Part shown: piece after piece, positions 1 to 64,000 of the stretch | How positions within the stretch are numbered: the stretch's first letter is position 1 | How the letters are laid out: every line of letters begins with the position of its first letter | Assembly (NCBI GenBank): GCA_964488565.1 | Contig: CAZAUE010000002.1 | Coordinates: forward strand, 40,048 to 104,047 | DNA: 64,000 nucleotides | From: an uncultured Candidatus Saccharibacteria bacterium | GTDB lineage: Bacteria; Patescibacteriota; Minisyncoccia; 2-02-FULL-40-12; GWA2-44-9 | Direction: 5' to 3' | Notes under the pieces: generated by a model | Databases searched by the model: none | Told to the model about the DNA's origin: nothing | The model's input: only the letters and a program-made list of their open reading frames with translations | Made by a program: the position numbers and the translations under genes

Positions 1-339
1 ATAAAAAGCACTGTAAACCCTCTGCTTATTTTTGCCCTTGTTTTTTCCAGAATCCGCAAAGGCCTCCACCCTAACCTTGGCTCCCAAAGGAAGCATCGTG
101 GCAGGAACTTCATTGTCCGGACTTATAACAAACTCCCACCGAACCTTGTTTACATAAACATAAACAGTCAAAGGATCGCCCGTCCTGTTTTCAAGAAAGT
201 AAGGATAGGTAGGGATTTCCGAATTTGTCGCCAACGGCCGTTCCTGATAATAAGGACGGTAATACGTCTGCGCATTTGCCATCACTGGAAAAGAAACAAT
301 AACCAACAAGACGAGAAGCAGTCTCTTCACGTTGTTCAC
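1..339 (-). CDS. hypothetical secreted protein, partial (3' end beyond window edge)
   Basis: Open frame with no stops from GTG at 337-339 (alternative GTG 328-330, Met 280-282) to position 1. N-terminus VNNVKRLLLVLLVIVSFPVMANA looks like a signal peptide. Not in the ORF track because it has no stop inside the window. Confidence 0.35.
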   Translation of the reverse strand, partial: MNNVKRLLLVLLVIVSFPVMANAQTYYRPYYQERPLATNSEIPTYPYFLENRTGDPLTVYVYVNKVRWEFVISPDNEVPATMLPLGAKVRVEAFADSGKNKGKNKQRVYSAFY

Positions 340-440
340 CTTTTATATTTCAAGAAACTTCAAATATCATATAGAATTATCCAATTTTGTCAACCATAAT
401 TAAAACACCACAGCTCAATCATTTTCCCCATCACCTTCCC

Positions 441-586
441 AACCCCTCGTCAAGCATCCTCTCACTACGCTCGCTCACCCAGCGTGTTCGCTCCCTGCTA
501 TTGCTCATAAGCTCGTCTGTCTACTGACAGACACCATGCCCGCTTATTTCGCAAAAGCCGCTCGAGAATGCATTGGCTCGGGTTAA
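441..586. repeat. left copy of a roughly 165-bp inverted repeat pair (partner 5128..5306)
   Basis: 94 bp are identical to the reverse complement of 5213-5306 (caagcatcctctcactacgctcgctcacccagcgtgttcgctccctgctattgctcataagctcgtctgtctactgacagacaccatgcccgct). A further 42 bp match with 1 mismatch. The copy contains the internal palindrome gtctgtctactgacagac. Confidence 0.85.
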
Positions 587-967
587 TTTAGTTAGCGAGC
601 CAGCCCATCTCTGATTTTGCCTTTTCTGAGGAGGAGAAAATATATGAAAGCGAATTAAGGGATTTATCCAAAATAATAGGTGCTCGGAGGGCGGTGCTTT
701 AGCCCGCCCTAGAATCTCTGTCGAGCGCCGAGCCGTCAGCCTGCCTGCGGTAGTCAGGCAATAGGCTGACGAAGCGAGGAGGCAAGCGAGGGTTACTTAT
801 TATAGCTGCGAGTGAGGACAAATGTAAGCTTACTTACAGTTTGTCCGAACGAAGCAGATATACAACGTATTTTGGCTTAAATCCCAAATGAGCTAAGTAT
901 ATTTTAGAAGACGAGGACCGAGGTCAAAATTAGAGATGGACTAGGGAGAGGTAAGTTCCGCGCGGAA

Positions 968-1342
968 CTAAACATCAATATTTTTGAAGTGTTTAATTTT
1001 GGCAACCCCCTTAGATTCATCTAATCCGACCGAGATTATATCAATCTGCCACTCCTGTTCTGAATCATATTTCTTTTCCGCGAGATAAGTCCTCGCTGTT
1101 CTGACTACTTTAATCATTTTGGAACTATTGGCTCTTAGTTCTGGCTCGAAGCCGACAATTATTTTCCTGTTAGCTTTAACTTCGACAAAAACCAAAATCC
1201 CCTCTTTCAAAGCAATGATATCTATCTCGCCCCACGGCTTTCTATAATTTAATTCCAGCACAGTATATCCCCTTTTCTCCAAATAACGGGCGACTAAGTT
1301 TTCTGCCAAAAATCCCAGTTCGGATGTTTTACCTTGAGTCAT
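968..1342 (-). CDS. yraN: YraN/UPF0102 family endonuclease-like protein
   Basis: C-terminal region GYTVLELNYRKPWGEIDIIALKEGILVFVEVKANRK matches the UPF0102/YraN core. I place the start at the internal Met (MTQGKTSELGFLAENLVARYLEKRGY, ATG revcomp at 1340-1342), because the 30-aa N-terminal extension in the ORF track is atypical for this family. Confidence 0.65.
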   Translation of the reverse strand: MTQGKTSELGFLAENLVARYLEKRGYTVLELNYRKPWGEIDIIALKEGILVFVEVKANRKIIVGFEPELRANSSKMIKVVRTARTYLAEKKYDSEQEWQIDIISVGLDESKGVAKIKHFKNIDV

Positions 1343-1677
1343 TTTGACCAAATTATCACTAATTTTTTGTCCACACAACCAAATTGACTTTTGGGCCCAA
1401 AAAATGCTAAACTCAGTAGGTAATTCTCGCAAGAGGATTTTTGCTTTATATATAGGAAATACCTGTTTTTTGGTCCCGATGGCTTTGCCATCGAGGATCC
1501 TCGACTGTGTCGGGACTTAATAGGCTAAAAGACTGGCAAGGCTAACTAATTTAAAAATCAATTAGTAAATTACTCAAAAAAATCATAGCCCTGACACTAA
1601 AAGGTCAAGGGGAAGGGTCATTTTGGCCCAAATTAAAAAGCTTCAAAGAAAGCCCCTCGTTTAATTTTTATGGGACC

Positions 1678-2703
1678 TTGGTCCTTGTTATGTTTGTCCT
1701 GATTTTCAAAGGAACTTCTGGTGAGGGTCAGGCAAATCTGTTCAGTAATCTTATTAGGAGCTATATAGAGGAAACCTCTGCGTCAATCATTACTGTCTCC
1801 CAGTCTCAAAATCAGTTAGCTGACATCAATAGTTTGACGGCTTTAAGCGGACAAAACCTGGGACGAGGAGGAGAAGTTTCAAAAAACTTAGATCCTTCAA
1901 CAGTTCAGGAAAATTCGCTAATGGCCAGCAATCCTGTCGCAACAGACTACATTGAAGCTGGATTTACCAGTAACCAAATAATTGAATATACAGTTCAACC
2001 GGGAGATTTGTTGTCTTTTATTGCCTCCGACTATGGAGTAAGTATTGATTCTATACTCTGGGCAAACAGTTTAGCCAATGCTAACAGTATAAAACCAGAC
2101 CAAGTCTTGAGAATTCCTCCTGTTTCCGGTGTAATTCATAAAGTAAAGAGTGGCGATACTGTAGCCTCAATTGCCAAGAAATACGGAGCTACCACAGATA
2201 AAATACTGGCATTTAATCATTTAGAAGATGGGCAGTCATTGGAATTAAATGAGGAATTAATCATTCCTGATGGAAAAATTAAGTCCTCAGTAACAACCAA
2301 ACCCGGAACACAAACAGCAGTTGCTAAAAGATTTTCATATCTTCCTGATTTAGGTGATTATTTCATGATTCCCACACAGGGACGAACAAGCCAAGGGATT
2401 CATGGAAGAAATGGGGTTGATAAAGCCAATCCTTGCGGTACTCCTATCTATGCGGCAGCAGATGGAAATGCTGTAACTGTTGATGGTGTTGGATATAATG
2501 GCGGATTTGGGCAATTTATTAAATTAGCCCACCCCAATGGCACAGAAACACTTTATGCTCATGCAAGTAAGTTGCTTATTACAGCCGGACAAAACGTTGC
2601 CAAAGGCCAATTAATAGCCCTGATGGGCTCCACAGGTCGTTCTACTGGCTGTCACCTTCACTTTGAAGTCCACGGGGCAAGAAACCCCCTCGTTAAGTAC
2701 TAA
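1678..2703 (+). CDS. LysM-domain M23 family metallopeptidase (cell-wall hydrolase)
   Basis: Two LysM-like segments (YTVQPGDLLSFIASDYGVSIDSILWANSL; HKVKSGDTVASIAKKYGATTDKILAFNHL). C-terminal M23 signature (HGRNGVDKA...GSTGRSTGCHLHFEV). Confidence 0.8.
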   Translation: MVLVMFVLIFKGTSGEGQANLFSNLIRSYIEETSASIITVSQSQNQLADINSLTALSGQNLGRGGEVSKNLDPSTVQENSLMASNPVATDYIEAGFTSNQIIEYTVQPGDLLSFIASDYGVSIDSILWANSLANANSIKPDQVLRIPPVSGVIHKVKSGDTVASIAKKYGATTDKILAFNHLEDGQSLELNEELIIPDGKIKSSVTTKPGTQTAVAKRFSYLPDLGDYFMIPTQGRTSQGIHGRNGVDKANPCGTPIYAAADGNAVTVDGVGYNGGFGQFIKLAHPNGTETLYAHASKLLITAGQNVAKGQLIALMGSTGRSTGCHLHFEVHGARNPLVKY

Positions 2704-2728
2704 AAACCACCTTTTCGGTGGTTTTTTG
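2703..2728 (+). terminator. rho-independent terminator after the M23 peptidase gene
   Basis: aaaccaccttttcggtggtttttt: a GC-containing stem followed by a T tract immediately after the stop codon. Confidence 0.7.
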
Positions 2729-2777
2729 ATAGTTCCGCACGGAACAATGCCAAATAAAAAGCCCCGCTACGCTGGGG

Positions 2778-3239
2778 CTAGGACTTCTGTTCTTGCGATA
2801 TTCTACTCTTGAGACTCATTAGGGCTGAGACAAGGACTTCCAGATTGTCTCTAGTCAGCGTCCAAAGGACGTCGTTTTTAAAATCAAACCATAAATTAAT
2901 TTTTAGTTGATTTTTGCGATTAGTCTTAATACCTAACTGGATTTTCACGGCATCAGCAAAAAAGGTCTTTTTGCTTGTTTTTGATCCCCCATCAACAATG
3001 TACTGTAAATACGGCTGGTAATCACTAAAAGAAAAACCATTACCAGCCACCATAAACACTGCGGCCACCTTATCTCCAACCTTCACCACACTCGAACCGG
3101 ACCGTATACCTTTCTTTATAATCCTTCCGAGGGATTGATGTTGTTCATTTAAATAAGGATTGCGAAAGCACCTTCTTAGGTCAATAACTATCATTCCTCT
3201 TCTTAACTGGCAACGTTGAACTGATTGAGGACTAAACAT
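2778..3239 (-). CDS. hypothetical protein
   Basis: 153-aa ORF with a good coding look (start may be the internal MIVIDLRR). No family recognised by eye. A hairpin agccccgctacgctggggct followed by T-run overlaps the stop on the minus strand. Confidence 0.4.
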   Translation of the reverse strand: MFSPQSVQRCQLRRGMIVIDLRRCFRNPYLNEQHQSLGRIIKKGIRSGSSVVKVGDKVAAVFMVAGNGFSFSDYQPYLQYIVDGGSKTSKKTFFADAVKIQLGIKTNRKNQLKINLWFDFKNDVLWTLTRDNLEVLVSALMSLKSRISQEQKS

Positions 3240-3352
3240 CTAGTCTCCTTGATGATTGTTAAGCTTAAAACCTGATATATAATATGCCATTTTAAATAAA
3301 TTACAAGGCGAAAACGGGCCTTTTAAGCCGATTTAATTGTTCCGTGCGGAAC

Positions 3353-4885
3353 TTATGCCAACTCGCTTAGCATCTTCTCATTAATGCGTAGATTTACAGC
3401 TTCGGCCACGTGTTGCTCTTTAATTATCTCAGAACCGTCTAAATCAGCGATAGTGCGGGCAAGCTTCTTGGTTTTATGATATGCCCTTAGTGATTGATTC
3501 TTTGCATTAATAGCTTGTTTGAGCAGATTCTCAGCCTCTTTGGTCAAAATACAGTATTTGTCTATGTTTTTATAATCAATCTCGGAATTATAAAACAAAC
3601 CAGTATTTCTGAACCTAGCCATCTGAATTTCTTTGGCTTTATTGATTTGAGCTTTAATTTCCGCCATTTTTACATTTCCTGAAGGGTAGACCTGTCCAAC
3701 TGTTTCGCGCGGAACATTGATTTGAATGTCTATTCTGTCTAATAACGGCCCAGACACCTTCTTTCTATATTTTAATACTTGAGTAGGGGAGCAGGAGCAA
3801 ATCCCCTTATCCTCGCCAAAATTACCACAGGGACAAGCATTCATAGCGGCCACCAAAGTGAAATTAGCTGGTAGGGTAATTGAGCTAGAGGCCCTAGAAA
3901 CAGAAATGGTGCCTTCTTCAAGGGGTTGCCTTAAGCTTTCTAGGACATTTCTTGGGAATTCCGGAAGTTCATCTAGAAACAAAACACCCCTGTGAGCTAA
4001 GCTTATTTCTCCTGGTTTTGGCCAAGTACCACCACCAACCATTGCTGGAGAAGACGTTGTATGATGCGGGCTTCTAAATGGGCGTTTAAACGAAAGAGGG
4101 GAGTTCTTAAATAGTCCGACTGAACTATAAATCTTGGCAACCTCAATCGCCTCCTCAAAAGACATTTTTGGCAACAACTCAGATAAGGCCTTAGCTAGTA
4201 ATGTTTTTCCTGAACCTGGAGGACCAGACATCAAGATGTTGTGAGCTCCAGCAGCTGCAATAATTAGGGCCCTTTTGGCCGTTTCTTGGCCCTTTATGGA
4301 CAACAATAGACCGTCGTCACCATCTTCAGGAGATTCATTTGTCTTTGCCCGCTCACTAAACAATGGTCGCGTGTTGTTTAAATGACCAACTACTTCTTTA
4401 ATATTCTTTGCCCCAACAACATTAATTCCTTGAACTATTTGCGCCTCAACAAGATTAGAATGGGGGACTATCAACTCTTTAAAACCCTTATTTTTTGCCA
4501 ATATTGCCGTAGCCAACACACCGTTGGTATGCTTTAAAGAGCCGTCTAAAGAAAGCTCGCCAATAAATAATTTTTTAGAGGAATCAAACTGTATTTGTTT
4601 GGTTTCCATCAAATAACCCACGGCAATCGGAAGGTCGTAGGATGGACCTTCTTTTTTAATATCAGCTGGGGCTAGGTTTATAATAATCTTTCTGTGCTTT
4701 GAGTTTGGCGCTGCCAAAGCGCTGTTCTTAATGGCTGAAGCAATCCTGTCTTTGGATTCTTGAACTGCTTTATCGGGAAGTCCGACAATATTAAAAACGT
4801 GAATACCTGGAGTTGAATCAACCTCAACCTCTATGAGTTGCGCGTCTATTCCGCTTATTGCGGAGGAAAAAAGTCTGATGGACAA
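3353..4885 (-). CDS. comM: ComM/YifB family Mg-chelatase-like AAA+ ATPase
   Basis: N-terminal Lon-like domain, Walker A GPPGSGKT, Walker B LFLDELPEF, and a C-terminal segment typical of YifB/ComM. 510 aa. Confidence 0.85.
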   Translation of the reverse strand: MSIRLFSSAISGIDAQLIEVEVDSTPGIHVFNIVGLPDKAVQESKDRIASAIKNSALAAPNSKHRKIIINLAPADIKKEGPSYDLPIAVGYLMETKQIQFDSSKKLFIGELSLDGSLKHTNGVLATAILAKNKGFKELIVPHSNLVEAQIVQGINVVGAKNIKEVVGHLNNTRPLFSERAKTNESPEDGDDGLLLSIKGQETAKRALIIAAAGAHNILMSGPPGSGKTLLAKALSELLPKMSFEEAIEVAKIYSSVGLFKNSPLSFKRPFRSPHHTTSSPAMVGGGTWPKPGEISLAHRGVLFLDELPEFPRNVLESLRQPLEEGTISVSRASSSITLPANFTLVAAMNACPCGNFGEDKGICSCSPTQVLKYRKKVSGPLLDRIDIQINVPRETVGQVYPSGNVKMAEIKAQINKAKEIQMARFRNTGLFYNSEIDYKNIDKYCILTKEAENLLKQAINAKNQSLRAYHKTKKLARTIADLDGSEIIKEQHVAEAVNLRINEKMLSELA

Positions 4886-5127
4886 AAAAGTGTATCGCCC
4901 CTCCTACGACTAGTTATGTTTAATATTAGAATAATAACCCTTATGTTTTAAAAAGCAATCTCTAATATCGCTCTCGCCCCTTATTATTTCCGCTCCCCAG
5001 CCACATACTCTTGAAAAACCGCAATTGGTTTTCTCCTGCGAAAAACCATTGCTTCATGCTCAGCGTTCCGAAGAACCAAGCCGAAACGCTTCCGCAACAT
5101 TTTTCAAGAATACGTGACTGGTTCGCT

Positions 5128-5306
5128 TAACCCGAGCCAATGCATTCTCGAACGGCTTTTGCGAAATAGCTCGGAGTGTGCCGTGCTTTAGCCGGCTTAA
5201 CTCTCTGTAGCGGGCATGGTGTCTGTCAGTAGACAGACGAGCTTATGAGCAATAGCAGGGAGCGAACACGCTGGGTGAGCGAGCGTAGTGAGAGGATGCT
5301 TGGAGA
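5128..5306. repeat. right (inverted) copy of the inverted repeat pair; carries a 40-bp extra module
   Basis: Reverse complement matches 441-586. An additional 40 bp (about 5173-5212) contains the GTGCTTTAGCC module also seen at 693-727 and 11303-11336. Confidence 0.85.
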
Positions 5307-5651
5307 GGGGTTGAAGAAATTTTAAGAATCAAAAAAGGCGCAGAACGCCCCTAATAAGTATGTAGTGTGGGCTCTGCGCCTTTGGGTCTCTTGCGAGACA
5401 TGAATTGCCGGCAATCCACGAATGTGTCTGACCACCAGCTAAAGATCTATACTAATTATACAAAGTCATTGGTGACACTGCAATAGCCAAACTGTGGATA
5501 AGGTGACACCATCAAACCATGGTGACATATTCATGGTGACACCATCAAATATTGGCTAATAGTGTCATTATTCCAAATAATCAGCCCCGCCAAGCGGGGC
5601 TGATTATTTACTAAATTTTATGGTGACAACAGGTTATGCACAAACCATCAC

Positions 5652-7079
5652 CTAAAATCCTTTGAGCTTATCTATTGTTCCAAAGATGGCTTCTCTCGAG
5701 TTTGTTACAACAAAATATGTTTTACCATTAGATGCCACAACAATTGAATAGTCTATCGTTCTGTCGGCAAATGGGAAATTCCAGAATCTAATGTTTGTGT
5801 TCCTGTATGAGTTGTTTGTAAAACCAGTTTGGTCTTTATTGCTTTTACCTAAAGAAAACAGGACCTTAAGATCGTTACTTAAACTATTTTCCCAACTGGT
5901 AATTACTTCGGAAGCACTGGCGGAATCTTTTAGTTCTGCGACAGCCACAATTCTATTAGAGGCAGTGGGTTCAATCAACAAATTACCCTTGGAGTCAAAA
6001 GATTCTTTTTGACCATAAACGAACATGGCGGAATCGTTTCCAATATTGCTTACTAATCCCACTGGAACGTTTAAGGCAAGTTTGGACAATAAATCAACAA
6101 AACCATAGGAAGTAGATGCGTTTTGAGCGTCGATAGTATTCAATATTTTAAATGATCCTGGAACCACAACCACCTTGCCAGTATCAGATACAAAAGACGC
6201 TAGTGCTCCAGTCTGTTTGATACTGACACTCTCTCTTACTACTCCGGAAAACATAGAGCTCAATGTTGGAGTAGGGGTTGGAACTGGTGTTTCTGTTGGA
6301 GTTGGCGTAGGAGTTTCAATTACAATCTCCGGGGCTGGTGCTCTTAAGATAAAGAACCAGTATGCAAATCCGGCCACCAATGCTATAGCGCCGATTCCCA
6401 AAAATAACACATTACGATTACCGCCCTTGGACCCAGCCTCAGGAACATAAATTTGTGACTTTTCCTCTGAAGTTGCTGGTGGTTTTGGGGCATCTTTCAT
6501 TTGAGCTAGTGGGCCCGTTTTCTGGCTTTCGCCCAAATTTACACTTGGAACTTTGAATTGCTGACCTGGTACTGCTGGCTTAGGAACGACGGGTTGAGGA
6601 GCAGGAGCTGCTTGTTCAACCTTTCTGGGAATATTAATTCCGGCTGGTTTTTGGCCTTGTTTTATATTAGAAATATCCTCACTCATTGTTCTGATTGAAG
6701 ATTGATATTCTTTTACGCCCGAGGTTGGTGGGGGAGTAACAGAAGATGGAGCTGGGGCTGGTTTTGATTGAGCAAATGACTGAGGGGGAACATTAAATTG
6801 TGGTCGTGGTGCTTCTGGTTTAGGTGTTGGAGTTGGAACAACTGGAGGTCTCACCGTGGTTGGTGGGACAAATGGTTTTGGTGCTGGCGAAGGAGGAGTT
6901 GCGGGTAAACCAGCCATTGGGGGAGATACTGGCGGTTTAGGTGTTGAGGGAATAGGTCTTGGTGCCTGAGTTGAAGGCGCAAGGGGCGGTGTCGGTGCTA
7001 CAGGATTTGTAGAACTTTTACTTAATTCCCTAACCAAGTCATTTATGTCCATAGTTTGGGGTTTCTGGTCATCTGCCAT
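5652..7079 (-). CDS. proline-rich membrane protein, hypothetical
   Basis: 475 aa. An N-terminal low-complexity P/T/A-rich region of about 200 aa, one TM helix (VLFLGIGAIALVAGFAYWFFIL), and a C-terminal globular domain. No recognisable family. Confidence 0.5.
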   Translation of the reverse strand: MADDQKPQTMDINDLVRELSKSSTNPVAPTPPLAPSTQAPRPIPSTPKPPVSPPMAGLPATPPSPAPKPFVPPTTVRPPVVPTPTPKPEAPRPQFNVPPQSFAQSKPAPAPSSVTPPPTSGVKEYQSSIRTMSEDISNIKQGQKPAGINIPRKVEQAAPAPQPVVPKPAVPGQQFKVPSVNLGESQKTGPLAQMKDAPKPPATSEEKSQIYVPEAGSKGGNRNVLFLGIGAIALVAGFAYWFFILRAPAPEIVIETPTPTPTETPVPTPTPTLSSMFSGVVRESVSIKQTGALASFVSDTGKVVVVPGSFKILNTIDAQNASTSYGFVDLLSKLALNVPVGLVSNIGNDSAMFVYGQKESFDSKGNLLIEPTASNRIVAVAELKDSASASEVITSWENSLSNDLKVLFSLGKSNKDQTGFTNNSYRNTNIRFWNFPFADRTIDYSIVVASNGKTYFVVTNSREAIFGTIDKLKGF

Positions 7080-7212
7080 GAGTAGTGTTTAAATCTGGTA
7101 TTCAGAAATTTAGTATCAAAACTAAAAACCAAAAAACAGATTATGATTATGCTTGAGATAATTTTAACACAACCAAAGAATAAGTTGTAAACATTTGTAA
7201 ACAAAAAAGACC

Positions 7213-7250
7213 TCAACACAGTGAGCTTCACGCTATGCGTGAGGTCTCTT
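7213..7250 (-). terminator. rho-independent terminator (minus strand) downstream of the GC-rich islet gene
   Basis: Minus-strand reading gagacctcacgcatagcgtgaagctcactgtgttgaggtctttttt: an 8-bp stem followed by a U tract. Confidence 0.6.
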
Positions 7251-7412
7251 CTGTGCCGAGGTCGACCTAGGACCGAACGACAGGTTGCTGTTTGACGGGG
7301 CAACCCGTCATCGTCATGGGGTTGCGACGACGGAGCTTCAGGAGCATCCGCCAGAACCAGAATGTCTTTGATTTCTTCATGGATTCTCCTATCTTGGTCG
7401 ATGGGTCAACAA

Positions 7413-7745
7413 CTACTTGATGATGTTGCTGACCTCAGCGATGCCCCAGCCAACTCGATTGATGCCGACGAGGCGTCCGTAGCGGGAAACATTTCCATCT
7501 TCCCGCATCTCTCCACATGCCCAGACGTGGTTCTGACCCTTCTCGTCAGTCCAGGTGACACGATCGAGGTTGACGTCGTCAAAGCCCTCGGCGGGCCAGA
7601 CGTAGACAACGGCGCCGTCGTCCTTGGGTTGAGCAGCAGCGAGTTGTGCCTTGAGCGACCCAATCTCGCTGTTCTTGCTGATCCTGTCCGCTACACTTGG
7701 ACCGATAATGAGCAAGCAGATCATTACCCAACGAAGTTGCGTCAT
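7413..7745 (-). CDS. small secreted protein of foreign (high-GC) origin, hypothetical
   Basis: 110-aa ORF with a strong SD (GGAGGcagtATG) and signal peptide MTQLRWVMICLLIIGPSVA. GC and third-codon-position GC are far above the surrounding genome. Overlapping ORFs on other frames (7362..7820, 7406..7663, 7579..7881) are typical high-GC shadow ORFs. Confidence 0.45.
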   Translation of the reverse strand: MTQLRWVMICLLIIGPSVADRISKNSEIGSLKAQLAAAQPKDDGAVVYVWPAEGFDDVNLDRVTWTDEKGQNHVWACGEMREDGNVSRYGRLVGINRVGWGIAEVSNIIK

Positions 7746-8060
7746 ACTGCCTCCTGCGCGCTAAGCGCGCGTACCGAATTTTTACAGAACGAATCGTATT
7801 TAAATTATACCACATTTTAAGCCATTTTGTCAAACCATGATTTATAACAAAAAACCAGCTTTTTGAGCCGATTTTTAACATTAGCGCAGGAACTCAGTCA
7901 TCTGAAGACATTTGAGACGTTGGCTGAACCGACTGATACAATATTGGACGAAGTCTATCAGTCGGCGATTAGACAATGCGATTATAGCCGAGATAAAACC
8001 GCTCACGGAGGAGCGGTTTTATCGGAGGCGTGTCTGAAGGTGGCTGGGTTCTGGAGCGAT

Positions 8061-10172
8061 CTATCTGTGCCCCTTCATCGTCAAACTTATCTTTCCTGTG
8101 TCATCTACGGCTTTGACCCAGACGTGGACTTCCTGACCCACCTTCAAAACATCAGTTACTTTGCTTACTCTTTCGTTGCTGATTTCAGATACATGAACCA
8201 TTCCATCTTTGCCAGGCATTATTTCCACAAAGGCCCCGAAGTCTCTGATGCTTACAACTGTGCCATCAAATTCATCTCCAGTTTTTACTTCGTAAGTAAC
8301 CTCGGCGATAAGAGCTAAGGCCTTTTTCATTCCTTCTGGAGTCATAGATGTGACGAATACGGAACCATCATCTTCAATATCTATTTCAGCTCCGGTTTTC
8401 TCAATGATTTCATTAATTACTTTTCCGCCTGGGCCAATAAGGGCTCCTATCTTGGCGGGATTTATTTTCACGGTTTGTATGCGAGGTGCATGAGCTGATA
8501 ATTCAGCTCTCGGAGCAGAAATTGCTTTATTTATAACATCCAAAATTTCCAAGCGAGCCTTAAGGGCTTGCGCTAATGTTTCTTCAACTATTTTGGGAGT
8601 AATACCATCAACTTTTACATCCATCTGCATACCAGTAACACCATCTTTGGTTCCAGCAACTTTCAAGTCCATGTCACCATGATGATCTTCTGGTCCCTGA
8701 ATGTCGGTAAGGATTTTATACTTCTCATTTTTTTCATCAAACATCAATCCCATAGCAATACCGGCAGCAGGGGATTTGATAGGAACTCCACCATCCATTA
8801 ACGCTAGAGTGGAACCGCAAACCGAGGCCATGGATGAAGAACCGTTAGACGATAGAATTTCTGACACCAAACGAATGGTGTAAGGAAATGCGTCTTTGTC
8901 GGGAATTATTGGCTCAAGAGAACGTTCTGCCAAATATCCATGTCCAACCTCTCTGCGTCCAAGGGCACCGACACGTTTTACCTCACCAGTTGAATATGGA
9001 GGAAAGCTGTAATGATGCATAAAGCGCTTCTTTGTAAGATTTATTTCCATGGTTTCAAGCCATTGTTCCATGCCTGGAGCAGCAAGTGTCAAAATAGACA
9101 AAGCTTGTGTTGTTCCCCGATTAAACAATCCTGAACCGTGAACACGAGGAAGAATTGAGGTGTCAGCTGATAGAGCACGAAGTTGATCAATCTTTCTTCC
9201 GTCTGGTCGTTTTCCTTCCTCAAGGACATTCTTGTGAACCATTCGATCTATTTCTTCTTCAAAAATTACGCTTACTTCGCTTAATTTTTTAGCAAGATTA
9301 AGGTCTGCTTCATATGTAGCCTTAAAATGGTCCATGAGTTCAGTCTTAATCTGACCAATTCCTTCATACAATTCGTCCTTGCCTTTGCCAGGTAAATAAA
9401 GAGCAACCCGAAGCTTGTCTTCGGTAAGTTTTCGGACCTCTTCAACTAATGCGACATCATGTACTGCAATAGTAAGCTCTTTCTTTGGTTTTCCGACTTC
9501 GCTCGCAATTTTTTTCTGAAAATCAGTCAATTGTTTGAGGGACTCAAAACCAGCATTGATTGCATCAGACATATCTTTTTCAGGAACGATCTTTGCACCG
9601 GCTTCAATCATGTTAATTCTTGTTTCTGTTCCAGCAACAACAATGTCAAAATCACTCAAAGCTCGTTCGGCATAAGTAGGGTTAAAGATCAGTTTTCCGT
9701 CTACGCGGCCAACACGAACACCAGCAATCGGGCCATCAAAAGGTATGTCGGAAATCATCAACGCAAGAGATGCGCCAAAAAGCGCCACGATATCTGAATC
9801 GTTAACGTAATCAAACGACAAAACTGTTGCAACAACCTGAATTTCGTTTCTGATTTTATTATTAAATCTGGGTCGGAGAGGTCGATCAATTAATCGGCCT
9901 GCAAGTATGGCTTCTTCTGTTGGTCTGCCATCGCGTTTTACCCAATTTGAGCCCTTAATTTTTCCGGCGGCATAATATTTTTCTTCGTACTCAACCTGAA
10001 GAGGGAGGTAGTCAACGGCTTTTTCAGCGTTCGACATGGTGGCATTAACCATAACGGTAGTTTCACCATATTGAACAACACAAACACCATTAGCCTGTCC
10101 ACCGAGACGACCTAATTCGACCTTGAGGGTTTTCCCCGCAAAGTCCATACTATATGTTTTTACTTCTGCCAT
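8061..10172 (-). CDS. pnp: polynucleotide phosphorylase (PNPase)
   Basis: 703 aa with two RNase PH domains, KH and a C-terminal S1 domain (GTVVSIRDFGAFVEI). Classic PNPase order. Confidence 0.95.
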   Translation of the reverse strand: MAEVKTYSMDFAGKTLKVELGRLGGQANGVCVVQYGETTVMVNATMSNAEKAVDYLPLQVEYEEKYYAAGKIKGSNWVKRDGRPTEEAILAGRLIDRPLRPRFNNKIRNEIQVVATVLSFDYVNDSDIVALFGASLALMISDIPFDGPIAGVRVGRVDGKLIFNPTYAERALSDFDIVVAGTETRINMIEAGAKIVPEKDMSDAINAGFESLKQLTDFQKKIASEVGKPKKELTIAVHDVALVEEVRKLTEDKLRVALYLPGKGKDELYEGIGQIKTELMDHFKATYEADLNLAKKLSEVSVIFEEEIDRMVHKNVLEEGKRPDGRKIDQLRALSADTSILPRVHGSGLFNRGTTQALSILTLAAPGMEQWLETMEINLTKKRFMHHYSFPPYSTGEVKRVGALGRREVGHGYLAERSLEPIIPDKDAFPYTIRLVSEILSSNGSSSMASVCGSTLALMDGGVPIKSPAAGIAMGLMFDEKNEKYKILTDIQGPEDHHGDMDLKVAGTKDGVTGMQMDVKVDGITPKIVEETLAQALKARLEILDVINKAISAPRAELSAHAPRIQTVKINPAKIGALIGPGGKVINEIIEKTGAEIDIEDDGSVFVTSMTPEGMKKALALIAEVTYEVKTGDEFDGTVVSIRDFGAFVEIMPGKDGMVHVSEISNERVSKVTDVLKVGQEVHVWVKAVDDTGKISLTMKGHR

Positions 10173-10368
10173 GTTTAAATACCAACAAAAGAGTGACCTG
10201 CCTGCGCAGGCAGGGAAACAAACTGGCCGAATATCTCAAGTAATAATTAAGATATTTGGCCAAATTATAGCCCCTTATAGTTAGTTTTTTGCGCCCTTGT
10301 TGGTTGTTAATTAACTTATCATGAAGATACCACAACACTTAAGAAAAATCCAGCCTTTAGCTGGATTT

Positions 10369-10881
10369 TTACTTCAGAAGAATCTTATCTTTCAACTCCT
10401 CTAGATCTGTGAAATTATTGGCAACATCTATTAATTTTGAACTGGCGCTTCTTTTGAAACCAACGACTTCTACGATTATTCCACTGAATTTAAGGTATTC
10501 TACCAATGGCTCATAGTCACCATCTCCTGATACAAGCACCACAACATCAAGTTGTTTAGATAAGCTGATTGCATCTACAGCAATAGCCACATCCCAATCT
10601 CCCTTTTTCATTCCCCCTGGGAATATCTGAAGGTCTTTGGATTTTAATTCGTAACCAGCCTTTTCAAGGGCATCAAAAAAGGCCTTCTCTTCATCGGTAT
10701 CGGATTTAACCACGTAGGCAATAGCTCTAACCAACTCTCTATTTGCGGTTGCGACCTTCAAAAGTTCACGAAAATTTACTCGTGATTTATAGAGATTTTT
10801 TGCCGAATGGTACATGTTTGAGACATCGACAAAAACACCAATTCTGTGATTCTTTCTTTGAGGGACCGTTACTTTGTGCAT
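10369..10881 (-). CDS. NYN/LabA-like (PIN-related) domain protein
   Basis: IGVFVDVSNMYH...DVAIAVDAI...VVLVSGDGDY motifs typical of the NYN/LabA family. Encoded immediately upstream of rpsO-pnp. Confidence 0.65.
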   Translation of the reverse strand: MHKVTVPQRKNHRIGVFVDVSNMYHSAKNLYKSRVNFRELLKVATANRELVRAIAYVVKSDTDEEKAFFDALEKAGYELKSKDLQIFPGGMKKGDWDVAIAVDAISLSKQLDVVVLVSGDGDYEPLVEYLKFSGIIVEVVGFKRSASSKLIDVANNFTDLEELKDKILLK

Positions 10882-10899
10882 GAGATAGTGAAAACTCTA

Positions 10900-11166
10900 T
10901 TATTTATCCAAACCTAACTTCTTAACAACTGAAGAGTGTCTTTTTGGAGCTTCTCTTTTCAAGTAATCCAGGAGTCGTTTTCTTTTTGAAACCATCTTTA
11001 AAAGTCCGAGTCTGGATGAGTTGTCTTTTCCGTGCTTTTTGAGGTGCTTAGCCAACTGTTCAATTTCTTCAGTAAACAAAGCAATCTGCGCTTCAGCAGA
11101 TCCTGTATCCTTGTCGTGAATCTTGACCTTGTCTATGACTTTTGTTTTTTCCTTTGGAGTTAACAT
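10900..11166 (-). CDS. rpsO: 30S ribosomal protein S15
   Basis: 88 aa. Matches the S15 consensus (DTGSAEAQIALFTEEIEQLAKHLKKHGKDNSSRLGLLKMVSKRKRLLDYLK). Confidence 0.9.
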   Translation of the reverse strand: MLTPKEKTKVIDKVKIHDKDTGSAEAQIALFTEEIEQLAKHLKKHGKDNSSRLGLLKMVSKRKRLLDYLKREAPKRHSSVVKKLGLDK

Positions 11167-11358
11167 GAATTTGTGCGTATCTTCCAGTCGTAACCAGATG
11201 ACCGCGGTTAATATTTCAATATCTGCTTATTTTACCACAACAAAAACAAATCTGCAAACCCTCTTTTCTTTCCATTTTTTACAGAAAATTCTATACTTAT
11301 TATGCGACAGAGTTCCTCGGTGGGCTAAAGCACCACCAGGAAACCACTCCGCCCACCC

Positions 11359-12270
11359 ATGGACATTAAGACACTAAAAATCCAATATCTTGAACATCTA
11401 GAAATAGAGAAGAATCGTTCAGCTAAAACCCTTGAGAATTACGGGCGTTATTTGGATAGATTTTTACAATTCGCAAAAGTTTCCAATCCATCAGGAATTA
11501 CCGAAGATTTAATAAGACAGTACCGACTTCACTTAAACCGCCTGAAAGACAAAGAGGGGAACACTCTAAAAAAAGTCACCCAAAACTATCACATCATTGC
11601 CTTAAGAAATTTTTTGAAGTATTTAGCCAAAAGAGATATAAAATCCGTCCCAGCTGAAAAGGTTGAATTAGGAAAACAAGAAGATAGAGAAGTCACATTT
11701 CTTGAGGCTGATGAATTAGAAAGATTATTAAAATCACCCGAAGGAGATAATTTAGACACATTAAGAGACAGGGCTGTTCTTGGTACTTTGTTTAGTACTG
11801 GCATGCGTGTCTCTGAGCTTTGTTCATTGGATAGAAATAAAATAGACACAACTCGAGGAGAGCTAAGCATACGCGGGAAGGGGAGTAAGATTAGGGTGGT
11901 GTTTCTTTCTGATGACGCCAAAGAAGACATCAGTAAATACCTCTCTAAGCGTTCCGACATTGATGAGGCTCTTTTTATTCGAATTCCTAAATCAAAAACT
12001 TTTTCCAAAGACGACAACTTAAGGCTTACCCCACGAAGCATCCAAAGAATAGTTCAAAAATACGCCACCAAATCCGGCATCATGGGAAAGAGTGTCAGCC
12101 CTCACACCTTGCGTCACAGTTATGCCACCGACCTTCTACGCAATGGTGCCGACATCCGCTCCGTTCAGTCAATGCTCGGACACTCATCCGTCACTACAAC
12201 TCAAATCTATACTCACGTTACAGACAAGCAACTTAGAGAAGTGCACAAGAAATTTCATAACAAAAAATGA
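11359..12270 (+). CDS. xerC: tyrosine recombinase XerC/XerD family
   Basis: N-terminal SAM-like domain. Catalytic region with R...HTLRHSYAT...Y (TQIYTHV). 303 aa. Confidence 0.85.
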   Translation: MDIKTLKIQYLEHLEIEKNRSAKTLENYGRYLDRFLQFAKVSNPSGITEDLIRQYRLHLNRLKDKEGNTLKKVTQNYHIIALRNFLKYLAKRDIKSVPAEKVELGKQEDREVTFLEADELERLLKSPEGDNLDTLRDRAVLGTLFSTGMRVSELCSLDRNKIDTTRGELSIRGKGSKIRVVFLSDDAKEDISKYLSKRSDIDEALFIRIPKSKTFSKDDNLRLTPRSIQRIVQKYATKSGIMGKSVSPHTLRHSYATDLLRNGADIRSVQSMLGHSSVTTTQIYTHVTDKQLREVHKKFHNKK

Positions 12271-12287
12271 ACCGACAAATCGGTTCA

Positions 12288-12683
12288 TTAAAATCTTTTA
12301 GATCTAAGTTCTGGTCCATAATATGGATGTTTTCTTTTCTCGCCACAATGAGGACACTTGAAACTCAACCAATACTTATAGACATGGGAATGTAATCTCT
12401 CTGGGTCACCGCCCAACCACTTACACTCGTATTCATAATCTGGCAAAACCGGACCTTCAATTTTCACAATTTTACCTATGGCCATATAGCTAAAAGAAGA
12501 ATTTTTAGCACAAAATCTTGCTTCAATGGCCAAAGCCATATCACCAACTCTAAAAACTTTCTTTTCTTTTGTTCTTGATTCACATTCTATGGCTTTTCTT
12601 TGAGTACGATATTTAGTTCCACAAACTTCACATTGAAAAGAGCGGACTGTATGCGCAGGAACTCGTCTGATTATCTTCTTCAT
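12288..12683 (-). CDS. zinc-ribbon protein, hypothetical
   Basis: CEVCG...CPHCGEK Cys pairs. 131 aa. Overlaps the start of the downstream M23 gene by 4 nt (operon). Confidence 0.4.
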   Translation of the reverse strand: MKKIIRRVPAHTVRSFQCEVCGTKYRTQRKAIECESRTKEKKVFRVGDMALAIEARFCAKNSSFSYMAIGKIVKIEGPVLPDYEYECKWLGGDPERLHSHVYKYWLSFKCPHCGEKRKHPYYGPELRSKRF

Positions 12684-13612
12684 TGTATTTCTCCATAAGG
12701 AAGGGCTGAGTTGATTGTATCAATAAACACTAGCGGGTCAACGTTCGTTCCATGAACTTTAATCATGAAATGAAGATGTGGAGATGCTTTCCGAGGCGTT
12801 GCTCCTGTTAAGGCAACAACCTGCCCCTTTTTAACAACATCTCCAACCTTAACTTTAAATTTAGACAAGTGCAGATACAAAGAAATAACTCCGGAGCCGT
12901 GATCAATGATGAGCATGTTTCCTTCTGTCCCTTGAATCGGAAAATTATGGGCCAGCAGAACTCGTCCTGAATTAATTGCAACAACAGGTAGGGGAGTTCT
13001 GGCCCTTAAGTCCGTTCCGGCATGATAAACAGTTTGTTGAATTTTTATTTTCTTTGTCTTTTTATCACGCTGTCCGTACAAGCGGGGAGTGCCAAAGTTA
13101 TCGGTTTTTTCAATACTTTCTAATGGATACAAGAATGGCCCCACCGCATAATTTTCATAAAAATTGGCGGATTTATATGCTTTGTTTTTTATTGCCTGCT
13201 CTTTGGCACGTTGCTCTTGAATGAGTTTATTTTTGGGTCTAAGTGAACCAACAAACCAAGGATCTCCGAAAACAGTTTCCTTAACATCTATGTGAGTATA
13301 ATAGAAATCAAACTGTTTAGCTTTCTGATATTCTTGATATTCAACCAAATAGACCAAATAACTACCCGGCTTTTGACTGATCTCGACTCCAACAAAAACA
13401 AATCCATTAGAGTCAAAAGGGTAGTCTCTATCAAAAACACGAAGCCCCAAATTTTTACCAACCAAATCGGAAGCGACTCTCACCACTAAAACTTCGCCCT
13501 GATTAACAAATGACTTACGGTTGTAAACCTCGAAGCTCTGAGCATAAGCTTGGGATAGTGATAAAAACATAAAGCAAATAATGGCCCCGGCCATTCGTAC
13601 ACATTTTTGCAT
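12680..13612 (-). CDS. M23 family metallopeptidase, secreted
   Basis: Signal peptide, then C-terminal M23 motifs (HAGTDL...; GNMLIIDHGSGVISLYLHL; GATPRKASPHLHFMIKVHG). Confidence 0.75.
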   Translation of the reverse strand: MQKCVRMAGAIICFMFLSLSQAYAQSFEVYNRKSFVNQGEVLVVRVASDLVGKNLGLRVFDRDYPFDSNGFVFVGVEISQKPGSYLVYLVEYQEYQKAKQFDFYYTHIDVKETVFGDPWFVGSLRPKNKLIQEQRAKEQAIKNKAYKSANFYENYAVGPFLYPLESIEKTDNFGTPRLYGQRDKKTKKIKIQQTVYHAGTDLRARTPLPVVAINSGRVLLAHNFPIQGTEGNMLIIDHGSGVISLYLHLSKFKVKVGDVVKKGQVVALTGATPRKASPHLHFMIKVHGTNVDPLVFIDTINSALPYGEIQ

Positions 13613-13702
13613 TGTAAAGGTCCTTCTTTGATACTAATTGCTTACAAAAATACCGCATTTAGCGGTATTGGTAAAGGAGGAGGAAGTCTGGGGGGGACTC
13701 GG

Positions 13703-13880
13703 TCACAGATAATTCTTCACTACTGGGGAGGGACTCGCCCACAAGTTGAATTGTCTTCCGACAATTCTCTTGCGGGCCCAGCTCGTGGTTTCGCTCGCCA
13801 ATTGCTCGCGAAACATCACTGCGCTTTTCGAGTCACTACGCGAGCCAAGCAGTTGGCTCGCTCCCTCGGGCTACTGAGTA
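13703..13880. repeat. GC-rich insert downstream of tRNA-Leu carrying a partial duplicate of the tRNA 3' end
   Basis: ctggggagggactcg at 13723-13737 duplicates the tRNA-Leu T-arm and acceptor sequence (13929-13943). It shares the cccagctcgtggttt...aacatcactgcgcttt module with 32470-32530. GC content is far above the flanks. Confidence 0.6.
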
Positions 13881-13920
13881 GTAAATTAAAATCGCTGTAA
13901 TTACAGCGATTTTAATTTAC
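13881..13920. repeat. perfect 40-bp palindrome (bidirectional hairpin terminator) at the tRNA-Leu 3' end
   Basis: gtaaattaaaatcgctgtaa|ttacagcgattttaatttac: perfect 20-bp arms. Separates tRNA-Leu from the GC-rich insert. Confidence 0.7.
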
Positions 13921-13925
13921 TAAAG

Positions 13926-14007
13926 TGCCCGGGGAGGGACTCGAACCCTCAATCCTTACGGAACACGATTTTAAGTCGTGCGTGTATACCAATTCCACCA
14001 CCCGGGC
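13926..14007 (-). tRNA. tRNA-Leu (anticodon TAA), long variable arm
   Basis: Minus-strand cloverleaf: acceptor gcccggg/cccgggc, anticodon loop cuUAAaa, T arm gaggg-ttcgagt-ccctc. No encoded CCA. Confidence 0.75.
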
Positions 14008-14121
14008 AAACATATTTCTGCCTTAATTTATCATAAATTCCAAATAATATAAACCCTCCTTTACAGCCCTCGGGACTTGTGAGAAAATCTTCTTGCTCTT
14101 TAAAATCAGAGGACTCAAAAA

Positions 14122-14787
14122 GTGTTGGGAACAAAACCATCCAAAAAAGTTATTACTTTTGCCATATCCGACAAGGAATATAAAAAATTTGGCTGTCCTG
14201 TTTGCGGACACGCTACAAGTAAGTGGTCATTCATGGGTGGTGGTGGATTAGTCGTAACATGTAAAAATACTAACTGCGAATCTATTTTTTATATCCTCAT
14301 TGGAAACTTCAAATCTTTTTACGTTAGATTTACCGATAAAACCGGCAAGTGTTTTACCCCAAAACTAGAAACGCATCCACGCAAAAACATACCTGCGTGG
14401 GGTGCAAGAGAGGATAAGAGATCACCAAAGACGGGCGAATTTTTTACGAACCCAAGCCAGTCTGAATATCGACACGGCCTTTGTTTTATTTGCAAAGATG
14501 TTTGCCGACTCCCGATTGACATAGAATGGCCAATGAAAAATCTTTTTTCTGTTAGCTTTAAAACACCCTGCGAAGAAGCGGCAAAAAGAATTCAAAAAAT
14601 CTTTGAAGCAAATGGACTTTGCATAAACACAGTAGGAAGTGGGGAAGAATATCCTCCTTCATTTTATCTTATAAACGTTTCCAGTTGCGTTGCTCACAAA
14701 CCCAATCTCTTAGAACTCCAAAAGGTTGCAAGAGAGAAGGGGGTCATCAACAAGAAAATCCTTTCAAAAATAAAGGCCCTCAAGTAG
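14122..14787 (+). CDS. hypothetical Cys-rich (zinc-finger-like) protein
   Basis: 221 aa with CPVCGH...CKNTNC and further Cys/His clusters. Lies between two tRNA genes. Terminator hairpin at 14788-14820. Confidence 0.4.
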   Translation: MLGTKPSKKVITFAISDKEYKKFGCPVCGHATSKWSFMGGGGLVVTCKNTNCESIFYILIGNFKSFYVRFTDKTGKCFTPKLETHPRKNIPAWGAREDKRSPKTGEFFTNPSQSEYRHGLCFICKDVCRLPIDIEWPMKNLFSVSFKTPCEEAAKRIQKIFEANGLCINTVGSGEEYPPSFYLINVSSCVAHKPNLLELQKVAREKGVINKKILSKIKALK

Positions 14788-14817
14788 GGTCTTTTTTATA
14801 TCTGATATTTTTACTTG

Positions 14818-14889
14818 AGGCGGCGGGCGGAATCGAACCGCCGTATAGGAGTTTTGCAGACTCCTGCCTTACCACTTGGCTACGCCGCC
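14818..14889 (-). tRNA. tRNA-Cys (anticodon GCA)
   Basis: Acceptor ggcggcg/cgccgcc, anticodon loop cuGCAaa, T arm ggcgg-ttcgatt-ccgcc, discriminator U73 as expected for Cys. Confidence 0.75.
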
Positions 14890-14895
14890 CTAACC

Positions 14896-16425
14896 TTAAA
14901 TAGAACGCTTGATTCTTTCCTCCTCGTATATATCTAATATATCTCCAACCTTAACATCTGCAAAATCTTTAGAAACAATATCAAACCTAATTCCAGCTTC
15001 AAGACCTTCTTTAACTTCAGGCATATCTTCTTTATTGTGCTGAAGTTGGCCAATCTTGCCCGTAATCACAACTAAACCGTTTCTTGTAACATCTCCCATT
15101 GCCCCCCTGACAACTTTGCCTGACATAACTCTGCCTCCAAATATTTGAGCTCTAGCATCTTTTTTAAACGTTGCCAAAACTTTTAATTTTCCAAGAGGAT
15201 TTTTCTTTATCTCCGCTCCCAAGAGAGCTGACATTTCTTCTCTAACATATTCTATTAATTCATAAATAATATCAAAATTAGATATTTTGATTCCTTCTTT
15301 GTCTGCTATTTTTTTTGCTGACTCTTCTGTTCCAACCCTAAAACCAATAACCTGACATTTTGAAGCAACAGCTGTTTTAATGTCGGCTTCAGAAATATTA
15401 CCAATATCATACGATATAACACGATAACCAATCTCAACTGATTTTATTGCCTTAAGTGAAGCTTCTATTGCTTCTAAAGAACTTGAGACGTCAGATTTAA
15501 AAACAAGATTCAAAAACTTTTTATTTTCATCACCAGTCTCAACGGAACCCTTAAAGAAAGTGAATAGGGGAGCGAGGTTAATATTACCTTCAGCAATTTT
15601 AGTTGCTTCGTCTTTGTTTGGAGCCACAACAAATTCTTTGCCGATATCCGGAGTTGTTGGCCATCCTGTAACCAAAACAGGCTGAGATGGTTTGGCCTGA
15701 ACAATGGCTTTGCCCATGAAATCTTCCATAGATTTTACTTTTCCAACAACAGTTCCAACAACGAGCCAGTCGCCCACACTAAGAATTCCTTTTTGAATCA
15801 ATACGGTGGCGACGTAGCCCCTTCTTTTATCTAGATTGGATTCAATTATTATTCCCGTAGCCGGTGATTCTAAATCTTCATTTAATTCTTCGAGCTCTGC
15901 CACCAAAAGAATCATGTCTAAAAGGGCATCTATGTTTCTGCCTTCTTTAGCTGAAATTTCTATAACAGGAACTGTTCCACCCCAATCTTCAACCAAAACA
16001 TCTTCTGTCGCTAAGTCTTGTTTAACCTTTTGAACATTTGCCCCTTCTTTGTCCATCTTATTTAATGCAACAATAAAAGGAATCTTCGCTTCTTTGATAA
16101 TTTTAATAGCTTCTTTTGTTTGAGGCTTTACGCTTTCATCGGCGGCAACCACCAAAATAGCAATGTCGGCCACTTTTGCCCCACGAGAACGAATGGCAGT
16201 AAAAGCTTCATGACCAGGTGTATCTAAAAAGGTAATAATCTTCCCATTAATATCTGTCTGATATGCTCCGATATGCTGAGTTATCCCACCAGATTCTCCT
16301 TCAGCTATTTTTGTTTTTCTTATTGTATCCAAGAGTTTTGTCTTGCCATGGTCGACATGACCCAAAACGACCACCACTGGTGGTCTTACGTTTTTGCCGT
16401 TTTTTATATCTTTAATGTCTGCCAT
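14896..16425 (-). CDS. infB: translation initiation factor IF-2 (short form lacking N-terminal domains)
   Basis: G domain VVLGHVDHGKTKLLD...DTPGHEAF...NKMD, followed by the IF-2 beta-barrel domains. Only 509 aa. Confidence 0.9.
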   Translation of the reverse strand: MADIKDIKNGKNVRPPVVVVLGHVDHGKTKLLDTIRKTKIAEGESGGITQHIGAYQTDINGKIITFLDTPGHEAFTAIRSRGAKVADIAILVVAADESVKPQTKEAIKIIKEAKIPFIVALNKMDKEGANVQKVKQDLATEDVLVEDWGGTVPVIEISAKEGRNIDALLDMILLVAELEELNEDLESPATGIIIESNLDKRRGYVATVLIQKGILSVGDWLVVGTVVGKVKSMEDFMGKAIVQAKPSQPVLVTGWPTTPDIGKEFVVAPNKDEATKIAEGNINLAPLFTFFKGSVETGDENKKFLNLVFKSDVSSSLEAIEASLKAIKSVEIGYRVISYDIGNISEADIKTAVASKCQVIGFRVGTEESAKKIADKEGIKISNFDIIYELIEYVREEMSALLGAEIKKNPLGKLKVLATFKKDARAQIFGGRVMSGKVVRGAMGDVTRNGLVVITGKIGQLQHNKEDMPEVKEGLEAGIRFDIVSKDFADVKVGDILDIYEEERIKRSI

Positions 16426-16525
16426 TTGAACCCGTAAATTATATCATTTTAAGCCCAAAATATCAATAAAAACCTACCTAAGAAGTTGAAATGAAACAAA
16501 AATAATGTTAAAATAGTATGGATTT

Positions 16526-16615
16526 GGAGACGTGTCAGAGTGGTCTAATGTGCCTCTTTGCTAAAGAGGTGATCGGTTTATCCCGGTCCGGAGGTTCGAA
16601 TCCTCCCGTCTCCGC
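16526..16615 (+). tRNA. tRNA-Ser (anticodon GCT), long variable arm
   Basis: Acceptor ggagacg/cgtctcc, anticodon loop uuGCUaa, long variable arm, T arm ggagg-ttcgaat-cctcc. Confidence 0.75.
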
Positions 16616-16761
16616 AGTGATAAATAAGGACAGCCGGTGGCTGTCCTTATTTAGTATCAATGCGTGATAGGGAGGATGAGAAAGGCGGAGCGCTGGCGCG
16701 AGCCGGGGTCGCGGAATTTTTCAGTAGAAAAATATCTGTGACCGAATCCTCCCGTCTCCGC
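16616..16761. repeat. about 145-bp GC-rich insert after tRNA-Ser ending in a 19-bp duplicate of the tRNA 3' end
   Basis: cgaatcctcccgtctccgc at 16597-16615 is repeated at 16743-16761. The insert begins with a terminator hairpin (aaataaggacagccggtggctgtccttattt) and contains the cgcgagccggggtcgcgg module. Confidence 0.65.
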
Positions 16762-16765
16762 CAAC

Positions 16766-17488
16766 TTACCCCCTCGCAACCACCAAAGCTACAACTCTTG
16801 AGGCTCCACCAGCCTTCAAGATCTTGGCACATTCATTTAATGTTGCTCCCGTGGTGCAAACATCATCTACCAACAACACCTCTCGCCCAATTATTTTTTC
16901 TTTATTTTTTATCCTAAAAATTCCATTCAAATTTTTTAATCTTTCTTCTCTCTCTTTAATGTCTGCCTGTGGGGTGGCGTTAATTGTTCGCTCAACAACA
17001 TCAACCGCCATTTCCATTTGAAATGTATCGGAGATATTTTTGGCCAATAATTCTGACTGATTAAAACCTCTCCAATTTAAACGCCTCAAATGAAGAGGCA
17101 CGGGAATCAAAAGGGGATTAGACTCAAAGACATTAAACTTTTTATCCAACGTTAGCCACTTAAGATACTTCTTAATTAAAACAGATAATGGCTGTTCCAA
17201 ATCAGATATAAATTTATACTTAAAGAACTTGAGAGTTTTTTCAACTAAGTGATTCTTATAATCCGCCACAATTAACAACTGATCAGCGGGGTTGGTCTTG
17301 GTGCAAAGAAAACAGGTTTGCCCAAAAGGAGTGTTCCTTTTACATCCTATGCATTCAAAGGACTTCTTTGTTGGTATTGCCCCAAGACATCCTCGACAAA
17401 CATAATCGCCAAAATCACCACAATCTATACATCTAATAGGGAAAATTGTATCCAAGAGCCAAACAAGGCCTTTCTGGGGATAATTCAT
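16766..17488 (-). CDS. comFC: competence protein ComFC (phosphoribosyltransferase-type)
   Basis: N-terminal Cys4 zinc finger (CIDCGDFGDYVCRGC). C-terminal PRTase motif VLLVDDVCTTGATL. Confidence 0.8.
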   Translation of the reverse strand: MNYPQKGLVWLLDTIFPIRCIDCGDFGDYVCRGCLGAIPTKKSFECIGCKRNTPFGQTCFLCTKTNPADQLLIVADYKNHLVEKTLKFFKYKFISDLEQPLSVLIKKYLKWLTLDKKFNVFESNPLLIPVPLHLRRLNWRGFNQSELLAKNISDTFQMEMAVDVVERTINATPQADIKEREERLKNLNGIFRIKNKEKIIGREVLLVDDVCTTGATLNECAKILKAGGASRVVALVVARG

Positions 17489-17530
17489 AATATATAGACA
17501 AAGATATTATGCTATACTTTTATTGTAGTA

Positions 17531-18616
17531 ATGTTTAATCTTTTTAAAGAAAAAGGCAAACTCGGCATCGACATCGGGACAGCTGCCATCAAAATTGTTG
17601 AACTTGATAAATCAGGCGGTCGTTTTGCTTTAAAAAATTACGGCCTTTTTGAACTAAAAGGCACAGACGTCCAATCATCCGGACCAGGCATGGGTCAGAG
17701 TATTTTGAAACTACCAGATCAAGAAATTATTTGGGGATTAAAAGAGTTAATAAGAAAAAGCAATATTAAATCCACAGACGCCATAGCCTCGATTCCATCT
17801 TTTTCAACTTTTACAACAATTATTGAGGTACCATATCTTTCAGAACAAGAATTGGCCAAGTCCTTACCTTTTGAAGCTCGCAAATATATTCCGATACCTC
17901 TGGATGAAGTTATTCTTGATTGGTCTATTATTGATATTACGAATCCGACTGTTTCAAAAGTTGTTGGTTCGGTTCCAAAACCGACCACAGTACAAGTATT
18001 TCTTGCTGCCGTACCAAAGGATGAGACTGAAAAGTATAGAAGAATAATGAAAGGTGCTGGATTAAACCTAAAAGCTCTTGAGTTGGAAAACACTGCTCTC
18101 ATTAGAGCTCTCCTTGGAAATGACCTGTCCCCAACAGCCATAGTAAACATTGGGGGGCGCAGCACTTCAATTGTTATCGTTGATAAGGGGTACGAACGAG
18201 TAAGTCATAATTATGAAATAGGTGGTTTTGAAATAACGAAGTCCATTGCCCGTTCTTTAAATGTAAGCATTGAGAAAGCGGAAGAGTTAAAAAGAAAGAT
18301 GGGTATGAATAAGGCCGATGAAAATATTGTTAACGAGGCCATGGTTTCTTTGATTGATATGATGGTTTTTGAAACCAAAAAAACTATCAGCAACTATGAA
18401 GGTGCCAAAAAACAAAAAATATCTAGGGTTCTCCTTGTTGGGGGATTGACCAATATGCCCAGCTTCGTAGATTACTTTAAACAAAAACTGAATATGGATG
18501 TTTATGGCGCTAATGCTTTTGCAAGAATTATTTACCCCGAACAATTAAAGCCCGTCATTCAAGAATTGGCCAACACATTTTCTATCGCCGCGGGCCTTGC
18601 CATGAGAGATATCTAA
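17531..18616 (+). CDS. pilM: type IV pilus assembly protein PilM (actin-like ATPase)
   Basis: LGIDIGTAAIKIVEL N-terminus, 361 aa, first gene of the pil operon. Confidence 0.8.
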   Translation: MFNLFKEKGKLGIDIGTAAIKIVELDKSGGRFALKNYGLFELKGTDVQSSGPGMGQSILKLPDQEIIWGLKELIRKSNIKSTDAIASIPSFSTFTTIIEVPYLSEQELAKSLPFEARKYIPIPLDEVILDWSIIDITNPTVSKVVGSVPKPTTVQVFLAAVPKDETEKYRRIMKGAGLNLKALELENTALIRALLGNDLSPTAIVNIGGRSTSIVIVDKGYERVSHNYEIGGFEITKSIARSLNVSIEKAEELKRKMGMNKADENIVNEAMVSLIDMMVFETKKTISNYEGAKKQKISRVLLVGGLTNMPSFVDYFKQKLNMDVYGANAFARIIYPEQLKPVIQELANTFSIAAGLAMRDI

Positions 18617-18658
18617 TGTTGATAACAAGTTTAGTCTATTAAGGTATACTTTATTAAG

Positions 18659-19213
18659 ATGCCAGATCAAGGTGGATTACAATTGCTTCCCGAGACAAGG
18701 AGAAAGATAGATGTAAAAGTTCCGGGAGAAAACAGACTTCTTTACTCAGGAGTCGCTATTTTTGTCTTAATTCTTATTGCCATAGGTGGTCTTTATTTTT
18801 ACAAGAACACCATGGAAAACAAGTTGGTAGAATTAGATGCGCAAATACTAGACCTTGAGAAAGCTCGAGACAAAAACGTTGAGACAAATCTTTTAGTCCT
18901 AAACAAACAGTTGTCCCTTATCTCAACTCTTCTTGATTCGCATATTGTTTGGTCAAAAGCATTTGGTAAGGTTGAGAGTTTATTACATCCACAAGTTCAG
19001 TTCCTAACTTTTGCTGCTGCTGTTTCTGATAATAGGTTTGAGTTTAAAGCTCTAGCTCCAAATTATACCGTAGTAGCAAAACAAATGGCCGCCCTTGTTT
19101 CAGACGATTCAATAAAAGATTTGGCCCTTATCAATGTTCACGTCTTAACTTCAGGAAAATTAGAATTCAGTATTAAGATAGAATTTGATAAAACTAAATT
19201 CATAAAAGAATGA
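18659..19213 (+). CDS. pilN: PilN-like bitopic membrane protein
   Basis: Short cytoplasmic N-terminus, single TM, coiled-coil periplasmic part. Positioned after pilM. Confidence 0.55.
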   Translation: MPDQGGLQLLPETRRKIDVKVPGENRLLYSGVAIFVLILIAIGGLYFYKNTMENKLVELDAQILDLEKARDKNVETNLLVLNKQLSLISTLLDSHIVWSKAFGKVESLLHPQVQFLTFAAAVSDNRFEFKALAPNYTVVAKQMAALVSDDSIKDLALINVHVLTSGKLEFSIKIEFDKTKFIKE

Positions 19214-19737
19214 ACAAAAACTACACCGGAGCAGGATTGATAGCCATAACCATTGTTTTGTTTTGGGCAATGGCTTTTCCAACCTATAACAGAATTTCTG
19301 ACCTAGATGTTGCCATTAAAGAACGAGAAGAGCTTTTAAGTTCCAGAAACACAATCATCGCTAATATAAAAAAATTAAATACTGAATACCAAAAAAGGAT
19401 TCCTGAAATCACCAAGCTGTCAGCAATTGTCCCTTCAAAGAAAAGTGTCGCTGAAATCTTATCAGCCATTAATGATGTGTCCGCAAAAAATGGAGTTGAA
19501 CTGTTTAGCTCGTCAATAATCGGCCAAAAAACATCTAACGCAGATGCTAGTCCTTTTAATCTTTTGTCTTTGGACATTGGTCTGAATGGAACCTACCCCG
19601 GCTTAACTAATTTCCTTAGAGGTTTAGAAAAAAACCTACGACTTGTAGACATAACATCGGTTGATGCAGCGGTCGGAACAGGGACAATTTCAGTTTTAAA
19701 TTTCACAATTAAAGGAAACGCGTATTATTTAAAATAA
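19210..19737 (+). CDS. pilO: PilO-like bitopic membrane protein
   Basis: N-terminal TM followed by a coiled coil. Start codon overlaps the pilN stop. Confidence 0.5.
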   Translation: MNKNYTGAGLIAITIVLFWAMAFPTYNRISDLDVAIKEREELLSSRNTIIANIKKLNTEYQKRIPEITKLSAIVPSKKSVAEILSAINDVSAKNGVELFSSSIIGQKTSNADASPFNLLSLDIGLNGTYPGLTNFLRGLEKNLRLVDITSVDAAVGTGTISVLNFTIKGNAYYLK

Positions 19738-20021
19738 TGGCTCCACAACAATCAAACAACCAGAACACACTTATAATAGCCTTAATATTGGTGGCCGGTT
19801 TCGCTGTGGGATATTTTTACTACTCACAATGGGTAGTTCCAGCAAGAGTCCTTATTGATCCACCTCCAGTAGCGGCAAGAGACGATCTTAAAAAATTTGA
19901 GAATTTAAAAATAGATTTTTCAATATTAGACAATAAAAAATACAAAGCCTTAGAAATTTTTGGAGAGTCACCTGTAAATCCTGGAGTTACAGGAAAGAGA
20001 GATATTTTTGCCCCGATTTAA
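19737..20021 (+). CDS. small TM protein of the pilus operon (PilP-like?)
   Basis: 94 aa, one TM helix, overlaps the pilO stop. Function inferred only from position. Confidence 0.35.
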   Translation: MAPQQSNNQNTLIIALILVAGFAVGYFYYSQWVVPARVLIDPPPVAARDDLKKFENLKIDFSILDNKKYKALEIFGESPVNPGVTGKRDIFAPI

Positions 20022-20120
20022 GCATTTGTCCAAAAGCGAAGCGATTGGCTACAAATGCTTACCCGCCTAAGGCGGGTGACAAGTTTATAACTATTCGCTT
20101 CGCTCATAGATAAACATGTC

Positions 20121-21875
20121 ATGCCGATAAAAATACCCCAAACTCTTATAGACGAATTAGTTCGTCTTAATGTAATCACGACAGAAGACATCGCGCCTTT
20201 TTCAGATCTGGCCCAAAACGAGAACAAAGATTTTGGTCAAATTTTAATAGACAAAGCACTTATATCTGATCCAGACCTTCTGGTGTTAAAATCAAAGCTT
20301 TACCACTTACCCACCGTTGACCTAGAAGGATATGAATTTAATCGTGAAGTTTTAAAAGAATTTTCCGAAGATATTGTTAATTTTTACAGAATTGCCCCAT
20401 TTGAAAAAGAGGGGAATGTGTTGAAGGTGGCCATAATTAATCCGGAAGCCATTGATGCTCTTGAGGCTTTAAAATTTATAGCAGAGGATAAACAATTAGT
20501 ACTAGATAAATATTTAGTAAGTTATCGTGATTTTGAAACAATCATTAGAAACTATAGAACCTTGTCAGGTGAAGTTGGTAAGGCTCTTGAATCCCTAACC
20601 GAAGAAAAGGCCGGAGAAGAAGAAGGGGGCGCTATTAAATCCATTGAAGACATCACAGCTGAGGCACCTGTGTCCAAAATAGTAGCCGTCTTAGTAAAAC
20701 ATGCCGTTGAATCAAGAGCTTCTGATATTCACATTGAACCATTTGAGGATAGGGTTAGAACACGTTTCAGAATTGATGGCATTCTTGTCACGACACTAAC
20801 GTTGCCAAAAGCTCTCCAATCAGCAGTCGTAACTCGCATCAAAATATTATCTGATTTAAAAATAGACGAAACTCGCCTAGCTCAAGATGGAAGATTTTCT
20901 ACCAAACTTGGTACGCGCAGAGTAGATTTTCGTGTTTCAACATTTCCTACAAAAAACGGAGAAAAGGTTGTAATGCGTATTTTGGATCCTCTGACAGGTA
21001 AAGTTGAGTTGGCAGACTTGGGATTAGATGGAAGATCAGAAGAAGTAATACAAAAAGCGATGGATAAACCTTTTGGAAGCATCCTCATAACTGGTCCAAC
21101 GGGTTCGGGTAAATCCACAACCTTGGCCGGAATGCTTAAAAGAATGAACAGTGAAGACGTAAACATTGTTACCCTTGAAGATCCAATTGAATACTTTGTT
21201 GATGGAGTTAACCAATCCCAAGTTCACGAAGAAATTGGGTACACCTTCGCTAGTGGTTTACGTCACATTTTGAGGCAAGACCCTGATGTTATTGTGGTGG
21301 GAGAGATAAGAGACAGAGAAACAGCAAGCTTGGCCACTCAAGCTGCTTTGACTGGCCACATCGTTCTTTCAACCCTACATACTAACGACGCTTTAGGGGT
21401 CGTCCCTCGTTTAATAGATATGGGCGTTGAGAAATATTTAATTCCATCAACTTTAAATGTTGCTGCTGCTCAAAGACTATTGCGACGATTATGTGCAGAA
21501 TGCAAACTTGAAGTTAAGGCTAACACCGCCGAAGAGCAAATGATAACTACGGCAATCCTTGATATGCCTGATAGCTATCAAAAAGAGCATCTTTCCAAGT
21601 CTGGCTACACCATACACAAACCAAATCTAGAAAATCCGTGCAAAAAATGTGGAGGTAAGGCTTTTAAGGGCCGAATAGCTATCTTTGAAATGTTGGAAAT
21701 GAGTGATGATCTGGAAAAAATAATTTTGGGAGATATCTCTGAATCAGCTCTTCGTGCAGAGGCGAAAAAGCAAGGAATGATTACAATGTTTCAAGATGGA
21801 ATTTTGAAAGTATTAAAAGGGGTAGTATCATTAGAGGAGTTACTTGAGATTGCTCAAGCAGGCGATAGTGCATAA
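20121..21875 (+). CDS. pilB: type IV pilus assembly ATPase PilB (GspE family)
   Basis: N-terminal GSPII domain, Walker A GPTGSGKST, Asp box, Walker B, His box, and a tetracysteine motif (CAECK...CKKCGG). Confidence 0.9.
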   Translation: MPIKIPQTLIDELVRLNVITTEDIAPFSDLAQNENKDFGQILIDKALISDPDLLVLKSKLYHLPTVDLEGYEFNREVLKEFSEDIVNFYRIAPFEKEGNVLKVAIINPEAIDALEALKFIAEDKQLVLDKYLVSYRDFETIIRNYRTLSGEVGKALESLTEEKAGEEEGGAIKSIEDITAEAPVSKIVAVLVKHAVESRASDIHIEPFEDRVRTRFRIDGILVTTLTLPKALQSAVVTRIKILSDLKIDETRLAQDGRFSTKLGTRRVDFRVSTFPTKNGEKVVMRILDPLTGKVELADLGLDGRSEEVIQKAMDKPFGSILITGPTGSGKSTTLAGMLKRMNSEDVNIVTLEDPIEYFVDGVNQSQVHEEIGYTFASGLRHILRQDPDVIVVGEIRDRETASLATQAALTGHIVLSTLHTNDALGVVPRLIDMGVEKYLIPSTLNVAAAQRLLRRLCAECKLEVKANTAEEQMITTAILDMPDSYQKEHLSKSGYTIHKPNLENPCKKCGGKAFKGRIAIFEMLEMSDDLEKIILGDISESALRAEAKKQGMITMFQDGILKVLKGVVSLEELLEIAQAGDSA

Positions 21876-21876
21876 C

Positions 21877-22944
21877 ATGATTGATTCAAAAAAATATTTA
21901 GAAGAATTACTTTTAACAACCGCTCAGCAAGGAGCGACTGATTTACATTTATCTCCCGGACACTATCCAACAATAAGAATAGACAGTCGCCTAATAATGC
22001 TAAATCAGCAGAAGATTTTAGATCGAGAAACCTTAGAAGGTTTAATTTTCGCTCTTTTGGGAGAAGAACGTAAGGCCAGATTTCTTTCAGAAAAAGAGTT
22101 GGATTTTTCCTATGAATTAGAGGGGCAGAACAGATTCAGGGTGGATGCATATCAAACTAAGGGTGGTTTAGCCGCCTCTTTAAGATTGATTCCCAACGAG
22201 GTCAAAACAATTGATGAGTTAAACCTGCCCCAAATAACCAAAATATTCTCAAAATTGTCTCAGGGTTTCGTTTTGGTTGTAGGACCAAATGGTCACGGTA
22301 AATCCACGACACTGGCAGCCATAGTGGACATGATAAACAAAGAGCGCGCTGAAAAGATCGTAACCATCGAAGATCCGATTGAATACATTTTTACACCCAA
22401 CAAAAGCATCATAGATCAAAGAGAGGTTTACCAAGATACATTTTCTTTTCATAAAGCCATCCGATCAACCTTTAGGCAGAATGCCAATGTTATTATGGTA
22501 GGGGAGGTAAGAGACTATGAAACCATGAGTGCAGTGGTAACTGCGGCAGAAACAGGACACTTAGTTTTAACTTCATTGCACACCAACAGTGCCTCTCAGA
22601 CGATTGAAAGAATTATTGATAGTTTTCCACCCAACCAAGAATCTCAAATCAGAAATCAACTCGCCAACACCATCTCGGGTATAATTTCACAAAGATTAAT
22701 ACCAAGAATAAAGGGTGGCCTTATTCCCGCAGTAGAAGTCATGATTGCTACTCCAGCAATCAGAACCCTCATTCGAGATAATCGCCCAAGACAAATGGAC
22801 ATGGTTATTGAGACCAGCCAAGACATCGGAATGATAAGTCTAGACAGGTCATTAGCAGATCTTGTCAGAAGAAAAGAAATTAGCTGGGAAAGAGCGGAGT
22901 TCTATTCAGTTAATCAGGCCGAATTAAAAAACTTGTTACAATAA
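21877..22944 (+). CDS. pilT: twitching motility/retraction ATPase PilT
   Basis: Walker A GPNGHGKSTT, AIRSTFRQNANVIMVGEVRD, and the His box. I use the Met at 21877 rather than the track start at 21844, which overlaps pilB by 32 nt. Confidence 0.88.
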   Translation: MIDSKKYLEELLLTTAQQGATDLHLSPGHYPTIRIDSRLIMLNQQKILDRETLEGLIFALLGEERKARFLSEKELDFSYELEGQNRFRVDAYQTKGGLAASLRLIPNEVKTIDELNLPQITKIFSKLSQGFVLVVGPNGHGKSTTLAAIVDMINKERAEKIVTIEDPIEYIFTPNKSIIDQREVYQDTFSFHKAIRSTFRQNANVIMVGEVRDYETMSAVVTAAETGHLVLTSLHTNSASQTIERIIDSFPPNQESQIRNQLANTISGIISQRLIPRIKGGLIPAVEVMIATPAIRTLIRDNRPRQMDMVIETSQDIGMISLDRSLADLVRRKEISWERAEFYSVNQAELKNLLQ

Positions 22945-22945
22945 T

Positions 22946-24154
22946 ATGAATTTTTTATACAAAATCAAAACCCAAAGCGGTGAAATAATAGAAGGGAAAA
23001 TAGAAGCTCCAGATGAAAACGTAGCAGTTAATACTCTTCAAAGTAAGGGTTACTTAATTTTATCCATTAAACAACTAGAAGGGGATATTTTTTCAATAGA
23101 TTTAAATAAGTACTTTCAAAAACCCACAAATAAAGACGTTGTTATTTTTACTCGCCAACTTTCAACACTAATAGATGCCGACATGCCTTTGGCTGAAGGA
23201 TTGAGAACTCTGGCTCGTCAATTCGAAAAACCCACCTTAAGAAAAATATTATCAGAAATATCTGATGCGGTTGAAGGGGGTTCTTCTTTGTCGAATGCGT
23301 TGGCTGTTCACCCTGAGCAATTTTCCTCTTTTTACATCAAACTTGTTCAATCAGGAGAAGTGTCCGGAAAACTTCATGAGGCATTACTTTATTTAGCTGA
23401 TCACCTTGAAAGAAGTCAGGAAATAAATTCAAAAATAAAAGGCGCGTTGGCCTATCCAGCATTCGTAGTTTTTGCCCTTATTGTTGTTACTGGCATTATG
23501 GTTGTTTATGTTTTGCCTCAATTATTAGCTATTTTTAAAGATGTCGGCGCTAATGACCTACCACTAACCACGCGGGCTTTGATTTGGGTAACTACTTTTG
23601 TTAATGATTATCTTTATTACCTTGCTGGTTTAATTTTTGGATCCCTTTTCTTCGGGTGGCAATATATTAAAACACCTGGAGGTAAAACCGCGTTTGATAA
23701 TTTCAAAATAAACATGCCAGCATTAGGAACAGTAGTTAGGAATCTATATCTGGCCAGAATATCAGAGAGTTTGTCTACCCTGATTAAATCGGGAATACCA
23801 ATCCTAGATACCATCCACATCACATCTGATCTTGTTGGTAATGAAAATTATAGAAGAATTCTCCTTGATGCTGAAGAAAATGTCAGAGGAGGAGGAACCA
23901 TTTCTGATGTGTTTATTAAATACAAAGAAATCCCACCACTAATGTCCTCCATGGTGGCAATAGGGGAGAAGACTGGAAAATTAGATTTTATGCTTGAACA
24001 TATTTCTAAATTTTATAAATCTGAATCCGATACAACCATAGACAACATAGCCACATTGATTGAGCCTATCTTAGTATTGGTTCTTGGTGTCGCTGTGGCA
24101 GTTTTGGTGTCCGCAATTTTGCTCCCAATATATAATCTAGTAAACGTAACCTAG
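22946..24154 (+). CDS. pilC: type IV pilus platform protein PilC (GspF family)
   Basis: Two GspF repeats, three TM segments, 402 aa. Confidence 0.85.
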   Translation: MNFLYKIKTQSGEIIEGKIEAPDENVAVNTLQSKGYLILSIKQLEGDIFSIDLNKYFQKPTNKDVVIFTRQLSTLIDADMPLAEGLRTLARQFEKPTLRKILSEISDAVEGGSSLSNALAVHPEQFSSFYIKLVQSGEVSGKLHEALLYLADHLERSQEINSKIKGALAYPAFVVFALIVVTGIMVVYVLPQLLAIFKDVGANDLPLTTRALIWVTTFVNDYLYYLAGLIFGSLFFGWQYIKTPGGKTAFDNFKINMPALGTVVRNLYLARISESLSTLIKSGIPILDTIHITSDLVGNENYRRILLDAEENVRGGGTISDVFIKYKEIPPLMSSMVAIGEKTGKLDFMLEHISKFYKSESDTTIDNIATLIEPILVLVLGVAVAVLVSAILLPIYNLVNVT

Positions 24155-24238
24155 TGTATTGCCCCATATCAAACACCTTATCTTAATGTTGATAACTAGA
24201 GTTTGTTAACATAATAATTTAAGTTGTATACTTAGTGT

Positions 24239-24727
24239 ATGAAAAATAAAAACCAAAAAGGTTTCACATTGGTCGAATTGCTAGTCGTCATTGCTATTAT
24301 TGGTATCTTGGCCACACTACTTTTGCTTCAATTAGGTGTTGCCAGACAAAGAGCAAGAGATGCAAAGAGAATTGTTGACGTAAGCCAGGTAAGAACCGCA
24401 GCGGAACTCTACTTTGACGATTCAGGTCAATATCCTCAGGTTGCAACTTGGGCTGCTTTGGCTGCACTTTTTGTTCCTAAGTACATGACCCAACTTCCAT
24501 CAGATCCATTAAACAACGGCAATTACACTTACAATTATGCCTACAGTGGACTGACAAAATATCACATGTGGGCTGAGCTTGAACAGTCTGCCGCCGCCCT
24601 AAAAAGCGATGCGGATATTGATTCTACTGGATGGACAGGACAAACCCAAAACGGAGCTGACGCTAATGGTGTCAACTGCACAACAGCTGCCATAGATTGT
24701 GTCTACGACCAAGGTCAAAGCCAATAG
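24239..24727 (+). CDS. pilA: type IV major pilin (class III signal peptide)
   Basis: MKNKNQKGFTLVELLVVIAIIGILA prepilin leader with G|F cleavage site and E+5. Strong double hairpin terminator follows at 24737-24793. Confidence 0.85.
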   Translation: MKNKNQKGFTLVELLVVIAIIGILATLLLLQLGVARQRARDAKRIVDVSQVRTAAELYFDDSGQYPQVATWAALAALFVPKYMTQLPSDPLNNGNYTYNYAYSGLTKYHMWAELEQSAAALKSDADIDSTGWTGQTQNGADANGVNCTTAAIDCVYDQGQSQ

Positions 24728-24736
24728 AATGATCTC

Positions 24737-24793
24737 TCAAACAAAACTCCGCTAGTAGCGGAGTTTTGTTTTTATCTCCACATCCATGAGTAG
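24737..24793 (+). terminator. tandem hairpin terminator after the pilin gene
   Basis: aaactccgctagtagcggagtttt followed by T-run, then a second hairpin atctccacatccatgagtaggcgtggagat. Attenuation of this kind after pilA is typical. Confidence 0.7.
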
Positions 24794-24823
24794 GCGTGGA
24801 GATAAATCTGATATAATTAACCC

Positions 24824-25576
24824 ATGGACATTTTCTTTATCTTTTTGATCGGATTAATCATTGGGAGTTTTTTAAACGTCGTTATTTTTAGATTAGATAA
24901 AAAGGGCGGTATTTTGATGGGTCGGTCTGAGTGTCCTAAGTGTCTAGAACGACTTAAATGGTATGACCTACTTCCTGTTTTAAGTTATGTGTTTTTAAAA
25001 GGAAAGTGCCGAAGTTGTAAAAACAAAATATCCAAAATCTATCCTCTAACCGAGATAGTCACTGCATTTTCTTTTTCATTGTTTTACCTAATATATAAAC
25101 CCACAATTGGGATAACTGATTTTTATTTCCTGCTGATTATAACCTCTTTCGTTGTTTTGGTCTTTTTTGATTATCTTTATTTTTTAATTCCAGACAAGAT
25201 AGTTTTACCACTAATCATTATTGCGTCTTTATATAATTATTTTTTCAGACAACCAGATTTTATAAGCTTATTATTATCCGCTTTAGTCATGGGCGGTATT
25301 TTTGCTATAATACACTTATCCTCTAGGGGGGAGTGGATGGGCTTTGGAGATGCCAAGCTTATGTTCTTGATTGGATTGGTACTTGGCTATCCTTTGGGAT
25401 TTTTAGCTCTGATACTATCAGTTTGGACGGCAGCATTGGTGGGGATCGTCTTAATGCTACTTGGAAGAGCTAATCGTAAAACTGCTTTACCTTTCGGTTC
25501 TTTCTTGGCCGGAATTTCAATTATAATAATTATTTTTCAAAATGAACTACAAAAAATTACTAATCAGTTTTTTTAA
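24824..25576 (+). CDS. pilD: prepilin peptidase PilD (A24 family)
   Basis: N-terminal CxxC...CxxC zinc motif, multi-TM, catalytic GFGDAKL. 250 aa. Confidence 0.85.
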   Translation: MDIFFIFLIGLIIGSFLNVVIFRLDKKGGILMGRSECPKCLERLKWYDLLPVLSYVFLKGKCRSCKNKISKIYPLTEIVTAFSFSLFYLIYKPTIGITDFYFLLIITSFVVLVFFDYLYFLIPDKIVLPLIIIASLYNYFFRQPDFISLLLSALVMGGIFAIIHLSSRGEWMGFGDAKLMFLIGLVLGYPLGFLALILSVWTAALVGIVLMLLGRANRKTALPFGSFLAGISIIIIIFQNELQKITNQFF

Positions 25577-25970
25577 GAAACCAGTCTTTGCTCAAATTAT
25601 TCTTTTAATAGCCCTACTGGGGGTGGCTTCTTTCCTTAAACTATCTTTTAATTTTTCAGGTGACTCTGCACCGGAACTAGCTACATTGTTTATAAATTTT
25701 GAAACAGAAAAAAGATTCTTTGAGGGTGAAGTGACTGACAATATGACAGTGTTGGATGCGCTTAACGCTGCAGTTTCAATTGGAAAAATTAAATTTAATT
25801 ATGCTATTAACGAATCCTCCGATGTAAGTGTTCTAGAGATAGATGGTCACACAAACGGGGCTGGTAACAAATACTTTGTTTTTTATCTTAACTCCAGAAA
25901 AATTCCCGTTCAAGACCTAAACAAGAAAGAAGTTCGCGGCGGAGATAGGATAGAAATTATAAATGAATAA
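25542..25970 (+). CDS. hypothetical membrane-anchored protein in the pil operon
   Basis: N-terminal TM. No pilin leader. Overlaps the pilD end. Confidence 0.35.
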   Translation: MNYKKLLISFFKKPVFAQIILLIALLGVASFLKLSFNFSGDSAPELATLFINFETEKRFFEGEVTDNMTVLDALNAAVSIGKIKFNYAINESSDVSVLEIDGHTNGAGNKYFVFYLNSRKIPVQDLNKKEVRGGDRIEIINE

Positions 25971-26517
25971 TTTAAAATTAAAAACCGAAAACACGAAAAC
26001 TGGTTTTACTCTGATTGAGGTCGTGGTGGTAGCCACAATAACCGCGATTATTAGTACTTTTATGCTTCTAAGTTTTCAAAGAACTCGCTTAGACTTAAAC
26101 GAAAGTACTACTGTTATCATAGCAGACCTAAGGTCTGCTCAGTCCAAAGCTCTTGCAAGCACAAAGTATGACAGTGGCTCTGGGTCCAAAATAAGGTGTG
26201 GCTATGGAGTTCATTACATCAACACAACTTCATATTCTATCTATGTTGGCCCTGACGCAAGTTCAGGTGATTGTAAATCACTGAACAGAAATCTTGACGG
26301 CGCAGATTCAGTAATTGCAACTAAAATTTTTAGTAACGAAAAGGTTGAATTTAAAGGTAGTTTCAGTGACATATTCTGGGAACCGCCTCATCCCTATACC
26401 TACATTAGCAATTCTTCATCGAGTGCCTCTGTAACTATCACAATCGGCAAAAAGGGCGGTGTCTGTCCTGGAGATTGTAAAACTATAAATGTATCAACAT
26501 CTGGAAAAATTGAATAA
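25963..26517 (+). CDS. minor pilin / pseudopilin
   Basis: GFTLIEVVVVATI prepilin-type N-terminal methylation motif. Confidence 0.6.
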   Translation: MNNLKLKTENTKTGFTLIEVVVVATITAIISTFMLLSFQRTRLDLNESTTVIIADLRSAQSKALASTKYDSGSGSKIRCGYGVHYINTTSYSIYVGPDASSGDCKSLNRNLDGADSVIATKIFSNEKVEFKGSFSDIFWEPPHPYTYISNSSSSASVTITIGKKGGVCPGDCKTINVSTSGKIE

Positions 26518-27001
26518 TAATTCATCATTAAGATCATCTAAAGGATTCACCTTAATTGAGGCTTTAGTGTCCTTGGTTGTCTTAACTGTCGCGTTGGGGC
26601 CAGCATTAGTTCTCTCTAGTAATATTTCTTCTACCGCGTCCATCATCCAAAACAACTTAGTTGCGGCCAACCTTTCCCAGGAAGGTCTTGAGGTCATCCG
26701 AGCACTAAGAGATGCTAATTGGTATAACGGATTGTCTTTTGATTCTGGACTACCTGATGGAATTTACAGAATTGACTGGAATTCAATTGATCTTATTTCT
26801 TTAGGAGGCAATCCGCCCCTTAAAATAACAAATGGTCTATATAACTATTCCTCAGGGGCAGATACGATATTCAGAAGAACTATAACCATAACAAAAATAA
26901 ACTCTGAAGAATTAAGAATTATAAGCGAGGTCAACTGGACAGAAAGGGGGGAAAGGGCAAGAAGTGTAAAAGCCGAATCACATTTGTTTGATTGGAAATA
27001 A
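26489..27001 (+). CDS. minor pilin / pseudopilin
   Basis: KGFTLIEALVSLVVL prepilin-type motif. Confidence 0.6.
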   Translation: MYQHLEKLNNNSSLRSSKGFTLIEALVSLVVLTVALGPALVLSSNISSTASIIQNNLVAANLSQEGLEVIRALRDANWYNGLSFDSGLPDGIYRIDWNSIDLISLGGNPPLKITNGLYNYSSGADTIFRRTITITKINSEELRIISEVNWTERGERARSVKAESHLFDWK

Positions 27002-27533
27002 AATTATGAAAAGTCATAAAAATGAAAATGGTTTTACTTTAGTAGAAGTTTTAGTGACTTCTTTGATTTTTTCAATAATCGCACTGAGTGTTAATGCTAT
27101 TTTTGTACAGATTATAAATTTGCAAAGACGAGGGTTTGCTGTTCAAAAAATTCAGGACAATTCTCTTTTAGCACTAGAGGAGATGTCCAGAGACATAAGA
27201 GTAAGTAGGATTTCTGACCAAGAATCTTCTGGTTGCACTGCGACCACCATAACTCTCACACACCCAACAAAAGGAGCCGTGATTTATCGAACAAACGGTG
27301 GAATAGTTCAGAGAAGTGTTGGAGGCGGAAGCTATGAAGATGTTAGTGGTTCCAATGTTAATTTCACCAGAATGAATTTCTGCATTATTGGATCTTTGAC
27401 CAATGACAACCAGAGCCCGCGAGTATCCGTAGTTGCTTCTGTTCAAAATCGAACAGGTAAAGACATACTGCAAATAAACATCCAAACAACTACCACTTCT
27501 AGAAATGTGGCAGATGAGTTTCAAAATCCATGA
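26988..27533 (+). CDS. minor pilin / pseudopilin
   Basis: NGFTLVEVLVTSLIF prepilin-type motif. True start is probably the Met at about 27006. Confidence 0.6.
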   Translation: MIGNKIMKSHKNENGFTLVEVLVTSLIFSIIALSVNAIFVQIINLQRRGFAVQKIQDNSLLALEEMSRDIRVSRISDQESSGCTATTITLTHPTKGAVIYRTNGGIVQRSVGGGSYEDVSGSNVNFTRMNFCIIGSLTNDNQSPRVSVVASVQNRTGKDILQINIQTTTTSRNVADEFQNP

Positions 27534-27883
27534 TAAATCAAAAAGGTTCAATTTTAATTTTTTCAGTCTTAATGCTTGGGGTTATTTTAACCATAACCTT
27601 GTCTTTGGGTAATATTTATTTACCTCGCCTTAAAACATCAACCGAAGCCATAAATTCAGTTGCTGCGGTCTACACTGCCGACAGTGCCCTAGAATGGTGT
27701 TTACACGAACAAAGAGGAAGAACCCCGTCAGTAGTTACTCCAACAATATCAATTATCGCAACCTATACAATTTATTTTGGTTCTGGAATAGCCACATGTG
27801 CTCCAGCAGAAGACCCCTTAAACCATCGGGCGGTAGGAACATATAAAGGAGTCACGAGATCGCTTGATATAGTTGAGGATTAA
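27530..27883 (+). CDS. pilus-associated small membrane protein (PilX-like?)
   Basis: 117 aa with an N-terminal hydrophobic helix. Last gene of the operon, start overlapping the previous stop. Confidence 0.35.
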   Translation: MINQKGSILIFSVLMLGVILTITLSLGNIYLPRLKTSTEAINSVAAVYTADSALEWCLHEQRGRTPSVVTPTISIIATYTIYFGSGIATCAPAEDPLNHRAVGTYKGVTRSLDIVED

Positions 27884-27973
27884 TTAACTAAGATTTGATT
27901 AAAAAGTTAACCAAAAGACTCTTTTCAGAGCCTTTTGGTTTGGTATACTACGGTCAGATAATTAACCTAACAC

Positions 27974-29992
27974 ATGAACAAGGATGCAGCCAAAGAAAGA
28001 ATATGGAAACTCAAGAAAACGATTAACCATCACCGTTATCTTTATCATGTTTTAGATCGTCAAGAAATATCGGATGAGGCTTTGGATTCTCTAAAAAAAG
28101 AGTTGTTTGACTTAGAACAAGAGTTCCCTAATTTAGTTACCACCGATTCACCAACTCAACGCGTTGCTGGCGAGCCACTAGAAGGGTTCACAAAAGTCAC
28201 ACACCCAGGACGAATGATTTCATTAAATGACGCTTTCAGTCACCAAGACTTACGAAACTGGCAAGAACGCTTAAACAACTTCCTCGGCCAAGATTATACT
28301 GGAAACTACTATTGCGATCTAAAAATGGATGGCCTCGCCATTGAACTTAGATATGAGAACGGAGAACTCACACAAGCATCTACCAGGGGTAATGGCCTTG
28401 TTGGTGAAGATGTCACTCAAAACATCCGAACGGTAGATGCTGTTCCATTACGCCTTCGCAGCGAAGACCGCCCCATTCCAAAAACACTTCTCGTCCGAGG
28501 TGAGGTATTTTTAACCAAAAAAGAATTTGCCAGAATAAATAAAGAGCAAGTCAAAAAAAATGAAAAAACTTATGCCAATCCACGTAATTTTGCCGCCGGA
28601 ACAATACGCCAACTTGATCCACGTATTACCGCTGGCAGAAAACTTTCTTTTTATGCCTACAGCGTAGTCGGTATTGATGGAACATATGGCGATGATTTTA
28701 AAAGTCATGCCGATGAATACCGAGCTCTAAACGAGTGGGGGATCGGAACTAATCCTCATGGTAAAGTCGCCAACACCCTGGAAGATATAATTTCATTCTG
28801 GGAAACATGGCAAGAAAAACGCGATAAATTAGATTATGAGTTTGATGGCATTGTCGTTTCAATAAATGACAATGGGGTTTATCGACGTGCTGGTGTCATT
28901 GGTAAATCGCCTCGAGGTGCGATTGCATTCAAGTTTTCACCAAAGTCCGCTCAGACAATTATTGAGGATATTCAAATTCAAGTCGGAAGAACAGGGGTCC
29001 TTACTCCTGTTGCTCATCTTAAGCCTGTTTCAATTGGAGGCACCACTGTTTCTAGAGCAACCCTCCACAATATGGATGAAATTAAACGCCTCGGTGTAAA
29101 AATAGGAGACACTGTTGTCGTCGGAAGAGCTGGAGATGTAATACCCGACATCCTTAATGTTCTGACGGAATTAAGAACTGGCAAAGAAAAAAACTTCCAA
29201 CTTCCGACAAAGTGTCCTGTTTGTAATACCCCCATCAAAAAAGAAGCTGAACAGGTTGCATCCTATTGTCCAAACATTGATTGTCCAGCTCGCCAACGAA
29301 TCACCATTTATCATTTTTGCTCCCGCAATGCCCTGAATATTGACGGTGTTGGTCCAAAAATTATAGATGCTCTCATGGATGCTGGTCTAGTCCAAGACTA
29401 TGCAGACTTATTTACCCTCAAAATCGAAGATCTCCAAAACCTAGATCGGTTTGCCGAAGTATCAAGCGCAAACGTTATTAAGGCCATCAATGACAGCAGA
29501 GAAGTTCCTCTCGCACGATTCGTTTATGCTCTCGGCATCATGCATGTGGGAGAAGAGACTGCTCGCGTTCTAGCTCAACACTTCCACACACTAGAGAAGA
29601 TCGCGGAAGCATCGGAAGAAGAACTCACCACAGTTGAAGATGTCGGTCCGGTTGTCGCTCATAGCATTGCCGAATGGTTTAAACGTCCGTACCATAAAAA
29701 AATATTAAAAAAGTTTGAACAAGCAGGATTAAAAATAATCACTGACAAAGGATTGGTTAAGGGCAAACTGTTCGGAAAAACATTTGTTCTGACTGGCACT
29801 CTTGAAACAATGAGCCGAGAAGAAGCTGGAGCAAAAATACGAACTCTTGGTGGTAAAATTTCATCTTCAGTTAGCAAAGATACGAGTTTTGTTATTGCTG
29901 GAGACAATCCTGGCTCTAAATATGACCAAGCTCAAAAACTTGGAGTAAAGATTCTGGATGAAAAAGAATTTTTGGAAATGCTGGCAATGTGA
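27974..29992 (+). CDS. ligA: NAD-dependent DNA ligase LigA
   Basis: Adenylation motif CDLKMDG, OB fold, Cys4 zinc finger (CPVCNTP...CPNIDC), HhH repeats, C-terminal BRCT. 672 aa. Confidence 0.92.
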   Translation: MNKDAAKERIWKLKKTINHHRYLYHVLDRQEISDEALDSLKKELFDLEQEFPNLVTTDSPTQRVAGEPLEGFTKVTHPGRMISLNDAFSHQDLRNWQERLNNFLGQDYTGNYYCDLKMDGLAIELRYENGELTQASTRGNGLVGEDVTQNIRTVDAVPLRLRSEDRPIPKTLLVRGEVFLTKKEFARINKEQVKKNEKTYANPRNFAAGTIRQLDPRITAGRKLSFYAYSVVGIDGTYGDDFKSHADEYRALNEWGIGTNPHGKVANTLEDIISFWETWQEKRDKLDYEFDGIVVSINDNGVYRRAGVIGKSPRGAIAFKFSPKSAQTIIEDIQIQVGRTGVLTPVAHLKPVSIGGTTVSRATLHNMDEIKRLGVKIGDTVVVGRAGDVIPDILNVLTELRTGKEKNFQLPTKCPVCNTPIKKEAEQVASYCPNIDCPARQRITIYHFCSRNALNIDGVGPKIIDALMDAGLVQDYADLFTLKIEDLQNLDRFAEVSSANVIKAINDSREVPLARFVYALGIMHVGEETARVLAQHFHTLEKIAEASEEELTTVEDVGPVVAHSIAEWFKRPYHKKILKKFEQAGLKIITDKGLVKGKLFGKTFVLTGTLETMSREEAGAKIRTLGGKISSSVSKDTSFVIAGDNPGSKYDQAQKLGVKILDEKEFLEMLAM

Positions 29993-30088
29993 TAATCTAA
30001 AAATGTGGGTATGGCCGAGAAAAAGGCGCATGGCAGGCAATCCATGATTCGGTAGGCTGAAATCCCTACCTACCCACTACATCTATTT

Positions 30089-30394
30089 ATGCTAACCGAT
30101 AAAGAAGTAAAACATATCGCTGAGCTAGCGAGAATAAAAATAAGTGAAAAAGAAGAACAAAGTCTCAAAAAAGATCTGTCTTCAATTTTAGAATACATCA
30201 ACAAATTAAACGAGGTGGATACAACCGGAGTTGAGCCATTATATCAGACAACCGGATTGGTTGATTCGTTCCGCAGTGATGAGTCAAGAGGGGAGTTTAA
30301 GATGGATGAAAATTTGAACGAAAAACTTATTGGCCAAGCACCACACAAAGACGACAGGTTTATAAAAGTTAAATCAGTTTTAGCACACAAATAA
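30089..30394 (+). CDS. gatC: Asp/Glu-tRNA amidotransferase subunit C
   Basis: 101 aa, [23 protein letters not shown], followed directly by gatA with overlapping stop/start. Confidence 0.8.
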
Positions 30395-31794
30395 TGGAAC
30401 CATCACTTACAATCAAGGATGTCCGAGATGGCCTTTCAAAGAGTCATTTTACGACTGAGGAGATTTTTAAAAAGTACTCAGATAAAATTAGCAAAGAAAA
30501 CAAAGAATTAAACGCGTATCTTTCTGTTTTTGAAAAACCAAAAGAAAGTCCTCCTCATGGTGAACTTTATGGCATTCCATGTGCGATTAAAGACAATATG
30601 CTAATTGAAGGAACTATCGCAACTGCTGGTTCTAAAATACTTAAAAATTATATTTCTTCTTACGATGCAACAGTTATTAAGAAGCTTAATAAGACTGGCG
30701 CAATGATTCTTGGAAAAACCAACATGGATGAATTCGCCATGGGAACTTCTACTGAGAACTCCGCTTTTGGACCAACAAAGAACCCCCACGACTTAACTCG
30801 AGTCCCCGGTGGTTCTTCTGGTGGTTCTGCTGCTGCCGTGGCTGCTGATCTTTGTGTTTTTGCTCTTGGCTCTGATACTGGGGGTTCTGTTCGCCAACCG
30901 GCTAGTCTGTGTGGGGTTGTTGGTTTAAAACCCACCTACGGTAGAGTTTCGCGGCACGGATTAATGGCCATGGCTTCATCTTTAGATCAGATTGGCCCTC
31001 TAACCAAAAATGTTTATGACTCGGCTTTGGTTTTAAATACTATCTGCGGACAAGATATTTTTGATTCCACTACCGTATCAAACAAAGTTCCCGACTTTAC
31101 TGAAAATCTTGAAAATGAAGTAAAAGGATTAAAAGTCGGTGTTCCAAAAGAATTTTTTGGAAAAGGATTAGATGGAGAGGTTGAAGAAAAAATACGATCA
31201 ACCATTACCAAACTCGAGAAGTTGGGTGCTGAAATTGTTGAAATAAGTTTACCTAATTTTGAATATGCTTTAGCTACTTATTACATAATCGTTCCCAGTG
31301 AAGTTTCCGCTAATTTATCGAGGTTTGATGGTATTCGATATGGCCACTCATCCAAAGAAGCCAAAACTCTTCTGGATACTTATTTAGAATCCCGTTCTGA
31401 AGGATTTGGGGCTGAACCAAAGAGAAGAATAATGCTCGGGGCATATGCATTATCGTCGGGTTATTATGATGCTTATTATTTAAAGGCTCAAAAGGTGCGG
31501 GCTTTAATAAAAAAAGATTTTGATAATGCTTTCAAAATAGTTGATGTTATTGTTGGACCCACTGCTCCTCACACAGCATTTAAGATTGGGGAAAAAATAT
31601 CAGACCCACTGTCTCTCTATATGGAAGACGTTTATACCGTTCCGGTTAATCTTACAGGCCTACCCGGAATCTCAATTCCGTGTGGAAATGGGACAACGAG
31701 TGGAATGCCTGTAGGCTTTCAAATAATCGGTCGTTCTTTTGACGAAGAGACTCTTTTAAAGGTATCCTACCAACTCGAGCAATCAATGAAATAA
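30394..31794 (+). CDS. gatA: Asp/Glu-tRNA amidotransferase subunit A (amidase family)
   Basis: Amidase signature [13 protein letters not shown]...[13 protein letters not shown]. 466 aa. Confidence 0.9.
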
Positions 31795-31808
31795 CAGCCG
31801 CGAGAATA

Positions 31809-32399
31809 ATGCTAATAAACAACGACAACCTTATAGAGAGTACCGTCTCGAGCTTGTATCAAGTGTCCGATTTTGAAATTGGAAAACTTACGGTTGCTCA
31901 AGCTTTAGAATATCTTCCTGGATTCGGAGCCGATGCAAACTGGAATATCGTAAAAATAATCATGATAGTGATTAGTGTATTGATTGGGATATTTTGGGTA
32001 AGGATATTATTAAAAACAAGAGAATTGTTTTCCACAAAAACAGACCTCTCCAAAAACCTCTTGCCACCATCAGGTACCACATCGGGATTAGATGCTCGTT
32101 GGGTTGAAATTGAGAAACACATTAACTCAACACGTGAAGCAGAATGGAAATTTGCAGTTATAGAAGCGGACAAATTAACTGACGAATTATTAAAATCATC
32201 TGGATTCCAAGGAGACACAATGGGGGATAGACTGATGAATATTCAACCTGGCCAACTAGTGACCATACAAGGCCTCTGGGAGGCTCACAAGATAAGGAAT
32301 CGCCTGGTTCATGATACTAATTACTTCCTACGCTACACTGAAGCAAAAAGAGCTGTCGGTCTATATGAAAAAACTTTAAAAGAATTACAGGCATTATAA
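31809..32399 (+). CDS. membrane-anchored hypothetical protein with a HEPN-like Rx4H motif
   Basis: Central TM helix (IIMIVISVLIGIFWVRILL). C-terminal AHKIRNRLVHD resembles the HEPN R-x4-6-H motif. Terminator aaactccctttagggagtttt follows. Confidence 0.35.
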   Translation: MLINNDNLIESTVSSLYQVSDFEIGKLTVAQALEYLPGFGADANWNIVKIIMIVISVLIGIFWVRILLKTRELFSTKTDLSKNLLPPSGTTSGLDARWVEIEKHINSTREAEWKFAVIEADKLTDELLKSSGFQGDTMGDRLMNIQPGQLVTIQGLWEAHKIRNRLVHDTNYFLRYTEAKRAVGLYEKTLKELQAL

Positions 32400-32569
32400 A
32401 ACTCCCTTTAGGGAGTTTTATAATCTGGTGGTCACAAGTATTTTTCCTGACGGAAAAATCTCGCGACCCCAGCTCGTGGTTTTTGCCTTTCGCTATCGCT
32501 CAAACAAAAACATCACTGCGCTTTCCAAAAGCTAAAAATCTAAAGCAGTTTAGATTTTCTGACGCTTTG

Positions 32570-32640
32570 TGGACCTACCGAGAGTCGAACTCGGCCCTCT
32601 TCCATGCCATGGAAGCGTAATACCGATTTACTATAGGCCC
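32570..32640 (-). tRNA. tRNA-Ala (anticodon GGC)
   Basis: Acceptor gggccua with a G3:U70 pair (Ala identity), anticodon loop auGGCau, T arm ccgag-ttcgact-ctcgg. Confidence 0.7.
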
Positions 32641-32804
32641 GAACGAGGATGTGGGAATGTTTTACATTCACATCATCCGAGTGAAGGGTATATACCTCTT
32701 GGTATAGGCCCTAATCCCATCAAAACTATACAAACATCATTCTCTTAATTTAATTGAAAAAATACCACAAAAATGCTACTATATCAAGATAAATTAACTT
32801 ATTC

Positions 32805-32876
32805 GCCCTCGTAGTTCAATGGATAGAACAAATCCGTCCTAAGGATAAAATGGGGGTCCGATTCCCTCCGAGGGCA
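32805..32876 (+). tRNA. tRNA-Arg (anticodon CCT)
   Basis: Acceptor gccctcg/cgagggc, D arm with GG, anticodon loop guCCUaa. The T loop reads tccgatt (C at position 55), which is unusual, so confidence is moderate. Confidence 0.55.
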
Positions 32877-33031
32877 CAAATTATGTTACGTTTTACGTAA
32901 AGCAAGTGAACTGCTTCACTTGCGTCAGAATTTGTGAGTTCGGAACTTATGACAGTCAATAGACTGTCATGTGAGAACGGGGTCGCGACCGAGCCAAGCG
33001 ACGGCGAGGCGAGAGTTGTGACCAAAAAGAT

Positions 33032-34465
33032 ATGAAATTACCAGAAGAAGTCCAAAATATAATCAAAAAGCTTCAAGATTCAGGATTTGAGGGGTATGCC
33101 GTGGGTGGCTGTGTCCGAGATTTATTATTGGGCAAAGAACCCAAAGATTGGGACATTACAACCAACGCCAAGCCGGAGGAAATACAAAACATATTTCCTG
33201 AACATGTTTACGAAAACACATTTGGAACCGTAGCGGTTAAAACCGGTTCAGAAAAATCTGAGCTTACTCTTGTTGAAGTTACACCGTATCGCATTGAAGG
33301 CAAATACACGGACAAACGCCATCCTGATGATGTTAAATTTGCCGACAAACTTGAAGACGATTTATCGCGTCGTGATTTTACGGTTAATGCTCTGGCGATG
33401 GATATTGATGGCAAAATCATAGATCTTTTTGATGGCAAAAAAGACTTGAAATCAAAAACAATAAGAACTGTAGGCGAGCCGGAAGAAAGATTTAATGAGG
33501 ATGCTTTGAGGTTGCTACGGGCCGTAAGATTCGCAACAATTCTTGATTTTAAAATAGAAAAGAAAACATTAGAAGCGGTAACCAAAAATTCAGATTGGTT
33601 GATAGCTATATCCAAAGAAAGAATCAGAGATGAGTTTGTTAAAATAATCAATTCTGACAACGCATATGATGGAATTGTACTTCTTAATGAAACAGGGTTA
33701 TTAAAACATATTGTTCCGGAACTATTAGAAGGAATCGGAGTTGGTCAAAACCTTCATCATATTTATACAGTCTGGGAACACAATCTTTTAGCTCTTAAGT
33801 ATGCCGTCAGTAAAAACTACTCACTGGAGGTAAGGCTTGGTTCATTGTTTCATGACATTGGTAAACCTCAAACAAAAAGAGGGGACGGGAAACATTCAAC
33901 CTTTTATGGACATGATGTGGTTGGGGCTAGAATAACCGCTGAGGTAATGGATAGATTAAAGTTCCCCAAAGAAACAGCCGAGAAAGTTATCAAACTTGTC
34001 CGTTACCATCTTTTCTATTACAACGTAGATGAGGTGACCGAATCCTCTGTAAGACGATTATTGGTGAACGTTGGTCCTGAAAACATGAGCGACCTAATAA
34101 AAATACGAGAAGCAGATAGAATTGGTTCAGGGACACCAAAAGCAGTTCCTTATAAATTAAGGCACCTGCAATATATCATTGATAAGGTTTCCCATGACCC
34201 GATTTCTGTAAAAATGTTAAAGGTCGGCGGAGAAGATGTTATAAAGGAACTTAAAACCCAACCAGGACCTAAGGTTGGATTGATTTTAAACTATCTTTTA
34301 GCTGAAGTAATAGATGATCCGTCAAAAAATACAAAAGAATATCTAGAACAAAGAATCCATGAATTAGATAAAGAGTCCCCAGAAGAATTAAAAAAATCAT
34401 TAGAAAAGATAGAGAAGGCGATTGAGGAGGAGGAGAAGGAAAGAATGAAGAAGTATTACGTTTAA
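33032..34465 (+). CDS. cca: CCA-adding tRNA nucleotidyltransferase with C-terminal HD domain
   Basis: Pol-beta NTase motif GGCVRDLLLG..DWDI, RRDFTVNALA, and an HD domain (HHIYTVWEH...FHDIGK). All tRNAs in the window lack an encoded CCA. Confidence 0.85.
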   Translation: MKLPEEVQNIIKKLQDSGFEGYAVGGCVRDLLLGKEPKDWDITTNAKPEEIQNIFPEHVYENTFGTVAVKTGSEKSELTLVEVTPYRIEGKYTDKRHPDDVKFADKLEDDLSRRDFTVNALAMDIDGKIIDLFDGKKDLKSKTIRTVGEPEERFNEDALRLLRAVRFATILDFKIEKKTLEAVTKNSDWLIAISKERIRDEFVKIINSDNAYDGIVLLNETGLLKHIVPELLEGIGVGQNLHHIYTVWEHNLLALKYAVSKNYSLEVRLGSLFHDIGKPQTKRGDGKHSTFYGHDVVGARITAEVMDRLKFPKETAEKVIKLVRYHLFYYNVDEVTESSVRRLLVNVGPENMSDLIKIREADRIGSGTPKAVPYKLRHLQYIIDKVSHDPISVKMLKVGGEDVIKELKTQPGPKVGLILNYLLAEVIDDPSKNTKEYLEQRIHELDKESPEELKKSLEKIEKAIEEEEKERMKKYYV

Positions 34466-34468
34466 TTT

Positions 34469-34540
34469 CGGGCCGTAGTGTAACGGTAACACGCACGATT
34501 CGGGTTCGTGAGACTCCGGGTTCAAATCCCGGCGGCCCGA
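34469..34540 (+). tRNA. tRNA-Pro (anticodon CGG)
   Basis: Acceptor cgggccg/cggcccg, anticodon stem cacga/tcgtg, loop uuCGGgu, T arm ccggg-ttcaaat-cccgg. Confidence 0.75.
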
Positions 34541-34710
34541 CTGGAGCAACGCGAAAGGAGGGGTGCAGCAAACAAACTACTTTGTTTGCGTCGAGAAGTG
34601 AAAAGCGGAGCGATATTTCTCGAACAGTTGGTGAGAGAAATCGCGAGCTGGGCCTGCGACCGAGCCGACGGAAGTCGGCGAGAGTTGTAGGCAAATCCCG
34701 GCGGCCCGAC
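34541..34710. repeat. about 170-bp GC-rich insert after tRNA-Pro ending in a perfect 19-bp duplicate of the tRNA 3' end
   Basis: caaatcccggcggcccgac at 34523-34541 is repeated at 34692-34710. The insert carries the gcgaccgagcc...cggcgagagttgt module shared with 32985-33020. Confidence 0.7.
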
Positions 34711-34720
34711 AAGCATCTGG

Positions 34721-35215
34721 TCAGTTAGGCTTTTTTCTTATTATTATTTTTATAGCTCTTTTCATGGTTTCAAAAATAACTGGAAGTTCAAGATAGTCTA
34801 TAGATATGGCTAGCCATGCAACGATATGGTTCCAGTGACCCACCAAACTTGCGTAACCCAAAACCTGGATAACCATTTCGTCGGTTATCCATAAAATATG
34901 CAACCACTGAACATTCAAGAAAATAAGGAAAAACAAATCTTTCCTGTTTGGTTTAATTTTGTATGATCTTAGATACACCAAAGAAGTTGCCACTATGGCC
35001 GGAATTTCAGTATAATCAACAACCGCTATGGTAGTATTGAAAAGGTGATTAATTAAAAACGGGGCAACGTCAAAAATTCTAGGAATTACCACGTTTGTAG
35101 TCAACCACAGAAGATGAATCAGTTGAATTGAAAATAATGCCCCAGCAAAGACAACATTGAAATCATCATGGTTGTCATACCACCTTAAAAATTTGCGCAC
35201 GATATTAGAAAACAT
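34721..35215 (-). CDS. hypothetical polytopic membrane protein
   Basis: 164 aa, 4-5 predicted TM helices. No recognisable family. Confidence 0.4.
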   Translation of the reverse strand: MFSNIVRKFLRWYDNHDDFNVVFAGALFSIQLIHLLWLTTNVVIPRIFDVAPFLINHLFNTTIAVVDYTEIPAIVATSLVYLRSYKIKPNRKDLFFLIFLNVQWLHILWITDEMVIQVLGYASLVGHWNHIVAWLAISIDYLELPVIFETMKRAIKIIIRKKPN

Positions 35216-35254
35216 TGTTTAAACATAATACCAGAAAAATATTAATTTTCAAAC

Positions 35255-35326
35255 GGGCCCGCCCTCACACCTACTTAGCACTGAGGGCCTCCGGCCCTAA
35301 AGTGTTATTGTGCTAAGTAGGTGTGA
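35255..35326. repeat. 65-bp palindromic insert flanked by a 7-bp direct repeat (gggcccg) at the 5' end of tRNA-Ala(CGC)
   Basis: Perfect 20-bp arms ccctcacacctacttagcac / gtgctaagtaggtgtgaggg (35262-35281 / 35310-35329) with a GC hairpin in the loop. gggcccg at 35255-35261 duplicates the tRNA acceptor 5' strand at 35327-35333. Confidence 0.65.
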
Positions 35327-35397
35327 GGGCCCGTAGTTAAGTGGCATAACGCGACATTCGCATTGTCGAGGCGGGAGTTCGATTCTCCCCGGGTCCA
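35327..35397 (+). tRNA. tRNA-Ala (anticodon CGC)
   Basis: Acceptor gggcccg/cgggucc with G3:U70, anticodon stem cgaca/tgtcg, loop uuCGCau, T arm gggag-ttcgatt-ctccc. Confidence 0.7.
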
Positions 35398-35399
35398 CA

Positions 35400-35424
35400 A
35401 TAAAAACCCCACCTAGGTGGGGTC
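35400..35424 (-). terminator. bidirectional hairpin terminator (CDF gene on minus strand, tRNA-Ala on plus strand)
   Basis: aaaaaccccacctaggtggggtc. The minus-strand reading ends in a U tract. Confidence 0.65.
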
Positions 35425-36354
35425 AGAAGAACATCTTGTCTCAATTGTTAGGTGCACATTTTTTAATTCAGGAAATTCTTCCTGAAGATGAGTCTTAATT
35501 AGGTCGGGGACAGAGTCGTGCAGGGTGTGACTACTAATCAAGACGCTACCACTTAAAACCGTTAGGTCGGAGCTGATTTTGTTTATATGTAAATCTAAAA
35601 CATCACTTACTCCATAAACTTTATTAATTGATGCTGTGACTTTATTAAAATCGATATCTATTGGCACAGCTTCCATTATCATGTTGAAAATTATTTTCGG
35701 AGTTTTTCTAAAACTCCAGATCAACATACCAGCAATCATAATCGCGGCTAAAATATCTACCCAGAATAAACGTTGGTCAATCAAAACAACAACGGAACCG
35801 ATAATAACAGCAACAGAACCTAACGCATCGGTAACAGCACAGGCAATAGCGCTTTTTATTCCTTCTTCTCCGTGACTATGAACACTTAGGGTCTTGAAGA
35901 CCGCTAGATTTACCACAAGTCCGAGTGTGCCGACCAAAAATACCGGCCACGCAAGAATCTCGGTGTGTCCAAACATTAATCGCAAATACGCTTCTCTGAC
36001 AATCCAAAAAATCGCGGTCCCCACCAAAAGAGTGTTGAGAATAATAATTAATAACTCCAAACGACGGAAACCAAAACTTAGATAGCCAACAACCGAATCT
36101 CTTGGGGGAACACTCCTTAATTTATAAACCCAGTAGGTCAGAACCAGAACAAAACCATCAGTGAGCATGTGAATACTATCACCCAACATTGCCAAACTGT
36201 TTGTTAGGTAGCCGGTTATAAATTCAACCGCAAAGTAAGCAAGTGTTATGAAAATACCTTTTTTTAAATCACCCAATTTAAGATGCTCGTGATGTACGTG
36301 TTCATGTCCGTGATGTATATGTACATCTTTTTGTTCCTGAAATGTGCAACTCAT
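35413..36354 (-). CDS. cation diffusion facilitator family divalent-metal efflux transporter
   Basis: Six TM helices, HxxxD metal-binding motifs in TM2/TM5, His-rich N-terminus (HIHHGHEHVHHEH), and a C-terminal cytoplasmic domain. Confidence 0.8.
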   Translation of the reverse strand: MSCTFQEQKDVHIHHGHEHVHHEHLKLGDLKKGIFITLAYFAVEFITGYLTNSLAMLGDSIHMLTDGFVLVLTYWVYKLRSVPPRDSVVGYLSFGFRRLELLIIILNTLLVGTAIFWIVREAYLRLMFGHTEILAWPVFLVGTLGLVVNLAVFKTLSVHSHGEEGIKSAIACAVTDALGSVAVIIGSVVVLIDQRLFWVDILAAIMIAGMLIWSFRKTPKIIFNMIMEAVPIDIDFNKVTASINKVYGVSDVLDLHINKISSDLTVLSGSVLISSHTLHDSVPDLIKTHLQEEFPELKNVHLTIETRCSSDPT

Positions 36355-36437
36355 ACTTGTCCTTTTAAAGGTACCTAATTACTATCTTTATACGCTAAAT
36401 CTAAAACTTATTCAAAATTACGAATTTTCATAAATGT

Positions 36438-38444
36438 GTGGTAATGTCAGATATAAACATGGAAGAAATATTCAAGAATTTAAATGACAAACAGATAGAA
36501 GCCGTGAAAGCCGTTGAGGGTCCGGTTTTAGTCATTTCAGGTCCTGGTTCAGGTAAAACTCGATGCCTAACTCACAGGGTGGCTTATTTAATTTCTCAGG
36601 GAATAAGGCCTGATAATATTTTGGCCATAACTTTTACAAACAAAGCATCAAACGAAATGAAGGAGAGGATTAATGTACTACTCAACCAAGAAAATAAACC
36701 TTCTTTCGGTCGAATGGGTCAACCGGTAATCGGCACATTTCATTCAGTCTGCTTAAGAATATTAAGGAGAGAAATTACCATCTTAGGATATAAATCAAAC
36801 TTCTCAATTTTTGATACTAATGACCAGCTAAGCCTAATAAAAAAAGTAATGACTGGTTTGGAAATAGATTCCAAAAGATATAACCCTCGTTTGGTATTAA
36901 ATAAAATTTCCAAACTTAAAACAGATTTAATTTTCCCAGAGAACTACAACCCAACAGAATTTTTCACAAAAATTGTTTCACGAGTCTATAATGGCTACCA
37001 AGATGAGTTAAAAAAGATGAACGGTTTAGACTTTGATGATTTAATTGTTTTAACTGTTAAAATTTTCAAACAAAATCCGGAAATATTGGAAAAATATCAA
37101 AGTTTTTGGAAATACATCCTCGTGGACGAATATCAAGATACCAGTCATGACCAGTATACATTAGTAAAACTATTATCGGCCAAGGACAAGAACATCTTCG
37201 CCATAGGTGATGACGCTCAATCAATTTATGCTTTTCGTGATGCTGACATAAGAAATATTTTAAATTTTCAAAAAGATTATCCTGATGCTCAGGTTATTTT
37301 TCTTGAACAAAACTATCGCTCAACCAAGAACATACTAGCCGCAGCTCAAAATCTTATCTCAAATAACCAAGCTCGTGTTCCTAAAGAATTATGGACCGAA
37401 AACACGAAAGGGGAGAAGATCTATGTTAAAGAAACTCTCAACGAACGAGATGAGGCTGAATTTGTGGTTGATAAAATAGATGAACTAATGGAATCGGGTT
37501 ACAAGATTCAGGATTTTACAATTCTATATCGCACTCATGCCCAATCAAGAGCTATTGAGGAGGGCTTAATCACCAGAGGATTTCCGTATCAAATCGTGGG
37601 CGGTATCAGATTCTACGAAAGGAAAGAGATTAAAGACATTCTGTCTTACCTTAAATTTATGGTTAATCCAACTGATTTAATGAGTCTTGAGAGGATATAC
37701 AATGTCCCAACAAGAGGGATCGGCGAAACAACTTTCAACAAAATCACTGCAATTGATGCGCCTGACCTAATTCAATCAATCGGGATACTTGCCAAAGAGA
37801 GGGGCGACACCAAGCAAGCCAGATCTTTAAATGAATTTGAAAAACTCCTAACCGATCTATCTGAAAGAAAAAATGATAAAAATTTAACTTCCGTCATAAA
37901 GTACATAATCAAAAGAATTGACTATGAAGATTATCTGAAGAGTTTAGTTGCAAAAAAAGAACTCTACGACAACGTTGAGGACAAAATGGAAAACTTAAAA
38001 GAACTTTTAACTGTTTCAAAAAAATACGACCTACTAAAAGGCGAAGAGGGGATAGAAAAGTTTCTCGAAGAAATAGCCCTGCTCCAGGAAACAGACAAAA
38101 TGAAGGCTTCTGCTGACAGAATCACACTCATGACAGTTCACTCATCAAAAGGCTTGGAATTTCCTGTTGTTTTTATTGCCGGAATGGAAGAGGGTCTTTT
38201 TCCACACAGCAGAGCGACATTGGTGCCATTGGAACTGGAAGAAGAACGTCGTCTTTGTTATGTGGCTATTACAAGGGCAAAAGATCGCTTGGTCATGACT
38301 CATGCCAAATACCGAACCATTTATGGTACCACTCAAACCAACCTGCCCTCGCGATTTATTTATGAAATACCCAAAGACGTTCTTCATGTTCAACCATTAT
38401 TTGAAAGCATTAGTCGTTATGATGAGGATATTATAGAATACTAG
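36438..38444 (+). CDS. pcrA: ATP-dependent DNA helicase UvrD/PcrA family
   Basis: Motif I GPGSGKT, motif II DEYQD, and the later motifs through TVHSSKGLEF...VAITRAK. 668 aa. Confidence 0.9.
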   Translation: MVMSDINMEEIFKNLNDKQIEAVKAVEGPVLVISGPGSGKTRCLTHRVAYLISQGIRPDNILAITFTNKASNEMKERINVLLNQENKPSFGRMGQPVIGTFHSVCLRILRREITILGYKSNFSIFDTNDQLSLIKKVMTGLEIDSKRYNPRLVLNKISKLKTDLIFPENYNPTEFFTKIVSRVYNGYQDELKKMNGLDFDDLIVLTVKIFKQNPEILEKYQSFWKYILVDEYQDTSHDQYTLVKLLSAKDKNIFAIGDDAQSIYAFRDADIRNILNFQKDYPDAQVIFLEQNYRSTKNILAAAQNLISNNQARVPKELWTENTKGEKIYVKETLNERDEAEFVVDKIDELMESGYKIQDFTILYRTHAQSRAIEEGLITRGFPYQIVGGIRFYERKEIKDILSYLKFMVNPTDLMSLERIYNVPTRGIGETTFNKITAIDAPDLIQSIGILAKERGDTKQARSLNEFEKLLTDLSERKNDKNLTSVIKYIIKRIDYEDYLKSLVAKKELYDNVEDKMENLKELLTVSKKYDLLKGEEGIEKFLEEIALLQETDKMKASADRITLMTVHSSKGLEFPVVFIAGMEEGLFPHSRATLVPLELEEERRLCYVAITRAKDRLVMTHAKYRTIYGTTQTNLPSRFIYEIPKDVLHVQPLFESISRYDEDIIEY

Positions 38445-38445
38445 A

Positions 38446-39189
38446 ATGGAAATAAATCCTAAAAAATCACTGGGTCAAAACTTTTTAATAAATGCTGGCG
38501 TATTAGAAAAGATTGTTGATGCAGCAGAAATAACTAAAGAGGATACGGTCTTAGAAGTTGGTCCCGGAACAGGAAATCTAACTAAACTAATATCCGAAAG
38601 AGCCGGTAGCGTTGTGGCAATTGAAAAAGATTACCGATTAATAGAAGACCTCAAACTAAAATTTCCTGCCATCAAATTGATTGAGGATGATATCCTTAAA
38701 TTTAAACCGGAAGAACATGGCCTAAAAGATAACGCCTACAAAATTGTTGCCAATATTCCTTACTATTTAACTTCAAATTTACTGAGGATCATCTTTGAAA
38801 AATGGCCTAGGCCAAAATTAATAGTTTTAACTATTCAAAAAGAAGTTGCCCAAAGAATCATTGCCAAATCTCCTGACATGAACTTACTTGCTCTATCAAT
38901 CCAACTTTATTCAGAGCCTAAAATAATTGGATATATCTCTAAGGGCAGTTTTCGCCCCATACCTAAAGTAGACTCGGCAATCATTAAGCTAACACCCAAA
39001 GAGGGGACAAACACGGAAGACAATGAAAAAGTTATTGAGGTTGCAAAAAAAGCTTTTGCTGGTAAAAGAAAACAACTACAAAACACTCTCTCGGAAATAA
39101 ATCTTGAATCTCTTGGAATCAATCCCAAGTCTAGGCCAGAGGAACTTTCTATCTCTGATTGGCTAAAAATGGCTGAGGATAGCTTTTAG
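38446..39189 (+). CDS. rsmA: 16S rRNA (adenine1518/1519-N6) dimethyltransferase RsmA/KsgA
   Basis: LGQNFLIN...VLEVGPGTGNLT SAM-binding motifs. 247 aa. Confidence 0.9.
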   Translation: MEINPKKSLGQNFLINAGVLEKIVDAAEITKEDTVLEVGPGTGNLTKLISERAGSVVAIEKDYRLIEDLKLKFPAIKLIEDDILKFKPEEHGLKDNAYKIVANIPYYLTSNLLRIIFEKWPRPKLIVLTIQKEVAQRIIAKSPDMNLLALSIQLYSEPKIIGYISKGSFRPIPKVDSAIIKLTPKEGTNTEDNEKVIEVAKKAFAGKRKQLQNTLSEINLESLGINPKSRPEELSISDWLKMAEDSF

Positions 39190-39204
39190 TGCTAAGATTA
39201 ATAG

Positions 39205-39765
39205 ATGAATCGTCGTCTCACTACAGTAATTGTTTTATTAGGAGTTGTGGTTCTGTTTGTTCCAAGGAGCACTCAAGCTGCCAACCCGTTCAGTATCTTT
39301 AAAATTATCGGTACAATAAATGATGCGGTCCGTTCAGCACAAATCCCTAGTGGCCCATCAGCATTGGCTCCTTTTGGAGGGAGAATAACAGAAAGCGGGA
39401 CGGCATGTAAGCTGAATTACTGGACAGGATATCCCATTCCCTTTTTTCCTTTTTATGTTACTCACCCAGGACCACCCATTCCTCTTTTTGGAACAAAAAT
39501 TAGTGTAAGTCGTCCAGGAATTCCGGTATCGGATGTTTTCACATTCCCAGGTATCACCAAAATTTACCCCAATCACAATGAGGACAAGGTGGGGAAATGG
39601 ACACTTGGTCAGGTTTATAGGACTAATTTTATGGGACCACTCATAGACAAAATAAACTCTACCCTAAGCTCAATGCCTCCTATAGTGGTTGGGCCAGTAA
39701 CCTTTTATAATTTTAGTTTAAGTTGCCCAGACGGTAAGGCAATCTTCAAGATTGGCACAAGTTAA
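39205..39765 (+). CDS. secreted hypothetical protein, first gene of the T4SS-like operon
   Basis: Signal peptide MNRRLTTVIVLLGVVVLFVPRSTQA. Pro/Gly-rich mature part. No recognisable family. Confidence 0.45.
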   Translation: MNRRLTTVIVLLGVVVLFVPRSTQAANPFSIFKIIGTINDAVRSAQIPSGPSALAPFGGRITESGTACKLNYWTGYPIPFFPFYVTHPGPPIPLFGTKISVSRPGIPVSDVFTFPGITKIYPNHNEDKVGKWTLGQVYRTNFMGPLIDKINSTLSSMPPIVVGPVTFYNFSLSCPDGKAIFKIGTS

Positions 39766-39814
39766 CATATCAACACTCTTATTGTTGGTTTAGTGCTATA
39801 ATTAGGGCACAGAA

Positions 39815-40732
39815 ATGGCAAATAAATTCAAACTTTTTGTCGGTTTTTTGGCATTGATAGCCCTATTTTCGGTTTACAGTTTCTTCAATTCTTTTAGCTC
39901 TCCTTCTCCGATTACAAAAACCGCAAACATGCTCCAAAATTCTACATCCTTTAAGGTTGATGCCGATACAGATAAAGATGGTTTAACCAATCGAGACGAA
40001 TCCTATTGGAACACAGATTTTCAAAACCCCGATACTGATGGTGATGGATTTTTAGATGGAGAAGAAGTTTCATCCGGCCATGATCCTTTAATCCCTAGCC
40101 CAAACGACCTTTTAAATACTGGCAACACGACATACAAACTATCAAATCTCACACTCTCTGGTCTTTATGAAGGTTCTCTTGCTCCGAATAATCCAAATTA
40201 CAACAAATCCATATATGACATGGCACTTGCAGTTATGGATGATGCCTCCAGCGAGTTAAGCTCTAAAATTTCTCCTGAAAAAATAAAGACCTCAAAATCC
40301 AACAAAGAAAACCAGGAAAAATACATTAGGGAGATATCTCCTCTAATCGAGCAGATGTTCTCAGCTTATGTATTTGAGTTAAATAAAATTGCAAGCGACT
40401 TCAATAATTCAGAACTATCTAACTCAGACGATCAAATAATTGAATTTTTCAAGAATCAATCTGAACAATATGATGAGTATCTCAACACAGCACTAAACAT
40501 CGTCCCGCCTAAAAATTGGGAGTCTGATCATGTTGGGCTTTTAAAACTTCTTGAAGACCTAAAAAATGTTCATGCGGCAATCTTTAAAAATAATACTGAC
40601 CCGATCACAGCACTTGTTGCAATGAATCGACTCAGTGGTCTTTTGGAAATAATCCCCAAAATAACACTATCTTACGCTGAAAAAGTTGAGGTTGAAAAAA
40701 TAAAAACCGAATCAACTATTTTCCACAAATGA
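39815..40732 (+). CDS. secreted/membrane-anchored protein with thrombospondin type-3-like Ca-binding repeats
   Basis: N-terminal hydrophobic segment. DADTDKDGLTNRDE...DTDGDGFLDGEE repeats (DxDxDG). Remainder helical. Stop overlaps the next start (ATGA). Confidence 0.5.
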   Translation: MANKFKLFVGFLALIALFSVYSFFNSFSSPSPITKTANMLQNSTSFKVDADTDKDGLTNRDESYWNTDFQNPDTDGDGFLDGEEVSSGHDPLIPSPNDLLNTGNTTYKLSNLTLSGLYEGSLAPNNPNYNKSIYDMALAVMDDASSELSSKISPEKIKTSKSNKENQEKYIREISPLIEQMFSAYVFELNKIASDFNNSELSNSDDQIIEFFKNQSEQYDEYLNTALNIVPPKNWESDHVGLLKLLEDLKNVHAAIFKNNTDPITALVAMNRLSGLLEIIPKITLSYAEKVEVEKIKTESTIFHK

Positions 40733-42282
40733 GAGTAATCTTTTTAAAAACAATTACCTGCTTACTCTTTGTTATTCTTATTTATCCCAACAACACCGCA
40801 TTTGCAGCACCAACGGTTGGTTCAATTTCTGTGGGTGCCGCTAGATTTGGTGCTTGCTCCATAGGAGGAAAAATATCTCCCTACTTAAGCCAAGTATTGG
40901 ATGACGGCTACAAAAATCTCAATAAAGGAATAAATAAAATTATCGCCCGAATTCCTGGATTATCTAGAATACCAGGTATCGGAGGATTGGCTGGTGGGGT
41001 TCTCGGTGGAGATTCTGTTCCGGTCAATGATGCTGGTTTAAATACTATTCAAAGCAGGCTTTTGGCAAAAGAAACTTCTGGTGACATTGCAACCAGATGC
41101 GCTTCTATGGAGGTTTTGAATTTTATGAACACAAGCATAAATGATCTAGCCAGAAATAGTGGTAGAAATGGCGGAGCGTCCTGGATTAGAAATTGGAGAA
41201 ACTTTCAAACCGACTCCCAATACAGAGGAGAGGGAATATTTAGAGCGATGCTTTCAAATACAAAACTTTGCGATTACTTTAGCGGTGACCTTAAGGGGTT
41301 ATTTGGAGCAACAACACCAACGGCTGCACCCAGAAATACCAGAACAGGCAATCTTGATCCCTACGCCCTTCGTGCTAATTGCACTATGCCCTCAGGTTTT
41401 AATTTAACCAATTATCAGAACGATTTTTCTGGAAATGGTGGTTGGAATGCTTTTTCGAGAATGCTTGAACCACAAAATAATTACTATGGAGCTTTGTTCG
41501 GGGCTTTAGATGAGGTGTCCAAGCAAAGATCGTTAGAGGAGTCGGCTGATTTAAACCAAGTTATAGCAAACAGGGGTTTCACTGGAAGGAGTGGTGGAAA
41601 TGCAGCTGAAAGTTGCTCTTCAAGAGACCCAAGTGGTAAATGTCTTAGCTACAACGACATAAAGACACCCGGAAGTGTAATCGCAGATAGTATTGCCGCA
41701 TCAATAAAAACAGAACTTGATGTGGCTGTTTCGGCAGATGAAATAAGTGAACTAATAAGCACCGCCACCGATGTTTTAATAAACAGATTAAAAGACCTTG
41801 GTAATCCTAATGAAGGTGAGTACTTATCATATACACCTCCCGAAGTGTCTGAAGAAGCACCACCCGGAGGTGGTGGTCGTTGTGCTGGAACAAGCACGGG
41901 TCCAATCTATGAGGGAGCTCTTGATGGTGCAATTAGTGCTGTTATTACTGCCAATCCGGGAGGAATAGCCGATGAACTTAACACCGCCAATAATGGTTTT
42001 GTTTTTCTAAGCTATTTAGGCCCAGAACTAGAGCGAAGAGGATTTAACGCTACCGCTACGGTCTTGAATGGAAATGACAATCCCAACCAAGGAGATTTAA
42101 TTGCGCTTCAGAGACCAAACGAGCCGGAATGGGAACGATATGATGTAATTGTTAATTCCGGAGCAGGAGATGCTCCACTAAGGACAGTGGTCGGTACTGA
42201 CTATGTAGGCACCATTCCTTTGAGTTGTGTTACGGGTGGTAGTGGTGGTGGTGGAACACCAACTCCTGAACCGGCATTTTAA
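40729..42282 (+). CDS. large secreted Cys-containing hypothetical protein
   Basis: Signal peptide ending NNTAFA|AP. 517 aa. Gly-rich segments and a C-terminal GGSGGGGTPTPEPAF tail. Translationally coupled to the flanking genes. Confidence 0.45.
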   Translation: MRVIFLKTITCLLFVILIYPNNTAFAAPTVGSISVGAARFGACSIGGKISPYLSQVLDDGYKNLNKGINKIIARIPGLSRIPGIGGLAGGVLGGDSVPVNDAGLNTIQSRLLAKETSGDIATRCASMEVLNFMNTSINDLARNSGRNGGASWIRNWRNFQTDSQYRGEGIFRAMLSNTKLCDYFSGDLKGLFGATTPTAAPRNTRTGNLDPYALRANCTMPSGFNLTNYQNDFSGNGGWNAFSRMLEPQNNYYGALFGALDEVSKQRSLEESADLNQVIANRGFTGRSGGNAAESCSSRDPSGKCLSYNDIKTPGSVIADSIAASIKTELDVAVSADEISELISTATDVLINRLKDLGNPNEGEYLSYTPPEVSEEAPPGGGGRCAGTSTGPIYEGALDGAISAVITANPGGIADELNTANNGFVFLSYLGPELERRGFNATATVLNGNDNPNQGDLIALQRPNEPEWERYDVIVNSGAGDAPLRTVVGTDYVGTIPLSCVTGGSGGGGTPTPEPAF

Positions 42283-44741
42283 TGATAAAAATAAAACTAT
42301 CAAAACTTAGTTTATTATTTGTACTAATCGCGGTGAGCGCAATGGTTTTGCTTCCAACACATCCAGTTAATGCCGCGTGTATTGCTGGATTTTTCCCCAT
42401 AACAGACTGCATTCTTGTGGGAACATCCTATCTTGTTTATTTAGTATTCACGATAGTTGGTCAAGGCATCGCTGCTCTGGTTGGGGTTCTTCAGTGGGTT
42501 ATAAATCTTCCTGTTTACCCAGCTGACGGCCAGAGAATCGCTGTTATTGATGAAAGTTGGAAAATAATGAGAGACTTTGCCAACATGTTTTTCATCTTAG
42601 CTCTTATTCTGATGGCGTTTGCAACTATTTTTGACGTTCTTCCTGGAGCGGCTAAATATAATGCTCGGGCTTTGTTCGGTAAATTTATTTTTACAGCACT
42701 TCTTATAAATTTCAGTCTAGTGCTCGGGGTTATGGTTATTCAAGGAACTCAAGTTCTAAATAATACATTTCTGACATCAATAGGGGACATGTCTAGTCAA
42801 TTGGGGCAAGCATTAAATCCGTCACTTTTACTTCCAAATATTAGTTCCGCAACAATTTCCCAAGCAGTAGATCAGGGCTTGTTTGGATCTCTTATTTCAC
42901 TAGTATTTGCTGTTGTTTTGGCTTTTACTTTTTTATTCAGTCTTTTGACAGCAGTTATCTTTTCCTTCATTAGAATTCCGATTCTCTGGGCCCTGTTAGT
43001 GATTTCACCGATTGCCTGGATTTTAAATATTTTTCCGGCAGGAGAAGGTATGTTTAAAAAATGGTGGAGTACATTCATAGGTTGGAATATGTTTCTTCCA
43101 ATCTTTCTGTTTTTCCTTTATTTCGGTCTTTATTTCCTTAAGAGCCAAGGCACCACAATGCAGGCAATAGCAGGAAGCTCTGGTACTGGTACTATTCTGG
43201 GTGACACTGTCACAAGTTTCACTTTTCAAATGTTGTTCATGTATGTCATGGCAGGAATATTCTTAATTGGTGGAACAATCGTCGCCATGAAAGCATCTAT
43301 GTTGTCTGGAACTGGAGTGCTGGGAATTGCGAAGTGGTCACGAGGAAAAGCGGCGCGCTGGACAGGATTAACCGGAGCAAATCAAGCTTGGCAGGAAAAG
43401 AGAAAAGAAATTGAAGGAGGAGAGGGGAGATTGGGCAGAATTTTTGGTGGTCCACCGATGGGACTTGAGTCATCCAGAAGACTGCTCGGTGTCAGAGGAG
43501 GAGATTACAAAACCCAAAAGGAATTCGTTGATAGGGCTGGAAAAGAATATGACCTTATTCAAAATCAATATGACACTGGCAAAATTAGTGTTAATGACAT
43601 AGTTGCCCGAGCTAGCCAAGGAAGTGCTACTAATCCAGAGACATACGCCTACAGAAAAATGGCTGCCAAAATGGGTAAACTTACTGATCCTATTTTTGAA
43701 AAAACAGTTAACGACTTGTCGGAAAATCCTTATGCTCTGCAAGACTTTATTAAAACAGCCAAAGAGGGCAAGTTTTCCGATGTTGGTGCTGGTACAATAC
43801 TTGATTTTGCCTCTCGACAAGGTGGTTTTGCGAATACCGGACCCAATGCACTTCCAGGTAGACGAGAAACATATAGACACATTCAGTCTAATGCCAAAAT
43901 AATGTCTAATCCGAGATTTGGTCAAAGTGAATTCAATCAAGGTGTAGACATTTTTGGCGGACATACAACCGCTGAAGGTCAAAGCTTCTTAGAAGATGTT
44001 GGCAAAACCAGACCTGACTTGGTCATAGATTACAATATGGGAAATGAGGATGTAATGAGAAAGATAAACGATAGAAGGAGAGAAGAGGGTAAAAATCCAG
44101 TTACTCGTTCAGAAATGTTTGATGGTTATATTAAAGACGCAAAAGATATCGCCAACCTTCCCAAGACTGTGTGGACAAATCAAGACTTTCAAAAAGCTCT
44201 CGAAAGAAAACTGTCTTTCGGTAGCCCCAAGGCTCAAAGAAATTTCCGAAACCGTATCATTGATAACCTTAGGACTGCCATGAACGGCGAGGACAAGAAA
44301 AATATTTTAAACACATTGTCAGGAGCTAGAGATGATGGACAAACACCAGACAATGACAACTTTGGAGAAGACGACTTGGATTTAGATAACGATGAAACTC
44401 CACCAACAGGGGGTGGTCCTGGTCCAACAACACCGCCAACCCCAACAACTCCTCGAACTAACAATGTAAACCCTAACAACGTCGTTAATTTAAGAAACCC
44501 CACAACTCAAAACACTAGGGGGTCAGGATGGCTATCTGATGTACAACAAAACATTGAGAGGCTCGGCAAACAAGAATTTACACTTGAAGATGCGTATAGT
44601 TTTGAGGGCGAACTAAGCACACTTCATCCTGAAAATAAATTTGTAAAAGATAAAATCCGACAACAACTACAGGTTCTACGTGATAAAGGATACCTTGAAT
44701 TTACTGGCCCAGGAAAATACCGAATAAAAAATAGCCCATGA
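42282..44741 (+). CDS. VirB6/TrbL-like polytopic membrane protein with large C-terminal hydrophilic extension
   Basis: N-terminal signal or TM segment plus about 7 further TM helices over about 330 aa (the VirB6/TrbL architecture). Then a roughly 450-aa soluble domain containing a PT-rich linker (GGGPGPTTPPTPTTP). Position immediately upstream of VirB3-like and VirB4 genes. Confidence 0.5.
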   Translation: MIKIKLSKLSLLFVLIAVSAMVLLPTHPVNAACIAGFFPITDCILVGTSYLVYLVFTIVGQGIAALVGVLQWVINLPVYPADGQRIAVIDESWKIMRDFANMFFILALILMAFATIFDVLPGAAKYNARALFGKFIFTALLINFSLVLGVMVIQGTQVLNNTFLTSIGDMSSQLGQALNPSLLLPNISSATISQAVDQGLFGSLISLVFAVVLAFTFLFSLLTAVIFSFIRIPILWALLVISPIAWILNIFPAGEGMFKKWWSTFIGWNMFLPIFLFFLYFGLYFLKSQGTTMQAIAGSSGTGTILGDTVTSFTFQMLFMYVMAGIFLIGGTIVAMKASMLSGTGVLGIAKWSRGKAARWTGLTGANQAWQEKRKEIEGGEGRLGRIFGGPPMGLESSRRLLGVRGGDYKTQKEFVDRAGKEYDLIQNQYDTGKISVNDIVARASQGSATNPETYAYRKMAAKMGKLTDPIFEKTVNDLSENPYALQDFIKTAKEGKFSDVGAGTILDFASRQGGFANTGPNALPGRRETYRHIQSNAKIMSNPRFGQSEFNQGVDIFGGHTTAEGQSFLEDVGKTRPDLVIDYNMGNEDVMRKINDRRREEGKNPVTRSEMFDGYIKDAKDIANLPKTVWTNQDFQKALERKLSFGSPKAQRNFRNRIIDNLRTAMNGEDKKNILNTLSGARDDGQTPDNDNFGEDDLDLDNDETPPTGGGPGPTTPPTPTTPRTNNVNPNNVVNLRNPTTQNTRGSGWLSDVQQNIERLGKQEFTLEDAYSFEGELSTLHPENKFVKDKIRQQLQVLRDKGYLEFTGPGKYRIKNSP

Positions 44742-45046
44742 GATTTCAATTACCACAATTTATTGAGACAGAGACCAAAATAATTGGTCCGTTTACTCTT
44801 CAACAATTCCTGTGGATTGCCGGCGGGGTAGCTTTCATTTTTTTGTTCTATACTTTAATCAAGGGGGTTTTATTCTTCTTTCTTGCAATTCCGGTGGCTG
44901 TAATTTTCGGAGCCCTGGCCTTTGTTAAAATAGATGGCGTTCCGCTTATTGTTTATGCATCTTATAGTATTTCTTATTTCACGAATCCCAAAAAATATGT
45001 TTTCAAAAAAGACGATGAGGGTATAAAAGATTACACTAAGCAATAG
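44738..45046 (+). CDS. VirB3-like small two-TM membrane protein
   Basis: 102 aa with two hydrophobic helices. Encoded directly upstream of the VirB4 ATPase, as VirB3/PrgI-type proteins are. Confidence 0.4.
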   Translation: MRFQLPQFIETETKIIGPFTLQQFLWIAGGVAFIFLFYTLIKGVLFFFLAIPVAVIFGALAFVKIDGVPLIVYASYSISYFTNPKKYVFKKDDEGIKDYTKQ

Positions 45047-45054
45047 ATACAAGC

Positions 45055-45711
45055 ATGGCAACCCAATCCACCAAACAATTAGTCGAAATTTCTAACATCA
45101 TAGACAATGTTGTTTTACTAAAAAACGGATCATTAAGATCTGTGATTGAGGTTACAGCAATAAACTTTGAGCTCCGCTCAGAAGGGGAGCAGATAGCCAT
45201 TCTTCAGAATTTTCAACGATTTGTAAATTCAATAGATTTTCCACTTCAGATAGTAATTAACTCCAGAAAGTTAAACATAGACGAGTATGTTAAGTTTGTT
45301 GAAAAATCTTCAGGCGAACTTACCAATGAATTGTTAAAAATACAGGCCACGGAGTATTCCAAATTCATTAAGGAGCTTTCCGACCTTTCTAATATCATGT
45401 CCAAGAAATTCTATATTGTTATACCTTTCTATGTTTTTGAGGCGCCTTCAAAGGCGGGGATAACCCAAAGCTTAAAAAGTATATTCAAACCCTCTACTGT
45501 TGCAAAAGAGCTTACTCCAGAACAATTGGAAACCTACAAAAGCCAACTTCTTCAAAGAACTGAACTGATTTTTGATGGCTTGGTTGGAATGGGACTAAAA
45601 ACAAGAACATTAGAAAAGGATGACTTAATGAATCTTTTCTATGGACTATATAATCCATCCACTAAAAGCGATTTTAAAAGCACTGAAGATAACACGCTAG
45701 ACTTAAAATAA
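45055..45711 (+). CDS. VirB4/TraC-type ATPase, N-terminal domain (separate ORF)
   Basis: IIDNVVLLKNGSLRSVIEVTAINFELRSEGEQIAILQNFQRFVNSIDFPLQIVI resembles the N-terminal domain of Gram-positive-type VirB4 (ConE/PrgJ/TcpF-like). Ends in TAATG overlapping the next start in a different frame. Confidence 0.6.
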   Translation: MATQSTKQLVEISNIIDNVVLLKNGSLRSVIEVTAINFELRSEGEQIAILQNFQRFVNSIDFPLQIVINSRKLNIDEYVKFVEKSSGELTNELLKIQATEYSKFIKELSDLSNIMSKKFYIVIPFYVFEAPSKAGITQSLKSIFKPSTVAKELTPEQLETYKSQLLQRTELIFDGLVGMGLKTRTLEKDDLMNLFYGLYNPSTKSDFKSTEDNTLDLK

Positions 45712-47456
45712 TGGATATCGGACAAAATAAAAAATTAGACGAATTGTTTGCCCCTTCGGCTTTCAGCGTTTCACCTAACTATTTTCAGATAGGGGATAGA
45801 TATGCTCGCACGATCTTTCTTGCAACTTATCCGCGCTATCTCCAAACCAGTTGGTTTTCACCGGTAATAAATCTTGACCGAGTATTTGATGTTTCGATTT
45901 TTATATTACCAAAAAATACGGCCACGGTTCTCAAGCAGTTACGAGACCAGCTGGCCAGACTCCAATCTCAAGTGATGGAGGAATCCTCAAAGGGAAAAGT
46001 TCGTGATCCAATGCTTGAGACGGCTATCCAAGACATAGAGACACTAAGAGACAAACTCCAGCAAGGAACTGATAAGTTCTTTGAACTTGGGGTCTATATT
46101 ACGATTTATGAAAACAGCGTAAAAGAATTAGATGAAACTGAAAATAAAATTAAAGGTTTTTTGGAATATCAACTAGTCTATCCGAAACCGGCTATTTTCA
46201 GAATGAATGAAGGTTTTAATTCAACCCTTCCTATTAATGACGACCAGCTTAATGTTCACACCTCACTAAACACAGAGCCACTTTCTTCTTTGTTTCCGTT
46301 CGTTTCTTTTGACCTGACATCCGATTCGGGAATCCTTTATGGCATAAACACACACAATAATTCACTAGTCTTGTTCGACAGATTTGGTTTAGAAAACGCC
46401 AATGCTGTAGTTTTTGGAAAATCTGGAGGTGGTAAAAGCTATACAATCAAGTTGGAAATATTAAGAAGTCTTCTTTTTGGAACTCAGGTTTTAATTATTG
46501 ATCCAGAAAACGAATACAAATATCTCTCAGACACAATTGGAGGATCGTCGATAAAAATTTCGATTAATTCAGACCAACACATCAATCCATTTGATTTACC
46601 AACACCAAAATCCGACGAGTCGCCGGCTGACGTTTTCAAATCCCACATTTTAGAGCTTACTGGTCTTTTAAGACTCATGCTCGGAGAACTAACCCCAGAA
46701 GAGTCAGCCATCTTAGATGAAGCTCTTATCCAGACATATGCCATCAAGGACATAACTCCAGAATCAGATTTCTCTCAGTCATCTCCACCATTACTTTCTG
46801 ACCTTCAAAGTATTCTTGAGGGATTAACTGGGGCAGAATCAATGGCCATAAGACTACGAAAGTATACACAGGGAACTTATTCAGGGTTCTTGAATAAGCC
46901 AACCAACGTATCTCTTGATAATCAACTCATTACGTTTAGTATACGAGAAATGGAAGAGGAGTTAAGACCTATCGCCATGTACCTAATCTTGAATTTTATG
47001 TGGGTAACAATAAGAAGAACCCTCAAGAAACGCATTCTTGTTGTTGATGAGGCTTGGGTACTTATGAAATATGAAGTTGGCGCAAACTTTTTATCCAATA
47101 TCGCCAAGAGAGCTCGAAAATATTATGCTGGGCTGACAACAATCACTCAAGACATACCCGATTTCCTCTCATCGCCACAAGGAAAAACTATTCTGAGTAA
47201 TTCTTCAATACAAGTACTAATGAAGCAGTCGCCATCATCAATTGAGGTGGTAAAAGAAACCTTCAACCTAACTGATGCTGAAAAATATTACCTATTAGAG
47301 GCACGTGTAGGTTTTGGATTATTCTTCCTTGGGCAAAATCATATCGGCATTAGGGTTGTTGCCTCTTATGCTGAAGATCAAATAATTACTTCTGATCCAC
47401 GCCAAATACTTGAGATAGAAAAGGCAAAAGAGGAGTGGGCTAAATTAAGAGGGTAA
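45711..47456 (+). CDS. VirB4/TraC/CagE-type T4SS ATPase, C-terminal ATPase domain
   Basis: Walker A VVFGKSGGGKS, Walker B RILVVDEAW, a TQ sensor motif (LTTITQD), and VirB4-type linker regions. 581 aa. Together with the 218-aa ORF it makes about 799 aa, the size of a full VirB4. Confidence 0.75.
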   Translation: MDIGQNKKLDELFAPSAFSVSPNYFQIGDRYARTIFLATYPRYLQTSWFSPVINLDRVFDVSIFILPKNTATVLKQLRDQLARLQSQVMEESSKGKVRDPMLETAIQDIETLRDKLQQGTDKFFELGVYITIYENSVKELDETENKIKGFLEYQLVYPKPAIFRMNEGFNSTLPINDDQLNVHTSLNTEPLSSLFPFVSFDLTSDSGILYGINTHNNSLVLFDRFGLENANAVVFGKSGGGKSYTIKLEILRSLLFGTQVLIIDPENEYKYLSDTIGGSSIKISINSDQHINPFDLPTPKSDESPADVFKSHILELTGLLRLMLGELTPEESAILDEALIQTYAIKDITPESDFSQSSPPLLSDLQSILEGLTGAESMAIRLRKYTQGTYSGFLNKPTNVSLDNQLITFSIREMEEELRPIAMYLILNFMWVTIRRTLKKRILVVDEAWVLMKYEVGANFLSNIAKRARKYYAGLTTITQDIPDFLSSPQGKTILSNSSIQVLMKQSPSSIEVVKETFNLTDAEKYYLLEARVGFGLFFLGQNHIGIRVVASYAEDQIITSDPRQILEIEKAKEEWAKLRG

Positions 47457-47465
47457 TCAATAACC

Positions 47466-48029
47466 ATGGGATACGAATCAGAAGAAAAAAAAGAGTCGTT
47501 AAATCCAGAAAATAAACAAAACAGGCTGGACCGGATCTGGGAACAACAAGAGGGGCTTGAGCCAGGTAGCGCTAATCAGTCAAAGCAGGAAAGACTGGAA
47601 CGAATCTTGGAACAACAAGAACAGCTCGAATCAGACAGGGCTGTTTATCAAAACGAGCAAGAAAGAGAAAGTGCGGAAGCAAAAAATCAATCTCCACAAG
47701 CACAACCATACAAAATGGGGGCTGGGTCTTATGTCCTTATACTCTTTGCTCTTTTCGTTGATATAATTGAAATAATAACAACCTACACAGGGGTTGGTGC
47801 TATAATTTCTATCCCACTGGGTCTTCTTGTGGATGTTATAATATTTTTAGGGGTTGGCATGTCCAAAGATGCTCGAAAACAGTGGAAACGATTTGCTGTT
47901 GGGTTTGTTGGAGAAAATTTCCCCATACTTGCCTCAGTTCTTGAATTCATACCATTCCGAACACTTTCTTTAATCTGGATGTATCGAGGCATGAGTAGTC
48001 CTCAACAAGAAGATCCTGGGGTAAACTAA
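47466..48029 (+). CDS. hypothetical protein with charged N-terminal repeats and C-terminal two-TM hairpin
   Basis: Repeats RLDRIWEQQEGLE / RLERILEQQEQLE. C-terminal hydrophobic hairpin (VLILFALFVDIIEIITTYTGVGAIISIPLGLLVDVIIFLGVG). Operon position follows VirB4. Confidence 0.4.
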   Translation: MGYESEEKKESLNPENKQNRLDRIWEQQEGLEPGSANQSKQERLERILEQQEQLESDRAVYQNEQERESAEAKNQSPQAQPYKMGAGSYVLILFALFVDIIEIITTYTGVGAIISIPLGLLVDVIIFLGVGMSKDARKQWKRFAVGFVGENFPILASVLEFIPFRTLSLIWMYRGMSSPQQEDPGVN

Positions 48030-48030
48030 T

Positions 48031-49104
48031 ATGAATAGGAAATTTTTAATCTTTTTAACGGTTATTTCTTTATCTTTTACGGCTTTTTTATCCGGATATT
48101 TAGTAAGCCAAAAAGATTTTCATAGAAACCCTGATTCAATCCCTACCGGAAACATCCTTGATAAATTTAACGGTGTTAGCTCGGAATCAAATTCGCAAAT
48201 AAATTCATCTAACACACCAAAACTCCTAGGCCCAAGAAATGTAATATCTCCAATCCTCTCCAAAGAAAAAGATGGTATTATTTACTACGAAAAAGGCACG
48301 GGCAAGGTTTTTGAAATCACACCAAAAAACCTAAGAGAGAAGCCTGTTTCTGATATTTTTTTAGAAAATCTAGTTAAAACAATATGGGCACCATCGAGAA
48401 AAGAGGTTGTATCTGTTTTTTACTACCCGAAAGGAAATAGTTACAAATACTTTAATTACAAAACAAAATCTTCTGTTGATCTTGGGACAGATATTGAATC
48501 TTTGGTTTTCTCTCCTGATGGAAGTCAGATAGCTTATTTCGGAACAAAAAATGATTCCCGTGGTGTTTTTATTTCCCAACCTGACGGCAGTGCCTTAAAA
48601 CAAATACTCTCAAGTCGCTTGGAGGACGTGGAAGTTTATTGGCCTTCAAGTGAACTTCTCTCTTTTAAAACAACTTCGACTAATGGTTCTGAATTATATA
48701 GTCTATCCAAAGTAGGGGAGGTTAAAAAGATATTAGGCATAAAAGACGGTCTGGATATTAAATGGTCCGAAGACGGTTCGCGAATGTTGTTTTCTCAGAA
48801 AACAGAATCTGGCACTAGTTTGTTTTATAAAGATATCAACTCTGAAAAAGAGACTGGCCTGGGGATATCAACTCGAGCATCAAAATGTGATTGGGGCATG
48901 AGTGGAGAGACTGTGGTTTGTGGAGTTTCCAGAGCATCTATGTCTGGCGATGAAATATATGAAATTAATATAAATGGGGCAATAAAACTTATTTCCTCAC
49001 CAACCACAAAAATAAACACCTCAGAACTCTTTCTTTCTGGATTAGATAGTCACATTATTATTTTTAATAGTTTAGACAACAGATTGTACGTAATTAATAA
49101 ATAA
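48031..49104 (+). CDS. membrane-anchored TolB-like beta-propeller (PD40 repeat) protein
   Basis: N-terminal TM helix. PD40-like repeats (FSPDGSQIAYFG, WSEDGSRMLFS). Last gene of the operon. Terminator aaccccgcaattgcggggtt at 49106-49125. Confidence 0.5.
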   Translation: MNRKFLIFLTVISLSFTAFLSGYLVSQKDFHRNPDSIPTGNILDKFNGVSSESNSQINSSNTPKLLGPRNVISPILSKEKDGIIYYEKGTGKVFEITPKNLREKPVSDIFLENLVKTIWAPSRKEVVSVFYYPKGNSYKYFNYKTKSSVDLGTDIESLVFSPDGSQIAYFGTKNDSRGVFISQPDGSALKQILSSRLEDVEVYWPSSELLSFKTTSTNGSELYSLSKVGEVKKILGIKDGLDIKWSEDGSRMLFSQKTESGTSLFYKDINSEKETGLGISTRASKCDWGMSGETVVCGVSRASMSGDEIYEININGAIKLISSPTTKINTSELFLSGLDSHIIIFNSLDNRLYVINK

Positions 49105-49145
49105 CCCCGCAATTGCGGGGTTATTTATTAATTACTAGTTAGGGT

Positions 49146-49622
49146 CTATGGATAAGGCTTAATAACAATTCGTCTCTGTGGCTCATCTCCAATACTCTCT
49201 GTGGCCACATCAGGATAAGAAGCTAATTCCATGTGAACTATTCGTCTCTCATAAGCCGACATTGGAATAAGAACTTCTGCCTTCTGAGTATTTCTTACTC
49301 TGGTTACTGCCTGCTTGGCTGTATCTACAACAAATGATGCTCTGGATTTTTTGTAATCGTTAATGTCTATAATTATATTTTGTCCGTCATTATTTTTTAA
49401 AAGCATAGCTCTGACTAAGTGCTCAAAAGCTTTAAGATTCTGACCATTTTTACCAATAATAAACCTAACATTGTCAGGAGTATAAACAGAGACCACCACA
49501 GCCTTTGATTCAGGACCATTTTCTTCTCGTATTTCTACCTGGCAATCAAGGTTCATAAAACCAATAATCTTTTTGATTGTTGTAACTACTTTTTCTTTGT
49601 TTTGTTCGATTATATTATCCAC
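49146..49622 (-). CDS. jag: Jag/KhpB-like RNA-binding protein (KH + R3H domains)
   Basis: Conserved position downstream of yidC. R3H-like motif near the C-terminus. 158 aa. Confidence 0.7.
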   Translation of the reverse strand: MDNIIEQNKEKVVTTIKKIIGFMNLDCQVEIREENGPESKAVVVSVYTPDNVRFIIGKNGQNLKAFEHLVRAMLLKNNDGQNIIIDINDYKKSRASFVVDTAKQAVTRVRNTQKAEVLIPMSAYERRIVHMELASYPDVATESIGDEPQRRIVIKPYP

Positions 49623-50307
49623 AATATTTAATATATACCTGCTCTAGAATTGAAAAGACTGTAGTTGTTATCCAGTATAATACCAGACCTGCGGGTAAAT
49701 TCCAACCAATAATTATTATCATAACGGGGAAAAAATACAACATCTGACTATTCAAGGCTTTCATTTCTTTACTGACTCCTGCGCCTTGGTTTTGCGCTTT
49801 AGACACCCATGCTTGAGCAAACTGAGCCGCTCCAGCAATTATTGCCAAAAGAGGTATCTTGGAGGTTATGTTCATAAAACCAAAAGACATTTCGTTTATT
49901 GTTCCAGGATTAAGCACAAACGCATAAAGCATGCTTAGGTTTTCTGGTTTTAATCCAGCTATAAAAGCTTGGTACAGAGCAATCAAAATTGGTAGTTGAA
50001 TTAAAAGAGGAAGGCATCCTGCAAGGGGATTAACATTATGGTCTTTATACAATTTCATAATCTCAGCCGACTGAGCGGAAGAATCACCCTTGAGTCTCTG
50101 TTTTATCTCCTGCATCTTAGGGTTTAATTGATTTAGCTCTTTTTGAGACCTAACGGTTTTAATAGACAGAGGAAAGAAGAGTACTCTTATTACAGCCGTA
50201 AGAGCAATTATGGCTAACCCAAAATCATTCCCTGGCAAAACATTGTAAAGAAAAACAACGGCGTTAAATAATGGGCGGTATAAAATTTCAGTATATAGTG
50301 TCATCAT
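49615..50307 (-). CDS. yidC: membrane protein insertase YidC (short Gram-positive/CPR type)
   Basis: Five TM helices with the conserved YidC/Oxa1 core. 230 aa. Position within rnpA-yidD-yidC-jag. Confidence 0.85.
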   Translation of the reverse strand: MMTLYTEILYRPLFNAVVFLYNVLPGNDFGLAIIALTAVIRVLFFPLSIKTVRSQKELNQLNPKMQEIKQRLKGDSSAQSAEIMKLYKDHNVNPLAGCLPLLIQLPILIALYQAFIAGLKPENLSMLYAFVLNPGTINEMSFGFMNITSKIPLLAIIAGAAQFAQAWVSKAQNQGAGVSKEMKALNSQMLYFFPVMIIIIGWNLPAGLVLYWITTTVFSILEQVYIKYCG

Positions 50308-50327
50308 AATATTATAACTGGCAGTGA

Positions 50328-50558
50328 TTACGCTTCGTCTATGCCTGCTTTAGACAAAGGATTACATCTTAAAACTCTACCCACGGCTTTTATTGTCCCT
50401 CTTGTGGCTCCATATTTAGAAACCGCATCAAGAGCATAATCGGAACAGGTTGGATAAAACCTACAAGAAGAATTAAATGATCCGAAAGGACTACTGGCCC
50501 AAAAAGGGGATATTGCCCCTTTATAAAACTTAATTAATTTAATTATTATTATTTTCAT
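50328..50558 (-). CDS. yidD: membrane protein insertion efficiency factor YidD
   Basis: 76 aa with conserved Cys and the YidD motif FYKGAISPF...CRFYPTCSDYA. Confidence 0.75.
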   Translation of the reverse strand: MKIIIIKLIKFYKGAISPFWASSPFGSFNSSCRFYPTCSDYALDAVSKYGATRGTIKAVGRVLRCNPLSKAGIDEA

Positions 50559-50908
50559 TTAATTTTCTTAATAACCTCCAAAAAATCATCGACCAGATCC
50601 TTCTTGTCCGCAATGATTGTTTTCTTGGTTGCAAATACAATAATGTCGTGACCTTCTAAATTTTTAATCCTACCTCTTGCTGCTTCGGAAATAATTCTCC
50701 TTATCTTATTTCTTTCAACTGCTTTCTTTGCAATTTTAGCCGATACAACAAACCCGAAACGGGGGATACCTAATTCGTTTGTTCTGTGTTTTATAAACAA
50801 AAAGCTGCCATTAACAGCTTTCCCTTTTTTAAAAACGTCCTCGAAGTCTCGTTTTTTCTTAAGCCTGTTTTTTATATTCAAAGCCATGCGATAATTGTCC
50901 GCGAACAC
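50555..50908 (-). CDS. rnpA: ribonuclease P protein component
   Basis: 117 aa, basic, RNR-like motif (KIAKKAVERNKIRR). Position after rpmH. Confidence 0.8.
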   Translation of the reverse strand: MFADNYRMALNIKNRLKKKRDFEDVFKKGKAVNGSFLFIKHRTNELGIPRFGFVVSAKIAKKAVERNKIRRIISEAARGRIKNLEGHDIIVFATKKTIIADKKDLVDDFLEVIKKIK

Positions 50909-50987
50909 AGTGAGTGGTTACAATTATCAGCACCCGCCTTAGGCGGGTAACTTTTTGTTTCCAATCGCTAAGCTCTTGGACAAAAAG

Positions 50988-51125
50988 TTAGACAGCTAAA
51001 CTCTTCCTGCCTTTTCTCCTTCGCCTGGTCAAAACATTCCTTCCAGACTTAGTTTGCATCCTTCCCAGAAAGCCATGTTTTACTTTCCTTTTCTTCTTTT
51101 TTGGTCTAAATAAAGTAGATTTCAT
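50988..51125 (-). CDS. rpmH: 50S ribosomal protein L34
   Basis: The C-terminal 45 aa [45 protein letters not shown] match L34. I start at the internal Met (ATG revcomp at 51123-51125), because the 25-aa N-terminal extension in the ORF track is not L34-like. Confidence 0.8.
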
Positions 51126-51375
51126 AAGTTTTAGTATACTTTTTATTTCTTGGAGGGTCAACCCCGCCGTTGAAGAGCAGAATTTATAATTATTAACCAA
51201 TTAACCCTAAAATCTCCATTGATTAACTATTTTTTAAAATAAAAAATTTAATTTTATGATTACACTGCTTTTCAACGGCGGGGTCAATATTGTTTTAATA
51301 TTTTCCACTTGTTATACACAATATATCAACTAATTTCTTGTCCCGCTAAATTTTTAACAAGGTATAATAAAACGT

Positions 51376-52749
51376 ATGACCAACGAAGAACTATGGAAAG
51401 CGGTGTTAGGAGAAATGGAATTGTCTTTAACCAAGGCAAATTTTACTACTTGGTTTAGGAACACCACTATTTTATCTAAAGATAAAAACGCTGTCGTTGT
51501 AAGTGTGCCTAATGGTTTTATTAAAGAATGGCTTGAAAACAAATTTAACAAAAGAATTCTTCAGTCTATTAGAAACCAGACCCCTGAAATAAGAGAGATA
51601 AAATATCTCATCGGCCGACCCAAAATAGAGCTTGCAAAACAAGACCTATCAAAAATGAATCTCGATACTGAGATAGACGAGAAAGCCGAATCGGATCTTG
51701 ATAAGGATCTAGATAAGACAACCAACCTAAACAGGAAATATACATTTGATTCTTTTGTTGTAGGTTCAAATAATGAGCTGGCTCATGCTGCTGCTTCGGC
51801 TGTAACCAAAAATCTTGGACGACTTTATAATCCACTATTCCTTTATGGTGGTGTTGGGTTAGGCAAAACCCACCTCCTTCAGTCTATTGGCAATAAGATA
51901 GCCGCGGAAAATAGGGATAAGAAAATATATTACATTCCCGCAGAAAGATTTACTGCTGAAATTGTGGAGGCAATCAGAAACAAAAACATAGAAGAGTTAA
52001 AAAATCAGTATTCAAAACTAGACCTACTCATGATTGATGATGTTCAGTTTATCGCCGGCAAAGAAAAGACTCAGGACATATTCTTTTCAACGTTCAATGA
52101 ACTCTATAGCCGAAACAAGCAAATAATTCTTTCCTCGGATCGACCTCCTCAAACAATTCCCGCACTTGAAGAACGTTTACGTTCACGCTTTCAAGGTGGC
52201 ATGGTCGCTGATGTTGGTCTGCCTGATTTTGAAACTAGGTTAGCTATCTTGAAATTAAAAGCTGCTGAAAGAAATTATGATCTTAATTTAGAGGTCCTCA
52301 CTTATATAGCTACTCACATCCAGAAAAATGTCAGAGAGCTTGAAGGAGCCTTAAACAGGGTAGTGGCTTTTGGTCAAATCTATAATAGAGTTCCCGATAT
52401 AAAAGAAGTAAAAAACATTCTAAACACCTACCTAAGCACTCCTTATAGAAAAACTTCTCCTCAGGTAATTCTTAAGTCGGTTGCCGATTTTTATAGTATT
52501 TCTTTGGCTGATTTAGTAAAAAGAAGTCGAAAGAAAGAAATTGTTAGACCTAGACAAATAGCCATGTTTTTACTTAGAGAGGAGACTAAATTATCCTTCC
52601 CTGAAATAGGTCAAAAATTAGGTGGGCGTGACCATTCAACTGTTATCCATGCTTGTGAGAAAATTAAAAACGAAGTTTCAGTAGATGAACCATTAAAACA
52701 AGAATTAATTTTGATAAAAGAACGTGTTTATAATTCGTTTGATAAGTAG
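51376..52749 (+). CDS. dnaA: chromosomal replication initiator DnaA
   Basis: N-terminal domain I, AAA+ Walker A GGVGLGKTHL, Walker B LLMIDDVQF, sensor and Arg finger, and a C-terminal DnaA-box-binding HTH. 457 aa. Confidence 0.95.
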   Translation: MTNEELWKAVLGEMELSLTKANFTTWFRNTTILSKDKNAVVVSVPNGFIKEWLENKFNKRILQSIRNQTPEIREIKYLIGRPKIELAKQDLSKMNLDTEIDEKAESDLDKDLDKTTNLNRKYTFDSFVVGSNNELAHAAASAVTKNLGRLYNPLFLYGGVGLGKTHLLQSIGNKIAAENRDKKIYYIPAERFTAEIVEAIRNKNIEELKNQYSKLDLLMIDDVQFIAGKEKTQDIFFSTFNELYSRNKQIILSSDRPPQTIPALEERLRSRFQGGMVADVGLPDFETRLAILKLKAAERNYDLNLEVLTYIATHIQKNVRELEGALNRVVAFGQIYNRVPDIKEVKNILNTYLSTPYRKTSPQVILKSVADFYSISLADLVKRSRKKEIVRPRQIAMFLLREETKLSFPEIGQKLGGRDHSTVIHACEKIKNEVSVDEPLKQELILIKERVYNSFDK

Positions 52750-52752
52750 TGA

Positions 52753-53022
52753 GGTCAGGTAATTAACATATTTAACAATCTTAGCGGAGCGGATTTTAGC
52801 CAAATCCGAGACGCGAGGATGAAGCTGTAGTTTATTCTACTGCGAGTCCGAGTAACGAAGGATTTGGTCTAAAATCAGCCCGCCCTCAGAGGGAAGCAAT
52901 GAATAGACCGATTTCTTTATCACTCCTCCTTGTCATAGAACAATCTATGTCTTCGTCGTCGTTTCTTGAACTCGGTCTATTCATTAGTTTCTAATGTTGT
53001 TAAATATGTTAATTACCTGACC
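52753..53022. mobile_element. MITE-like element with 26-bp perfect terminal inverted repeats inserted at the dnaA stop codon
   Basis: ggtcaggtaattaacatatttaacaa (52753-52778) pairs with ttgttaaatatgttaattacctgacc (52997-53022). The roughly 220-bp core has further internal inverted repeats (ggattttagccaaatcc / ggatttggtctaaaatc). No ORF. Confidence 0.6.
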
Positions 53023-53026
53023 ACAA

Positions 53027-53244
53027 ACTTGTTGATAAATTTGGAAATAAAAAGTTATCATTTATATATCCAGATGTAATTAGTACTTTATTAACATTTA
53101 AACAAAACAAAATTTAACCAATTTAGTTAATGATTACGTGATAAAAGTAATATCATCCACAAAGTTTTCAACATTTCCACAGCCCTAATAATAGTAATAA
53201 TATTTTAATCTAATAGTTATAAGAAGAGATCCACTATCCACTTT
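53027..53244. promoter_or_regulatory. putative oriC segment / dnaN promoter region with DnaA-box-like motifs and an AT-rich unwinding region
   Basis: TCATCCACA (53153-53161), ATTTCCACA (53173-53181), CTATCCACT and GATCCACT (53229-53243) approximate the TTATCCACA consensus. The intervening sequence is more than 80% AT. Classic dnaA-dnaN intergenic location. Confidence 0.5.
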
Positions 53245-54336
53245 ATGAAAATAACAGTTAATCAAAAAAATCTTAAGAAAGCATTAAGTCTGGTTGAGAA
53301 GGTTGTTTCTAAAAATTCATCTCTTCCGATTTTAAATAACATTCTTCTTAAAACTGAAAATGGGCGTCTTAAAATTTCAGCCACAAATCTTGAGATAGGA
53401 ATTAATTATATTATTGGCGCTAAAATTGAAGAGGTAGGTCAGATAGCCGTACCCGCAAGAATTATTTCAGATTTTATAGGAAATATAATGGACGACAAAG
53501 TTTCCTTAACAACAAAGAATAATATTTTAAGCATAAATTCCGACAGGTATAAGACTCAAATTCTTGGTTTTGATGCTAAAGATTTTCCAATAATACCTAA
53601 AATAAAATCCCAACCCCTAGCTGCTATTCCGACTAAACTTCTTAAAAATTCACTTATGACAGTTTTAGATTCAGTAGCTGTATCAGAAACAAGACCAGAA
53701 CTAGCAGGAGTCTATATGAATTTTAATAACGACAAGATTGTATTTGCAGCCACTGATAGTTTTAGATTAACTGAAAAAAGTGTTGATTTTAAAAATGTTC
53801 AAAAACAATTTTTCATCATTCCAAGAAACACAGTCGTAGAATTAATAAGAATAGCAGGAGAGATAGAAGGGGATTTATCGTTTAATACTAGCGATAATCA
53901 AGTATCTTTCTTTAATGATGATTTTGAAATGGTATCAAGGATTGTAGATGGAAATTATCCTGATTATAAAAAAATAATTCCTGAAAAATCTGTATCTAGG
54001 GTATTGGTAAACAAAAACGAATTAGATAAAAACATACGCATAGCAGGTTTATTCTCAACAAACATATCCGATATAAAAATTAACTGTTCTGAAGGTAAGA
54101 TGGCTATTTTAGCCAAAAACTCAGACAAAGGAGAAATTGAGACTCTTGTTGAAGCATCTCTTAAGAATGAACCATTTGAAGTTTCTTTAAACTTCCACTA
54201 CCTTCTTGATGGTTTAAAAATATTAGATACAGAAAAAATTATTATAGAATTTACAGGACAAGGTAGTCCTTTGGTAATAAGACCTAATGATGACAAAAAA
54301 GATGTGGTCTATCTCATTATGCCCCTAAGAAGTTAA
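53245..54336 (+). CDS. dnaN: DNA polymerase III beta sliding clamp
   Basis: 363 aa, three-domain clamp architecture, conserved position after dnaA. Confidence 0.9.
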   Translation: MKITVNQKNLKKALSLVEKVVSKNSSLPILNNILLKTENGRLKISATNLEIGINYIIGAKIEEVGQIAVPARIISDFIGNIMDDKVSLTTKNNILSINSDRYKTQILGFDAKDFPIIPKIKSQPLAAIPTKLLKNSLMTVLDSVAVSETRPELAGVYMNFNNDKIVFAATDSFRLTEKSVDFKNVQKQFFIIPRNTVVELIRIAGEIEGDLSFNTSDNQVSFFNDDFEMVSRIVDGNYPDYKKIIPEKSVSRVLVNKNELDKNIRIAGLFSTNISDIKINCSEGKMAILAKNSDKGEIETLVEASLKNEPFEVSLNFHYLLDGLKILDTEKIIIEFTGQGSPLVIRPNDDKKDVVYLIMPLRS

Positions 54337-54350
54337 CTGAATTACTAAAA

Positions 54351-54638
54351 ATGTTCAGATCAATAGGTGGAACTATAGACAGAAAGAAAAATAATTTAAT
54401 TAAAGCTGGAGAAAAAAGCTCAGATATTAGTTTGATTTTTAATAAGTTTTTGAATAAGTATTTTGCGGATTATAAAGATTTATTCGAATGGGAAGCTTCT
54501 TATAGTCCTAAAGATGGAAAAGTTATTATCAATACTGGCAGTAAACTAATAGCTGGAGAACTCAGTTTAAAAATTAAGGAGCTCTCACAGCTCCTTAAAG
54601 AGGCAAACCTAAAAGTTACTCAAATTGTTATTGTATAG
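54351..54638 (+). CDS. small hypothetical protein downstream of dnaN (DUF721/DciA-like position)
   Basis: 95 aa. Only the position after dnaN is suggestive. No motif confirmed. Confidence 0.3.
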   Translation: MFRSIGGTIDRKKNNLIKAGEKSSDISLIFNKFLNKYFADYKDLFEWEASYSPKDGKVIINTGSKLIAGELSLKIKELSQLLKEANLKVTQIVIV

Positions 54639-56757
54639 GAGGATTGTAAAAATTAGTTACAGGCCATTCCCAGTTTTTAAATTGAGGATCAGTGCTTGGA
54701 TTTAATGGGATTGGACCAAGAGGATTACTTCTGTCTACATAATAAAGAACTTCATGATATTCGGGGAACGAGCTACCTTCTCTCAGATAGGTGTAATTGC
54801 CGTCTAACATCACTTTGTTGACGATTACGGGGTCTGGGTTGGTGAATCTCTCATTTGGCATTGTACTTAACGCCTTAGCCATAAATTCATGCCACATTGG
54901 ACCTGATGCACTTATACCAGCTCCTTCTTTTGTCATGGATTCGTTTTTATTGTTTCCTGTCCAAACACCGGCAACAAGATTAGGAGAATAACCAACAACC
55001 CAAGCATCTCTATTTTCTTGAGTCGTTCCTGTTTTAGCAGCCACATCTCTTCCAGGGAAATATAAAGAGCTTGAATAGCCAAACACAGGAGCTCTTGCCA
55101 CATTATCTGAAAGCATGTTGCTAATAAGGCGGGCTATTTGAGAATCAATAACTCTTTCTTGCTCATTAGTTTTTTCCTCTAACACTTGGCCATTAGAAGA
55201 TTCAATTTTTTGAATAAAAGACCAAGGACTTCTCATTCCATCATTTGCAAAAACTCCGTAAGCAGAAACCAAATCAACTAGTTTTACTTCAGCACCTCCT
55301 AAAACAAGTGATAATCCAAAACGTGACTTGTCACCTAATGTTGTAATTCCCATATTTTCAGCAAGCGTTATTGTGTCATCTATTCCTGCCAAGTAAAGAG
55401 CTTTAACAGAAGGAACGTTTAAGGACTGCGAGAGTCCTTGTCGGAAAGTAACTGGGCCACGATATCGGCCGTCATAGTTTTGAGGATGATAACAATCTAA
55501 ACCATACTGATCTTTTGTTTGAGAACTATTGGGATTACAGTTAGGATTAAATTCTGTTTTAAGGTCAAAAACAACAGTGTCATCAGGATAGCCTTTTGCC
55601 AGCGCGGCAGCGTAAGCAAAAGGCTTGAAAGAAGATCCAGGTTGGCGATTAGCTATGGCAACATTAAAATTTCCTTCATCTTCAATATTAAAATAATCTT
55701 TTGAACCGACTAAAGCTAAAAGATCACCATTTCTTGGATTTATGGCCACCAAAGAAGCATTTACAGCTTTATATTTTTCCTTATTTATTGTGGCATATTT
55801 AGAAACAGCTTCTTCGGCAATTTTTTGAAGATTTGAATCAAGAGTTGTGATTATTTTAAAACCGCCGCTTTCAACAGCATCCTCTCCGTATTTAGAGCTC
55901 ATATATTCCTTGACCATGATTACGAAGTGAGGGGCTTGGATATCATCATCAACCGCTTTGAATTCTAGTTTTTGAGACAAAGCTTCCTGATACTCAGTTT
56001 CGTTTATGTAACCAAGATTTTTCATACTAGCTAGAACAGAATTTTTTACTCCCATAAGAGCATCGACGTGATTACCAAAGGGAGAATAGAATGATGGAGC
56101 TTTGGGTAGAGAAGCTAGGGTGGCGGCTTCAGCTAAGGTCAGACCATAAGCATTTTTACCAAAGAATTCTTTAGCAGCCGCCTCTATGCCATAAGCATTA
56201 GATCCATATGGAATTTGGTTTAAGTACATCCAAAAGATTTGATCTTTAGTAAACTTTCTTTCTATTTCAATTGCCAAGACAGCTTCTTTTATTTTTCTTG
56301 AAATGGTTCTCTCATCTCCAAGTAAAGCTTTTTTGACTAATTGTTGAGTAATAGTAGAACCTCCCTGAGAAACACCGAGATTAATAATGTCCTTAAAGAA
56401 CGCTCTTGCAATACCCTTGAGATCTAGTCCTTTGTGGTTATAAAAATCGCTATCTTCGGAAGCTAAAGTGGCTTTCTTGATGTTCTCGGGGATTTGCTCC
56501 CAAGGAATGATGGTTCGTTTTTCTTCGCCATGAATGTCATACAGGAGTATTTCGCCGGTATTATCATATATCTTTGTAGATTCGCCGACTTTTCTAGTTG
56601 CAATTGACTCTGGATCAGGCAGTGTTCTTTGGAGGTATAAAAAGAAGGAAAGAAGCATGATTGTTCCAATTACGAATAACCACAAAAAAAGCATTGCCAA
56701 TGCCTTGAAATTCTTAAATGTTCCTATTTTTCTGAACTTTCTTAGTAGATTAGTCAT
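54628..56757 (-). CDS. mrcA: class A penicillin-binding protein (PBP1A; glycosyltransferase + transpeptidase)
   Basis: N-terminal TM, GT51 motifs EDSDFYNHKG and RKxxE, transpeptidase SxxK (SSFKPF), SxN and KTG(T) motifs. 709 aa. Confidence 0.9.
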   Translation of the reverse strand: MTNLLRKFRKIGTFKNFKALAMLFLWLFVIGTIMLLSFFLYLQRTLPDPESIATRKVGESTKIYDNTGEILLYDIHGEEKRTIIPWEQIPENIKKATLASEDSDFYNHKGLDLKGIARAFFKDIINLGVSQGGSTITQQLVKKALLGDERTISRKIKEAVLAIEIERKFTKDQIFWMYLNQIPYGSNAYGIEAAAKEFFGKNAYGLTLAEAATLASLPKAPSFYSPFGNHVDALMGVKNSVLASMKNLGYINETEYQEALSQKLEFKAVDDDIQAPHFVIMVKEYMSSKYGEDAVESGGFKIITTLDSNLQKIAEEAVSKYATINKEKYKAVNASLVAINPRNGDLLALVGSKDYFNIEDEGNFNVAIANRQPGSSFKPFAYAAALAKGYPDDTVVFDLKTEFNPNCNPNSSQTKDQYGLDCYHPQNYDGRYRGPVTFRQGLSQSLNVPSVKALYLAGIDDTITLAENMGITTLGDKSRFGLSLVLGGAEVKLVDLVSAYGVFANDGMRSPWSFIQKIESSNGQVLEEKTNEQERVIDSQIARLISNMLSDNVARAPVFGYSSSLYFPGRDVAAKTGTTQENRDAWVVGYSPNLVAGVWTGNNKNESMTKEGAGISASGPMWHEFMAKALSTMPNERFTNPDPVIVNKVMLDGNYTYLREGSSFPEYHEVLYYVDRSNPLGPIPLNPSTDPQFKNWEWPVTNFYNPPIQ

Positions 56758-56821
56758 GTGCGCTTGTGTTTAATTGTGCCACAAAAAAGTGACATTTACA
56801 AGGATTTAAATTAGCGATAAT

Positions 56822-58021
56822 ATGAAGCATATGTTTGGAACTAAAATAAATACTGACCCTGAAAAGATTAAAGAAATTCTTGAACGAGGTGTTGATGAAG
56901 TTATCAATAAAGAACACCTTCAAGAACTTTTGCAAAGCGGAAAACAACTAAGAATAAAACTTGGCATAGATCCAACGTCTCCGAGTATTCACATTGGGCG
57001 TGCTGTAGTGCTTTGGAAGTTACGGGCGTTTCAAGATTTGGGCCATAAGGCAGTTTTAATCGTCGGAGATTTTACGGGACTGATAGGGGATACCTCAGAT
57101 AAGGAGTCTGAGCGACCCATGCTCACAGAAAAACAAGTGCAAGAAAACAAAAAGACATATTTTGAACAAGCTTTTAAAGTTCTTGATAAATCAAAAACAG
57201 AAACTAGATATAACTCTAGTTGGTTAAAAAAACTAGGATTTCTTGAGATTGGAAAATTGGCCGACATGTTCGGATTGCATGAGTTTGAGGCTCGAGAAAA
57301 TATTTCCAAAAGACTTAAAGAGGGAAAACGAGTTTCTCTCCGTGAGTTGCTTTACCCGCTTATGCAAGGATACGACAGCGTAGAGGTTAGAGCCGATGTG
57401 GAGCTTGGCGGCACAGATCAGAGGTTTAATTTGTTGGCAGGAAGAACTATTCAGCCGGCTTATGGGCAGAAACCACAGGACATATTGATGACGAATCTCA
57501 TAGATGGAACTGATGGACGTAAAATGTCTTCTTCGTGGGGTAATGCTATTAATCTTACTGATGAGCCTAATGATATGTTTGGTAAGGTTATGTCTGTTCG
57601 TGATGATATGATTGTTAGGTATTTTGAGCATGCGACTAGGGTTCCCATGAATGAAGTAGAAGTCATTAAAAATGAGCTTGAAGCTGGAGCAAGTCCTCGC
57701 GATATTAAAAAACGATTGGCCACAGAAATTGTTTCATTGTATTACAACACTAAAACAGCACAGGAATCTTCTCTTGAATGGGAAAAAGTTTTTTCTAAGA
57801 AAGAAATGCCAAGTGAAATTCAGGAAGCACCAGGAGAGGGGATGAAGCTGGTTGATTTTATGACAGAACACGCCATGGCAACTTCATCTTCAGAAGCAAA
57901 AAGATTATTGGACCAAGGAGCGGTTAGTGTAAACGAAGAAGTTGTAAAAGAATGGGGACGTGTGCTTAGGGGTGGAGATGTTGTGAAGGTTGGCTCAAGA
58001 AAATTTCTCAAAGTAGTTTAA
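56822..58021 (+). CDS. tyrS: tyrosyl-tRNA synthetase
   Basis: HIGH-type motif GIDPTSPSIHIGRAV, a KMSKS variant KMSSS, and a C-terminal S4-like RNA-binding domain. 399 aa. Confidence 0.85.
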   Translation: MKHMFGTKINTDPEKIKEILERGVDEVINKEHLQELLQSGKQLRIKLGIDPTSPSIHIGRAVVLWKLRAFQDLGHKAVLIVGDFTGLIGDTSDKESERPMLTEKQVQENKKTYFEQAFKVLDKSKTETRYNSSWLKKLGFLEIGKLADMFGLHEFEARENISKRLKEGKRVSLRELLYPLMQGYDSVEVRADVELGGTDQRFNLLAGRTIQPAYGQKPQDILMTNLIDGTDGRKMSSSWGNAINLTDEPNDMFGKVMSVRDDMIVRYFEHATRVPMNEVEVIKNELEAGASPRDIKKRLATEIVSLYYNTKTAQESSLEWEKVFSKKEMPSEIQEAPGEGMKLVDFMTEHAMATSSSEAKRLLDQGAVSVNEEVVKEWGRVLRGGDVVKVGSRKFLKVV

Positions 58022-58022
58022 A

Positions 58023-58058
58023 TAACAAAACACCCCAGAAAGGGGTGTTTTGTTATTG
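58023..58058. terminator. bidirectional hairpin terminator between convergent tyrS and the acidic-protein gene
   Basis: aacaccccagaaaggggtgtt with T and A runs on either side. Confidence 0.65.
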
Positions 58059-58298
58059 TTAGATTACTTCTTCAAGTTCTTCTTCCTCGTCCTCATCATC
58101 CTCTTCGTCTTCGTCTAAGTCATCTTCGTCGTCATCCTCTTCCAAATCTTCAATAGCATCGTCTTTTTTCTCTTCCACTTCATCCGCTTTTAAAACGTAT
58201 AGCGGATCCATTATTTCGTTTATTGCCATGCTGGCCTTATTTATCTTGTTTCTATTGACGGGCCGCTTAAGAGCCGCCAGACCATATAAACGAGACAT
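58059..58298 (-). CDS. small protein with extremely acidic C-terminal tail, hypothetical
   Basis: 79 aa. The C-terminal 40 residues are almost entirely D/E. First gene downstream of ruvC in the same orientation. Confidence 0.4.
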   Translation of the reverse strand: MSRLYGLAALKRPVNRNKINKASMAINEIMDPLYVLKADEVEEKKDDAIEDLEEDDDEDDLDEDEEDDEDEEEELEEVI

Positions 58299-58309
58299 TT
58301 ATTAAAACT

Positions 58310-58780
58310 TTATCCAATTTTATTACTTACTCCGCAAATTGCAATAGCCAATGCATCTGCAGCATCATCGGGCCTGATTTCTTCTTTTATTCCCAGTATT
58401 AAACGAACCATTCTTTGGACCTGATTTTTGTCGGCTCCACCATGTCCTGATACAGCTTGTTTTACCTGCATAGGAGTAAACTCAAGAACGGGTAGGTTGT
58501 GATTGGCGAGAGTTAACATTAGTACCCCACGCATTTCCCCGACAGACATAACTGTTTTTTGGTTTTTAAAAAAGAATAGTCTTTCTACAACAGCTAGCTC
58601 TGGTTTGTGTTTCTTGATTAGTTTGGAGAGTTCTTTGGCTGTGTTTTTATAATCAAATAGTTTGTCTTTGCCATTATTTTTTATAATCCCGTAATCTAAA
58701 GACTCAAAACGATTACCCTCGTTTTTAATAACACCAAAACCTATTTGTGTGGTTCCAGGATCAATTCCAATAATTATCAT
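58310..58780 (-). CDS. ruvC: Holliday junction resolvase RuvC
   Basis: MIIIGIDPGTTQIGFGVI N-terminus, RNase H-like fold, conserved catalytic acidic residues. 156 aa. Confidence 0.85.
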   Translation of the reverse strand: MIIIGIDPGTTQIGFGVIKNEGNRFESLDYGIIKNNGKDKLFDYKNTAKELSKLIKKHKPELAVVERLFFFKNQKTVMSVGEMRGVLMLTLANHNLPVLEFTPMQVKQAVSGHGGADKNQVQRMVRLILGIKEEIRPDDAADALAIAICGVSNKIG

Positions 58781-58788
58781 ATTTACAA

Positions 58789-59298
58789 TTACTCAGCTAA
58801 ATTAGAGGTAACATCTTCTACTTCATCCTGATCATCTAGAGCTTCGAAAAGTTTCTCTACTTGCTCCTGAAGAGAGGAGTCATTGAGGGTCAATGGCTGA
58901 TTAAACATCCAAGTAAGACTTCCCGGTTGAACCAACTTAGAATTGTTTTCTCCTAATATTTTTTTAATTTCAGCCATTGTCCTGTTTCGGTTGTCAGTGA
59001 TGGCTTTTATTTTTAGAGCAACCCCTCCAGGGCCTAATGCTTCAATAGACAATTCTTCTAATTGAGCATGATCTTTATCGGCAACTTTTTTGATTGCCCT
59101 CTCTATGTTTTCGTTGGGCATGTTTACGGCTTTAGCATTTTCAATTGCTTGAACAAGAGAAGGATTAGATTTGGGATCAGGTCCTTTTTTGGCAGCCAAA
59201 GTAATCAGCCTAGAAAGCTTAGAAAATATTTGCCCTTTCTTCTTGTCAGTGATGGCTTTCTTGTGTTTTATTTGTGACCACTTGGAATGTCCTGACAT
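58789..59298 (-). CDS. yebC: YebC/PmpR family transcriptional regulator (shortened, 169 aa)
   Basis: MSGHSKWSQIKHKKAITDKKKGQIFSKL N-terminus is diagnostic. The protein lacks about 70 residues of the central domain compared with canonical 240-aa members. Confidence 0.75.
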   Translation of the reverse strand: MSGHSKWSQIKHKKAITDKKKGQIFSKLSRLITLAAKKGPDPKSNPSLVQAIENAKAVNMPNENIERAIKKVADKDHAQLEELSIEALGPGGVALKIKAITDNRNRTMAEIKKILGENNSKLVQPGSLTWMFNQPLTLNDSSLQEQVEKLFEALDDQDEVEDVTSNLAE

Positions 59299-59302
59299 AT
59301 AA

Positions 59303-60349
59303 TTACAATAAGGTTTCTTTTACGGGTCGGCCTATGTGTTTTAATCCATTTGAAGTGATAATTCGGCCTTTGGGTGTTCGAGATAAAAATCCCATTTGCA
59401 TTAAGTATGGTTCGTAGACATCTTCAATCGTTCCTTCTTCTTCTGAAATGGCTGCTGCGATGGATTTAAGGCCTACGGGTCCGCCATCGAATTTTTCTGC
59501 GATAGCCAAGAGAATCTTCCTGTCGGTTTCCTCGAGGCCCTTGTGGTCAATTTCTAGAAGCTTAAGGCTCTCTTTGGCCAAGGTCTCGTTAATATAATCA
59601 ACATCTTTCATTTGTGCGTAGTCGCGAACCCTCTTTAATAGACGATTGGCTACGCGAGGAGTGTATCTAGATGAGGTGGCCACTATCTGTATTGCTGGCT
59701 TATCTATTTTTACAGATAATAATTCAGCAGAGCGACTAATTATTTTTTCAATATCCTCGTCTTTGTAAAAATCTAATCTGAAACTTACTCCGAATCTTGA
59801 ACGAAATGGAGCAGAGAGAAGTGAAATCTTTGTTGTTGCAGCTATCAAAGTAAATCTCGGAAGATCAATCTGAAGGGTTTTTGCTGAATTGCCTTTGCCG
59901 ATAACGATATCGAGTTTGAAGTTCTCCATCGCTGGATATATGACTTCTTCCACCATCTTATTAAGTCTGTGAACCTCATCAATAAACAAAACATCTCCAT
60001 CACTAAGACCTGTTAGTATTGAGCCGACATCACCAGCTTTTTCCAAAGCCGTGCCCGAAGTTATTTTGATACTTGCCCCGAGTTCTTTGGCGATAAGATA
60101 GGCGAGTGTAGTCTTTCCTAGTCCGGATGGACCATGAAGAAGTAGGTGCTCTATGGGCTCTTTGCGCTTCTTTGCCGCTCCAATGACCACTTTTAGGTTT
60201 TCTTTTATTCTGTTTTGGCCAATATATTCGTCAAAAGTTTTGGGCCTCAAAGCCTGATCAAGTAATTGATCCTCAGGGACAGGTTTTGGGGTCATAGAAT
60301 TAGGCTTGACATTCATGGCAATTTGAACTAAAATATGTAGACTATACAA
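59303..60349 (-). CDS. ruvB: Holliday junction branch-migration helicase RuvB
   Basis: AAA+ Walker A GPSGLGKTTLA, Walker B VLFIDEVHRL, sensor 2, and a C-terminal winged helix. 348 aa. No ruvA seen between ruvC and ruvB. Confidence 0.9.
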   Translation of the reverse strand: MYSLHILVQIAMNVKPNSMTPKPVPEDQLLDQALRPKTFDEYIGQNRIKENLKVVIGAAKKRKEPIEHLLLHGPSGLGKTTLAYLIAKELGASIKITSGTALEKAGDVGSILTGLSDGDVLFIDEVHRLNKMVEEVIYPAMENFKLDIVIGKGNSAKTLQIDLPRFTLIAATTKISLLSAPFRSRFGVSFRLDFYKDEDIEKIISRSAELLSVKIDKPAIQIVATSSRYTPRVANRLLKRVRDYAQMKDVDYINETLAKESLKLLEIDHKGLEETDRKILLAIAEKFDGGPVGLKSIAAAISEEEGTIEDVYEPYLMQMGFLSRTPKGRIITSNGLKHIGRPVKETLL

Positions 60350-60548
60350 GGACCTTTATAATCTGTAGGCAATTGGGTCGGAGTATTTTAATACATAGAT
60401 CCAATCGGGATATTATCTAGTTTGGATAGTTTGGTTTCGACTGGGCTACTCCTCGGAATTATCCTGCCCCGCGTTTTGTAAATTCGGGCATTTGCCTACA
60501 GATTATATGGGTTCTTTTCTTTTCCCGCCAATTTTGGCGGGTTTAATT

Positions 60549-62207
60549 TTAACCCAAAACCCTATCAATCTCTTCCACAGATGTAATTCCCTTCAGTAGT
60601 TTTAAATAGGCATCCTGCAACATGGTAACCATGCCTTCTTTTTCAGCCAACTCTTGAATGTCTGAAATCGCTGGTGATTTTAAAATTAATTTCTCCATTT
60701 CCTTGCTAATTATAAAAGCCTCGTAAACTCCTATTCTCCCTTTATATCCAAGCTCATTGCACTCCTTACATCCCTTACCCTGAGAGTAAATATTGGAGGA
60801 ATCAATTTCGGACAGTTTAAAACGGTCTTTTATGGGAGCCATGATTTTTTGTATTTTTTCTAGCGTTTCTGGTTTGACCTCATCTTGTTTTTTGCAATCT
60901 GGACAGAGTTTTCGAACCAGTCGTTGGGCCATGGCCATATTGATCGCCGGAGCAATAATCTGGGGTTGAATACCTAAGTCGATAAGACGGGGGATAGTTC
61001 CAGCCGAATCATTGGTGTGAATTGTAGACAAAACCAAGTGTCCAGTCAGAGCTGCTTGTAGGGCAATATCAGCCGTTTCTTCATCTCGTATTTCACCAAC
61101 AAGAATAATGTCTGGATCTTGTCTGACTATCGCTCTTAAGCCGTTAGCAAAACTATATCCCTTTTTAGTATCAACTTGAGTTTGGGAAATGCCTTGGATG
61201 TGGTATTCAATTGGATCTTCAATCGTGATTACTTTAGTGCCGGAAGAGTTTAGATAAGTAACAAAGGCATATAGACTGGTGGTCTTACCAGAACCAGTGG
61301 GTCCTGTGGTAAGAATGGCACCAGTAGCTTTGGTTAATTGTTCCCGCACTAACACCAAAAGGTCTTCACGCATTCCAAGATCTTCCAGGTTGGTTTTGAT
61401 AGATCGGGGATCTAGTAAGCGCATTACAATTGTTTCTCCATATTCACTTGGGAGAACAGAAACTCTGACCTCAATGTTGGCAACTTTTTGTTTGATGGTA
61501 AATCTGCCATCTTGTGGGGAACTGTGAATGTTTAGTTTTAGTTTGGACAAAACTTTAATACGATTCAAAAGTTTCTCGTACGTGGGTTTATCTAGAATGG
61601 TGACATCGTTTAAAACTCCATCAAATCTGTATCGAAGGCGAGTGTTTTCTGATTCTGGTTCAAAATGAATATCGGACGCACCTATCTTGAGGGCCCCCGC
61701 AATCAAAGTTTCAAGCATTTCGGTTGCTGAAATTTTATTTACCTTGTCCTTTAGGTCTCCAATATTTTTTATCTCATCCTGGATTTTTTTTAATTCTTCT
61801 TCTTTTATTTCTATGGCTCCAACTTCAAAAAGTTCATGCGTTTGGGCATATTTATATCGACTCAGTATATTATCAAGAACGGAAGGGGAAGTGACAATGG
61901 GGTTGATGACAAACCCTTTATCCTTGAGGCTATCTAATGTCTTTTGTGTCGCTGAGCTTTCTGGATTGGTTATGGCTACCGTTAGTTTGTTTCCTGCTTT
62001 GTATATAATAGCTAAATTTGAAGAGCGAGCTGTGTTTTCATCAATCAACATCAAAGCATCACTATCAATAGGGGCTGACTTTAAGTCCGAAAAAGGAAGG
62101 TTAAACTTTTTAGCCAAAGACACAGAGTCTTCCTCGGTTCTTTTTGTGGCCATTTCAGAAAGTTTCTTTTCTAACTCTTCTTCTTTTGTGTTTGTTGGTT
62201 CTGTCAT
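60549..62207 (-). CDS. second GspE/PilB-family secretion ATPase (orphan)
   Basis: Walker A GPTGSGKTTS, Asp box, Walker B, His box, and a tetracysteine motif (CPDCKK...CKECN). 552 aa. Not adjacent to other pilus genes. Confidence 0.85.
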   Translation of the reverse strand: MTEPTNTKEEELEKKLSEMATKRTEEDSVSLAKKFNLPFSDLKSAPIDSDALMLIDENTARSSNLAIIYKAGNKLTVAITNPESSATQKTLDSLKDKGFVINPIVTSPSVLDNILSRYKYAQTHELFEVGAIEIKEEELKKIQDEIKNIGDLKDKVNKISATEMLETLIAGALKIGASDIHFEPESENTRLRYRFDGVLNDVTILDKPTYEKLLNRIKVLSKLKLNIHSSPQDGRFTIKQKVANIEVRVSVLPSEYGETIVMRLLDPRSIKTNLEDLGMREDLLVLVREQLTKATGAILTTGPTGSGKTTSLYAFVTYLNSSGTKVITIEDPIEYHIQGISQTQVDTKKGYSFANGLRAIVRQDPDIILVGEIRDEETADIALQAALTGHLVLSTIHTNDSAGTIPRLIDLGIQPQIIAPAINMAMAQRLVRKLCPDCKKQDEVKPETLEKIQKIMAPIKDRFKLSEIDSSNIYSQGKGCKECNELGYKGRIGVYEAFIISKEMEKLILKSPAISDIQELAEKEGMVTMLQDAYLKLLKGITSVEEIDRVLG

Positions 62208-62295
62208 TTTTAATCTTATTTTACCATGCTCTTAAGTATGCCTCAATCTAACGAATCAAGGTCTTTTGTAAAGATAAATTTGTGGATAAACCAGA

Positions 62296-63084
62296 TTAGA
62301 TGTTGATATGTTCTGCTGAAATAGTTTTTTTCATCAAAGTAGATGCAACATTTGAGAAAATCTTGCTATCTCCAGTCGTTAGATAATAGGTTTTACCACC
62401 TCTAGTGTTCAGGGAATCAGAATCTTTAAGAATGCTCAAAGTTCTTTTAGCGACCGCTTTTCCAGAATCAATAATTTTAACATTTGGACCCAGTTTCGAT
62501 TTAATCTTTGTTTTTAAAAAGGGATAGTGGGTACAACCAAGAACAATAGCATCAGCCCTGGCTATCTTTATTGGTTGCAAGAATTTTTGTAGAAGCAACT
62601 CTGTTTCTTTAGAATTTAGATCTCCATTTTCAACAACATTTTCAAGCCCAAAACAGCCGACATTAATAACCCTAACTCCTTGTGTGTGGTTGGAAATAAG
62701 ATCTGAAAGATAACCACTTTCAGAGGTGGATGGGGTAGAGATAATTCCAACACACTTGTTCGTGGTTTTTTCGGCGGCAGTTTTGATGGCCGGTACTGTA
62801 CCCACAAAAGGCACGGCGAATTTCTTTCTCAAAAAACCTATTGAATTACAGGTCGCGGTGTTGCAGGCCACTACTATCAACTTGGATTCGCTTTTTACAA
62901 GAAAATCGGAAATATTAGATGTAAGTCGGCAGAGCTGAGATTGAGATTTTTCTCCATAGGGAACATTGGCCTGATCGGCTAAAAAAATAAAGTCTTCTTT
63001 GGGGAGGAGTTTGTGGAGTTCCTTGAGTATGCTCAACCCTCCGACACCTGAATCAAACACCCCGATTGGACGTTTATCACTCAT
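62296..63084 (-). CDS. murI: glutamate racemase
   Basis: VFDSGVGGLS and the two catalytic Cys motifs (VVACNTAT; LGCTHYP). 262 aa. Confidence 0.85.
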   Translation of the reverse strand: MSDKRPIGVFDSGVGGLSILKELHKLLPKEDFIFLADQANVPYGEKSQSQLCRLTSNISDFLVKSESKLIVVACNTATCNSIGFLRKKFAVPFVGTVPAIKTAAEKTTNKCVGIISTPSTSESGYLSDLISNHTQGVRVINVGCFGLENVVENGDLNSKETELLLQKFLQPIKIARADAIVLGCTHYPFLKTKIKSKLGPNVKIIDSGKAVAKRTLSILKDSDSLNTRGGKTYYLTTGDSKIFSNVASTLMKKTISAEHINI

Positions 63085-63219
63085 AGGATAAGTATACTAC
63101 AACCCTAAATATTCGCATTTGACTTTGTTTTTAAAAACTGATATTATGTATCTATAGATTGATTACTACTGATGTCCGCCGATGGCGGTCATTTGTTTAA
63201 TACAGTCCAAAAACTAAAT

Positions 63220-64000
63220 ATGGATACAAAACAATTCGTTTCGGCAATCAAACAAATTTCCGAAGAAAAAGGCATATCAGAAGCAAGCGTTCTGGAGACA
63301 ATAGAAGCGGCCATCGCAGCTGCTTACAAGAGAGACTATGGCAAGAAGGGTCAAATAATTAAAGCTAAACTCGATACTGAAAGCGGGGATCTTGTCATGA
63401 CCCAAACTCACTATGTCGTTGAGGGTGTTGATGAAGAGGGTTATTTAACCGGAACTTTGCCGACTAAGGTTATGGAAGAGAAGCCAGATCCTCAGGACTA
63501 TGATTCCAGATCAAGAAGAGAATATAGAGAGGTAGAAACTTCTGGAGAAGACGACATAATCAAGATAAAATATAATCCCGAAAAACATCTCTTGCTAGAA
63601 GAGGCAAAAAAGAAAAGCAAAAAAGCCAAAATTGGAGACGAAATTATCGTTAAACTTGAAACGCATACCGATTTCGGACGTATTGCTGCTCAGACCGCAA
63701 AGCAGGTTATTATTCAGCGATTGAGAGAGGCAGAGAGAGAAGCCATCTTCTCTGAATTTAAAGGAAGAGAGGGAGAAATAATTAGCGGTGTTGTTCAGAG
63801 AAAAGAGGGCCAATTGGTCTTTATTGATCTTGGAAAAACCAACGGATTGTTGATTCCTGCAGAACAAATACCGACAGATAATTACAGAATGAATCAAAGG
63901 TTCCGATTTATGATTTTAAAGGTTGAAGAAACTCCTCGTGGACCAGTCGTTTTGCTTTCTCGTTCTCACCCAAAGCTTGTGTTGGGATTGTTTAAGGTTG
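63220..64000 (+). CDS. nusA: transcription termination/antitermination factor NusA (N-terminal part; continues beyond window)
   Basis: N-terminal domain MDTKQFVSAIKQISEEKGISEASVLETIEAAIAAAYKRDYGKKGQIIKAK, followed by an S1 domain. The ORF runs off the window end. Confidence 0.8.
   Translation, partial: MDTKQFVSAIKQISEEKGISEASVLETIEAAIAAAYKRDYGKKGQIIKAKLDTESGDLVMTQTHYVVEGVDEEGYLTGTLPTKVMEEKPDPQDYDSRSRREYREVETSGEDDIIKIKYNPEKHLLLEEAKKKSKKAKIGDEIIVKLETHTDFGRIAAQTAKQVIIQRLREAEREAIFSEFKGREGEIISGVVQRKEGQLVFIDLGKTNGLLIPAEQIPTDNYRMNQRFRFMILKVEETPRGPVVLLSRSHPKLVLGLFKV

What the first reader, a model, noticed from the sequence alone, without database searches (positions are those of the whole stretch)
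34469..34710. tRNA-Pro followed by a 150-bp insert flanked by a perfect 19-bp direct repeat of the tRNA 3' end
caaatcccggcggcccgac occurs at 34523-34541 (end of tRNA-Pro) and again at 34692-34710. The 150 bp between them is GC-rich and contains the gcgaccgagccgacggaagtcggcgagagttgt module that recurs at 32985-33020 beside tRNA-Arg. This is the third tRNA in the window with the same signature. It argues for an active or recently active family of miniature tRNA-targeting integrative elements, or elements trans-mobilised by an integrase encoded elsewhere.
Basis: seen in the sequence. Interest (0 to 1): 0.75.

Follow-up and report, generated by a model that had tools for sequence, protein, structure and literature searches.

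The report
Miniature structured insertion elements behind tRNAs
The 150-bp stretch after tRNA-Pro is one copy of a family of tiny, protein-less mobile insertions, apparently undescribed and widespread in Patescibacteria (CPR bacteria), that settle in the 3' ends of tRNA, tmRNA and a few conserved protein genes, carry a replacement 3' end for the gene they enter, and have a conserved folded core flanked by arms complementary to that target.

Summary
The 19-nt 3' end of tRNA-Pro(CGG) (34523-34541) recurs exactly at 34692-34710, around a 150-nt GC-rich insert.

The insert is one of five homologous elements in the window, behind tRNA-Leu, Ser, Ala-GGC, Arg and Pro. About 95 more copies lie in roughly 65 Patescibacteria loci, 78% of them just 3' of a tRNA (18 isotypes) or tmRNA. 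Others follow topA or rplB.

Each element has:
- a conserved three-way-junction core with strong covariation and no Rfam match;
- a hairpin with a CUGC loop;
- two antisense arms complementary to the last ~20 nt of the target gene.

It is flanked by the gene's working 3' end (X1) and a displaced copy (X2).

Close relatives have empty sites at the same tRNAs, including one filled/empty pair with homologous flanks. The same element sits at different tRNAs in different genomes. At topA the element brings a diverged replacement C-terminus.

No copy encodes a protein, and no autonomous relative was found.

Best reading: non-autonomous, Campbell-type miniature integrative elements moved in trans, probably through a folded att site. 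The enzyme is unknown, and an RNA-level role is not excluded. I found no published description.

The parts
34469..34541 (+). tRNA-Pro(CGG), intact. Its last 19 nt (34523-34541, C56 to C74) are repeat copy X1.
   Evidence: ARAGORN; Rfam 67 bits; repeat
34542..34567 (+). Spacer of the Pro element. It holds a weak strand complementary to the acceptor 3' strand (GGAGGGGTG region). This copy has no terminator.
   Evidence: duplex -12.0 kcal/mol with GGCGGCCCGAC
34568..34589 (+). Hairpin hp0 (GCAAACAAA-CUAC-UUUGUUUGC), the family's conserved hairpin with a CUGC/CUAC tetraloop.
34590..34600 (+). IR-L, the antisense arm (rcX). Its last G pairs with C56 of the repeat. In this copy 8 of 11 positions pair with CAAATCCCGGC, so it is degenerate.
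34601..34692 (+). Conserved three-way-junction core: J(AAA); the P1 extension AGC/GCU with tandem G.A pairs; the P1 hairpin (34611-34643); J(GG); and P2 (34652-34692, with the conserved G.U pair). The final C at 34692 is shared with the repeat.
   Evidence: model R1 hit 34588-34704, 82 bits, E about 6e-23; covariation; coordinates
34692..34710 (+). X2, the second copy of the tRNA-Pro 3' end. By analogy with other copies, this is the displaced original 3' end.
   Evidence: analogy; not shown directly at this locus
16616..16761 (+). Element behind tRNA-Ser(GCT) 16526-16615. It consists of a hairpin, IR-L GGGAGGAT (pairs with ATCCTCCC), a core with a reduced P1, and X2 at 16743-16761, which continues as CCA. 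X1 lacks CCA.
   Evidence: (59.5 bits); relatives' tRNA-Ser genes encode CCA
13725..13924 (-). Element behind tRNA-Leu(TAA) 13925-14007. It consists of a terminator, the acceptor-complement strand GCCCGAGGGA, hp0, IR-L GACTC, the core, and a truncated X2 (13725-13737).
   Evidence: (88 bits)
13690..13724 (-). Remnant of an older element's 3' end (..ATCTGTGACC|GAGTCCCCCCC) just downstream of the Leu element. This indicates serial insertion at one tRNA.
   Evidence: compared with L109 (shared downstream flank)
32422..32568 (-). Class-2 element behind tRNA-Ala(GGC) 32569-32640. A long hairpin starts at the tRNA end (X1 = CCACAAAGC, 32564-32572), followed by rcX GCTTTTGG (32525-32532), the core, and a short X2 (CCACCAG).
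   Evidence: (87.6 bits); 97% identical copy behind tRNA-Ala(CGC) in L114
32878..33023 (+). Class-2 element behind tRNA-Arg(CCT) 32805-32877, with divergent junctions. X1 is CACAAATT (32875-32882) and rcX is AATTTGTG (32929-32936). P2 resembles that of the Pro copy. The element ends 8 nt before the CCA-adding enzyme start codon.
   Evidence: (49 bits)
11359..12267 (+). Xer-family tyrosine recombinase gene. It is only a candidate for a trans-acting enzyme; no link to the elements is shown.
   Evidence: Pfam Phage_integrase 147 bits; NCBIfam XerA/integron-integrase model 232 bits, cut-off 220; syntenic in L109

Best explanation
The insert after tRNA-Pro is a non-autonomous miniature integrative element, about 130-250 bp, of a large family specific to Patescibacteria.

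**Anatomy.** Reading 5' to 3' on the target's sense strand:
- X1, a working copy of the target gene's 3' end. At tRNAs this runs from C56 of the T-loop to position 74-76. A second class uses only N73-C74 plus a few trailer bases.
- Often a terminator.
- A strand complementary to the acceptor 3' strand.
- Hairpin hp0 with a CUGC loop.
- A second antisense arm (IR-L) complementary to the first ~10 nt of X.
- A conserved three-way-junction core (P1 with tandem G.A pairs, P2 with an invariant G.U).
- Then, with no gap, X2, the displaced original 3' end.

**Shown.**
- The family, its structure and the covariation.
- The complementarity of the arms to the cognate target.
- Insertion polymorphism between relatives.
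- The fact that the element brings X1 and the arms together, while X2 is the host's old sequence and decays.

**Inferred.** The element integrates Campbell-style at the left edge of X, by site-specific recombination of a small excised, probably circular form. The recombinase would be encoded elsewhere. The att site would be the folded junction hp0 / (IR-L:X) / P2. This would be a single-strand-folded site in the manner of integron attC or CTX-phage attP. The variable helix IR-L:X would reproduce the target duplex at the crossover, and the conserved arms would bind the enzyme. Because the element restores the gene's 3' end, and often its terminator, it is nearly harmless. That would let it accumulate behind most tRNAs of a genome.
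For: **A real, structured, strand-specific family.**
- Model R1 finds exactly five copies in the window (E 1e-12 to 1e-24) and about 95 in CPR loci.
- On a MAFFT alignment, 88.3% of cells pair, against 69.7% in shuffles (0/500) and 35-44% in slid controls. 26 of 33 pairs show double changes, and one G.U is invariant.

**Target association.**
- 70 of 90 copies lie within 320 nt 3' of a same-strand tRNA (18 isotypes) or tmRNA.
- Others follow topA (L046, L048, L049) or rplB (L081).

**Mobility.**
- tRNA-Ala-GGC, Arg, Pro and Ala-CGC are all empty in L100 and L101; tRNA-Pro is also empty in L106-L108.
- Of 20 metagenomic loci with the same tRNA-Pro 3' half, 15 are empty and 4 carry the module. 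L118 (filled) and L125 (empty) share downstream flanks.
- A 97% identical class-2 element sits behind tRNA-Ala-CGC in L114, while that tRNA is empty in L113, L120, L122 and L132.
- Different variants occupy tRNA-Leu in the window and in L109, whose IF-2 is 92% identical.
- Copies are 83-95% identical to ones in Saccharibacteria.

**Campbell-type logic.**
- L049 has a 39-nt identical repeat followed by diverged but homologous C-terminal coding sequence in both copies.
- In L046 the antisense arm matches X1 and not X2, and X2 still encodes the old C-terminus.
- At tRNA-Ser, X2 carries the CCA that relatives encode, and X1 does not.
- X2 is decayed at the tmRNA sites, while the arms still match X1.

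**Arms.**
- IR-L against cognate X1 gives -11.6 kcal/mol and against X2 -9.9 (Wilcoxon p = 3e-5). Non-cognate values are -7.8 and -6.6.
- The acceptor-complement strand gives -12.7 against -9.2 for non-cognate genes (p = 2.5e-8).

**Non-autonomous and probably not made to be transcribed.**
- Every repeat pair lies within 73-193 nt of the core, with no ORF between.
- 41 of 69 copies have a terminator-like hairpin plus T-run between the gene and the core.
- The Pro insert has no promoter-like site.
Against: - No recombinase has been tied to the elements. No autonomous relative, circular form or excision junction was seen in 132 loci or in IMG/VR.
- An empty allele with the window's own flank was not found.
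- Which repeat copy is original at the Pro locus itself is inferred by analogy only.
- How one family acquires matching X1, antisense arms and target for more than 20 different genes is unexplained.
- L072 carries arms that match another tRNA, yet it sits in tRNA-Leu with a 14-nt repeat. Arm-target pairing is therefore not strictly required for residence.
- The conserved G.U pairs, tandem G.A motifs and GNRA-like loops are typical of functional RNAs. The Pro, Ser and Arg copies in the window have no terminator before the core, so an RNA-level role is not excluded.
- Occupancy of 5 of 5 neighbouring tRNAs in L029 is unusually high for a purely selfish element.
Confidence: 0.6

Rival explanations
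1. The core acts as an RNA: a ribozyme, a tRNA-like small RNA processed by RNase P/Z, or a guide/bridge-type RNA for a recombinase or nuclease. In this reading the antisense arms pair with the tRNA (or its gene) in cis or trans, and mobility is secondary to, or driven by, that RNA activity.
For: - The structure is strand-specific, with an invariant G.U, tandem G.A motifs and compensatory changes.
- The element is always on the sense strand of the target.
- With X, the whole unit folds like a cloverleaf: an acceptor-like helix ending N73-C(CA), hp0, and a T-stem-like helix.
- The Pro, Ser and Arg copies lack an intervening terminator.
- The RNA fold has z = -5.9.
Against: - 59% of copies sit behind a terminator-like hairpin plus T-run, with no room for a promoter.
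- No Rfam family matches, ribozymes included, even at E <= 10.
- Presence varies between close relatives, so the element is not essential.
- The element carries a replacement 3' end. That would be unnecessary if it were removed at the RNA level.
Confidence: 0.2
2. There is no dedicated recombinase. The elements spread by natural transformation and homologous or short-homology recombination, or by gene conversion after a cut by one of the tRNA-directed homing endonucleases common in these genomes. The conserved gene would serve as the left homology arm and X2 as the right arm. The antisense arms would mask the internal copy X1 and fold the heterology into a compact loop.
For: - Targets are the most conserved sequences available: tRNA, tmRNA, topA and rplB 3' ends.
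- In L109 the whole tRNA-Leu differs from the ancestral X2 on both acceptor strands, as expected from co-conversion.
- X1 and X2 are diverged homologues at topA.
- LAGLIDADG and GIY-YIG ORFs with duplicated tRNA fragments abut tRNA genes in relatives (L074, L108, L110/L111; L101 read by eye only).
- Competence-type genes (PilM, ComF-like) are in the window.
Against: - The right junction is always exactly at the last C of P2, and at the homologous position of X, in about 95 copies. That precision is expected of a site-specific event.
- Nearly identical elements occur at different tRNAs that share only 7-9 nt.
- This model gives no reason for the conserved core sequence.
Confidence: 0.12
3. The elements are miniature derivatives (PATE-like) of an IS200/IS605-type or other HUH, single-strand transposon. 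A DNA guide next to a hairpin would pair with the target and with the element's end.
For: - The structure is strand-specific and hairpin-rich.
- A guide-like arm lies beside hp0, complementary both to the left flank (X1) and to the 3' end (X2).
- The size is typical of such derivatives.
Against: - That family makes no repeats and inserts 3' of a 4-5 nt target. Here the repeats are 7-39 nt, and the element supplies a diverged replacement gene end.
- No Y1 transposase or TnpB was seen next to any copy.
- Rfam IS605 and HEARO models do not match.
Confidence: 0.05
4. The copies are decayed remnants of ordinary large integrated elements (prophages or islands), of which only the att-proximal ends survive.
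For: Repeats of the tRNA 3' end from the T-loop onward are the classical signature of tyrosine-integrase elements (own knowledge). Several layers of tRNA fragments occur at some loci (L044, L102, L130).
Against: - Size is uniformly small: the upstream repeat copy ends 73-193 nt before the core in all 24 pairs found. No cargo or integrase remnant was seen.
- The core is highly conserved and covarying.
- The core is absent from 2.9 million viral contigs.
Confidence: 0.03

Closest known systems
Integrative elements at tRNA/tmRNA genes moved by tyrosine integrases (Campbell model), and their integrase-less derivatives such as CIMEs of Streptococcus ICEs (own knowledge)
   Same: - Insertion is in the 3' part of a tRNA, tmRNA or conserved gene.
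- The identity block runs from the T-loop, or from the extreme 3' end, to the end of the gene.
- The element supplies a working replacement 3' end, and the displaced fragment decays.
- Tandem accretion occurs at one site.
   Different: - The elements are only 130-250 bp and carry no gene at all.
- No related autonomous element was found.
- One family serves more than 20 different targets.
- The att-proximal DNA is a conserved, covarying three-way junction with arms antisense to the target, which ordinary attP sites do not have.
Integron cassette attC sites and the folded single-stranded attP of CTX phage (own knowledge)
   Same: - The recombination site would be formed by intrastrand pairing of one specific strand.
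- Helix R''/R' corresponds to IR-L:X, with the crossover at its inner end.
- Structure is conserved more than sequence in the variable helix.
- The mobile unit has no recombinase of its own.
   Different: - There are no RYYYAAC/GTTRRRY boxes, no attI platform and no cassette ORF.
- The variable helix copies each target gene, while the flanking arms are conserved in sequence.
- Targets are gene 3' ends, not an integron or dif.
- Involvement of an IntI or Xer enzyme is untested.
Guide-programmed mobile elements (IS110/IS1111 bridge or seek RNAs; IS200/IS605 DNA guides) (own knowledge)
   Same: A short internal sequence is complementary to the target and lies next to a conserved structured scaffold. 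It covaries with the insertion site.
   Different: - No DEDD or HUH transposase gene accompanies any copy.
- The scaffold matches no Rfam model.
- The repeat and the replacement gene end are foreign to those families.
tRNA-directed homing-endonuclease cassettes seen in the same genomes (L108 GIY-YIG, L074/L110 LAGLIDADG)
   Same: They use the same tRNA genes and leave duplicated tRNA fragments beside an intact or replaced tRNA.
   Different: Those cassettes carry an endonuclease ORF. In L108 they also have terminal inverted repeats at the 5' end of the tRNA. The elements studied here have no ORF and a different, conserved core.

Membership tests
tRNA-integrating elements of the tyrosine-integrase (Campbell) kind | Direct repeat made of the 3' part of the target gene, bounding the insert | tested here: met
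   The repeat is 19 nt at Pro and Ser and 13 nt at Leu. Repeats of 10-24 nt occur in many loci, and one of 39 nt at topA.
tRNA-integrating elements of the tyrosine-integrase (Campbell) kind | The element supplies a functional replacement for the displaced gene end | tested here: met
   L049 and L046 have diverged homologous C-termini after X1 and after X2. All the tRNAs remain intact.
tRNA-integrating elements of the tyrosine-integrase (Campbell) kind | An integrase gene inside the element, next to one att site | tested here: not met
   No ORF lies between any repeat pair; the spacing is 73-193 nt. Neighbouring genes are housekeeping.
tRNA-integrating elements of the tyrosine-integrase (Campbell) kind | Excision to a circular form and regeneration of the empty site | not testable with these tools
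   Empty sites exist in related genomes, but reads or experiments are needed to show excision.
Non-autonomous derivatives (CIME/MITE logic) | A related autonomous element with the same ends in the same or related genomes | tested here: not met
   None was found in 132 loci or in two scans of IMG/VR. Whole genomes were not surveyed.
MITEs | Element-specific terminal inverted repeats and a target-site duplication of fixed length | tested here: not met
   The inverted arms change with the target. Repeat length ranges from 7 to 39 nt, and its far part can be diverged.
Integron gene cassettes (attC) | An imperfect palindrome that folds in one strand, with the crossover at the inner end of the outer helix | tested here: inconclusive
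   The topology matches: IR-L:X encloses the core, and the junction is at the inner end. No recombination data are available.
Integron gene cassettes (attC) | Conserved R''/R' boxes RYYYAAC / GTTRRRY and an integron platform (intI, attI) | tested here: not met
   The outer helix copies each target, for example GTGGGATTTG/CAAATCCCAC. No intI-attI platform lies next to any copy.
IS200/IS605 miniature derivatives | No repeats; insertion 3' of a 4-5 nt target; a Y1 transposase in the genome | tested here: not met
   Repeats are present, and a replacement gene end is carried. No Y1 or TnpB gene was seen near any copy. Rfam IS605 and HEARO models are silent.
Group I / group II introns in tRNA genes | A match to the intron ribozyme models, with an insert that interrupts the gene and needs splicing | tested here: not met
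   There are no Rfam intron hits. The tRNA upstream is complete. The CPR tRNA introns described in PMC13011429 lie in the anticodon loop.
Any described RNA family (Rfam 15) | A covariance-model match | tested here: not met
   Only tRNAs reach the thresholds. Nothing matches at E <= 10 over the insert, or at E <= 1 over five copies in L029.
tRNA-like structures (viral TLS, mascRNA type) | An acceptor-like helix ending NCCA plus a T-loop/D-loop elbow | tested here: inconclusive
   Acceptor-like and T-stem-like helices form between the arms and X. The T-loop bases themselves are paired with IR-L, so no elbow is possible. Transcription is unknown.

The most novel reading that the evidence does not exclude
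These would be the first 'self-addressed' integrative elements: protein-less DNA circles of under 250 nt whose att site is a folded single strand, or an RNA made from it. An internal bipartite antisense guide would spell out the target gene's last ~20 nt, and a conserved three-way junction would recruit a host recombinase, possibly the single Xer-type enzyme. That would amount to a programmable, guide-specified site-specific recombination system. It would have colonised most tRNA genes of many Patescibacteria and would move between phylum-level lineages.
Probability: 0.3. Interest if true: 0.9.

Novelty: new variant of a known kind. Interest (0 to 1): 0.8.

Why it matters
- Patescibacteria have tiny genomes and are usually described as poor in mobile DNA. 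Yet here a 64-kb window has an element behind five of its seven tRNAs, and some relatives have one behind five consecutive tRNAs.
- The family links three things rarely seen together: restoration of the target gene's end as in classical integrative elements, a conserved folded core as in attC sites or ribozymes, and target-complementary arms as in guide-programmed transposons.
- If the arms really specify the site, this would be a minimal, naturally re-targetable recombination substrate.
- There is a practical point too. The displaced 3' fragments and the GC-rich modules can confuse tRNA annotation, binning and synteny analysis in CPR genomes.
- The covariance model built here gives a direct way to map the elements.

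Tried and rejected
**Searches that found nothing**
- Known RNA families. Rfam found nothing but tRNAs at gathering thresholds over the window, at E <= 10 over the insert, and at E <= 1 over five copies in L029.
- Virus or plasmid origin. Two pattern scans of IMG/VR gave only chance hits in high-GC coding DNA.
- An empty allele with the window's own downstream flank. There was no exact match in the metagenome collection.
- A sixth copy in the window. The weak model hit at 5006-5112 (14 bits) does not look like the family. The motif-like hit at 20034 is unrelated.
- Literature. Four searches and one paper check found no description.

**Ideas rejected**
- A TnpB omega-RNA or Cas-type 'scaffold plus 3' guide'. 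The 3' flank has the same sense as the target and is the displaced gene end, and no nuclease gene is nearby.
- A retroviral-type primer-binding site for the tRNA 3' end. The same architecture occurs at topA and rplB.
- A T-loop intron. The upstream tRNA is complete, and the element carries a replacement end.
- A fixed target-site duplication. L049 and L046 show identical then diverged homologous duplication.
- Long-range repeat pairs that would reveal cargo-bearing relatives. None lay beyond 193 nt.

**Corrected along the way**
- The first test of the acceptor-complement strand against X2 was not significant (p = 0.11). It became clear only against X1.
- An early reading that L061 carried non-cognate arms was wrong. 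The arms match the tmRNA gene upstream.
Full report
**1. Observation**

- The 19-mer CAAATCCCGGCGGCCCGAC is present exactly twice, at 34523-34541 and 34692-34710. No match is expected by chance.
- The first copy is the end of tRNA-Pro(CGG) 34469-34541 (ARAGORN; Rfam 67 bits). It runs from C56 in the T-loop to C74.
- The 150 nt in between have G+C of about 0.59, in a window of about 0.39. They fold much better than shuffled controls (RNA z = -5.9; DNA z = -3.2).
- The finding is therefore real as described.

**2. The insert is one of five homologous elements in the window**

- Reading downstream of all seven tRNAs showed the same GC-rich module behind tRNA-Leu(TAA), Ser(GCT), Ala(GGC), Arg(CCT) and Pro(CGG). 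It is always on the tRNA's strand.
- tRNA-Cys and tRNA-Ala(CGC) lack it.
- A covariance model built later finds exactly these five (E 1e-12 to 1e-24, filters off). One further 14-bit hit does not look related.
- Ser has a 19-nt repeat of its 3' end and Leu a 13-nt one. Ala-GGC and Arg have only short repeats.

**3. The family is large and specific to Patescibacteria**

- A pattern made from two conserved junction motifs found 99 loci in the species-representative genome collection. About 65 of them are Saccharibacteria, Paceibacterota, Yanofsky-, Kaiser-, Morani- or Nomurabacteria and similar. The rest are chance hits in high-GC coding DNA.
- The model finds about 95 real copies in those loci, up to five per 8 kb. 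In L029, five consecutive tRNAs each carry one.
- CCA-adding-enzyme and IF-2 homologues place the window in Candidatus Yanofskybacteria.
- No Rfam family matches the module at any threshold tried.
- Two scans of IMG/VR gave only chance hits.
- Four literature searches found no description. The one paper on CPR tRNA insertions concerns group I introns in the anticodon loop and does not mention these elements.

**4. Anatomy and structure**

On a MAFFT alignment of 39 copies with 12-nt flanks (A2), RNAalifold predicts a three-way junction:
- Helix P0 forms between the 5' flank (IR-L) and the first ~10 nt of the downstream repeat. The G of the conserved GAAAAGCG pairs with C56.
- A short AAA joiner follows.
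- P1 is extended by AGC/GCU and a tandem G.A motif.
- A GG joiner follows.
- P2 (GGUCGCGA.../...UUGUGACC) abuts the repeat with no gap.

Pair counts support this:
- 88.3% of cells are paired, against 69.7% in shuffles (0 of 500 reach it) and 35-44% when partners are slid.
- 26 of 33 pairs change on both sides.
- All ten P0 pairs covary.
- One G.U in P2 is invariant in 38 of 39 sequences.

The G.U pairs mean that only the sense strand can fold this way.

Upstream of IR-L lies a hairpin (hp0) with a conserved CUGC tetraloop. Just 5' of hp0, many copies have a second strand complementary to the acceptor 3' strand of the target, for example GCGGAGACGG/CCGTCTCCGC in L097 and GTGGAGATGG/CCATCTCCAC in L043.

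Statistically:
- IR-L pairs with its cognate gene end at -11.6 kcal/mol, against -7.8 for non-cognate genes (p = 3e-8).
- The spacer pairs with the last 11 nt of its cognate gene at -12.7, against -9.2 (p = 2.5e-8). The cognate gene is the best to third-best partner of 39 in 20 of 39 cases.

The full unit is therefore X1 - (terminator) - acceptor-complement - hp0 - IR-L - core - X2. Two classes exist:
- In class 1, X runs from C56 to the tRNA end.
- In class 2 (Ala-GGC and Arg here, and most Saccharibacteria copies), X is only N73-C74 plus a few trailer bases. hp0 then starts at the tRNA end, and the arm covaries with that short sequence (CACAAAC, GACAAGC, CACAGAC and so on).

The Pro copy has a degenerate IR-L, with 8 of 11 positions paired.

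**5. Targets**

- Of 90 copies scoring at least 40 bits, 70 lie within 320 nt downstream of a same-strand tRNA (18 isotypes) or tmRNA (3 cases).
- Several 'orphans' follow protein genes. Three independent loci have the element right after topA (L046, L048, L049), and one has it after rplB (L081).
- All targets are 3' ends of very conserved genes.

**6. Evidence for insertion and turnover**

- Syntenic loci from relatives with 86-89% identical CCA enzymes have the same tRNA-Ala-GGC / Arg / CCA gene / Pro / Ala-CGC arrangement. L100 and L101 carry no module at any of these tRNAs, and tRNA-Pro is also empty in L106-L108. In L101 and L107, tRNA-Pro is followed 12-16 nt later by tRNA-Ala-CGC.
- A metagenome scan for the tRNA-Pro 3' half gave 20 loci. 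Fifteen are empty, four carry the module (L117, L128, L118, L130), and one carries another small insert.
- L118 (filled) and L125 (empty) have the same tRNA and clearly homologous downstream flanks. The difference between them is exactly the element plus one copy of X.
- In L114 a class-2 element 97% identical to the window's Ala-GGC copy sits behind tRNA-Ala-CGC. The same tRNA is empty in L113, L120, L122 and L132.
- L109, whose IF-2 is 92% identical, has a different core variant at tRNA-Leu. The window's Leu locus has the 3' stump of an older element downstream of the present one.
- Copies in Saccharibacteria are 83-95% identical to the window's class-2 element over about 100-150 nt. That is far more than expected for neutral non-coding DNA across such distances.

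**7. Which copy of the repeat came with the element**

- At topA in L049, the two copies share 39 identical nucleotides. Each then continues into a different but homologous C-terminal coding sequence and stop codon. One duplication followed by uniform decay cannot give that pattern. An element carrying a gene end from another lineage can.
- In L046 the antisense arm (CAATTGTCTTTGTG) matches X1 (CACAAAGACAAT) and not X2. X2 and its downstream sequence still encode the old C-terminus.
- At tRNA-Ser, in the window and in L097, X2 continues as CCA, as do the tRNA-Ser genes of relatives. X1 does not.
- At tmRNA sites X2 is decayed, while the arms still match X1. Overall, IR-L pairs better with X1 than with X2 (Wilcoxon p = 3e-5).

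Hence X1, the terminator, the arms and the core arrive together, X2 is the displaced host sequence, and the junction lies at the left edge of X. For the Pro locus itself this is an inference by analogy.

**8. Mechanism**

What is shown is Campbell-type logic without any gene:
- No ORF lies between any repeat pair (spacing 73-193 nt).
- Neighbouring genes are housekeeping.

Most copies (41 of 69) have a terminator-like hairpin and T-run between the target gene and the core, with no room for a promoter. This argues that the core is not primarily a transcript, although the Pro, Ser and Arg copies here lack that terminator.

I therefore favour a DNA-level, strand-specific folded att site, analogous to integron attC or the CTX-phage attP (own knowledge):
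- In the free form, IR-L:X rebuilds the target duplex at the crossover.
- hp0 and P2 flank it as conserved arms.
- A recombinase encoded elsewhere performs the exchange.

A Xer-family recombinase gene lies at 11359-12267 and is syntenic in L109. It is only a candidate.

Open problems:
- How X1, both arms and the target become matched for more than 20 genes.
- Copies such as L072, whose arms match another tRNA.
- The very high occupancy in some genomes.

**9. Rivals**

An RNA-level function (ribozyme, tRNA-like RNA or guide RNA), spread by transformation and homology or by endonuclease-triggered conversion, an HUH-type miniature transposon, and relics of large elements are weighed in the rival section. 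The precision of the P2|X junction in every copy, the conserved core, and the uniformly small size argue against the last three. The terminators and the replacement gene end argue against a purely RNA-level element.

**10. Comparison and novelty**

- The elements behave like tRNA-integrating islands in where and how they sit, and like attC sites or guide-programmed transposons in how their ends are built.
- They fail defining tests of each of these families: no integrase, no R boxes, no transposase, no fixed target duplication, no Rfam match.
- I class them as a new variant of a known kind (integrative elements at gene 3' ends). There is a realistic chance that the mechanism is new.

Noticed in passing
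window 35255-35333 (and L108 about 4024-4360): Just before tRNA-Ala(CGC) there is a duplicated GGGCCCG (the tRNA's first 7 nt). It surrounds a 65-nt insert with 20-nt terminal inverted repeats (CCCTCACACCTACTTAGCAC / GTGCTAAGTAGGTGTGAGGG). In L108 the same kind of inverted repeats enclose a GIY-YIG endonuclease ORF at the same position. The window copy therefore looks like a miniature of a tRNA-5'-end-targeting endonuclease element.
   Followed up: partly
L108 3939-4900; L115 and L123: A resident tRNA-Ala(CGC) is split. Its 5' part and 3' part are separated by GIY-YIG-type ORF(s) plus a complete second tRNA-Ala(CGC) identical to the window's. This is a cassette that replaces the tRNA it disrupts.
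   Followed up: partly
L110 and L111 (downstream of tRNA-Cys, about 4530-5400 in locus orientation); L074; L101 2308-2940: LAGLIDADG-type ORFs abut tRNA genes. The L074 ORF is a clear Pfam match, the L110/L111 hits are faint, and the L101 ORF is judged by eye only. In L110/L111 the tRNA-Cys has an odd T-loop (TGCAAGT) and is followed by an old tRNA-Cys 3' fragment with the normal T-loop, as if the linked tRNA were made resistant to the endonuclease.
   Followed up: partly
L103 5006-5135; L102 4881-5035; L130/L131 downstream of tRNA-Pro: Other small inserts, without the core described here, are bounded by repeats of the tRNA-Pro 3' end. One example is a 24-nt repeat around only 37 nt in L103. 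L130 and L131 share a different structured insert. tRNA-Pro's 3' end is a general hot spot.
   Followed up: no
window 4886-5651: A 770-nt gene-free region holds a perfect DnaA-box sequence (TTATCCACA), four GTGTCACC repeats and a GC-rich stretch. There is no Rfam match at E <= 1, and the flanking ORF 5652-7079 has no Pfam domain.
   Followed up: partly
window, all seven tRNA genes: Every tRNA gene ends N73-C74, and six of the seven (all but tRNA-Pro) are then followed by A. None encodes a full CCA. The CCA-adding enzyme gene (33032-34465) lies between two element-bearing tRNAs, and the Arg element ends 8 nt before its start codon.
   Followed up: no
window 16526-16615 versus L110/L111: tRNA-Ser(GCT) lies on the opposite strand relative to infB and the ComF-like gene, compared with two relatives. 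This points to a local inversion or replacement of the tRNA together with its element.
   Followed up: no
window 34721-35215 (minus strand); L124: A 164-aa hydrophobic ORF with no family match lies between the Pro element and tRNA-Ala(CGC). It is absent from relatives in which the two tRNAs are 12-51 nt apart. A homologue follows tRNA-Pro in the opposite orientation in L124.
   Followed up: no
window 47514-47642: Two tandem 60-nt units, 72% alike and spaced 69 nt apart, lie inside the ORF at 47466-48029.
   Followed up: no

Follow-up and report, generated by a model that had tools for sequence, protein, structure and literature searches.

The tRNA-Ala(CGC) gene of the 64-kb stretch of DNA analyzed here (64,000 nucleotides, referred to as the window) is preceded by a 72-bp block, at positions 35255-35326, that is missing in its relatives. 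As judged from alignments, position 35255 is the ancestral start of the tRNA and the 72 bp are a lineage-specific insertion within tRNA nucleotides 1–7. The block is somewhat more probably than otherwise a short foreign segment with perfect 21-bp terminal inverted repeats that was inserted in the 5' acceptor strand of the tRNA gene, that is, an orphan MITE-like hairpin. In kind, it belongs with small palindromic insertions that are flanked by a target repeat; taken by itself, it is a small insertion, probably selfish or accidental.

The host is a bacterium, as the window encodes GatA, a class II CCA-adding enzyme with an HD domain, UvrD, KsgA, and RnpA. The GC content of the window is about 39%. 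Contigs identical to the window originate from Rifle groundwater metagenomes, and, among species-representative genomes, those of Candidatus Yanofskybacteria and other Paceibacterota (CPR) are the closest. The tRNA-Ala(CGC) gene, on the + strand at 35327-35398, is intact and lacks an encoded CCA. It was recognized by ARAGORN and by the Rfam tRNA model (65 bits, 35327-35397), and the G3:U70 pair can be read in its acceptor stem. It differs by a single nucleotide from the tRNA of the related locus L090, whereas its differences from that of L121 are confined to the anticodon stem. Downstream, a terminator-like hairpin (35405-35424, strand undefined) lies between the tRNA gene and a convergent cation-efflux gene. 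This hairpin was retrieved both as a minus-strand terminator call and in the inverted repeat listing, and it could act on both strands. A similar hairpin is present 3' of the tRNA in L012.

Upstream, the sole consensus promoter detected by a promoter scan of the region is that of a divergent gene encoding a 164-aa protein (minus strand, 35225-35252, with a -35 box TTGAAA and a -10 box TATTAT with TG). This promoter-like site stops 2 nt short of the block. No consensus promoter for tRNA-Ala(CGC) was detected on the + strand in the scan of the region. The motif AT.ATA.CAGAA is conserved across five species in the alignment, and the conserved ATAAT at 35224-35229 of the + strand is likely the -10 box of the tRNA gene. 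With this -10 box, the transcript would comprise the entire 72-bp block and both copies of the repeat described below.

The block begins with a copy of tRNA nucleotides 1–7, GGGCCCG, on the + strand at 35255-35261, 39 nt from the ATG of the 164-aa gene. The second GGGCCCG, at 35327-35333, consists of tRNA nucleotides 1–7 themselves. The left arm of the inverted repeat, GCCCTCACACCTACTTAGCAC (35261-35281, + strand), is 21-nt long, 100% complementary to the right arm, and unique in the window; it overlaps the final G of the upstream GGGCCCG. It is followed by a spacer of 28 nt (35282-35309), which was found by folding to contain an internal GC hairpin of 6 bp (35284-35289 pairing with 35293-35298) with the loop TCC. 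The right arm, identified by repeat search, occupies 35310-35330, and its final 4 nt are tRNA nucleotides 1–4. The two heptamers and the GC hairpin in the loop had been correctly placed in the initial annotation. The perfection of the arms and the overlap of the right arm with the tRNA were also correctly seen, but the arms are 21-nt long instead of 20, and the overlap extends over four nucleotides instead of three. No arm match was obtained in 100 dinucleotide shuffles of the window.

As GGGCCC is self-complementary, the arms extend into both copies of the repeat and the boundaries of the element are ambiguous, with two equivalent parses. In the first parse, an element of 65 bp (35262-35326) is flanked by a 7-bp duplication, GGGCCCG. 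In the second parse, an element of 70 bp (35261-35330), the ends of which are GCCC...GGGC, is terminated by the 21-bp perfect repeats and flanked by a 2-bp duplication, CC (35259-60 and 35331-32). In the latter case, the tRNA 5' end is rebuilt by the GGGC end of the element, and the arms are terminal, as are the inverted repeats of MITEs and small non-autonomous elements. The geometry initially proposed, with 65 bp and a 7-bp target-site duplication, is therefore valid as one of the two parses and not as the only one. The block that is missing in relatives can itself be drawn in equivalent frames up to 35262-35333. Over a region of 261 nt, no differences were found among 10 independent metagenome assemblies, so that the block is not an assembly artefact. 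The length of the block, 72 bp, is also that of the tRNA gene behind it, which may be a coincidence.

Homologs of the adjacent 164-aa membrane protein were searched, and contigs were fetched for the closest of them (63–74% identity). In L121/L122, L123, L124, and L127, the tRNA-Ala(CGC) gene is divergent from the 164-aa gene as in the window, without the palindrome. The first G of the L121 tRNA is found 39 nt from the ATG, which is the distance of the upstream GGGCCCG in the window, and the same -10 box, TGGTATTAT, precedes both. In the multiple alignment, a single clean gap of 72 nt is present in four out of four relatives (L121, L123, L124, and L127), after which GGGCCCGTAG... is found in every sequence. 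The matching ATG spacing and the 72-nt gap together point to the ancestral start at 35255 and to an insertion inside nucleotides 1–7. The initial proposal that DNA was inserted at the tRNA 5' end and is flanked by a direct repeat is thus upheld by four relatives devoid of the block and by the occurrence of GGGCCCG at the position of the L121 tRNA start. A flanking duplication together with empty sites, here in L121, L123, L124, and L127, is a feature of MITEs, although the length of the duplication is ambiguous.

The element is also absent from tRNA-Ala(CGC) genes of the same type in L013 (second copy), L026, L074, L090, and L121, and from the gene of a different type in L012; none of the other 53 tRNA-Ala(CGC) loci examined has it. 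Contigs retrieved through the exact proteins of the two flanking genes belong to the same population only, with identical spacing, and are mute on presence or absence. A conserved pre-tRNA leader, which the initial annotation had considered as the alternative that would overturn an insertion, was ruled out, since the hairpin is missing in the four syntenic relatives and in the other 53 loci. A fold-back duplication of the ancestral leader was likewise ruled out, as neither arm is ancestral relative to L121. The possibility that the upstream block is a decayed tRNA copy was rejected because its local alignments were not significant in comparison with shuffles: 1779 and 649 of 2000 shuffles scored as well in two tests with the CGC tRNA, and 240 of 2000 in the test with the GGC tRNA.

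Further copies were sought in several collections. No second match to the arms was found in the 64-kb window with up to 3 mismatches, nor, when as many as 4 of the 21 positions were allowed to differ, in a further 9 kb or so of the same 103-kb contig or in the 1.5 Mb of loci fetched from more than 80 related species. The spacer has no second copy in the window and none in viral contigs, and IMG/VR contained nothing real for either the arms or the spacer. The JGI metagenome contigs, a collection that did not return the source locus, yielded 29 single 16-mer matches that could be extended by 0–2 nt at most and lie in unrelated contexts, as expected from chance. No transposase or parent transposon with matching ends was found in the window. 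The search for other copies of the arms, which had been suggested at the outset as a check of a MITE-like origin, therefore counts against a repeated MITE family, but as about 73 kb of a source genome of perhaps 1 Mb were covered, this absence is weak evidence. The multiple related copies that are typical of MITEs are lacking in the window, the 1.5 Mb of loci, JGI, and IMG/VR; within these sequences the element is an orphan: it is not a conserved leader, and no MITE family can be demonstrated.

The consequences of the insertion for the precursor were examined by ensemble folding of 35238-35398. It is predicted that the insert abolishes the canonical acceptor stem, the upstream copy replacing tRNA nucleotides 1–7. 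In the window precursor with the insert, the canonical acceptor pairs have a probability of about 0, and the upstream GGGCCC pairs with the 3' strand with a probability of about 1. The canonical pairs reach 0.93–1.0 when the 72 nt are deleted in silico, as well as when the leader is truncated inside the right arm. In the natural precursor of L121, they have probabilities of 0.91–1.0. The minimum free energy is -78.3 kcal/mol, compared with -63.9 kcal/mol when the canonical stem is forced. The predicted hairpin comprises a perfect duplex of 21 bp (z = -9.3 relative to shuffles), which has the length of at least about 20 bp of double-stranded RNA expected of a hairpin processed by RNase III. The strong secondary structure that had been anticipated for the precursor leader is thus predicted to be even stronger than suggested, the canonical acceptor having a probability close to 0.

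The gene of RnpA, the protein of RNase P, is present on the same contig. The predicted fold would offer RNase P an acceptor helix beginning at 35255. The following course of events is proposed. In the lineage of a Yanofskybacteria-like CPR bacterium, the element would have been inserted in the resident tRNA-Ala(CGC) gene, leaving a direct repeat, which is GGGCCCG for the 65-bp element or CC for the 70-bp element. The repeat, or the GGGC end of the element itself, would rebuild tRNA nucleotides 1–7 downstream, so that a complete tRNA gene survives. In the transcript, the leader hairpin would lock tRNA nucleotides 1–4, and the upstream GGGCCC would pair with the 3' acceptor strand. Because of these two interactions, correct 5' maturation by RNase P would require that the 21-bp duplex first be cleaved or melted, for instance by an enzyme of the RNase III type, as for Correia elements, which are bound and cleaved by RNase III (PMC2649163); RNase P would then mature the 5' end. 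A search of the accessible 73 kb for an RNase III signature (ERLEFLGD-type motif) gave no match, a result that says nothing about the genome as a whole. Insertions elsewhere would destroy the gene, and this may be the reason why an insertion at nucleotides 1–7 persisted. Two points speak against this account. The GCCC/GGGC ends of the element are the same as the target sequence, a likeness that does not follow from a plain transposase model, and the size of the duplication is ambiguous, either 7 or 2 bp.

The predicted effect on the acceptor stem is extreme, all-or-none, and could suggest that the hairpin is a regulatory or processing leader under selection, acting either as an RNase III-dependent switch of the acceptor stem or as an insulation of the divergent promoter. 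The perfection of the arms (21/21), their fixation in 10 of 10 assemblies, and the location of the element 2 nt from the -35 box of the neighboring gene would agree with such a role. This explanation is nevertheless improbable. As the hairpin is missing in four out of four syntenic relatives and in the other 53 tRNA-Ala(CGC) genes examined, there is no conservation or covariation to show selection, and perfect arms fit a recent origin equally well. Moreover, tRNA-Ala(CGC) would probably be dispensable if a UGC isoacceptor exists.

The folding also bears on the idea of a non-canonical tRNA intron or intervening sequence, with a gene starting at 35255 and 72 nt spliced out, in the manner of either archaeal introns with a bulge-helix-bulge (BHB) or bacterial group I introns. 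The duplicated 7 nt formally allow an upstream start, the predicted fold uses the upstream copy, and group I introns are common in tRNAs of Patescibacteria (PMC13011429). However, the genes of the host are bacterial (GatA, class II CCA-adding enzyme, UvrD, and RnpA), and no BHB (3-nt bulge, 4-bp helix, 3-nt bulge) could be drawn around 35255-35333 by inspection. No match to group I or group II introns was found with Rfam at E ≤ 10 in 32300-35500. The insert of 72 nt is far below the size of a ribozyme, and its site is at nucleotides 1–7, whereas the introns known from bacterial tRNAs are located in the anticodon loop. An intron is for these reasons extremely improbable. At gathering thresholds, Rfam returned tRNAs only, and at E ≤ 10 a single spurious match to a miRNA-like hairpin. 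No group I signal was present in L090 and L067, two loci with nested tRNA genes that are described below, and ARAGORN with introns allowed produced chiefly chimeric calls. An archaeal origin with a BHB intron had been suggested by the presence of GC-rich tRNAs without CCA in AT-rich DNA; it was discarded as the genes are bacterial and no BHB can be drawn.

The insertion fits a wider pattern of insertions at tRNA genes in Paceibacterota. When 357 tRNAs from the window and 80 related loci were scanned, 13 of the 267 tRNAs with clean upstream DNA had their own 5' end copied over 7 nt or more within 130 nt, versus 1.05 expected from the prefixes of other tRNAs, so that the repeat is not due to chance. 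Copies of at least 9 nt were found in 8 cases among the same 267 tRNAs, versus 0.25 expected. The upstream copies are 7–24 nt long, and there is no homology among the sequences that separate them from the tRNAs. In six cases, the window's two and four in relatives, the start-to-start spacing of the 5' copies is 71–82 nt, which may be a coincidence. A clear pseudo-tRNA fragment is present upstream in L037. In L068, a terminator-like hairpin belongs to a multi-copy family (stem AGACCCGACCT/AGGTCGGGTCT, at 3171-3203, 3593-3625, 14076-14104, and 14257-14292), one copy of which is located between an 11-nt 5' fragment of tRNA-Leu and the intact tRNA-Leu. In the window, the tRNA-Ala(GGC) gene at 32569-32640(-) has about 104 extra leader nucleotides (~32641-32744) in comparison with L121 and L016, forming two hairpins. 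A 9-nt copy of the 5' end (32703-32711) is found inside this extra DNA, which is therefore not a simple target-site duplication.

Nested tRNA genes were found in several relatives, where a complete tRNA-Ala(CGC) is inserted at position 33/34 of another tRNA-Ala between complementary arms that are specific to each species (L022:5463-5660, L023:5795-5985, L036:11588-11780, L067:13679-13870, L079:1757-1947, and L090:11981-12495). Decayed nested forms are present in L074, L056, and L090, and the outer tRNA genes of some nested loci still look intact. The left arm of the L090 cassette contains a decayed GIY-YIG gene (L090:12037-12291, Pfam 2.7e-15) with one in-frame stop, for which another codon was substituted in the Pfam scan. 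The 294-aa protein encoded between tRNA-Pro and tRNA-Ala(CGC) in L013 (L013:11580-12464) contains an HNH repeat associated with homing endonucleases. The same locus also encodes a protein with a cREC_REC domain (cyclic-phosphate processing receiver domain) between two tRNA-Ala(CGC) copies.

The nested cassettes, the copies of tRNA ends, and the variable orientation of the genes motivate an alternative explanation, in which the block is the recombination scar of a tRNA cassette and not the product of transposition. The resident gene would have been replaced by a fragment of a tandem or circular cassette, with a left crossover via the GGGCCC(G) microhomology and a right crossover inside the tRNA. 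When the order in L090, arm - tRNA - GGGCCC - arm', is permuted circularly, that of the window, GGGCCC - arm' - spacer - arm - tRNA, is obtained, which is also the order expected from such a replacement. The tRNA of L090, which is so close to that of the window, is carried between 17-bp arms with GGGCCC beside the distal arm, and the same arrangement of arm, tRNA-Ala(CGC) of the same type, and arm at 33/34 of an older tRNA-Ala is shared by the other nested cassettes and their decayed forms. The endonuclease-related genes of L090 and L013 would agree with a mobile cassette, as would the arrangement of tRNA-Ala and the 164-aa gene, which is tandem in L126/L027, convergent in L014/L040, and divergent in the window and L121. 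Also in favor, the 5' block of tRNA-Ala(GGC) departs from a simple insertion with a target-site duplication, and among the upstream fragments of relatives, which are 7–24 nt long, some are clear pseudo-tRNA pieces such as in L037. On the other hand, the arms of the window have no similarity to any cassette arm (BLAST E ≥ 1), no 3' remnant of an outer gene is present downstream, collinearity of the spacer with a tRNA is not significant, and the tandem or circular donor is a hypothesis. An insertion is the simpler explanation of the clean 72-bp difference from L121. A cassette scar is consequently regarded as possible but doubtful, and the insertion of a foreign palindromic segment is preferred.

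Two resemblances to cassette arms were followed and dropped. That between the arms of the window and those of the L067 cassette (GCCCTCACACC versus ACCCCCACACC) gave BLAST E ≥ 1. The other concerns an inverted repeat of 20 nt, 95% complementary, at 51161-51284 of the window, in which the start of an arm resembles those of the cassettes. This repeat is unrelated to tRNAs; it encloses an AT-rich spacer of 84 nt upstream of dnaA, with a dnaA-like ORF from 51378, dnaN beyond, and rnpA on the other side. It is probably a replication-origin feature.

Besides the 5' block, a conserved structured element of about 90–170 nt follows five of the seven window tRNAs (Leu, Ser, Ala-GGC, Arg, and Pro), at the T-loop. 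Its copies are located at 13737-13829(-), 16680-16743(+), 32430-32526(-), 32935-33023(+), and 34600-34692(+). Its parts are a hairpin, a stretch antisense to nucleotides ~53-72 of the tRNA that it follows, and a covarying core. The Leu, Ser, and Pro elements end in an exact copy of tRNA nucleotides 56/57-74 (13725-13737, 16743-16761, and 34692-34710), which is 19-nt long for Ser and Pro and 13-nt long for Leu. Across relatives, 22 such end copies were found. In 15 of these 22 cases, the antisense segment matches the T-loop/T-stem of the same tRNA over at least 8 nt, the mean being 7.7 nt versus 3.9 nt with control tRNAs. The sense and antisense segments pair and thereby close the domain of the element. 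In the 5' domain of the core, eight of nine predicted pairs display compensatory double changes, and the presence of G.U pairs in the closing stem indicates that the element is read on the tRNA strand. A covariance model (R1) retrieved 16 copies in 1.25 Mb, 15 of which are located 30–95 nt 3' of a tRNA on the same strand; no Rfam family matches the element. In comparison with L121, L123, L124, and L126, the element of tRNA-Pro is again a lineage-specific insertion, the sequence downstream of its distal 19-nt copy being the ancestral one.

Other sequences are found at the same T-loop site. A two-hairpin module of 31–39 nt occurs exactly at the 56/57 T-loop position of a tRNA 3' fragment, just 3' of the intact cognate tRNA, in L066 (3' of 9745-9818(-) and of 11536-11607(+)), L083 (after 11452-11523), and L071 (after 9194-9267). 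The 3' half of the outer tRNA-Ala in L090 contains a 43-nt insertion at this site. In the window, the sequence at 13690-13724(-), after the tRNA-Leu element and its 13-nt copy, comprises the scaffold end 'atctgtgacc' and then a diverged tRNA-like tail, 'gagtccccccc', as if the scaffold end plus tail had been partially repeated in tandem.

To our knowledge, neither the omega-RNA of TnpB, nor bridge RNAs, retroviral primer-binding sites, or integron attC sites fit the overlapping sense and antisense arms of the T-loop element. The pattern of nested cassettes, self-copies, and T-loop elements at tRNA genes of Paceibacterota was not found in the searchable literature, and the study of group I introns in Patescibacteria (PMC13011429) makes no mention of T-loop insertions, nested tRNAs, or duplicated ends. 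It is conceivable, although unlikely, that the ends of tRNA genes in Paceibacterota are targeted by a process, or a set of elements, not described so far, and that the 72-bp insertion is one of the visible products. Such products would be bracketed by copies of mature termini, namely nucleotides 1–7 here and nucleotides 56/57-74 in the T-loop elements, which also hold the antisense of the same segment. The origin would possibly be RNA-templated or RNA-guided and would not involve a classical transposase or integrase, and the precursors could adopt two alternative tRNA topologies.

The insertion of a foreign palindromic segment, which remains the preferred explanation of the 72-bp block, is of interest as a clean natural insertion inside a tRNA gene, which would have survived thanks to the restoration of the 5' end by the 7-nt repeat. 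In the precursor, the 5' strand of the acceptor stem is present twice; the two copies compete, and the wrong one is predicted to win completely. Testable predictions on RNase P and RNase III follow from this for a CPR bacterium with a minimal RNA-processing machinery. The T-loop element, if it is a guide-like or mobile RNA, would be of wider interest than the 72-bp insertion.

Among known systems, the closest in appearance are MITEs and small palindromic repeats such as the Correia elements (CREE) of Neisseria and the Rickettsia palindromic elements. Like these, the window element is short, with terminal inverted repeats and a flanking direct repeat. It also shares with the Correia and Rickettsia elements the presence or absence in comparison with empty sites, and the co-transcription into a long hairpin that is proposed here. 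CREE are about 100–155 bp long, and the window element is smaller, with 65–70 bp. The Correia and Rickettsia families reach tens to hundreds of copies per genome with a consensus, whereas the window element is single, with no relative found. It also differs from both in having been targeted to the first 7 nt of a tRNA gene and in having ends that match this target. The interaction of CREE with RNase III (PMC2649163) is the likeness that is proposed for the processing of the window element.

The regeneration of a tRNA gene is also reminiscent of integrative elements, although the site differs. Elements with tyrosine integrases use tRNA genes as att sites, with sublocations in the anticodon loop, the T-loop, or the 3' end. 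As in these elements, a direct repeat of a tRNA segment is found at both junctions of the window insert and the tRNA is regenerated, and the inverted half-sites flank a 7-bp shared core as in an attP core. In contrast to them, the insert has neither integrase nor cargo, with only 65 bp between the repeats and 28 nt between the arms; its site is the 5' end of the tRNA and not the 3' half, and the flanks on the tRNA side have no similarity to the arms.

The T4 enzyme SegB is a free-standing GIY-YIG homing endonuclease encoded in a tRNA gene cluster (PMC2330249). A likeness exists in the relatives, where genes of GIY-YIG or HNH type lie in or beside the tRNA-Ala/tRNA-Pro cluster and tRNAs have apparently been replaced as cassettes. 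The window locus differs in having no endonuclease gene, and the link to the 72-bp insertion is circumstantial. The group I introns of Patescibacteria tRNAs are self-splicing ribozymes of at least 200 nt, located in the anticodon loop from 33/34 to 36/37 (PMC13011429). The interruption of tRNA genes in the same phylum is common to both, but the window insert is a 72-bp hairpin at nucleotides 1–7 with no match to an intron model.

A last comparison can be made with the intervening sequences of bacterial 23S rRNA, which are sporadic extended hairpins excised by RNase III. The window insert resembles them as a sporadic extended hairpin in the gene of a structural RNA, probably removed by a nuclease specific for double strands. 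It differs in that the host RNA is a tRNA and the insert carries a duplicate of the 5' strand. Owing to this duplicate, cleavage would release a normal tRNA precursor and not a fragmented RNA.

What the first reader, a model, noticed from the sequence alone, without database searches (positions are those of the whole stretch)
45055..47456. VirB4 ATPase encoded as two ORFs joined by a TAATG overlap in different frames
The 218-aa ORF carries a VirB4 N-terminal-domain-like sequence and the 581-aa ORF carries the Walker A and Walker B ATPase domain. Together they make about 799 aa, the size of an intact VirB4. The first ORF's TAA stop overlaps the second ORF's ATG at 45709-45713, with a frame change. 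This is either an authentic split gene with translational coupling, a recent frameshift making a pseudogene, or a sequencing error in a homopolymer. The A-run aaaataatgg lies at the junction.
Basis: seen in the sequence. Interest (0 to 1): 0.5.

Follow-up and report, generated by a model that had tools for sequence, protein, structure and literature searches.

The report
Conserved two-gene VirB4 (TrsD plus ATPase)
[quoted passage not shown] This arrangement is already described, so it is neither a broken gene nor a sequencing error.

Summary
ORF1 runs 45055-45711 (218 aa) and ORF2 runs 45711-47456 (581 aa, with Walker A and Walker B). They share a TAATG at 45709-45713, with ORF2 in the -1 frame.

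The split is authentic and old:
- All 35 species-level relatives that carry both parts have two separate genes. Their junctions vary (overlaps of 1, 4 and 14-17 nt, spacers up to about 380 nt) and use all three relative frames.
- Independent assemblies at 88-91% nucleotide identity keep the same TAATG.
- Both ORFs are under strong purifying selection.
- TAATG and ATGA overlaps also join unrelated neighbouring genes in the same operon.

Joined end to end, the two proteins align collinearly with full-length VirB4, with nothing missing. The junction falls in a variable linker that the structure model predicts as low-confidence. It sits at the same place as TrsD|TrsE of staphylococcal plasmid pSK41.

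ORF1 belongs to the TrsD / "TraC-like" (PF26593) family. A 2025 paper reports this family as the most abundant T4SS component in Patescibacteria, usually next to virB4, and reports the cluster as often near dnaA, as it is here.

A sister clade (Colwellbacteria) carries the fused form, which is a minor new detail.

Verdict: already known, low interest.

The parts
45055..45711 (+). TrsD-like / 'TraC-like' (PF26593) protein, 218 aa. It is the stand-alone equivalent of the N-terminal subdomain of full-length VirB4.
45709..45713 (+). TAATG stop/start overlap (ORF1 TAA, ORF2 ATG). Probable site of termination-reinitiation coupling.
   Evidence: The same overlap is kept in L049, L050 and L051 at 88-91% nt identity. 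The operon has another TAATG and two ATGA overlaps between unrelated genes.
45711..47456 (+). VirB4-type ATPase core, 581 aa: the second N-terminal subdomain plus the RecA-like ATPase domain.
   Evidence: NF045971 at 361.7 bits against a cut-off of 325. Pfam P-loop_TraG, AAA_10 and DUF87. PDB 4ag5 VirB4 C-terminal domain at E 3e-42 and TrwK 302-736. 26% identity with pSK41 TrsE from residue 15.
46416..46439 (+). Walker A motif GKSGGGKS
47034..47051 (+). Walker B motif ILVVDE
44738..45046 (+). PrgI family (VirB3-like) small membrane protein, 102 aa, immediately upstream.
   Evidence: Pfam PF12666 at E 6.7e-12. Same position as trsC in pSK41.
42282..44741 (+). VirB6/TrbL-like polytopic membrane protein, 819 aa, with a C-terminal DpnI_C winged-helix domain.
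   Evidence: PF17726 at E 1.8e-27 over aa 749-814. TrbL_3 (weak) plus DpnI_C are on record for the same protein in L052. The N-terminal part is conserved in the related loci.
40729..42282 (+). 517-aa protein with no family match. It is co-oriented and overlaps the next gene by TAATG.
   Evidence: Also present in L052. A 501-aa gene occupies the same position in L048; its homology was not tested.
47466..48029 (+). 187-aa protein with no family match; the hydrophobic C-terminal stretches were judged by eye only. It occupies the position downstream of virB4.
   Evidence: Genes of 142-144 aa sit at the same position in L048 and L051; homology was not tested.
48031..49104 (+). 357-aa beta-propeller-like protein (TolB/PD40/Tricorn_N-like), the last gene of the co-oriented block.

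Best explanation
These are two genuine, co-transcribed genes of the chromosomal type IV secretion system (monoderm, MPF-FATA-like) of a Yanofskybacteria-like member of the Patescibacteria.

- **ORF1** is a TrsD-family protein. It is homologous to the first roughly 200 residues of full-length VirB4.
- **ORF2** is the rest of VirB4: the second N-terminal subdomain plus the Walker A/B ATPase domain.
- **The break.** The gene is divided at a variable interdomain linker. This is the same position that separates TrsD from TrsE in the staphylococcal plasmids pSK41/pGO1. The divided state is inherited by a whole clade, while a sister clade keeps the fused form.

**Shown:** homology and collinearity, conservation of the split, purifying selection on both parts, and conserved gene order PrgI(VirB3-like) - TrsD-like - VirB4.

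**Inferred:** the two polypeptides reassemble non-covalently into a VirB4-like protomer. In that assembly the TrsD-like part would dock the ATPase hexamer onto the PrgI/VirB3-VirB6 membrane platform, as the VirB4 N-terminal domain does in the R388 structure. The one-base stop/start overlap would couple translation (termination-reinitiation) so that both parts are made in similar amounts.
For: 1. **Split in all relatives.** In all 35 GTDB species-level loci that carry both parts, the ORF1 homologue ends in its own stop and the ORF2 homologue has its own start. Junctions are ATGA, TAATG, 14-17 nt overlaps, 1-10 nt gaps, or 18 to about 380 nt spacers. Relative frames are 0, +1 and +2 in 11, 9 and 15 loci.
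2. **Same junction in independent samples.** Close relatives at 88-91% nt identity keep the same TAATG. An 81%-identical relative has a 10-nt gap instead.
3. **Homologues are stand-alone.** The 120 best homologues of ORF1 are all 202-229 aa. Among 50%-identity representatives, only 2 of the best 150 are fused-size; the rest are under 450 aa (mostly about 200-440 aa).
4. **Purifying selection.** pN is 0.08-0.16 against a saturated pS of 0.73-0.94 for ORF1. pN is 0.04-0.11 for ORF2.
5. **Collinear with full-length VirB4.** The joined protein aligns in one stretch with TIGR00929 (5-746 to profile 7-724) and with CD1110 (154-764 to 122-733, 380 bits). Pfam TraC_F_IV matches only across the junction (165-371).
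6. **Same break point in fused relatives.** The natural fused relative P0210 has a 25-aa linker between the conserved ..YYNP and APAS.. motifs, where the window has stop/start. In P0237 the corresponding spacer exceeds 100 aa. The AF2 model of the joined protein has pLDDT below 50 at residues 207-224.
8. **Plasmid precedent.** pSK41 has trsC-trsD-trsE in the same order and with the same break point. ORF2 residue 15 aligns with TrsE residue 40. ORF1 residues 3-202 (alignment columns 14-213) align with TrsD residues 31-218.
9. **Overlaps are ordinary here.** Four of ten consecutive junctions in this operon are ATGA or TAATG overlaps.
10. **Literature (PMC12102498).** TrsD is the most abundant T4SS component in Patescibacteria. 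1,664 of 2,272 homologues are next to virB4. The homologue in S. epibionticum is listed as essential. The T4SS cluster is often found near dnaA, dnaN, rnpA and ksgA, as in this window.
Against: - Physical association of the two products is not shown. I could not inspect inter-chain contacts or predicted aligned error.
- The match to the TrsD NCBIfam profile is significant but far below the curated cut-off (27 against 200 bits). The hhalign probability against pSK41 TrsD is low (10.8%, E 0.003), from a low-diversity alignment.
- In a second group of loci (L038-L043, L045) the TrsD-like gene is not next to any detectable VirB4 ATPase. The module may therefore do more than complete VirB4.
- No Shine-Dalgarno-like motif was seen upstream of either start. 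Translational coupling is inferred from geometry only.
Confidence: 0.9

Rival explanations
1. A recent frameshift has turned an intact virB4 into a pseudogene in this genome.
For: A one-base shift at the junction would join the frames and give ...LDLK-I-MDIGQ.... The joined protein is collinear with intact VirB4. A sister clade has the intact fused gene.
Against: All 35 species-level members of the clade are split, with different junctions, and 11 have in-frame stops. Some spacers reach about 380 nt. Both ORFs show strong purifying selection with saturated synonymous change. Homologues are stand-alone down to 35% identity.
Confidence: 0.02
2. A sequencing or assembly error (homopolymer indel) artificially splits one gene.
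For: A short A-run (aaaa) precedes the stop. Real assembly artefacts of this kind do exist: the apparent 600-aa VirB4 P0409 is caused by a 100-N scaffold gap in L053.
Against: The run is only 4 bases. The same TAATG junction appears in assemblies from other samples: ERZ27297438, ERR6862848 and SRR22216448, at 88-91% nt identity. It also appears in a 99.99%-identical public scaffold. The whole clade is split.
Confidence: 0.01
3. Programmed -1 ribosomal frameshifting at A_AAA_UAA produces a fused full-length VirB4 alongside the two separate products.
For: ORF2 is in the -1 frame. A P-site tRNA-Lys slip on A-AAA next to the stop would read through into ORF2.
Against: There is no canonical X_XXY_YYZ heptamer. 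Close relatives have G_AAA_TAA (L049, L050), a 10-nt gap (L048) or other frames and long spacers. No conserved frameshift signal exists.
Confidence: 0.03
4. The TrsD-like protein is an autonomous T4SS component (an adaptor or chaperone-like factor) and not simply the detached N-terminus of VirB4. Its adjacency to virB4 would reflect operon organisation only.
For: In L038-L043 and L045 the TrsD-like gene sits between PrgI and unrelated genes, with no ATPase match within the DNA held (up to 4 kb downstream). The literature notes TrsD unlinked from virB4 in Gracilibacteria. Apart from TrwK, its fold resembles CesT-type secretion chaperones and EccE. ORF1 evolves faster than ORF2.
Against: Fused natural proteins with the same domain order exist in a sister clade. 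Pfam TraC_F_IV matches only across the ORF1-ORF2 junction, which suggests one structural unit. The best structural match is the VirB4 N-terminus.
Confidence: 0.15

Closest known systems
TrsD-TrsE of Staphylococcus aureus conjugative plasmids pSK41/pGO1 (and TraD-TraE of pIP501); NCBIfam NF041427 TrsD/TraD family
   Same: - Same gene order: VirB3-like (TrsC/PrgI), then a protein of about 220 aa, then the VirB4-type ATPase.
- Same break point. ORF2 aligns with TrsE from near their N-termini (residue 15 with residue 40, 26% identity, E 3e-45). ORF1 aligns end to end with TrsD, including the C-terminal FYxLY motif.
- ORF1 hits NF041427 at E 3.4e-6.
   Different: - The sequence relation to plasmid TrsD is remote: 27 bits against the curated 200-bit cut-off.
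- Here the system is chromosomal, next to dnaA/rnpA/yidC, with no relaxase or coupling protein identified among the 21 ORFs scanned.
- pSK41 has a 14-nt gap where the window has a TAATG overlap.
Patescibacteria chromosomal T4SS as described by Quinonero-Coronel et al. 2025 (PMC12102498) and Wang et al. 2023
   Same: - The component set VirB4 + TrsD + PrgI/VirB3 + VirB6 is clustered together.
- The cluster sits near dnaA, dnaN, rnpA and ksgA.
- TrsD is reported there as the most abundant component and as usually adjacent to virB4.
   Different: - No VirB2-like pilin domain was detected in the window genes I scanned.
- The VirB6-like protein here carries an extra DpnI_C domain that the paper does not mention.
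- The paper does not discuss fused versus split states.
Full-length VirB4 / TraC ATPases (TrwK of R388, PDB 7o41/7o42; CD1110 family NF045971; fused Colwellbacteria VirB4 such as P0210)
   Same: - Collinear over the whole length when ORF1 and ORF2 are joined.
- About 49-50% identity of the joined sequence to fused Colwellbacteria proteins.
   Different: Here there are two polypeptides in place of one. The break lies inside what Pfam models as one TraC N-terminal domain, but in a variable loop that the model predicts with low confidence.

Membership tests
TrsD/TraD family (NF041427) / Pfam PF26593 TraC-like | Significant match to the family profile | tested here: inconclusive
   NF041427 gives E 3.4e-6 but 27 bits against a curated cut-off of 200. 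PF26593 is on record for the 100%-identical protein P0001 and all 120 best homologues. The local Pfam copy returns no hit for ORF1, so I could not reproduce the PF26593 hit myself.
TrsD/TraD family (NF041427) / Pfam PF26593 TraC-like | Stand-alone protein of about 200-230 aa encoded between a VirB3-like gene and a VirB4-type ATPase gene | tested here: met
   The order is PrgI 44738-45046, ORF1 45055-45711, ORF2 45711-47456. pSK41 has the same order, trsC-trsD-trsE.
TrsD/TraD family (NF041427) / Pfam PF26593 TraC-like | Homology to the N-terminal portion of full-length VirB4 | tested here: met
   [not shown]
VirB4/TraC conjugative ATPase (NF045971 CD1110 family; TIGR00929) | Profile score above the curated cut-off | tested here: met
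   ORF2 alone scores 361.7 bits against 325 for NF045971. The joined protein scores 380.4. The TIGR00929 cut-off (643 bits) is not reached (134-144 bits).
VirB4/TraC conjugative ATPase (NF045971 CD1110 family; TIGR00929) | Walker A and Walker B motifs in a RecA-like C-terminal domain | tested here: met
   GKSGGGKS at aa 236-243 and ILVVDE at aa 442-447. PDB 4ag5 at E 3e-42.
VirB4/TraC conjugative ATPase (NF045971 CD1110 family; TIGR00929) | Single polypeptide carrying both the N-terminal domain and the ATPase domain | tested here: not met
   There are two ORFs with separate stop and start. The whole clade is split.
VirB4/TraC conjugative ATPase (NF045971 CD1110 family; TIGR00929) | ATP hydrolysis, hexamer formation, binding to VirB3 | not testable with these tools
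   Needs biochemistry or a multimer model with an interface read-out.
Patescibacteria chromosomal T4SS (PMC12102498) | VirB4 clustered with TrsD, PrgI/VirB3 and VirB6 homologues | tested here: met
   (TrbL_3 weak hit on the 819-aa protein).
Patescibacteria chromosomal T4SS (PMC12102498) | Location near the replication origin genes (dnaA, dnaN, rnpA, ksgA) | tested here: met
   KsgA-type methyltransferase at 38446-39189. Jag at 49146-49622 and YidC at 49615-50307. RnpA at 50555-50908, DnaA at 51376-52749 and DnaN at 53245-54336.
Patescibacteria chromosomal T4SS (PMC12102498) | VirB2-like pilin genes nearby | tested here: inconclusive
   No T4SS_pilin hit in the neighbouring genes at the thresholds used. 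Small divergent pilins could be missed.
Frameshift pseudogene / assembly artefact | Close relatives have one uninterrupted ORF across the site; the interruption is private to this sequence | tested here: not met
   Relatives from 91% down to about 47% ORF1 identity are all split.
Frameshift pseudogene / assembly artefact | Relaxed selection on the fragments | tested here: not met
   pN/pS is about 0.1-0.17 for ORF1 and about 0.05-0.12 for ORF2, with saturated pS.

The most novel reading that the evidence does not exclude
The VirB4 N-terminal subdomain may be a detachable, semi-autonomous module in Patescibacteria.

- It is fused in one clade (Colwellbacteria-like) and split in its sister clade (Yanofskybacteria-like, including this window).
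- In other lineages it is encoded away from any ATPase gene.
- Its fold resembles CesT-type secretion chaperones and EccE.

On this reading the free TrsD-like protein would have a role of its own, such as substrate or adaptor recognition or regulated docking of the ATPase, beyond completing VirB4. The fission/fusion state would then mark a functional difference between lineages.
Probability: 0.15. Interest if true: 0.4.

Novelty: already known. Interest (0 to 1): 0.15.

Why it matters
The main value is for annotation. A TAATG-joined pair that together looks like one protein should not be flagged automatically as a pseudogene or merged by a gene caller. Here it is the normal, selected state of an entire clade.

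The T4SS of Patescibacteria is reported as essential for their epibiotic lifestyle, and TrsD has no assigned function (PMC12102498). The clean fused-versus-split contrast between sister lineages offers a natural experiment on what the VirB4 N-terminal module does. This is an incremental point, not a discovery.

Tried and rejected
- **Local Pfam scan of ORF1**: no hit, although PF26593 is on record for the identical protein. The local library probably lacks that model.
- **Sequence search of ORF1 against PDB**: only chance-level hits. The fold search was needed.
- **hhalign of the ORF1 alignment against pSK41 TrsD**: an end-to-end alignment but only 10.8% probability, because the alignment had low diversity (Neff 1.4). 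I treat it as supporting evidence only.
- **A possible hidden ATPase remnant.** I tested whether the 340-aa gene downstream of the TrsD-like gene in L039 is one. BLASTP E 0.5 and no family hits. Rejected.
- **Possible independent recent fissions.** I tested whether the 600-aa proteins nested in the fused clade are such cases. P0409 is an artefact of a 100-N scaffold gap. P0505 was not checked.
- **Other VirB6-DpnI_C fusions**: only 256-aa DpnI enzymes and fragments were returned.
- **Programmed -1 frameshifting:** considered and rejected as a conserved mechanism, because the slippery context and the frame relation are not conserved.
- **dN/dS proper** could not be computed because synonymous sites are saturated. 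I report pN and pS instead.
Full report
**1. Observation**

The ORF table and the sequence confirm the finding exactly.
- ORF1 is 45055..45711 (218 aa) and ends in TAA at 45709-45711.
- ORF2 is 45711..47456 (581 aa) and begins with ATG at 45711-45713.
- The two share TAATG, and ORF2 is in the -1 (+2) frame.
- The "A-run" is four bases.
- ORF2 has Walker A (GKSGGGKS, aa 236-243) and Walker B (ILVVDE, aa 442-447).
- ORF2 scores above NCBI's curated cut-off for the CD1110 family of VirB4-like ATPases (361.7 against 325 bits; profile positions 187-733 of 752).
- ORF2 also matches the crystal structure sequence of a VirB4 C-terminal domain (4ag5, E 3e-42) and TrwK residues 302-736.
- ORF1 matches only the N-terminal positions of VirB4 profiles: VirB4_plasma 102-233 at E 7e-14, CD1110 3-119, TIGR00929 7-136. 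It also matches the TrsD/TraD family profile at E 3.4e-6.

**2. Is the split real?**

Comparative data settle this.

*Species-level relatives.* A scan of one genome per species returned 46 loci encoding an ORF1 relative. In all 35 loci that also carry an ORF2 relative, the two are separate ORFs. The junctions differ:
- ATGA overlaps (L001, L002, L004).
- TAATG overlaps (L008, L013, L029).
- 14-17 nt overlaps (L003, L017, L021).
- Gaps of 1-10 nt in many loci.
- Spacers of 18 to about 380 nt (for example L019, L022, L025-L028, L030, L031).
- The relative frame is 0, +1 or +2 in 11, 9 and 15 loci.

No single indel can explain this pattern.

*Close relatives.* Assemblies from other samples at 88-91% nucleotide identity keep the same TAATG (L049, L050, L051). 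An 81%-identical one has a 10-nt gap (L048). A public scaffold 99.99% identical to the window has the same gene calls.

*Stand-alone homologues.* The 120 best database homologues of ORF1 are all 202-229 aa. Among 50%-identity representatives, only 2 of the best 150 are fused-size; the rest are under 450 aa, mostly about 200-440 aa.

*Selection.* Synonymous sites between the window and its relatives are saturated (pS 0.73-0.94). Nonsynonymous differences are few: pN 0.08-0.16 for ORF1 and 0.04-0.11 for ORF2.

*Operon context.* The overlap is ordinary for this operon. Of ten consecutive junctions between 36438 and 49104, two are ATGA and two are TAATG, including one TAATG between two unrelated genes at 42282.

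The pseudogene and sequencing-error readings are therefore rejected.

**3. Is anything missing at the junction?**

No.
- The joined 799-aa sequence aligns in a single stretch with TIGR00929 (residues 5-746 to profile 7-724) and with CD1110 (154-764 to 122-733; the score rises to 380 bits).
- Pfam's TraC N-terminal domain model matches only when the two are joined (165-371, spanning residue 218/219; E 7e-4, below the gathering score).
- Natural fused relatives show the same break point. P0210 (797 aa) has a 25-residue linker between ..YYNP and APAS.. where the window has ..YNP-17 aa-stop/Met-13 aa-APSA... In P0237 (898 aa) the corresponding spacer exceeds 100 aa and includes a Pro/Ala-rich stretch.
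- An AlphaFold2 model of the joined sequence (mean pLDDT 71) has pLDDT below 50 at 207-224, that is, at the junction.

**4. Fold**

**5. Precedent and literature**

*Plasmid precedent.* pSK41 encodes, in order:
- trsC, 135 aa.
- trsD, 227 aa, annotated as a TrsD/TraD family protein.
- A 672-aa DUF87 ATPase, TrsE.

ORF2 aligns with TrsE from residue 15 against residue 40 through 549 against 617 (26% identity, E 3e-45). ORF1 residues 3-202 align with TrsD 31-218, including the C-terminal FYGLYNP/FYALYDY motif. The break point is therefore the same.

*Published description.* Quinonero-Coronel et al. 2025 (PMC12102498) report the following:
- There are 2,272 homologues, of which 1,664 are next to virB4.
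- The homologue in S. epibionticum is listed as essential.
- The T4SS cluster commonly lies near dnaA, dnaN, rnpA and ksgA.

*The window fits that description.* Its gene order is:
- A KsgA-type methyltransferase (38446-39189).
- Three genes without a clear family assignment.
- The VirB6/TrbL-like gene.
- PrgI.
- The TrsD-like gene.
- VirB4.
- Two further genes.
- On the opposite strand: jag, yidC and rnpA.
- dnaA and dnaN.

**6. Evolutionary state**

- A search with the fused P0210 returned 118 fused proteins of 775-807 aa (59-100% identical to P0210) among its 120 listed hits. Several are named Candidatus Colwellbacteria.
- I built a neighbour-joining tree of the ATPase part, without support values. 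In it the fused proteins and the split loci (the window plus L001-L036) form two sister groups.
- More distant sequences also show both states: L044 and pSK41 TrsE are split, and P0237 is fused.
- One of the two 600-aa proteins inside the fused group is an artefact of a 100-N scaffold gap.
- The split in the window is thus a clade-wide inherited state. Fission or fusion at this linker has happened more than once. The direction is not resolved.

**7. Mechanism**

*Shown:* two conserved genes, collinear with VirB4, broken at a variable linker, in a conserved PrgI - TrsD-like - VirB4 order.

*Inferred:*
- The products reassemble into a VirB4-like protomer. The TrsD-like part would provide the membrane-proximal, VirB3-binding end. 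This draws on my own knowledge of the R388 T4SS structure, where the VirB4 N-terminal domain contacts VirB3 and VirB8 tails.
- The one-base overlap would give translational coupling.
- I saw no Shine-Dalgarno-like motif before either start, which is consistent with reinitiation but does not prove it.

*Frameshifting.* A -1 slip at A_AAA_UAA could in principle make a fused product. The context is not conserved, even in close relatives.

**8. Caveats**

- The interaction of the two proteins is not demonstrated.
- Models are of moderate confidence.
- The TrsD profile match is below the curated cut-off.
- I could not reproduce the PF26593 assignment locally.
- In a second group of loci the TrsD-like gene is not adjacent to an ATPase. 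This leaves room for a more autonomous role.

**9. Verdict**

The correct reading is an authentic, conserved two-gene VirB4 (TrsD-like protein plus ATPase core) in a Patescibacteria chromosomal T4SS. The arrangement is already described in the literature and has a plasmid precedent. Interest is low. The fused-versus-split contrast between sister clades and the side observations listed separately are the only new details.

Noticed in passing
window 42282-44741 (domain at about 44526-44723): The VirB6/TrbL-like channel protein (819 aa) ends in an intact DpnI_C winged-helix domain (PF17726, E 1.8e-27). In DpnI this domain binds methylated GATC. It is absent from the homologous gene in the other species' loci, including relatives at 88% nt identity in trsD-virB4. 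Its nearest relatives are 256-aa DpnI restriction enzymes of Patescibacteria (60-73% identity). It looks like a recent capture of a DNA-binding domain onto a T4SS membrane subunit.
   Followed up: partly
L010 about 5444-7038: The VirB4 ATPase of this Yanofskybacteria genome carries an in-frame insertion of about 530 aa inside Walker A (GKSGGGK|S...VHN|S). The insertion has LAGLIDADG-like motifs. By its sequence hallmarks it is an intein with a homing endonuclease.
   Followed up: partly
L038-L043, L045 (for example L039 3488-7902): There is a second conserved context for the TrsD-like gene. The order is PrgI, TrsD-like (about 220 aa), an unknown 340-aa protein, then a protein of about 700 aa that in L039 has a T4SS-pilin-like segment. 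No VirB4 ATPase match was found within the DNA held, up to 4 kb downstream.
   Followed up: partly
P0210, P0391-P0509 (protein ids); tree: A sister clade that includes Candidatus Colwellbacteria has the fused TrsD-VirB4 protein (775-807 aa). The clade containing the window is uniformly split. The published survey of Patescibacteria T4SS does not discuss this fused/split dichotomy.
   Followed up: partly
L053 about 1546-1646: An apparent 600-aa 'split' VirB4 (P0409) within the fused clade is caused by a run of 100 N in the scaffold. The N-terminal 89 residues are present upstream of the gap. It is a useful contrast to the genuine split.
   Followed up: yes
L019, L022, L025-L028, L030, L031 (spacer after position about 4605-4645): In some species the trsD-like and virB4 genes are separated by 70-380 nt spacers. 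By eye these contain inverted or short tandem repeats, for example cacctga repeats in L025 and hairpin-like sequences in L028 and L030. Their nature (terminators, attenuators or small mobile repeats) is unknown.
   Followed up: no
[not shown]
   Followed up: no
window 49146-54336: The T4SS block abuts the origin-proximal gene set: jag/khpB, yidC, rnpA on the minus strand, then dnaA and dnaN on the plus strand. This matches the published statement that Patescibacteria T4SS loci often lie near the replication origin.
   Followed up: yes
window 45055-45711: The precomputed Pfam annotation gives PF26593 (TraC-like) for the identical protein. The session's Pfam-A scan returns nothing for it, even at E = 1. 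This is a library-version discrepancy worth knowing about when reading 'no Pfam hit'.
   Followed up: partly
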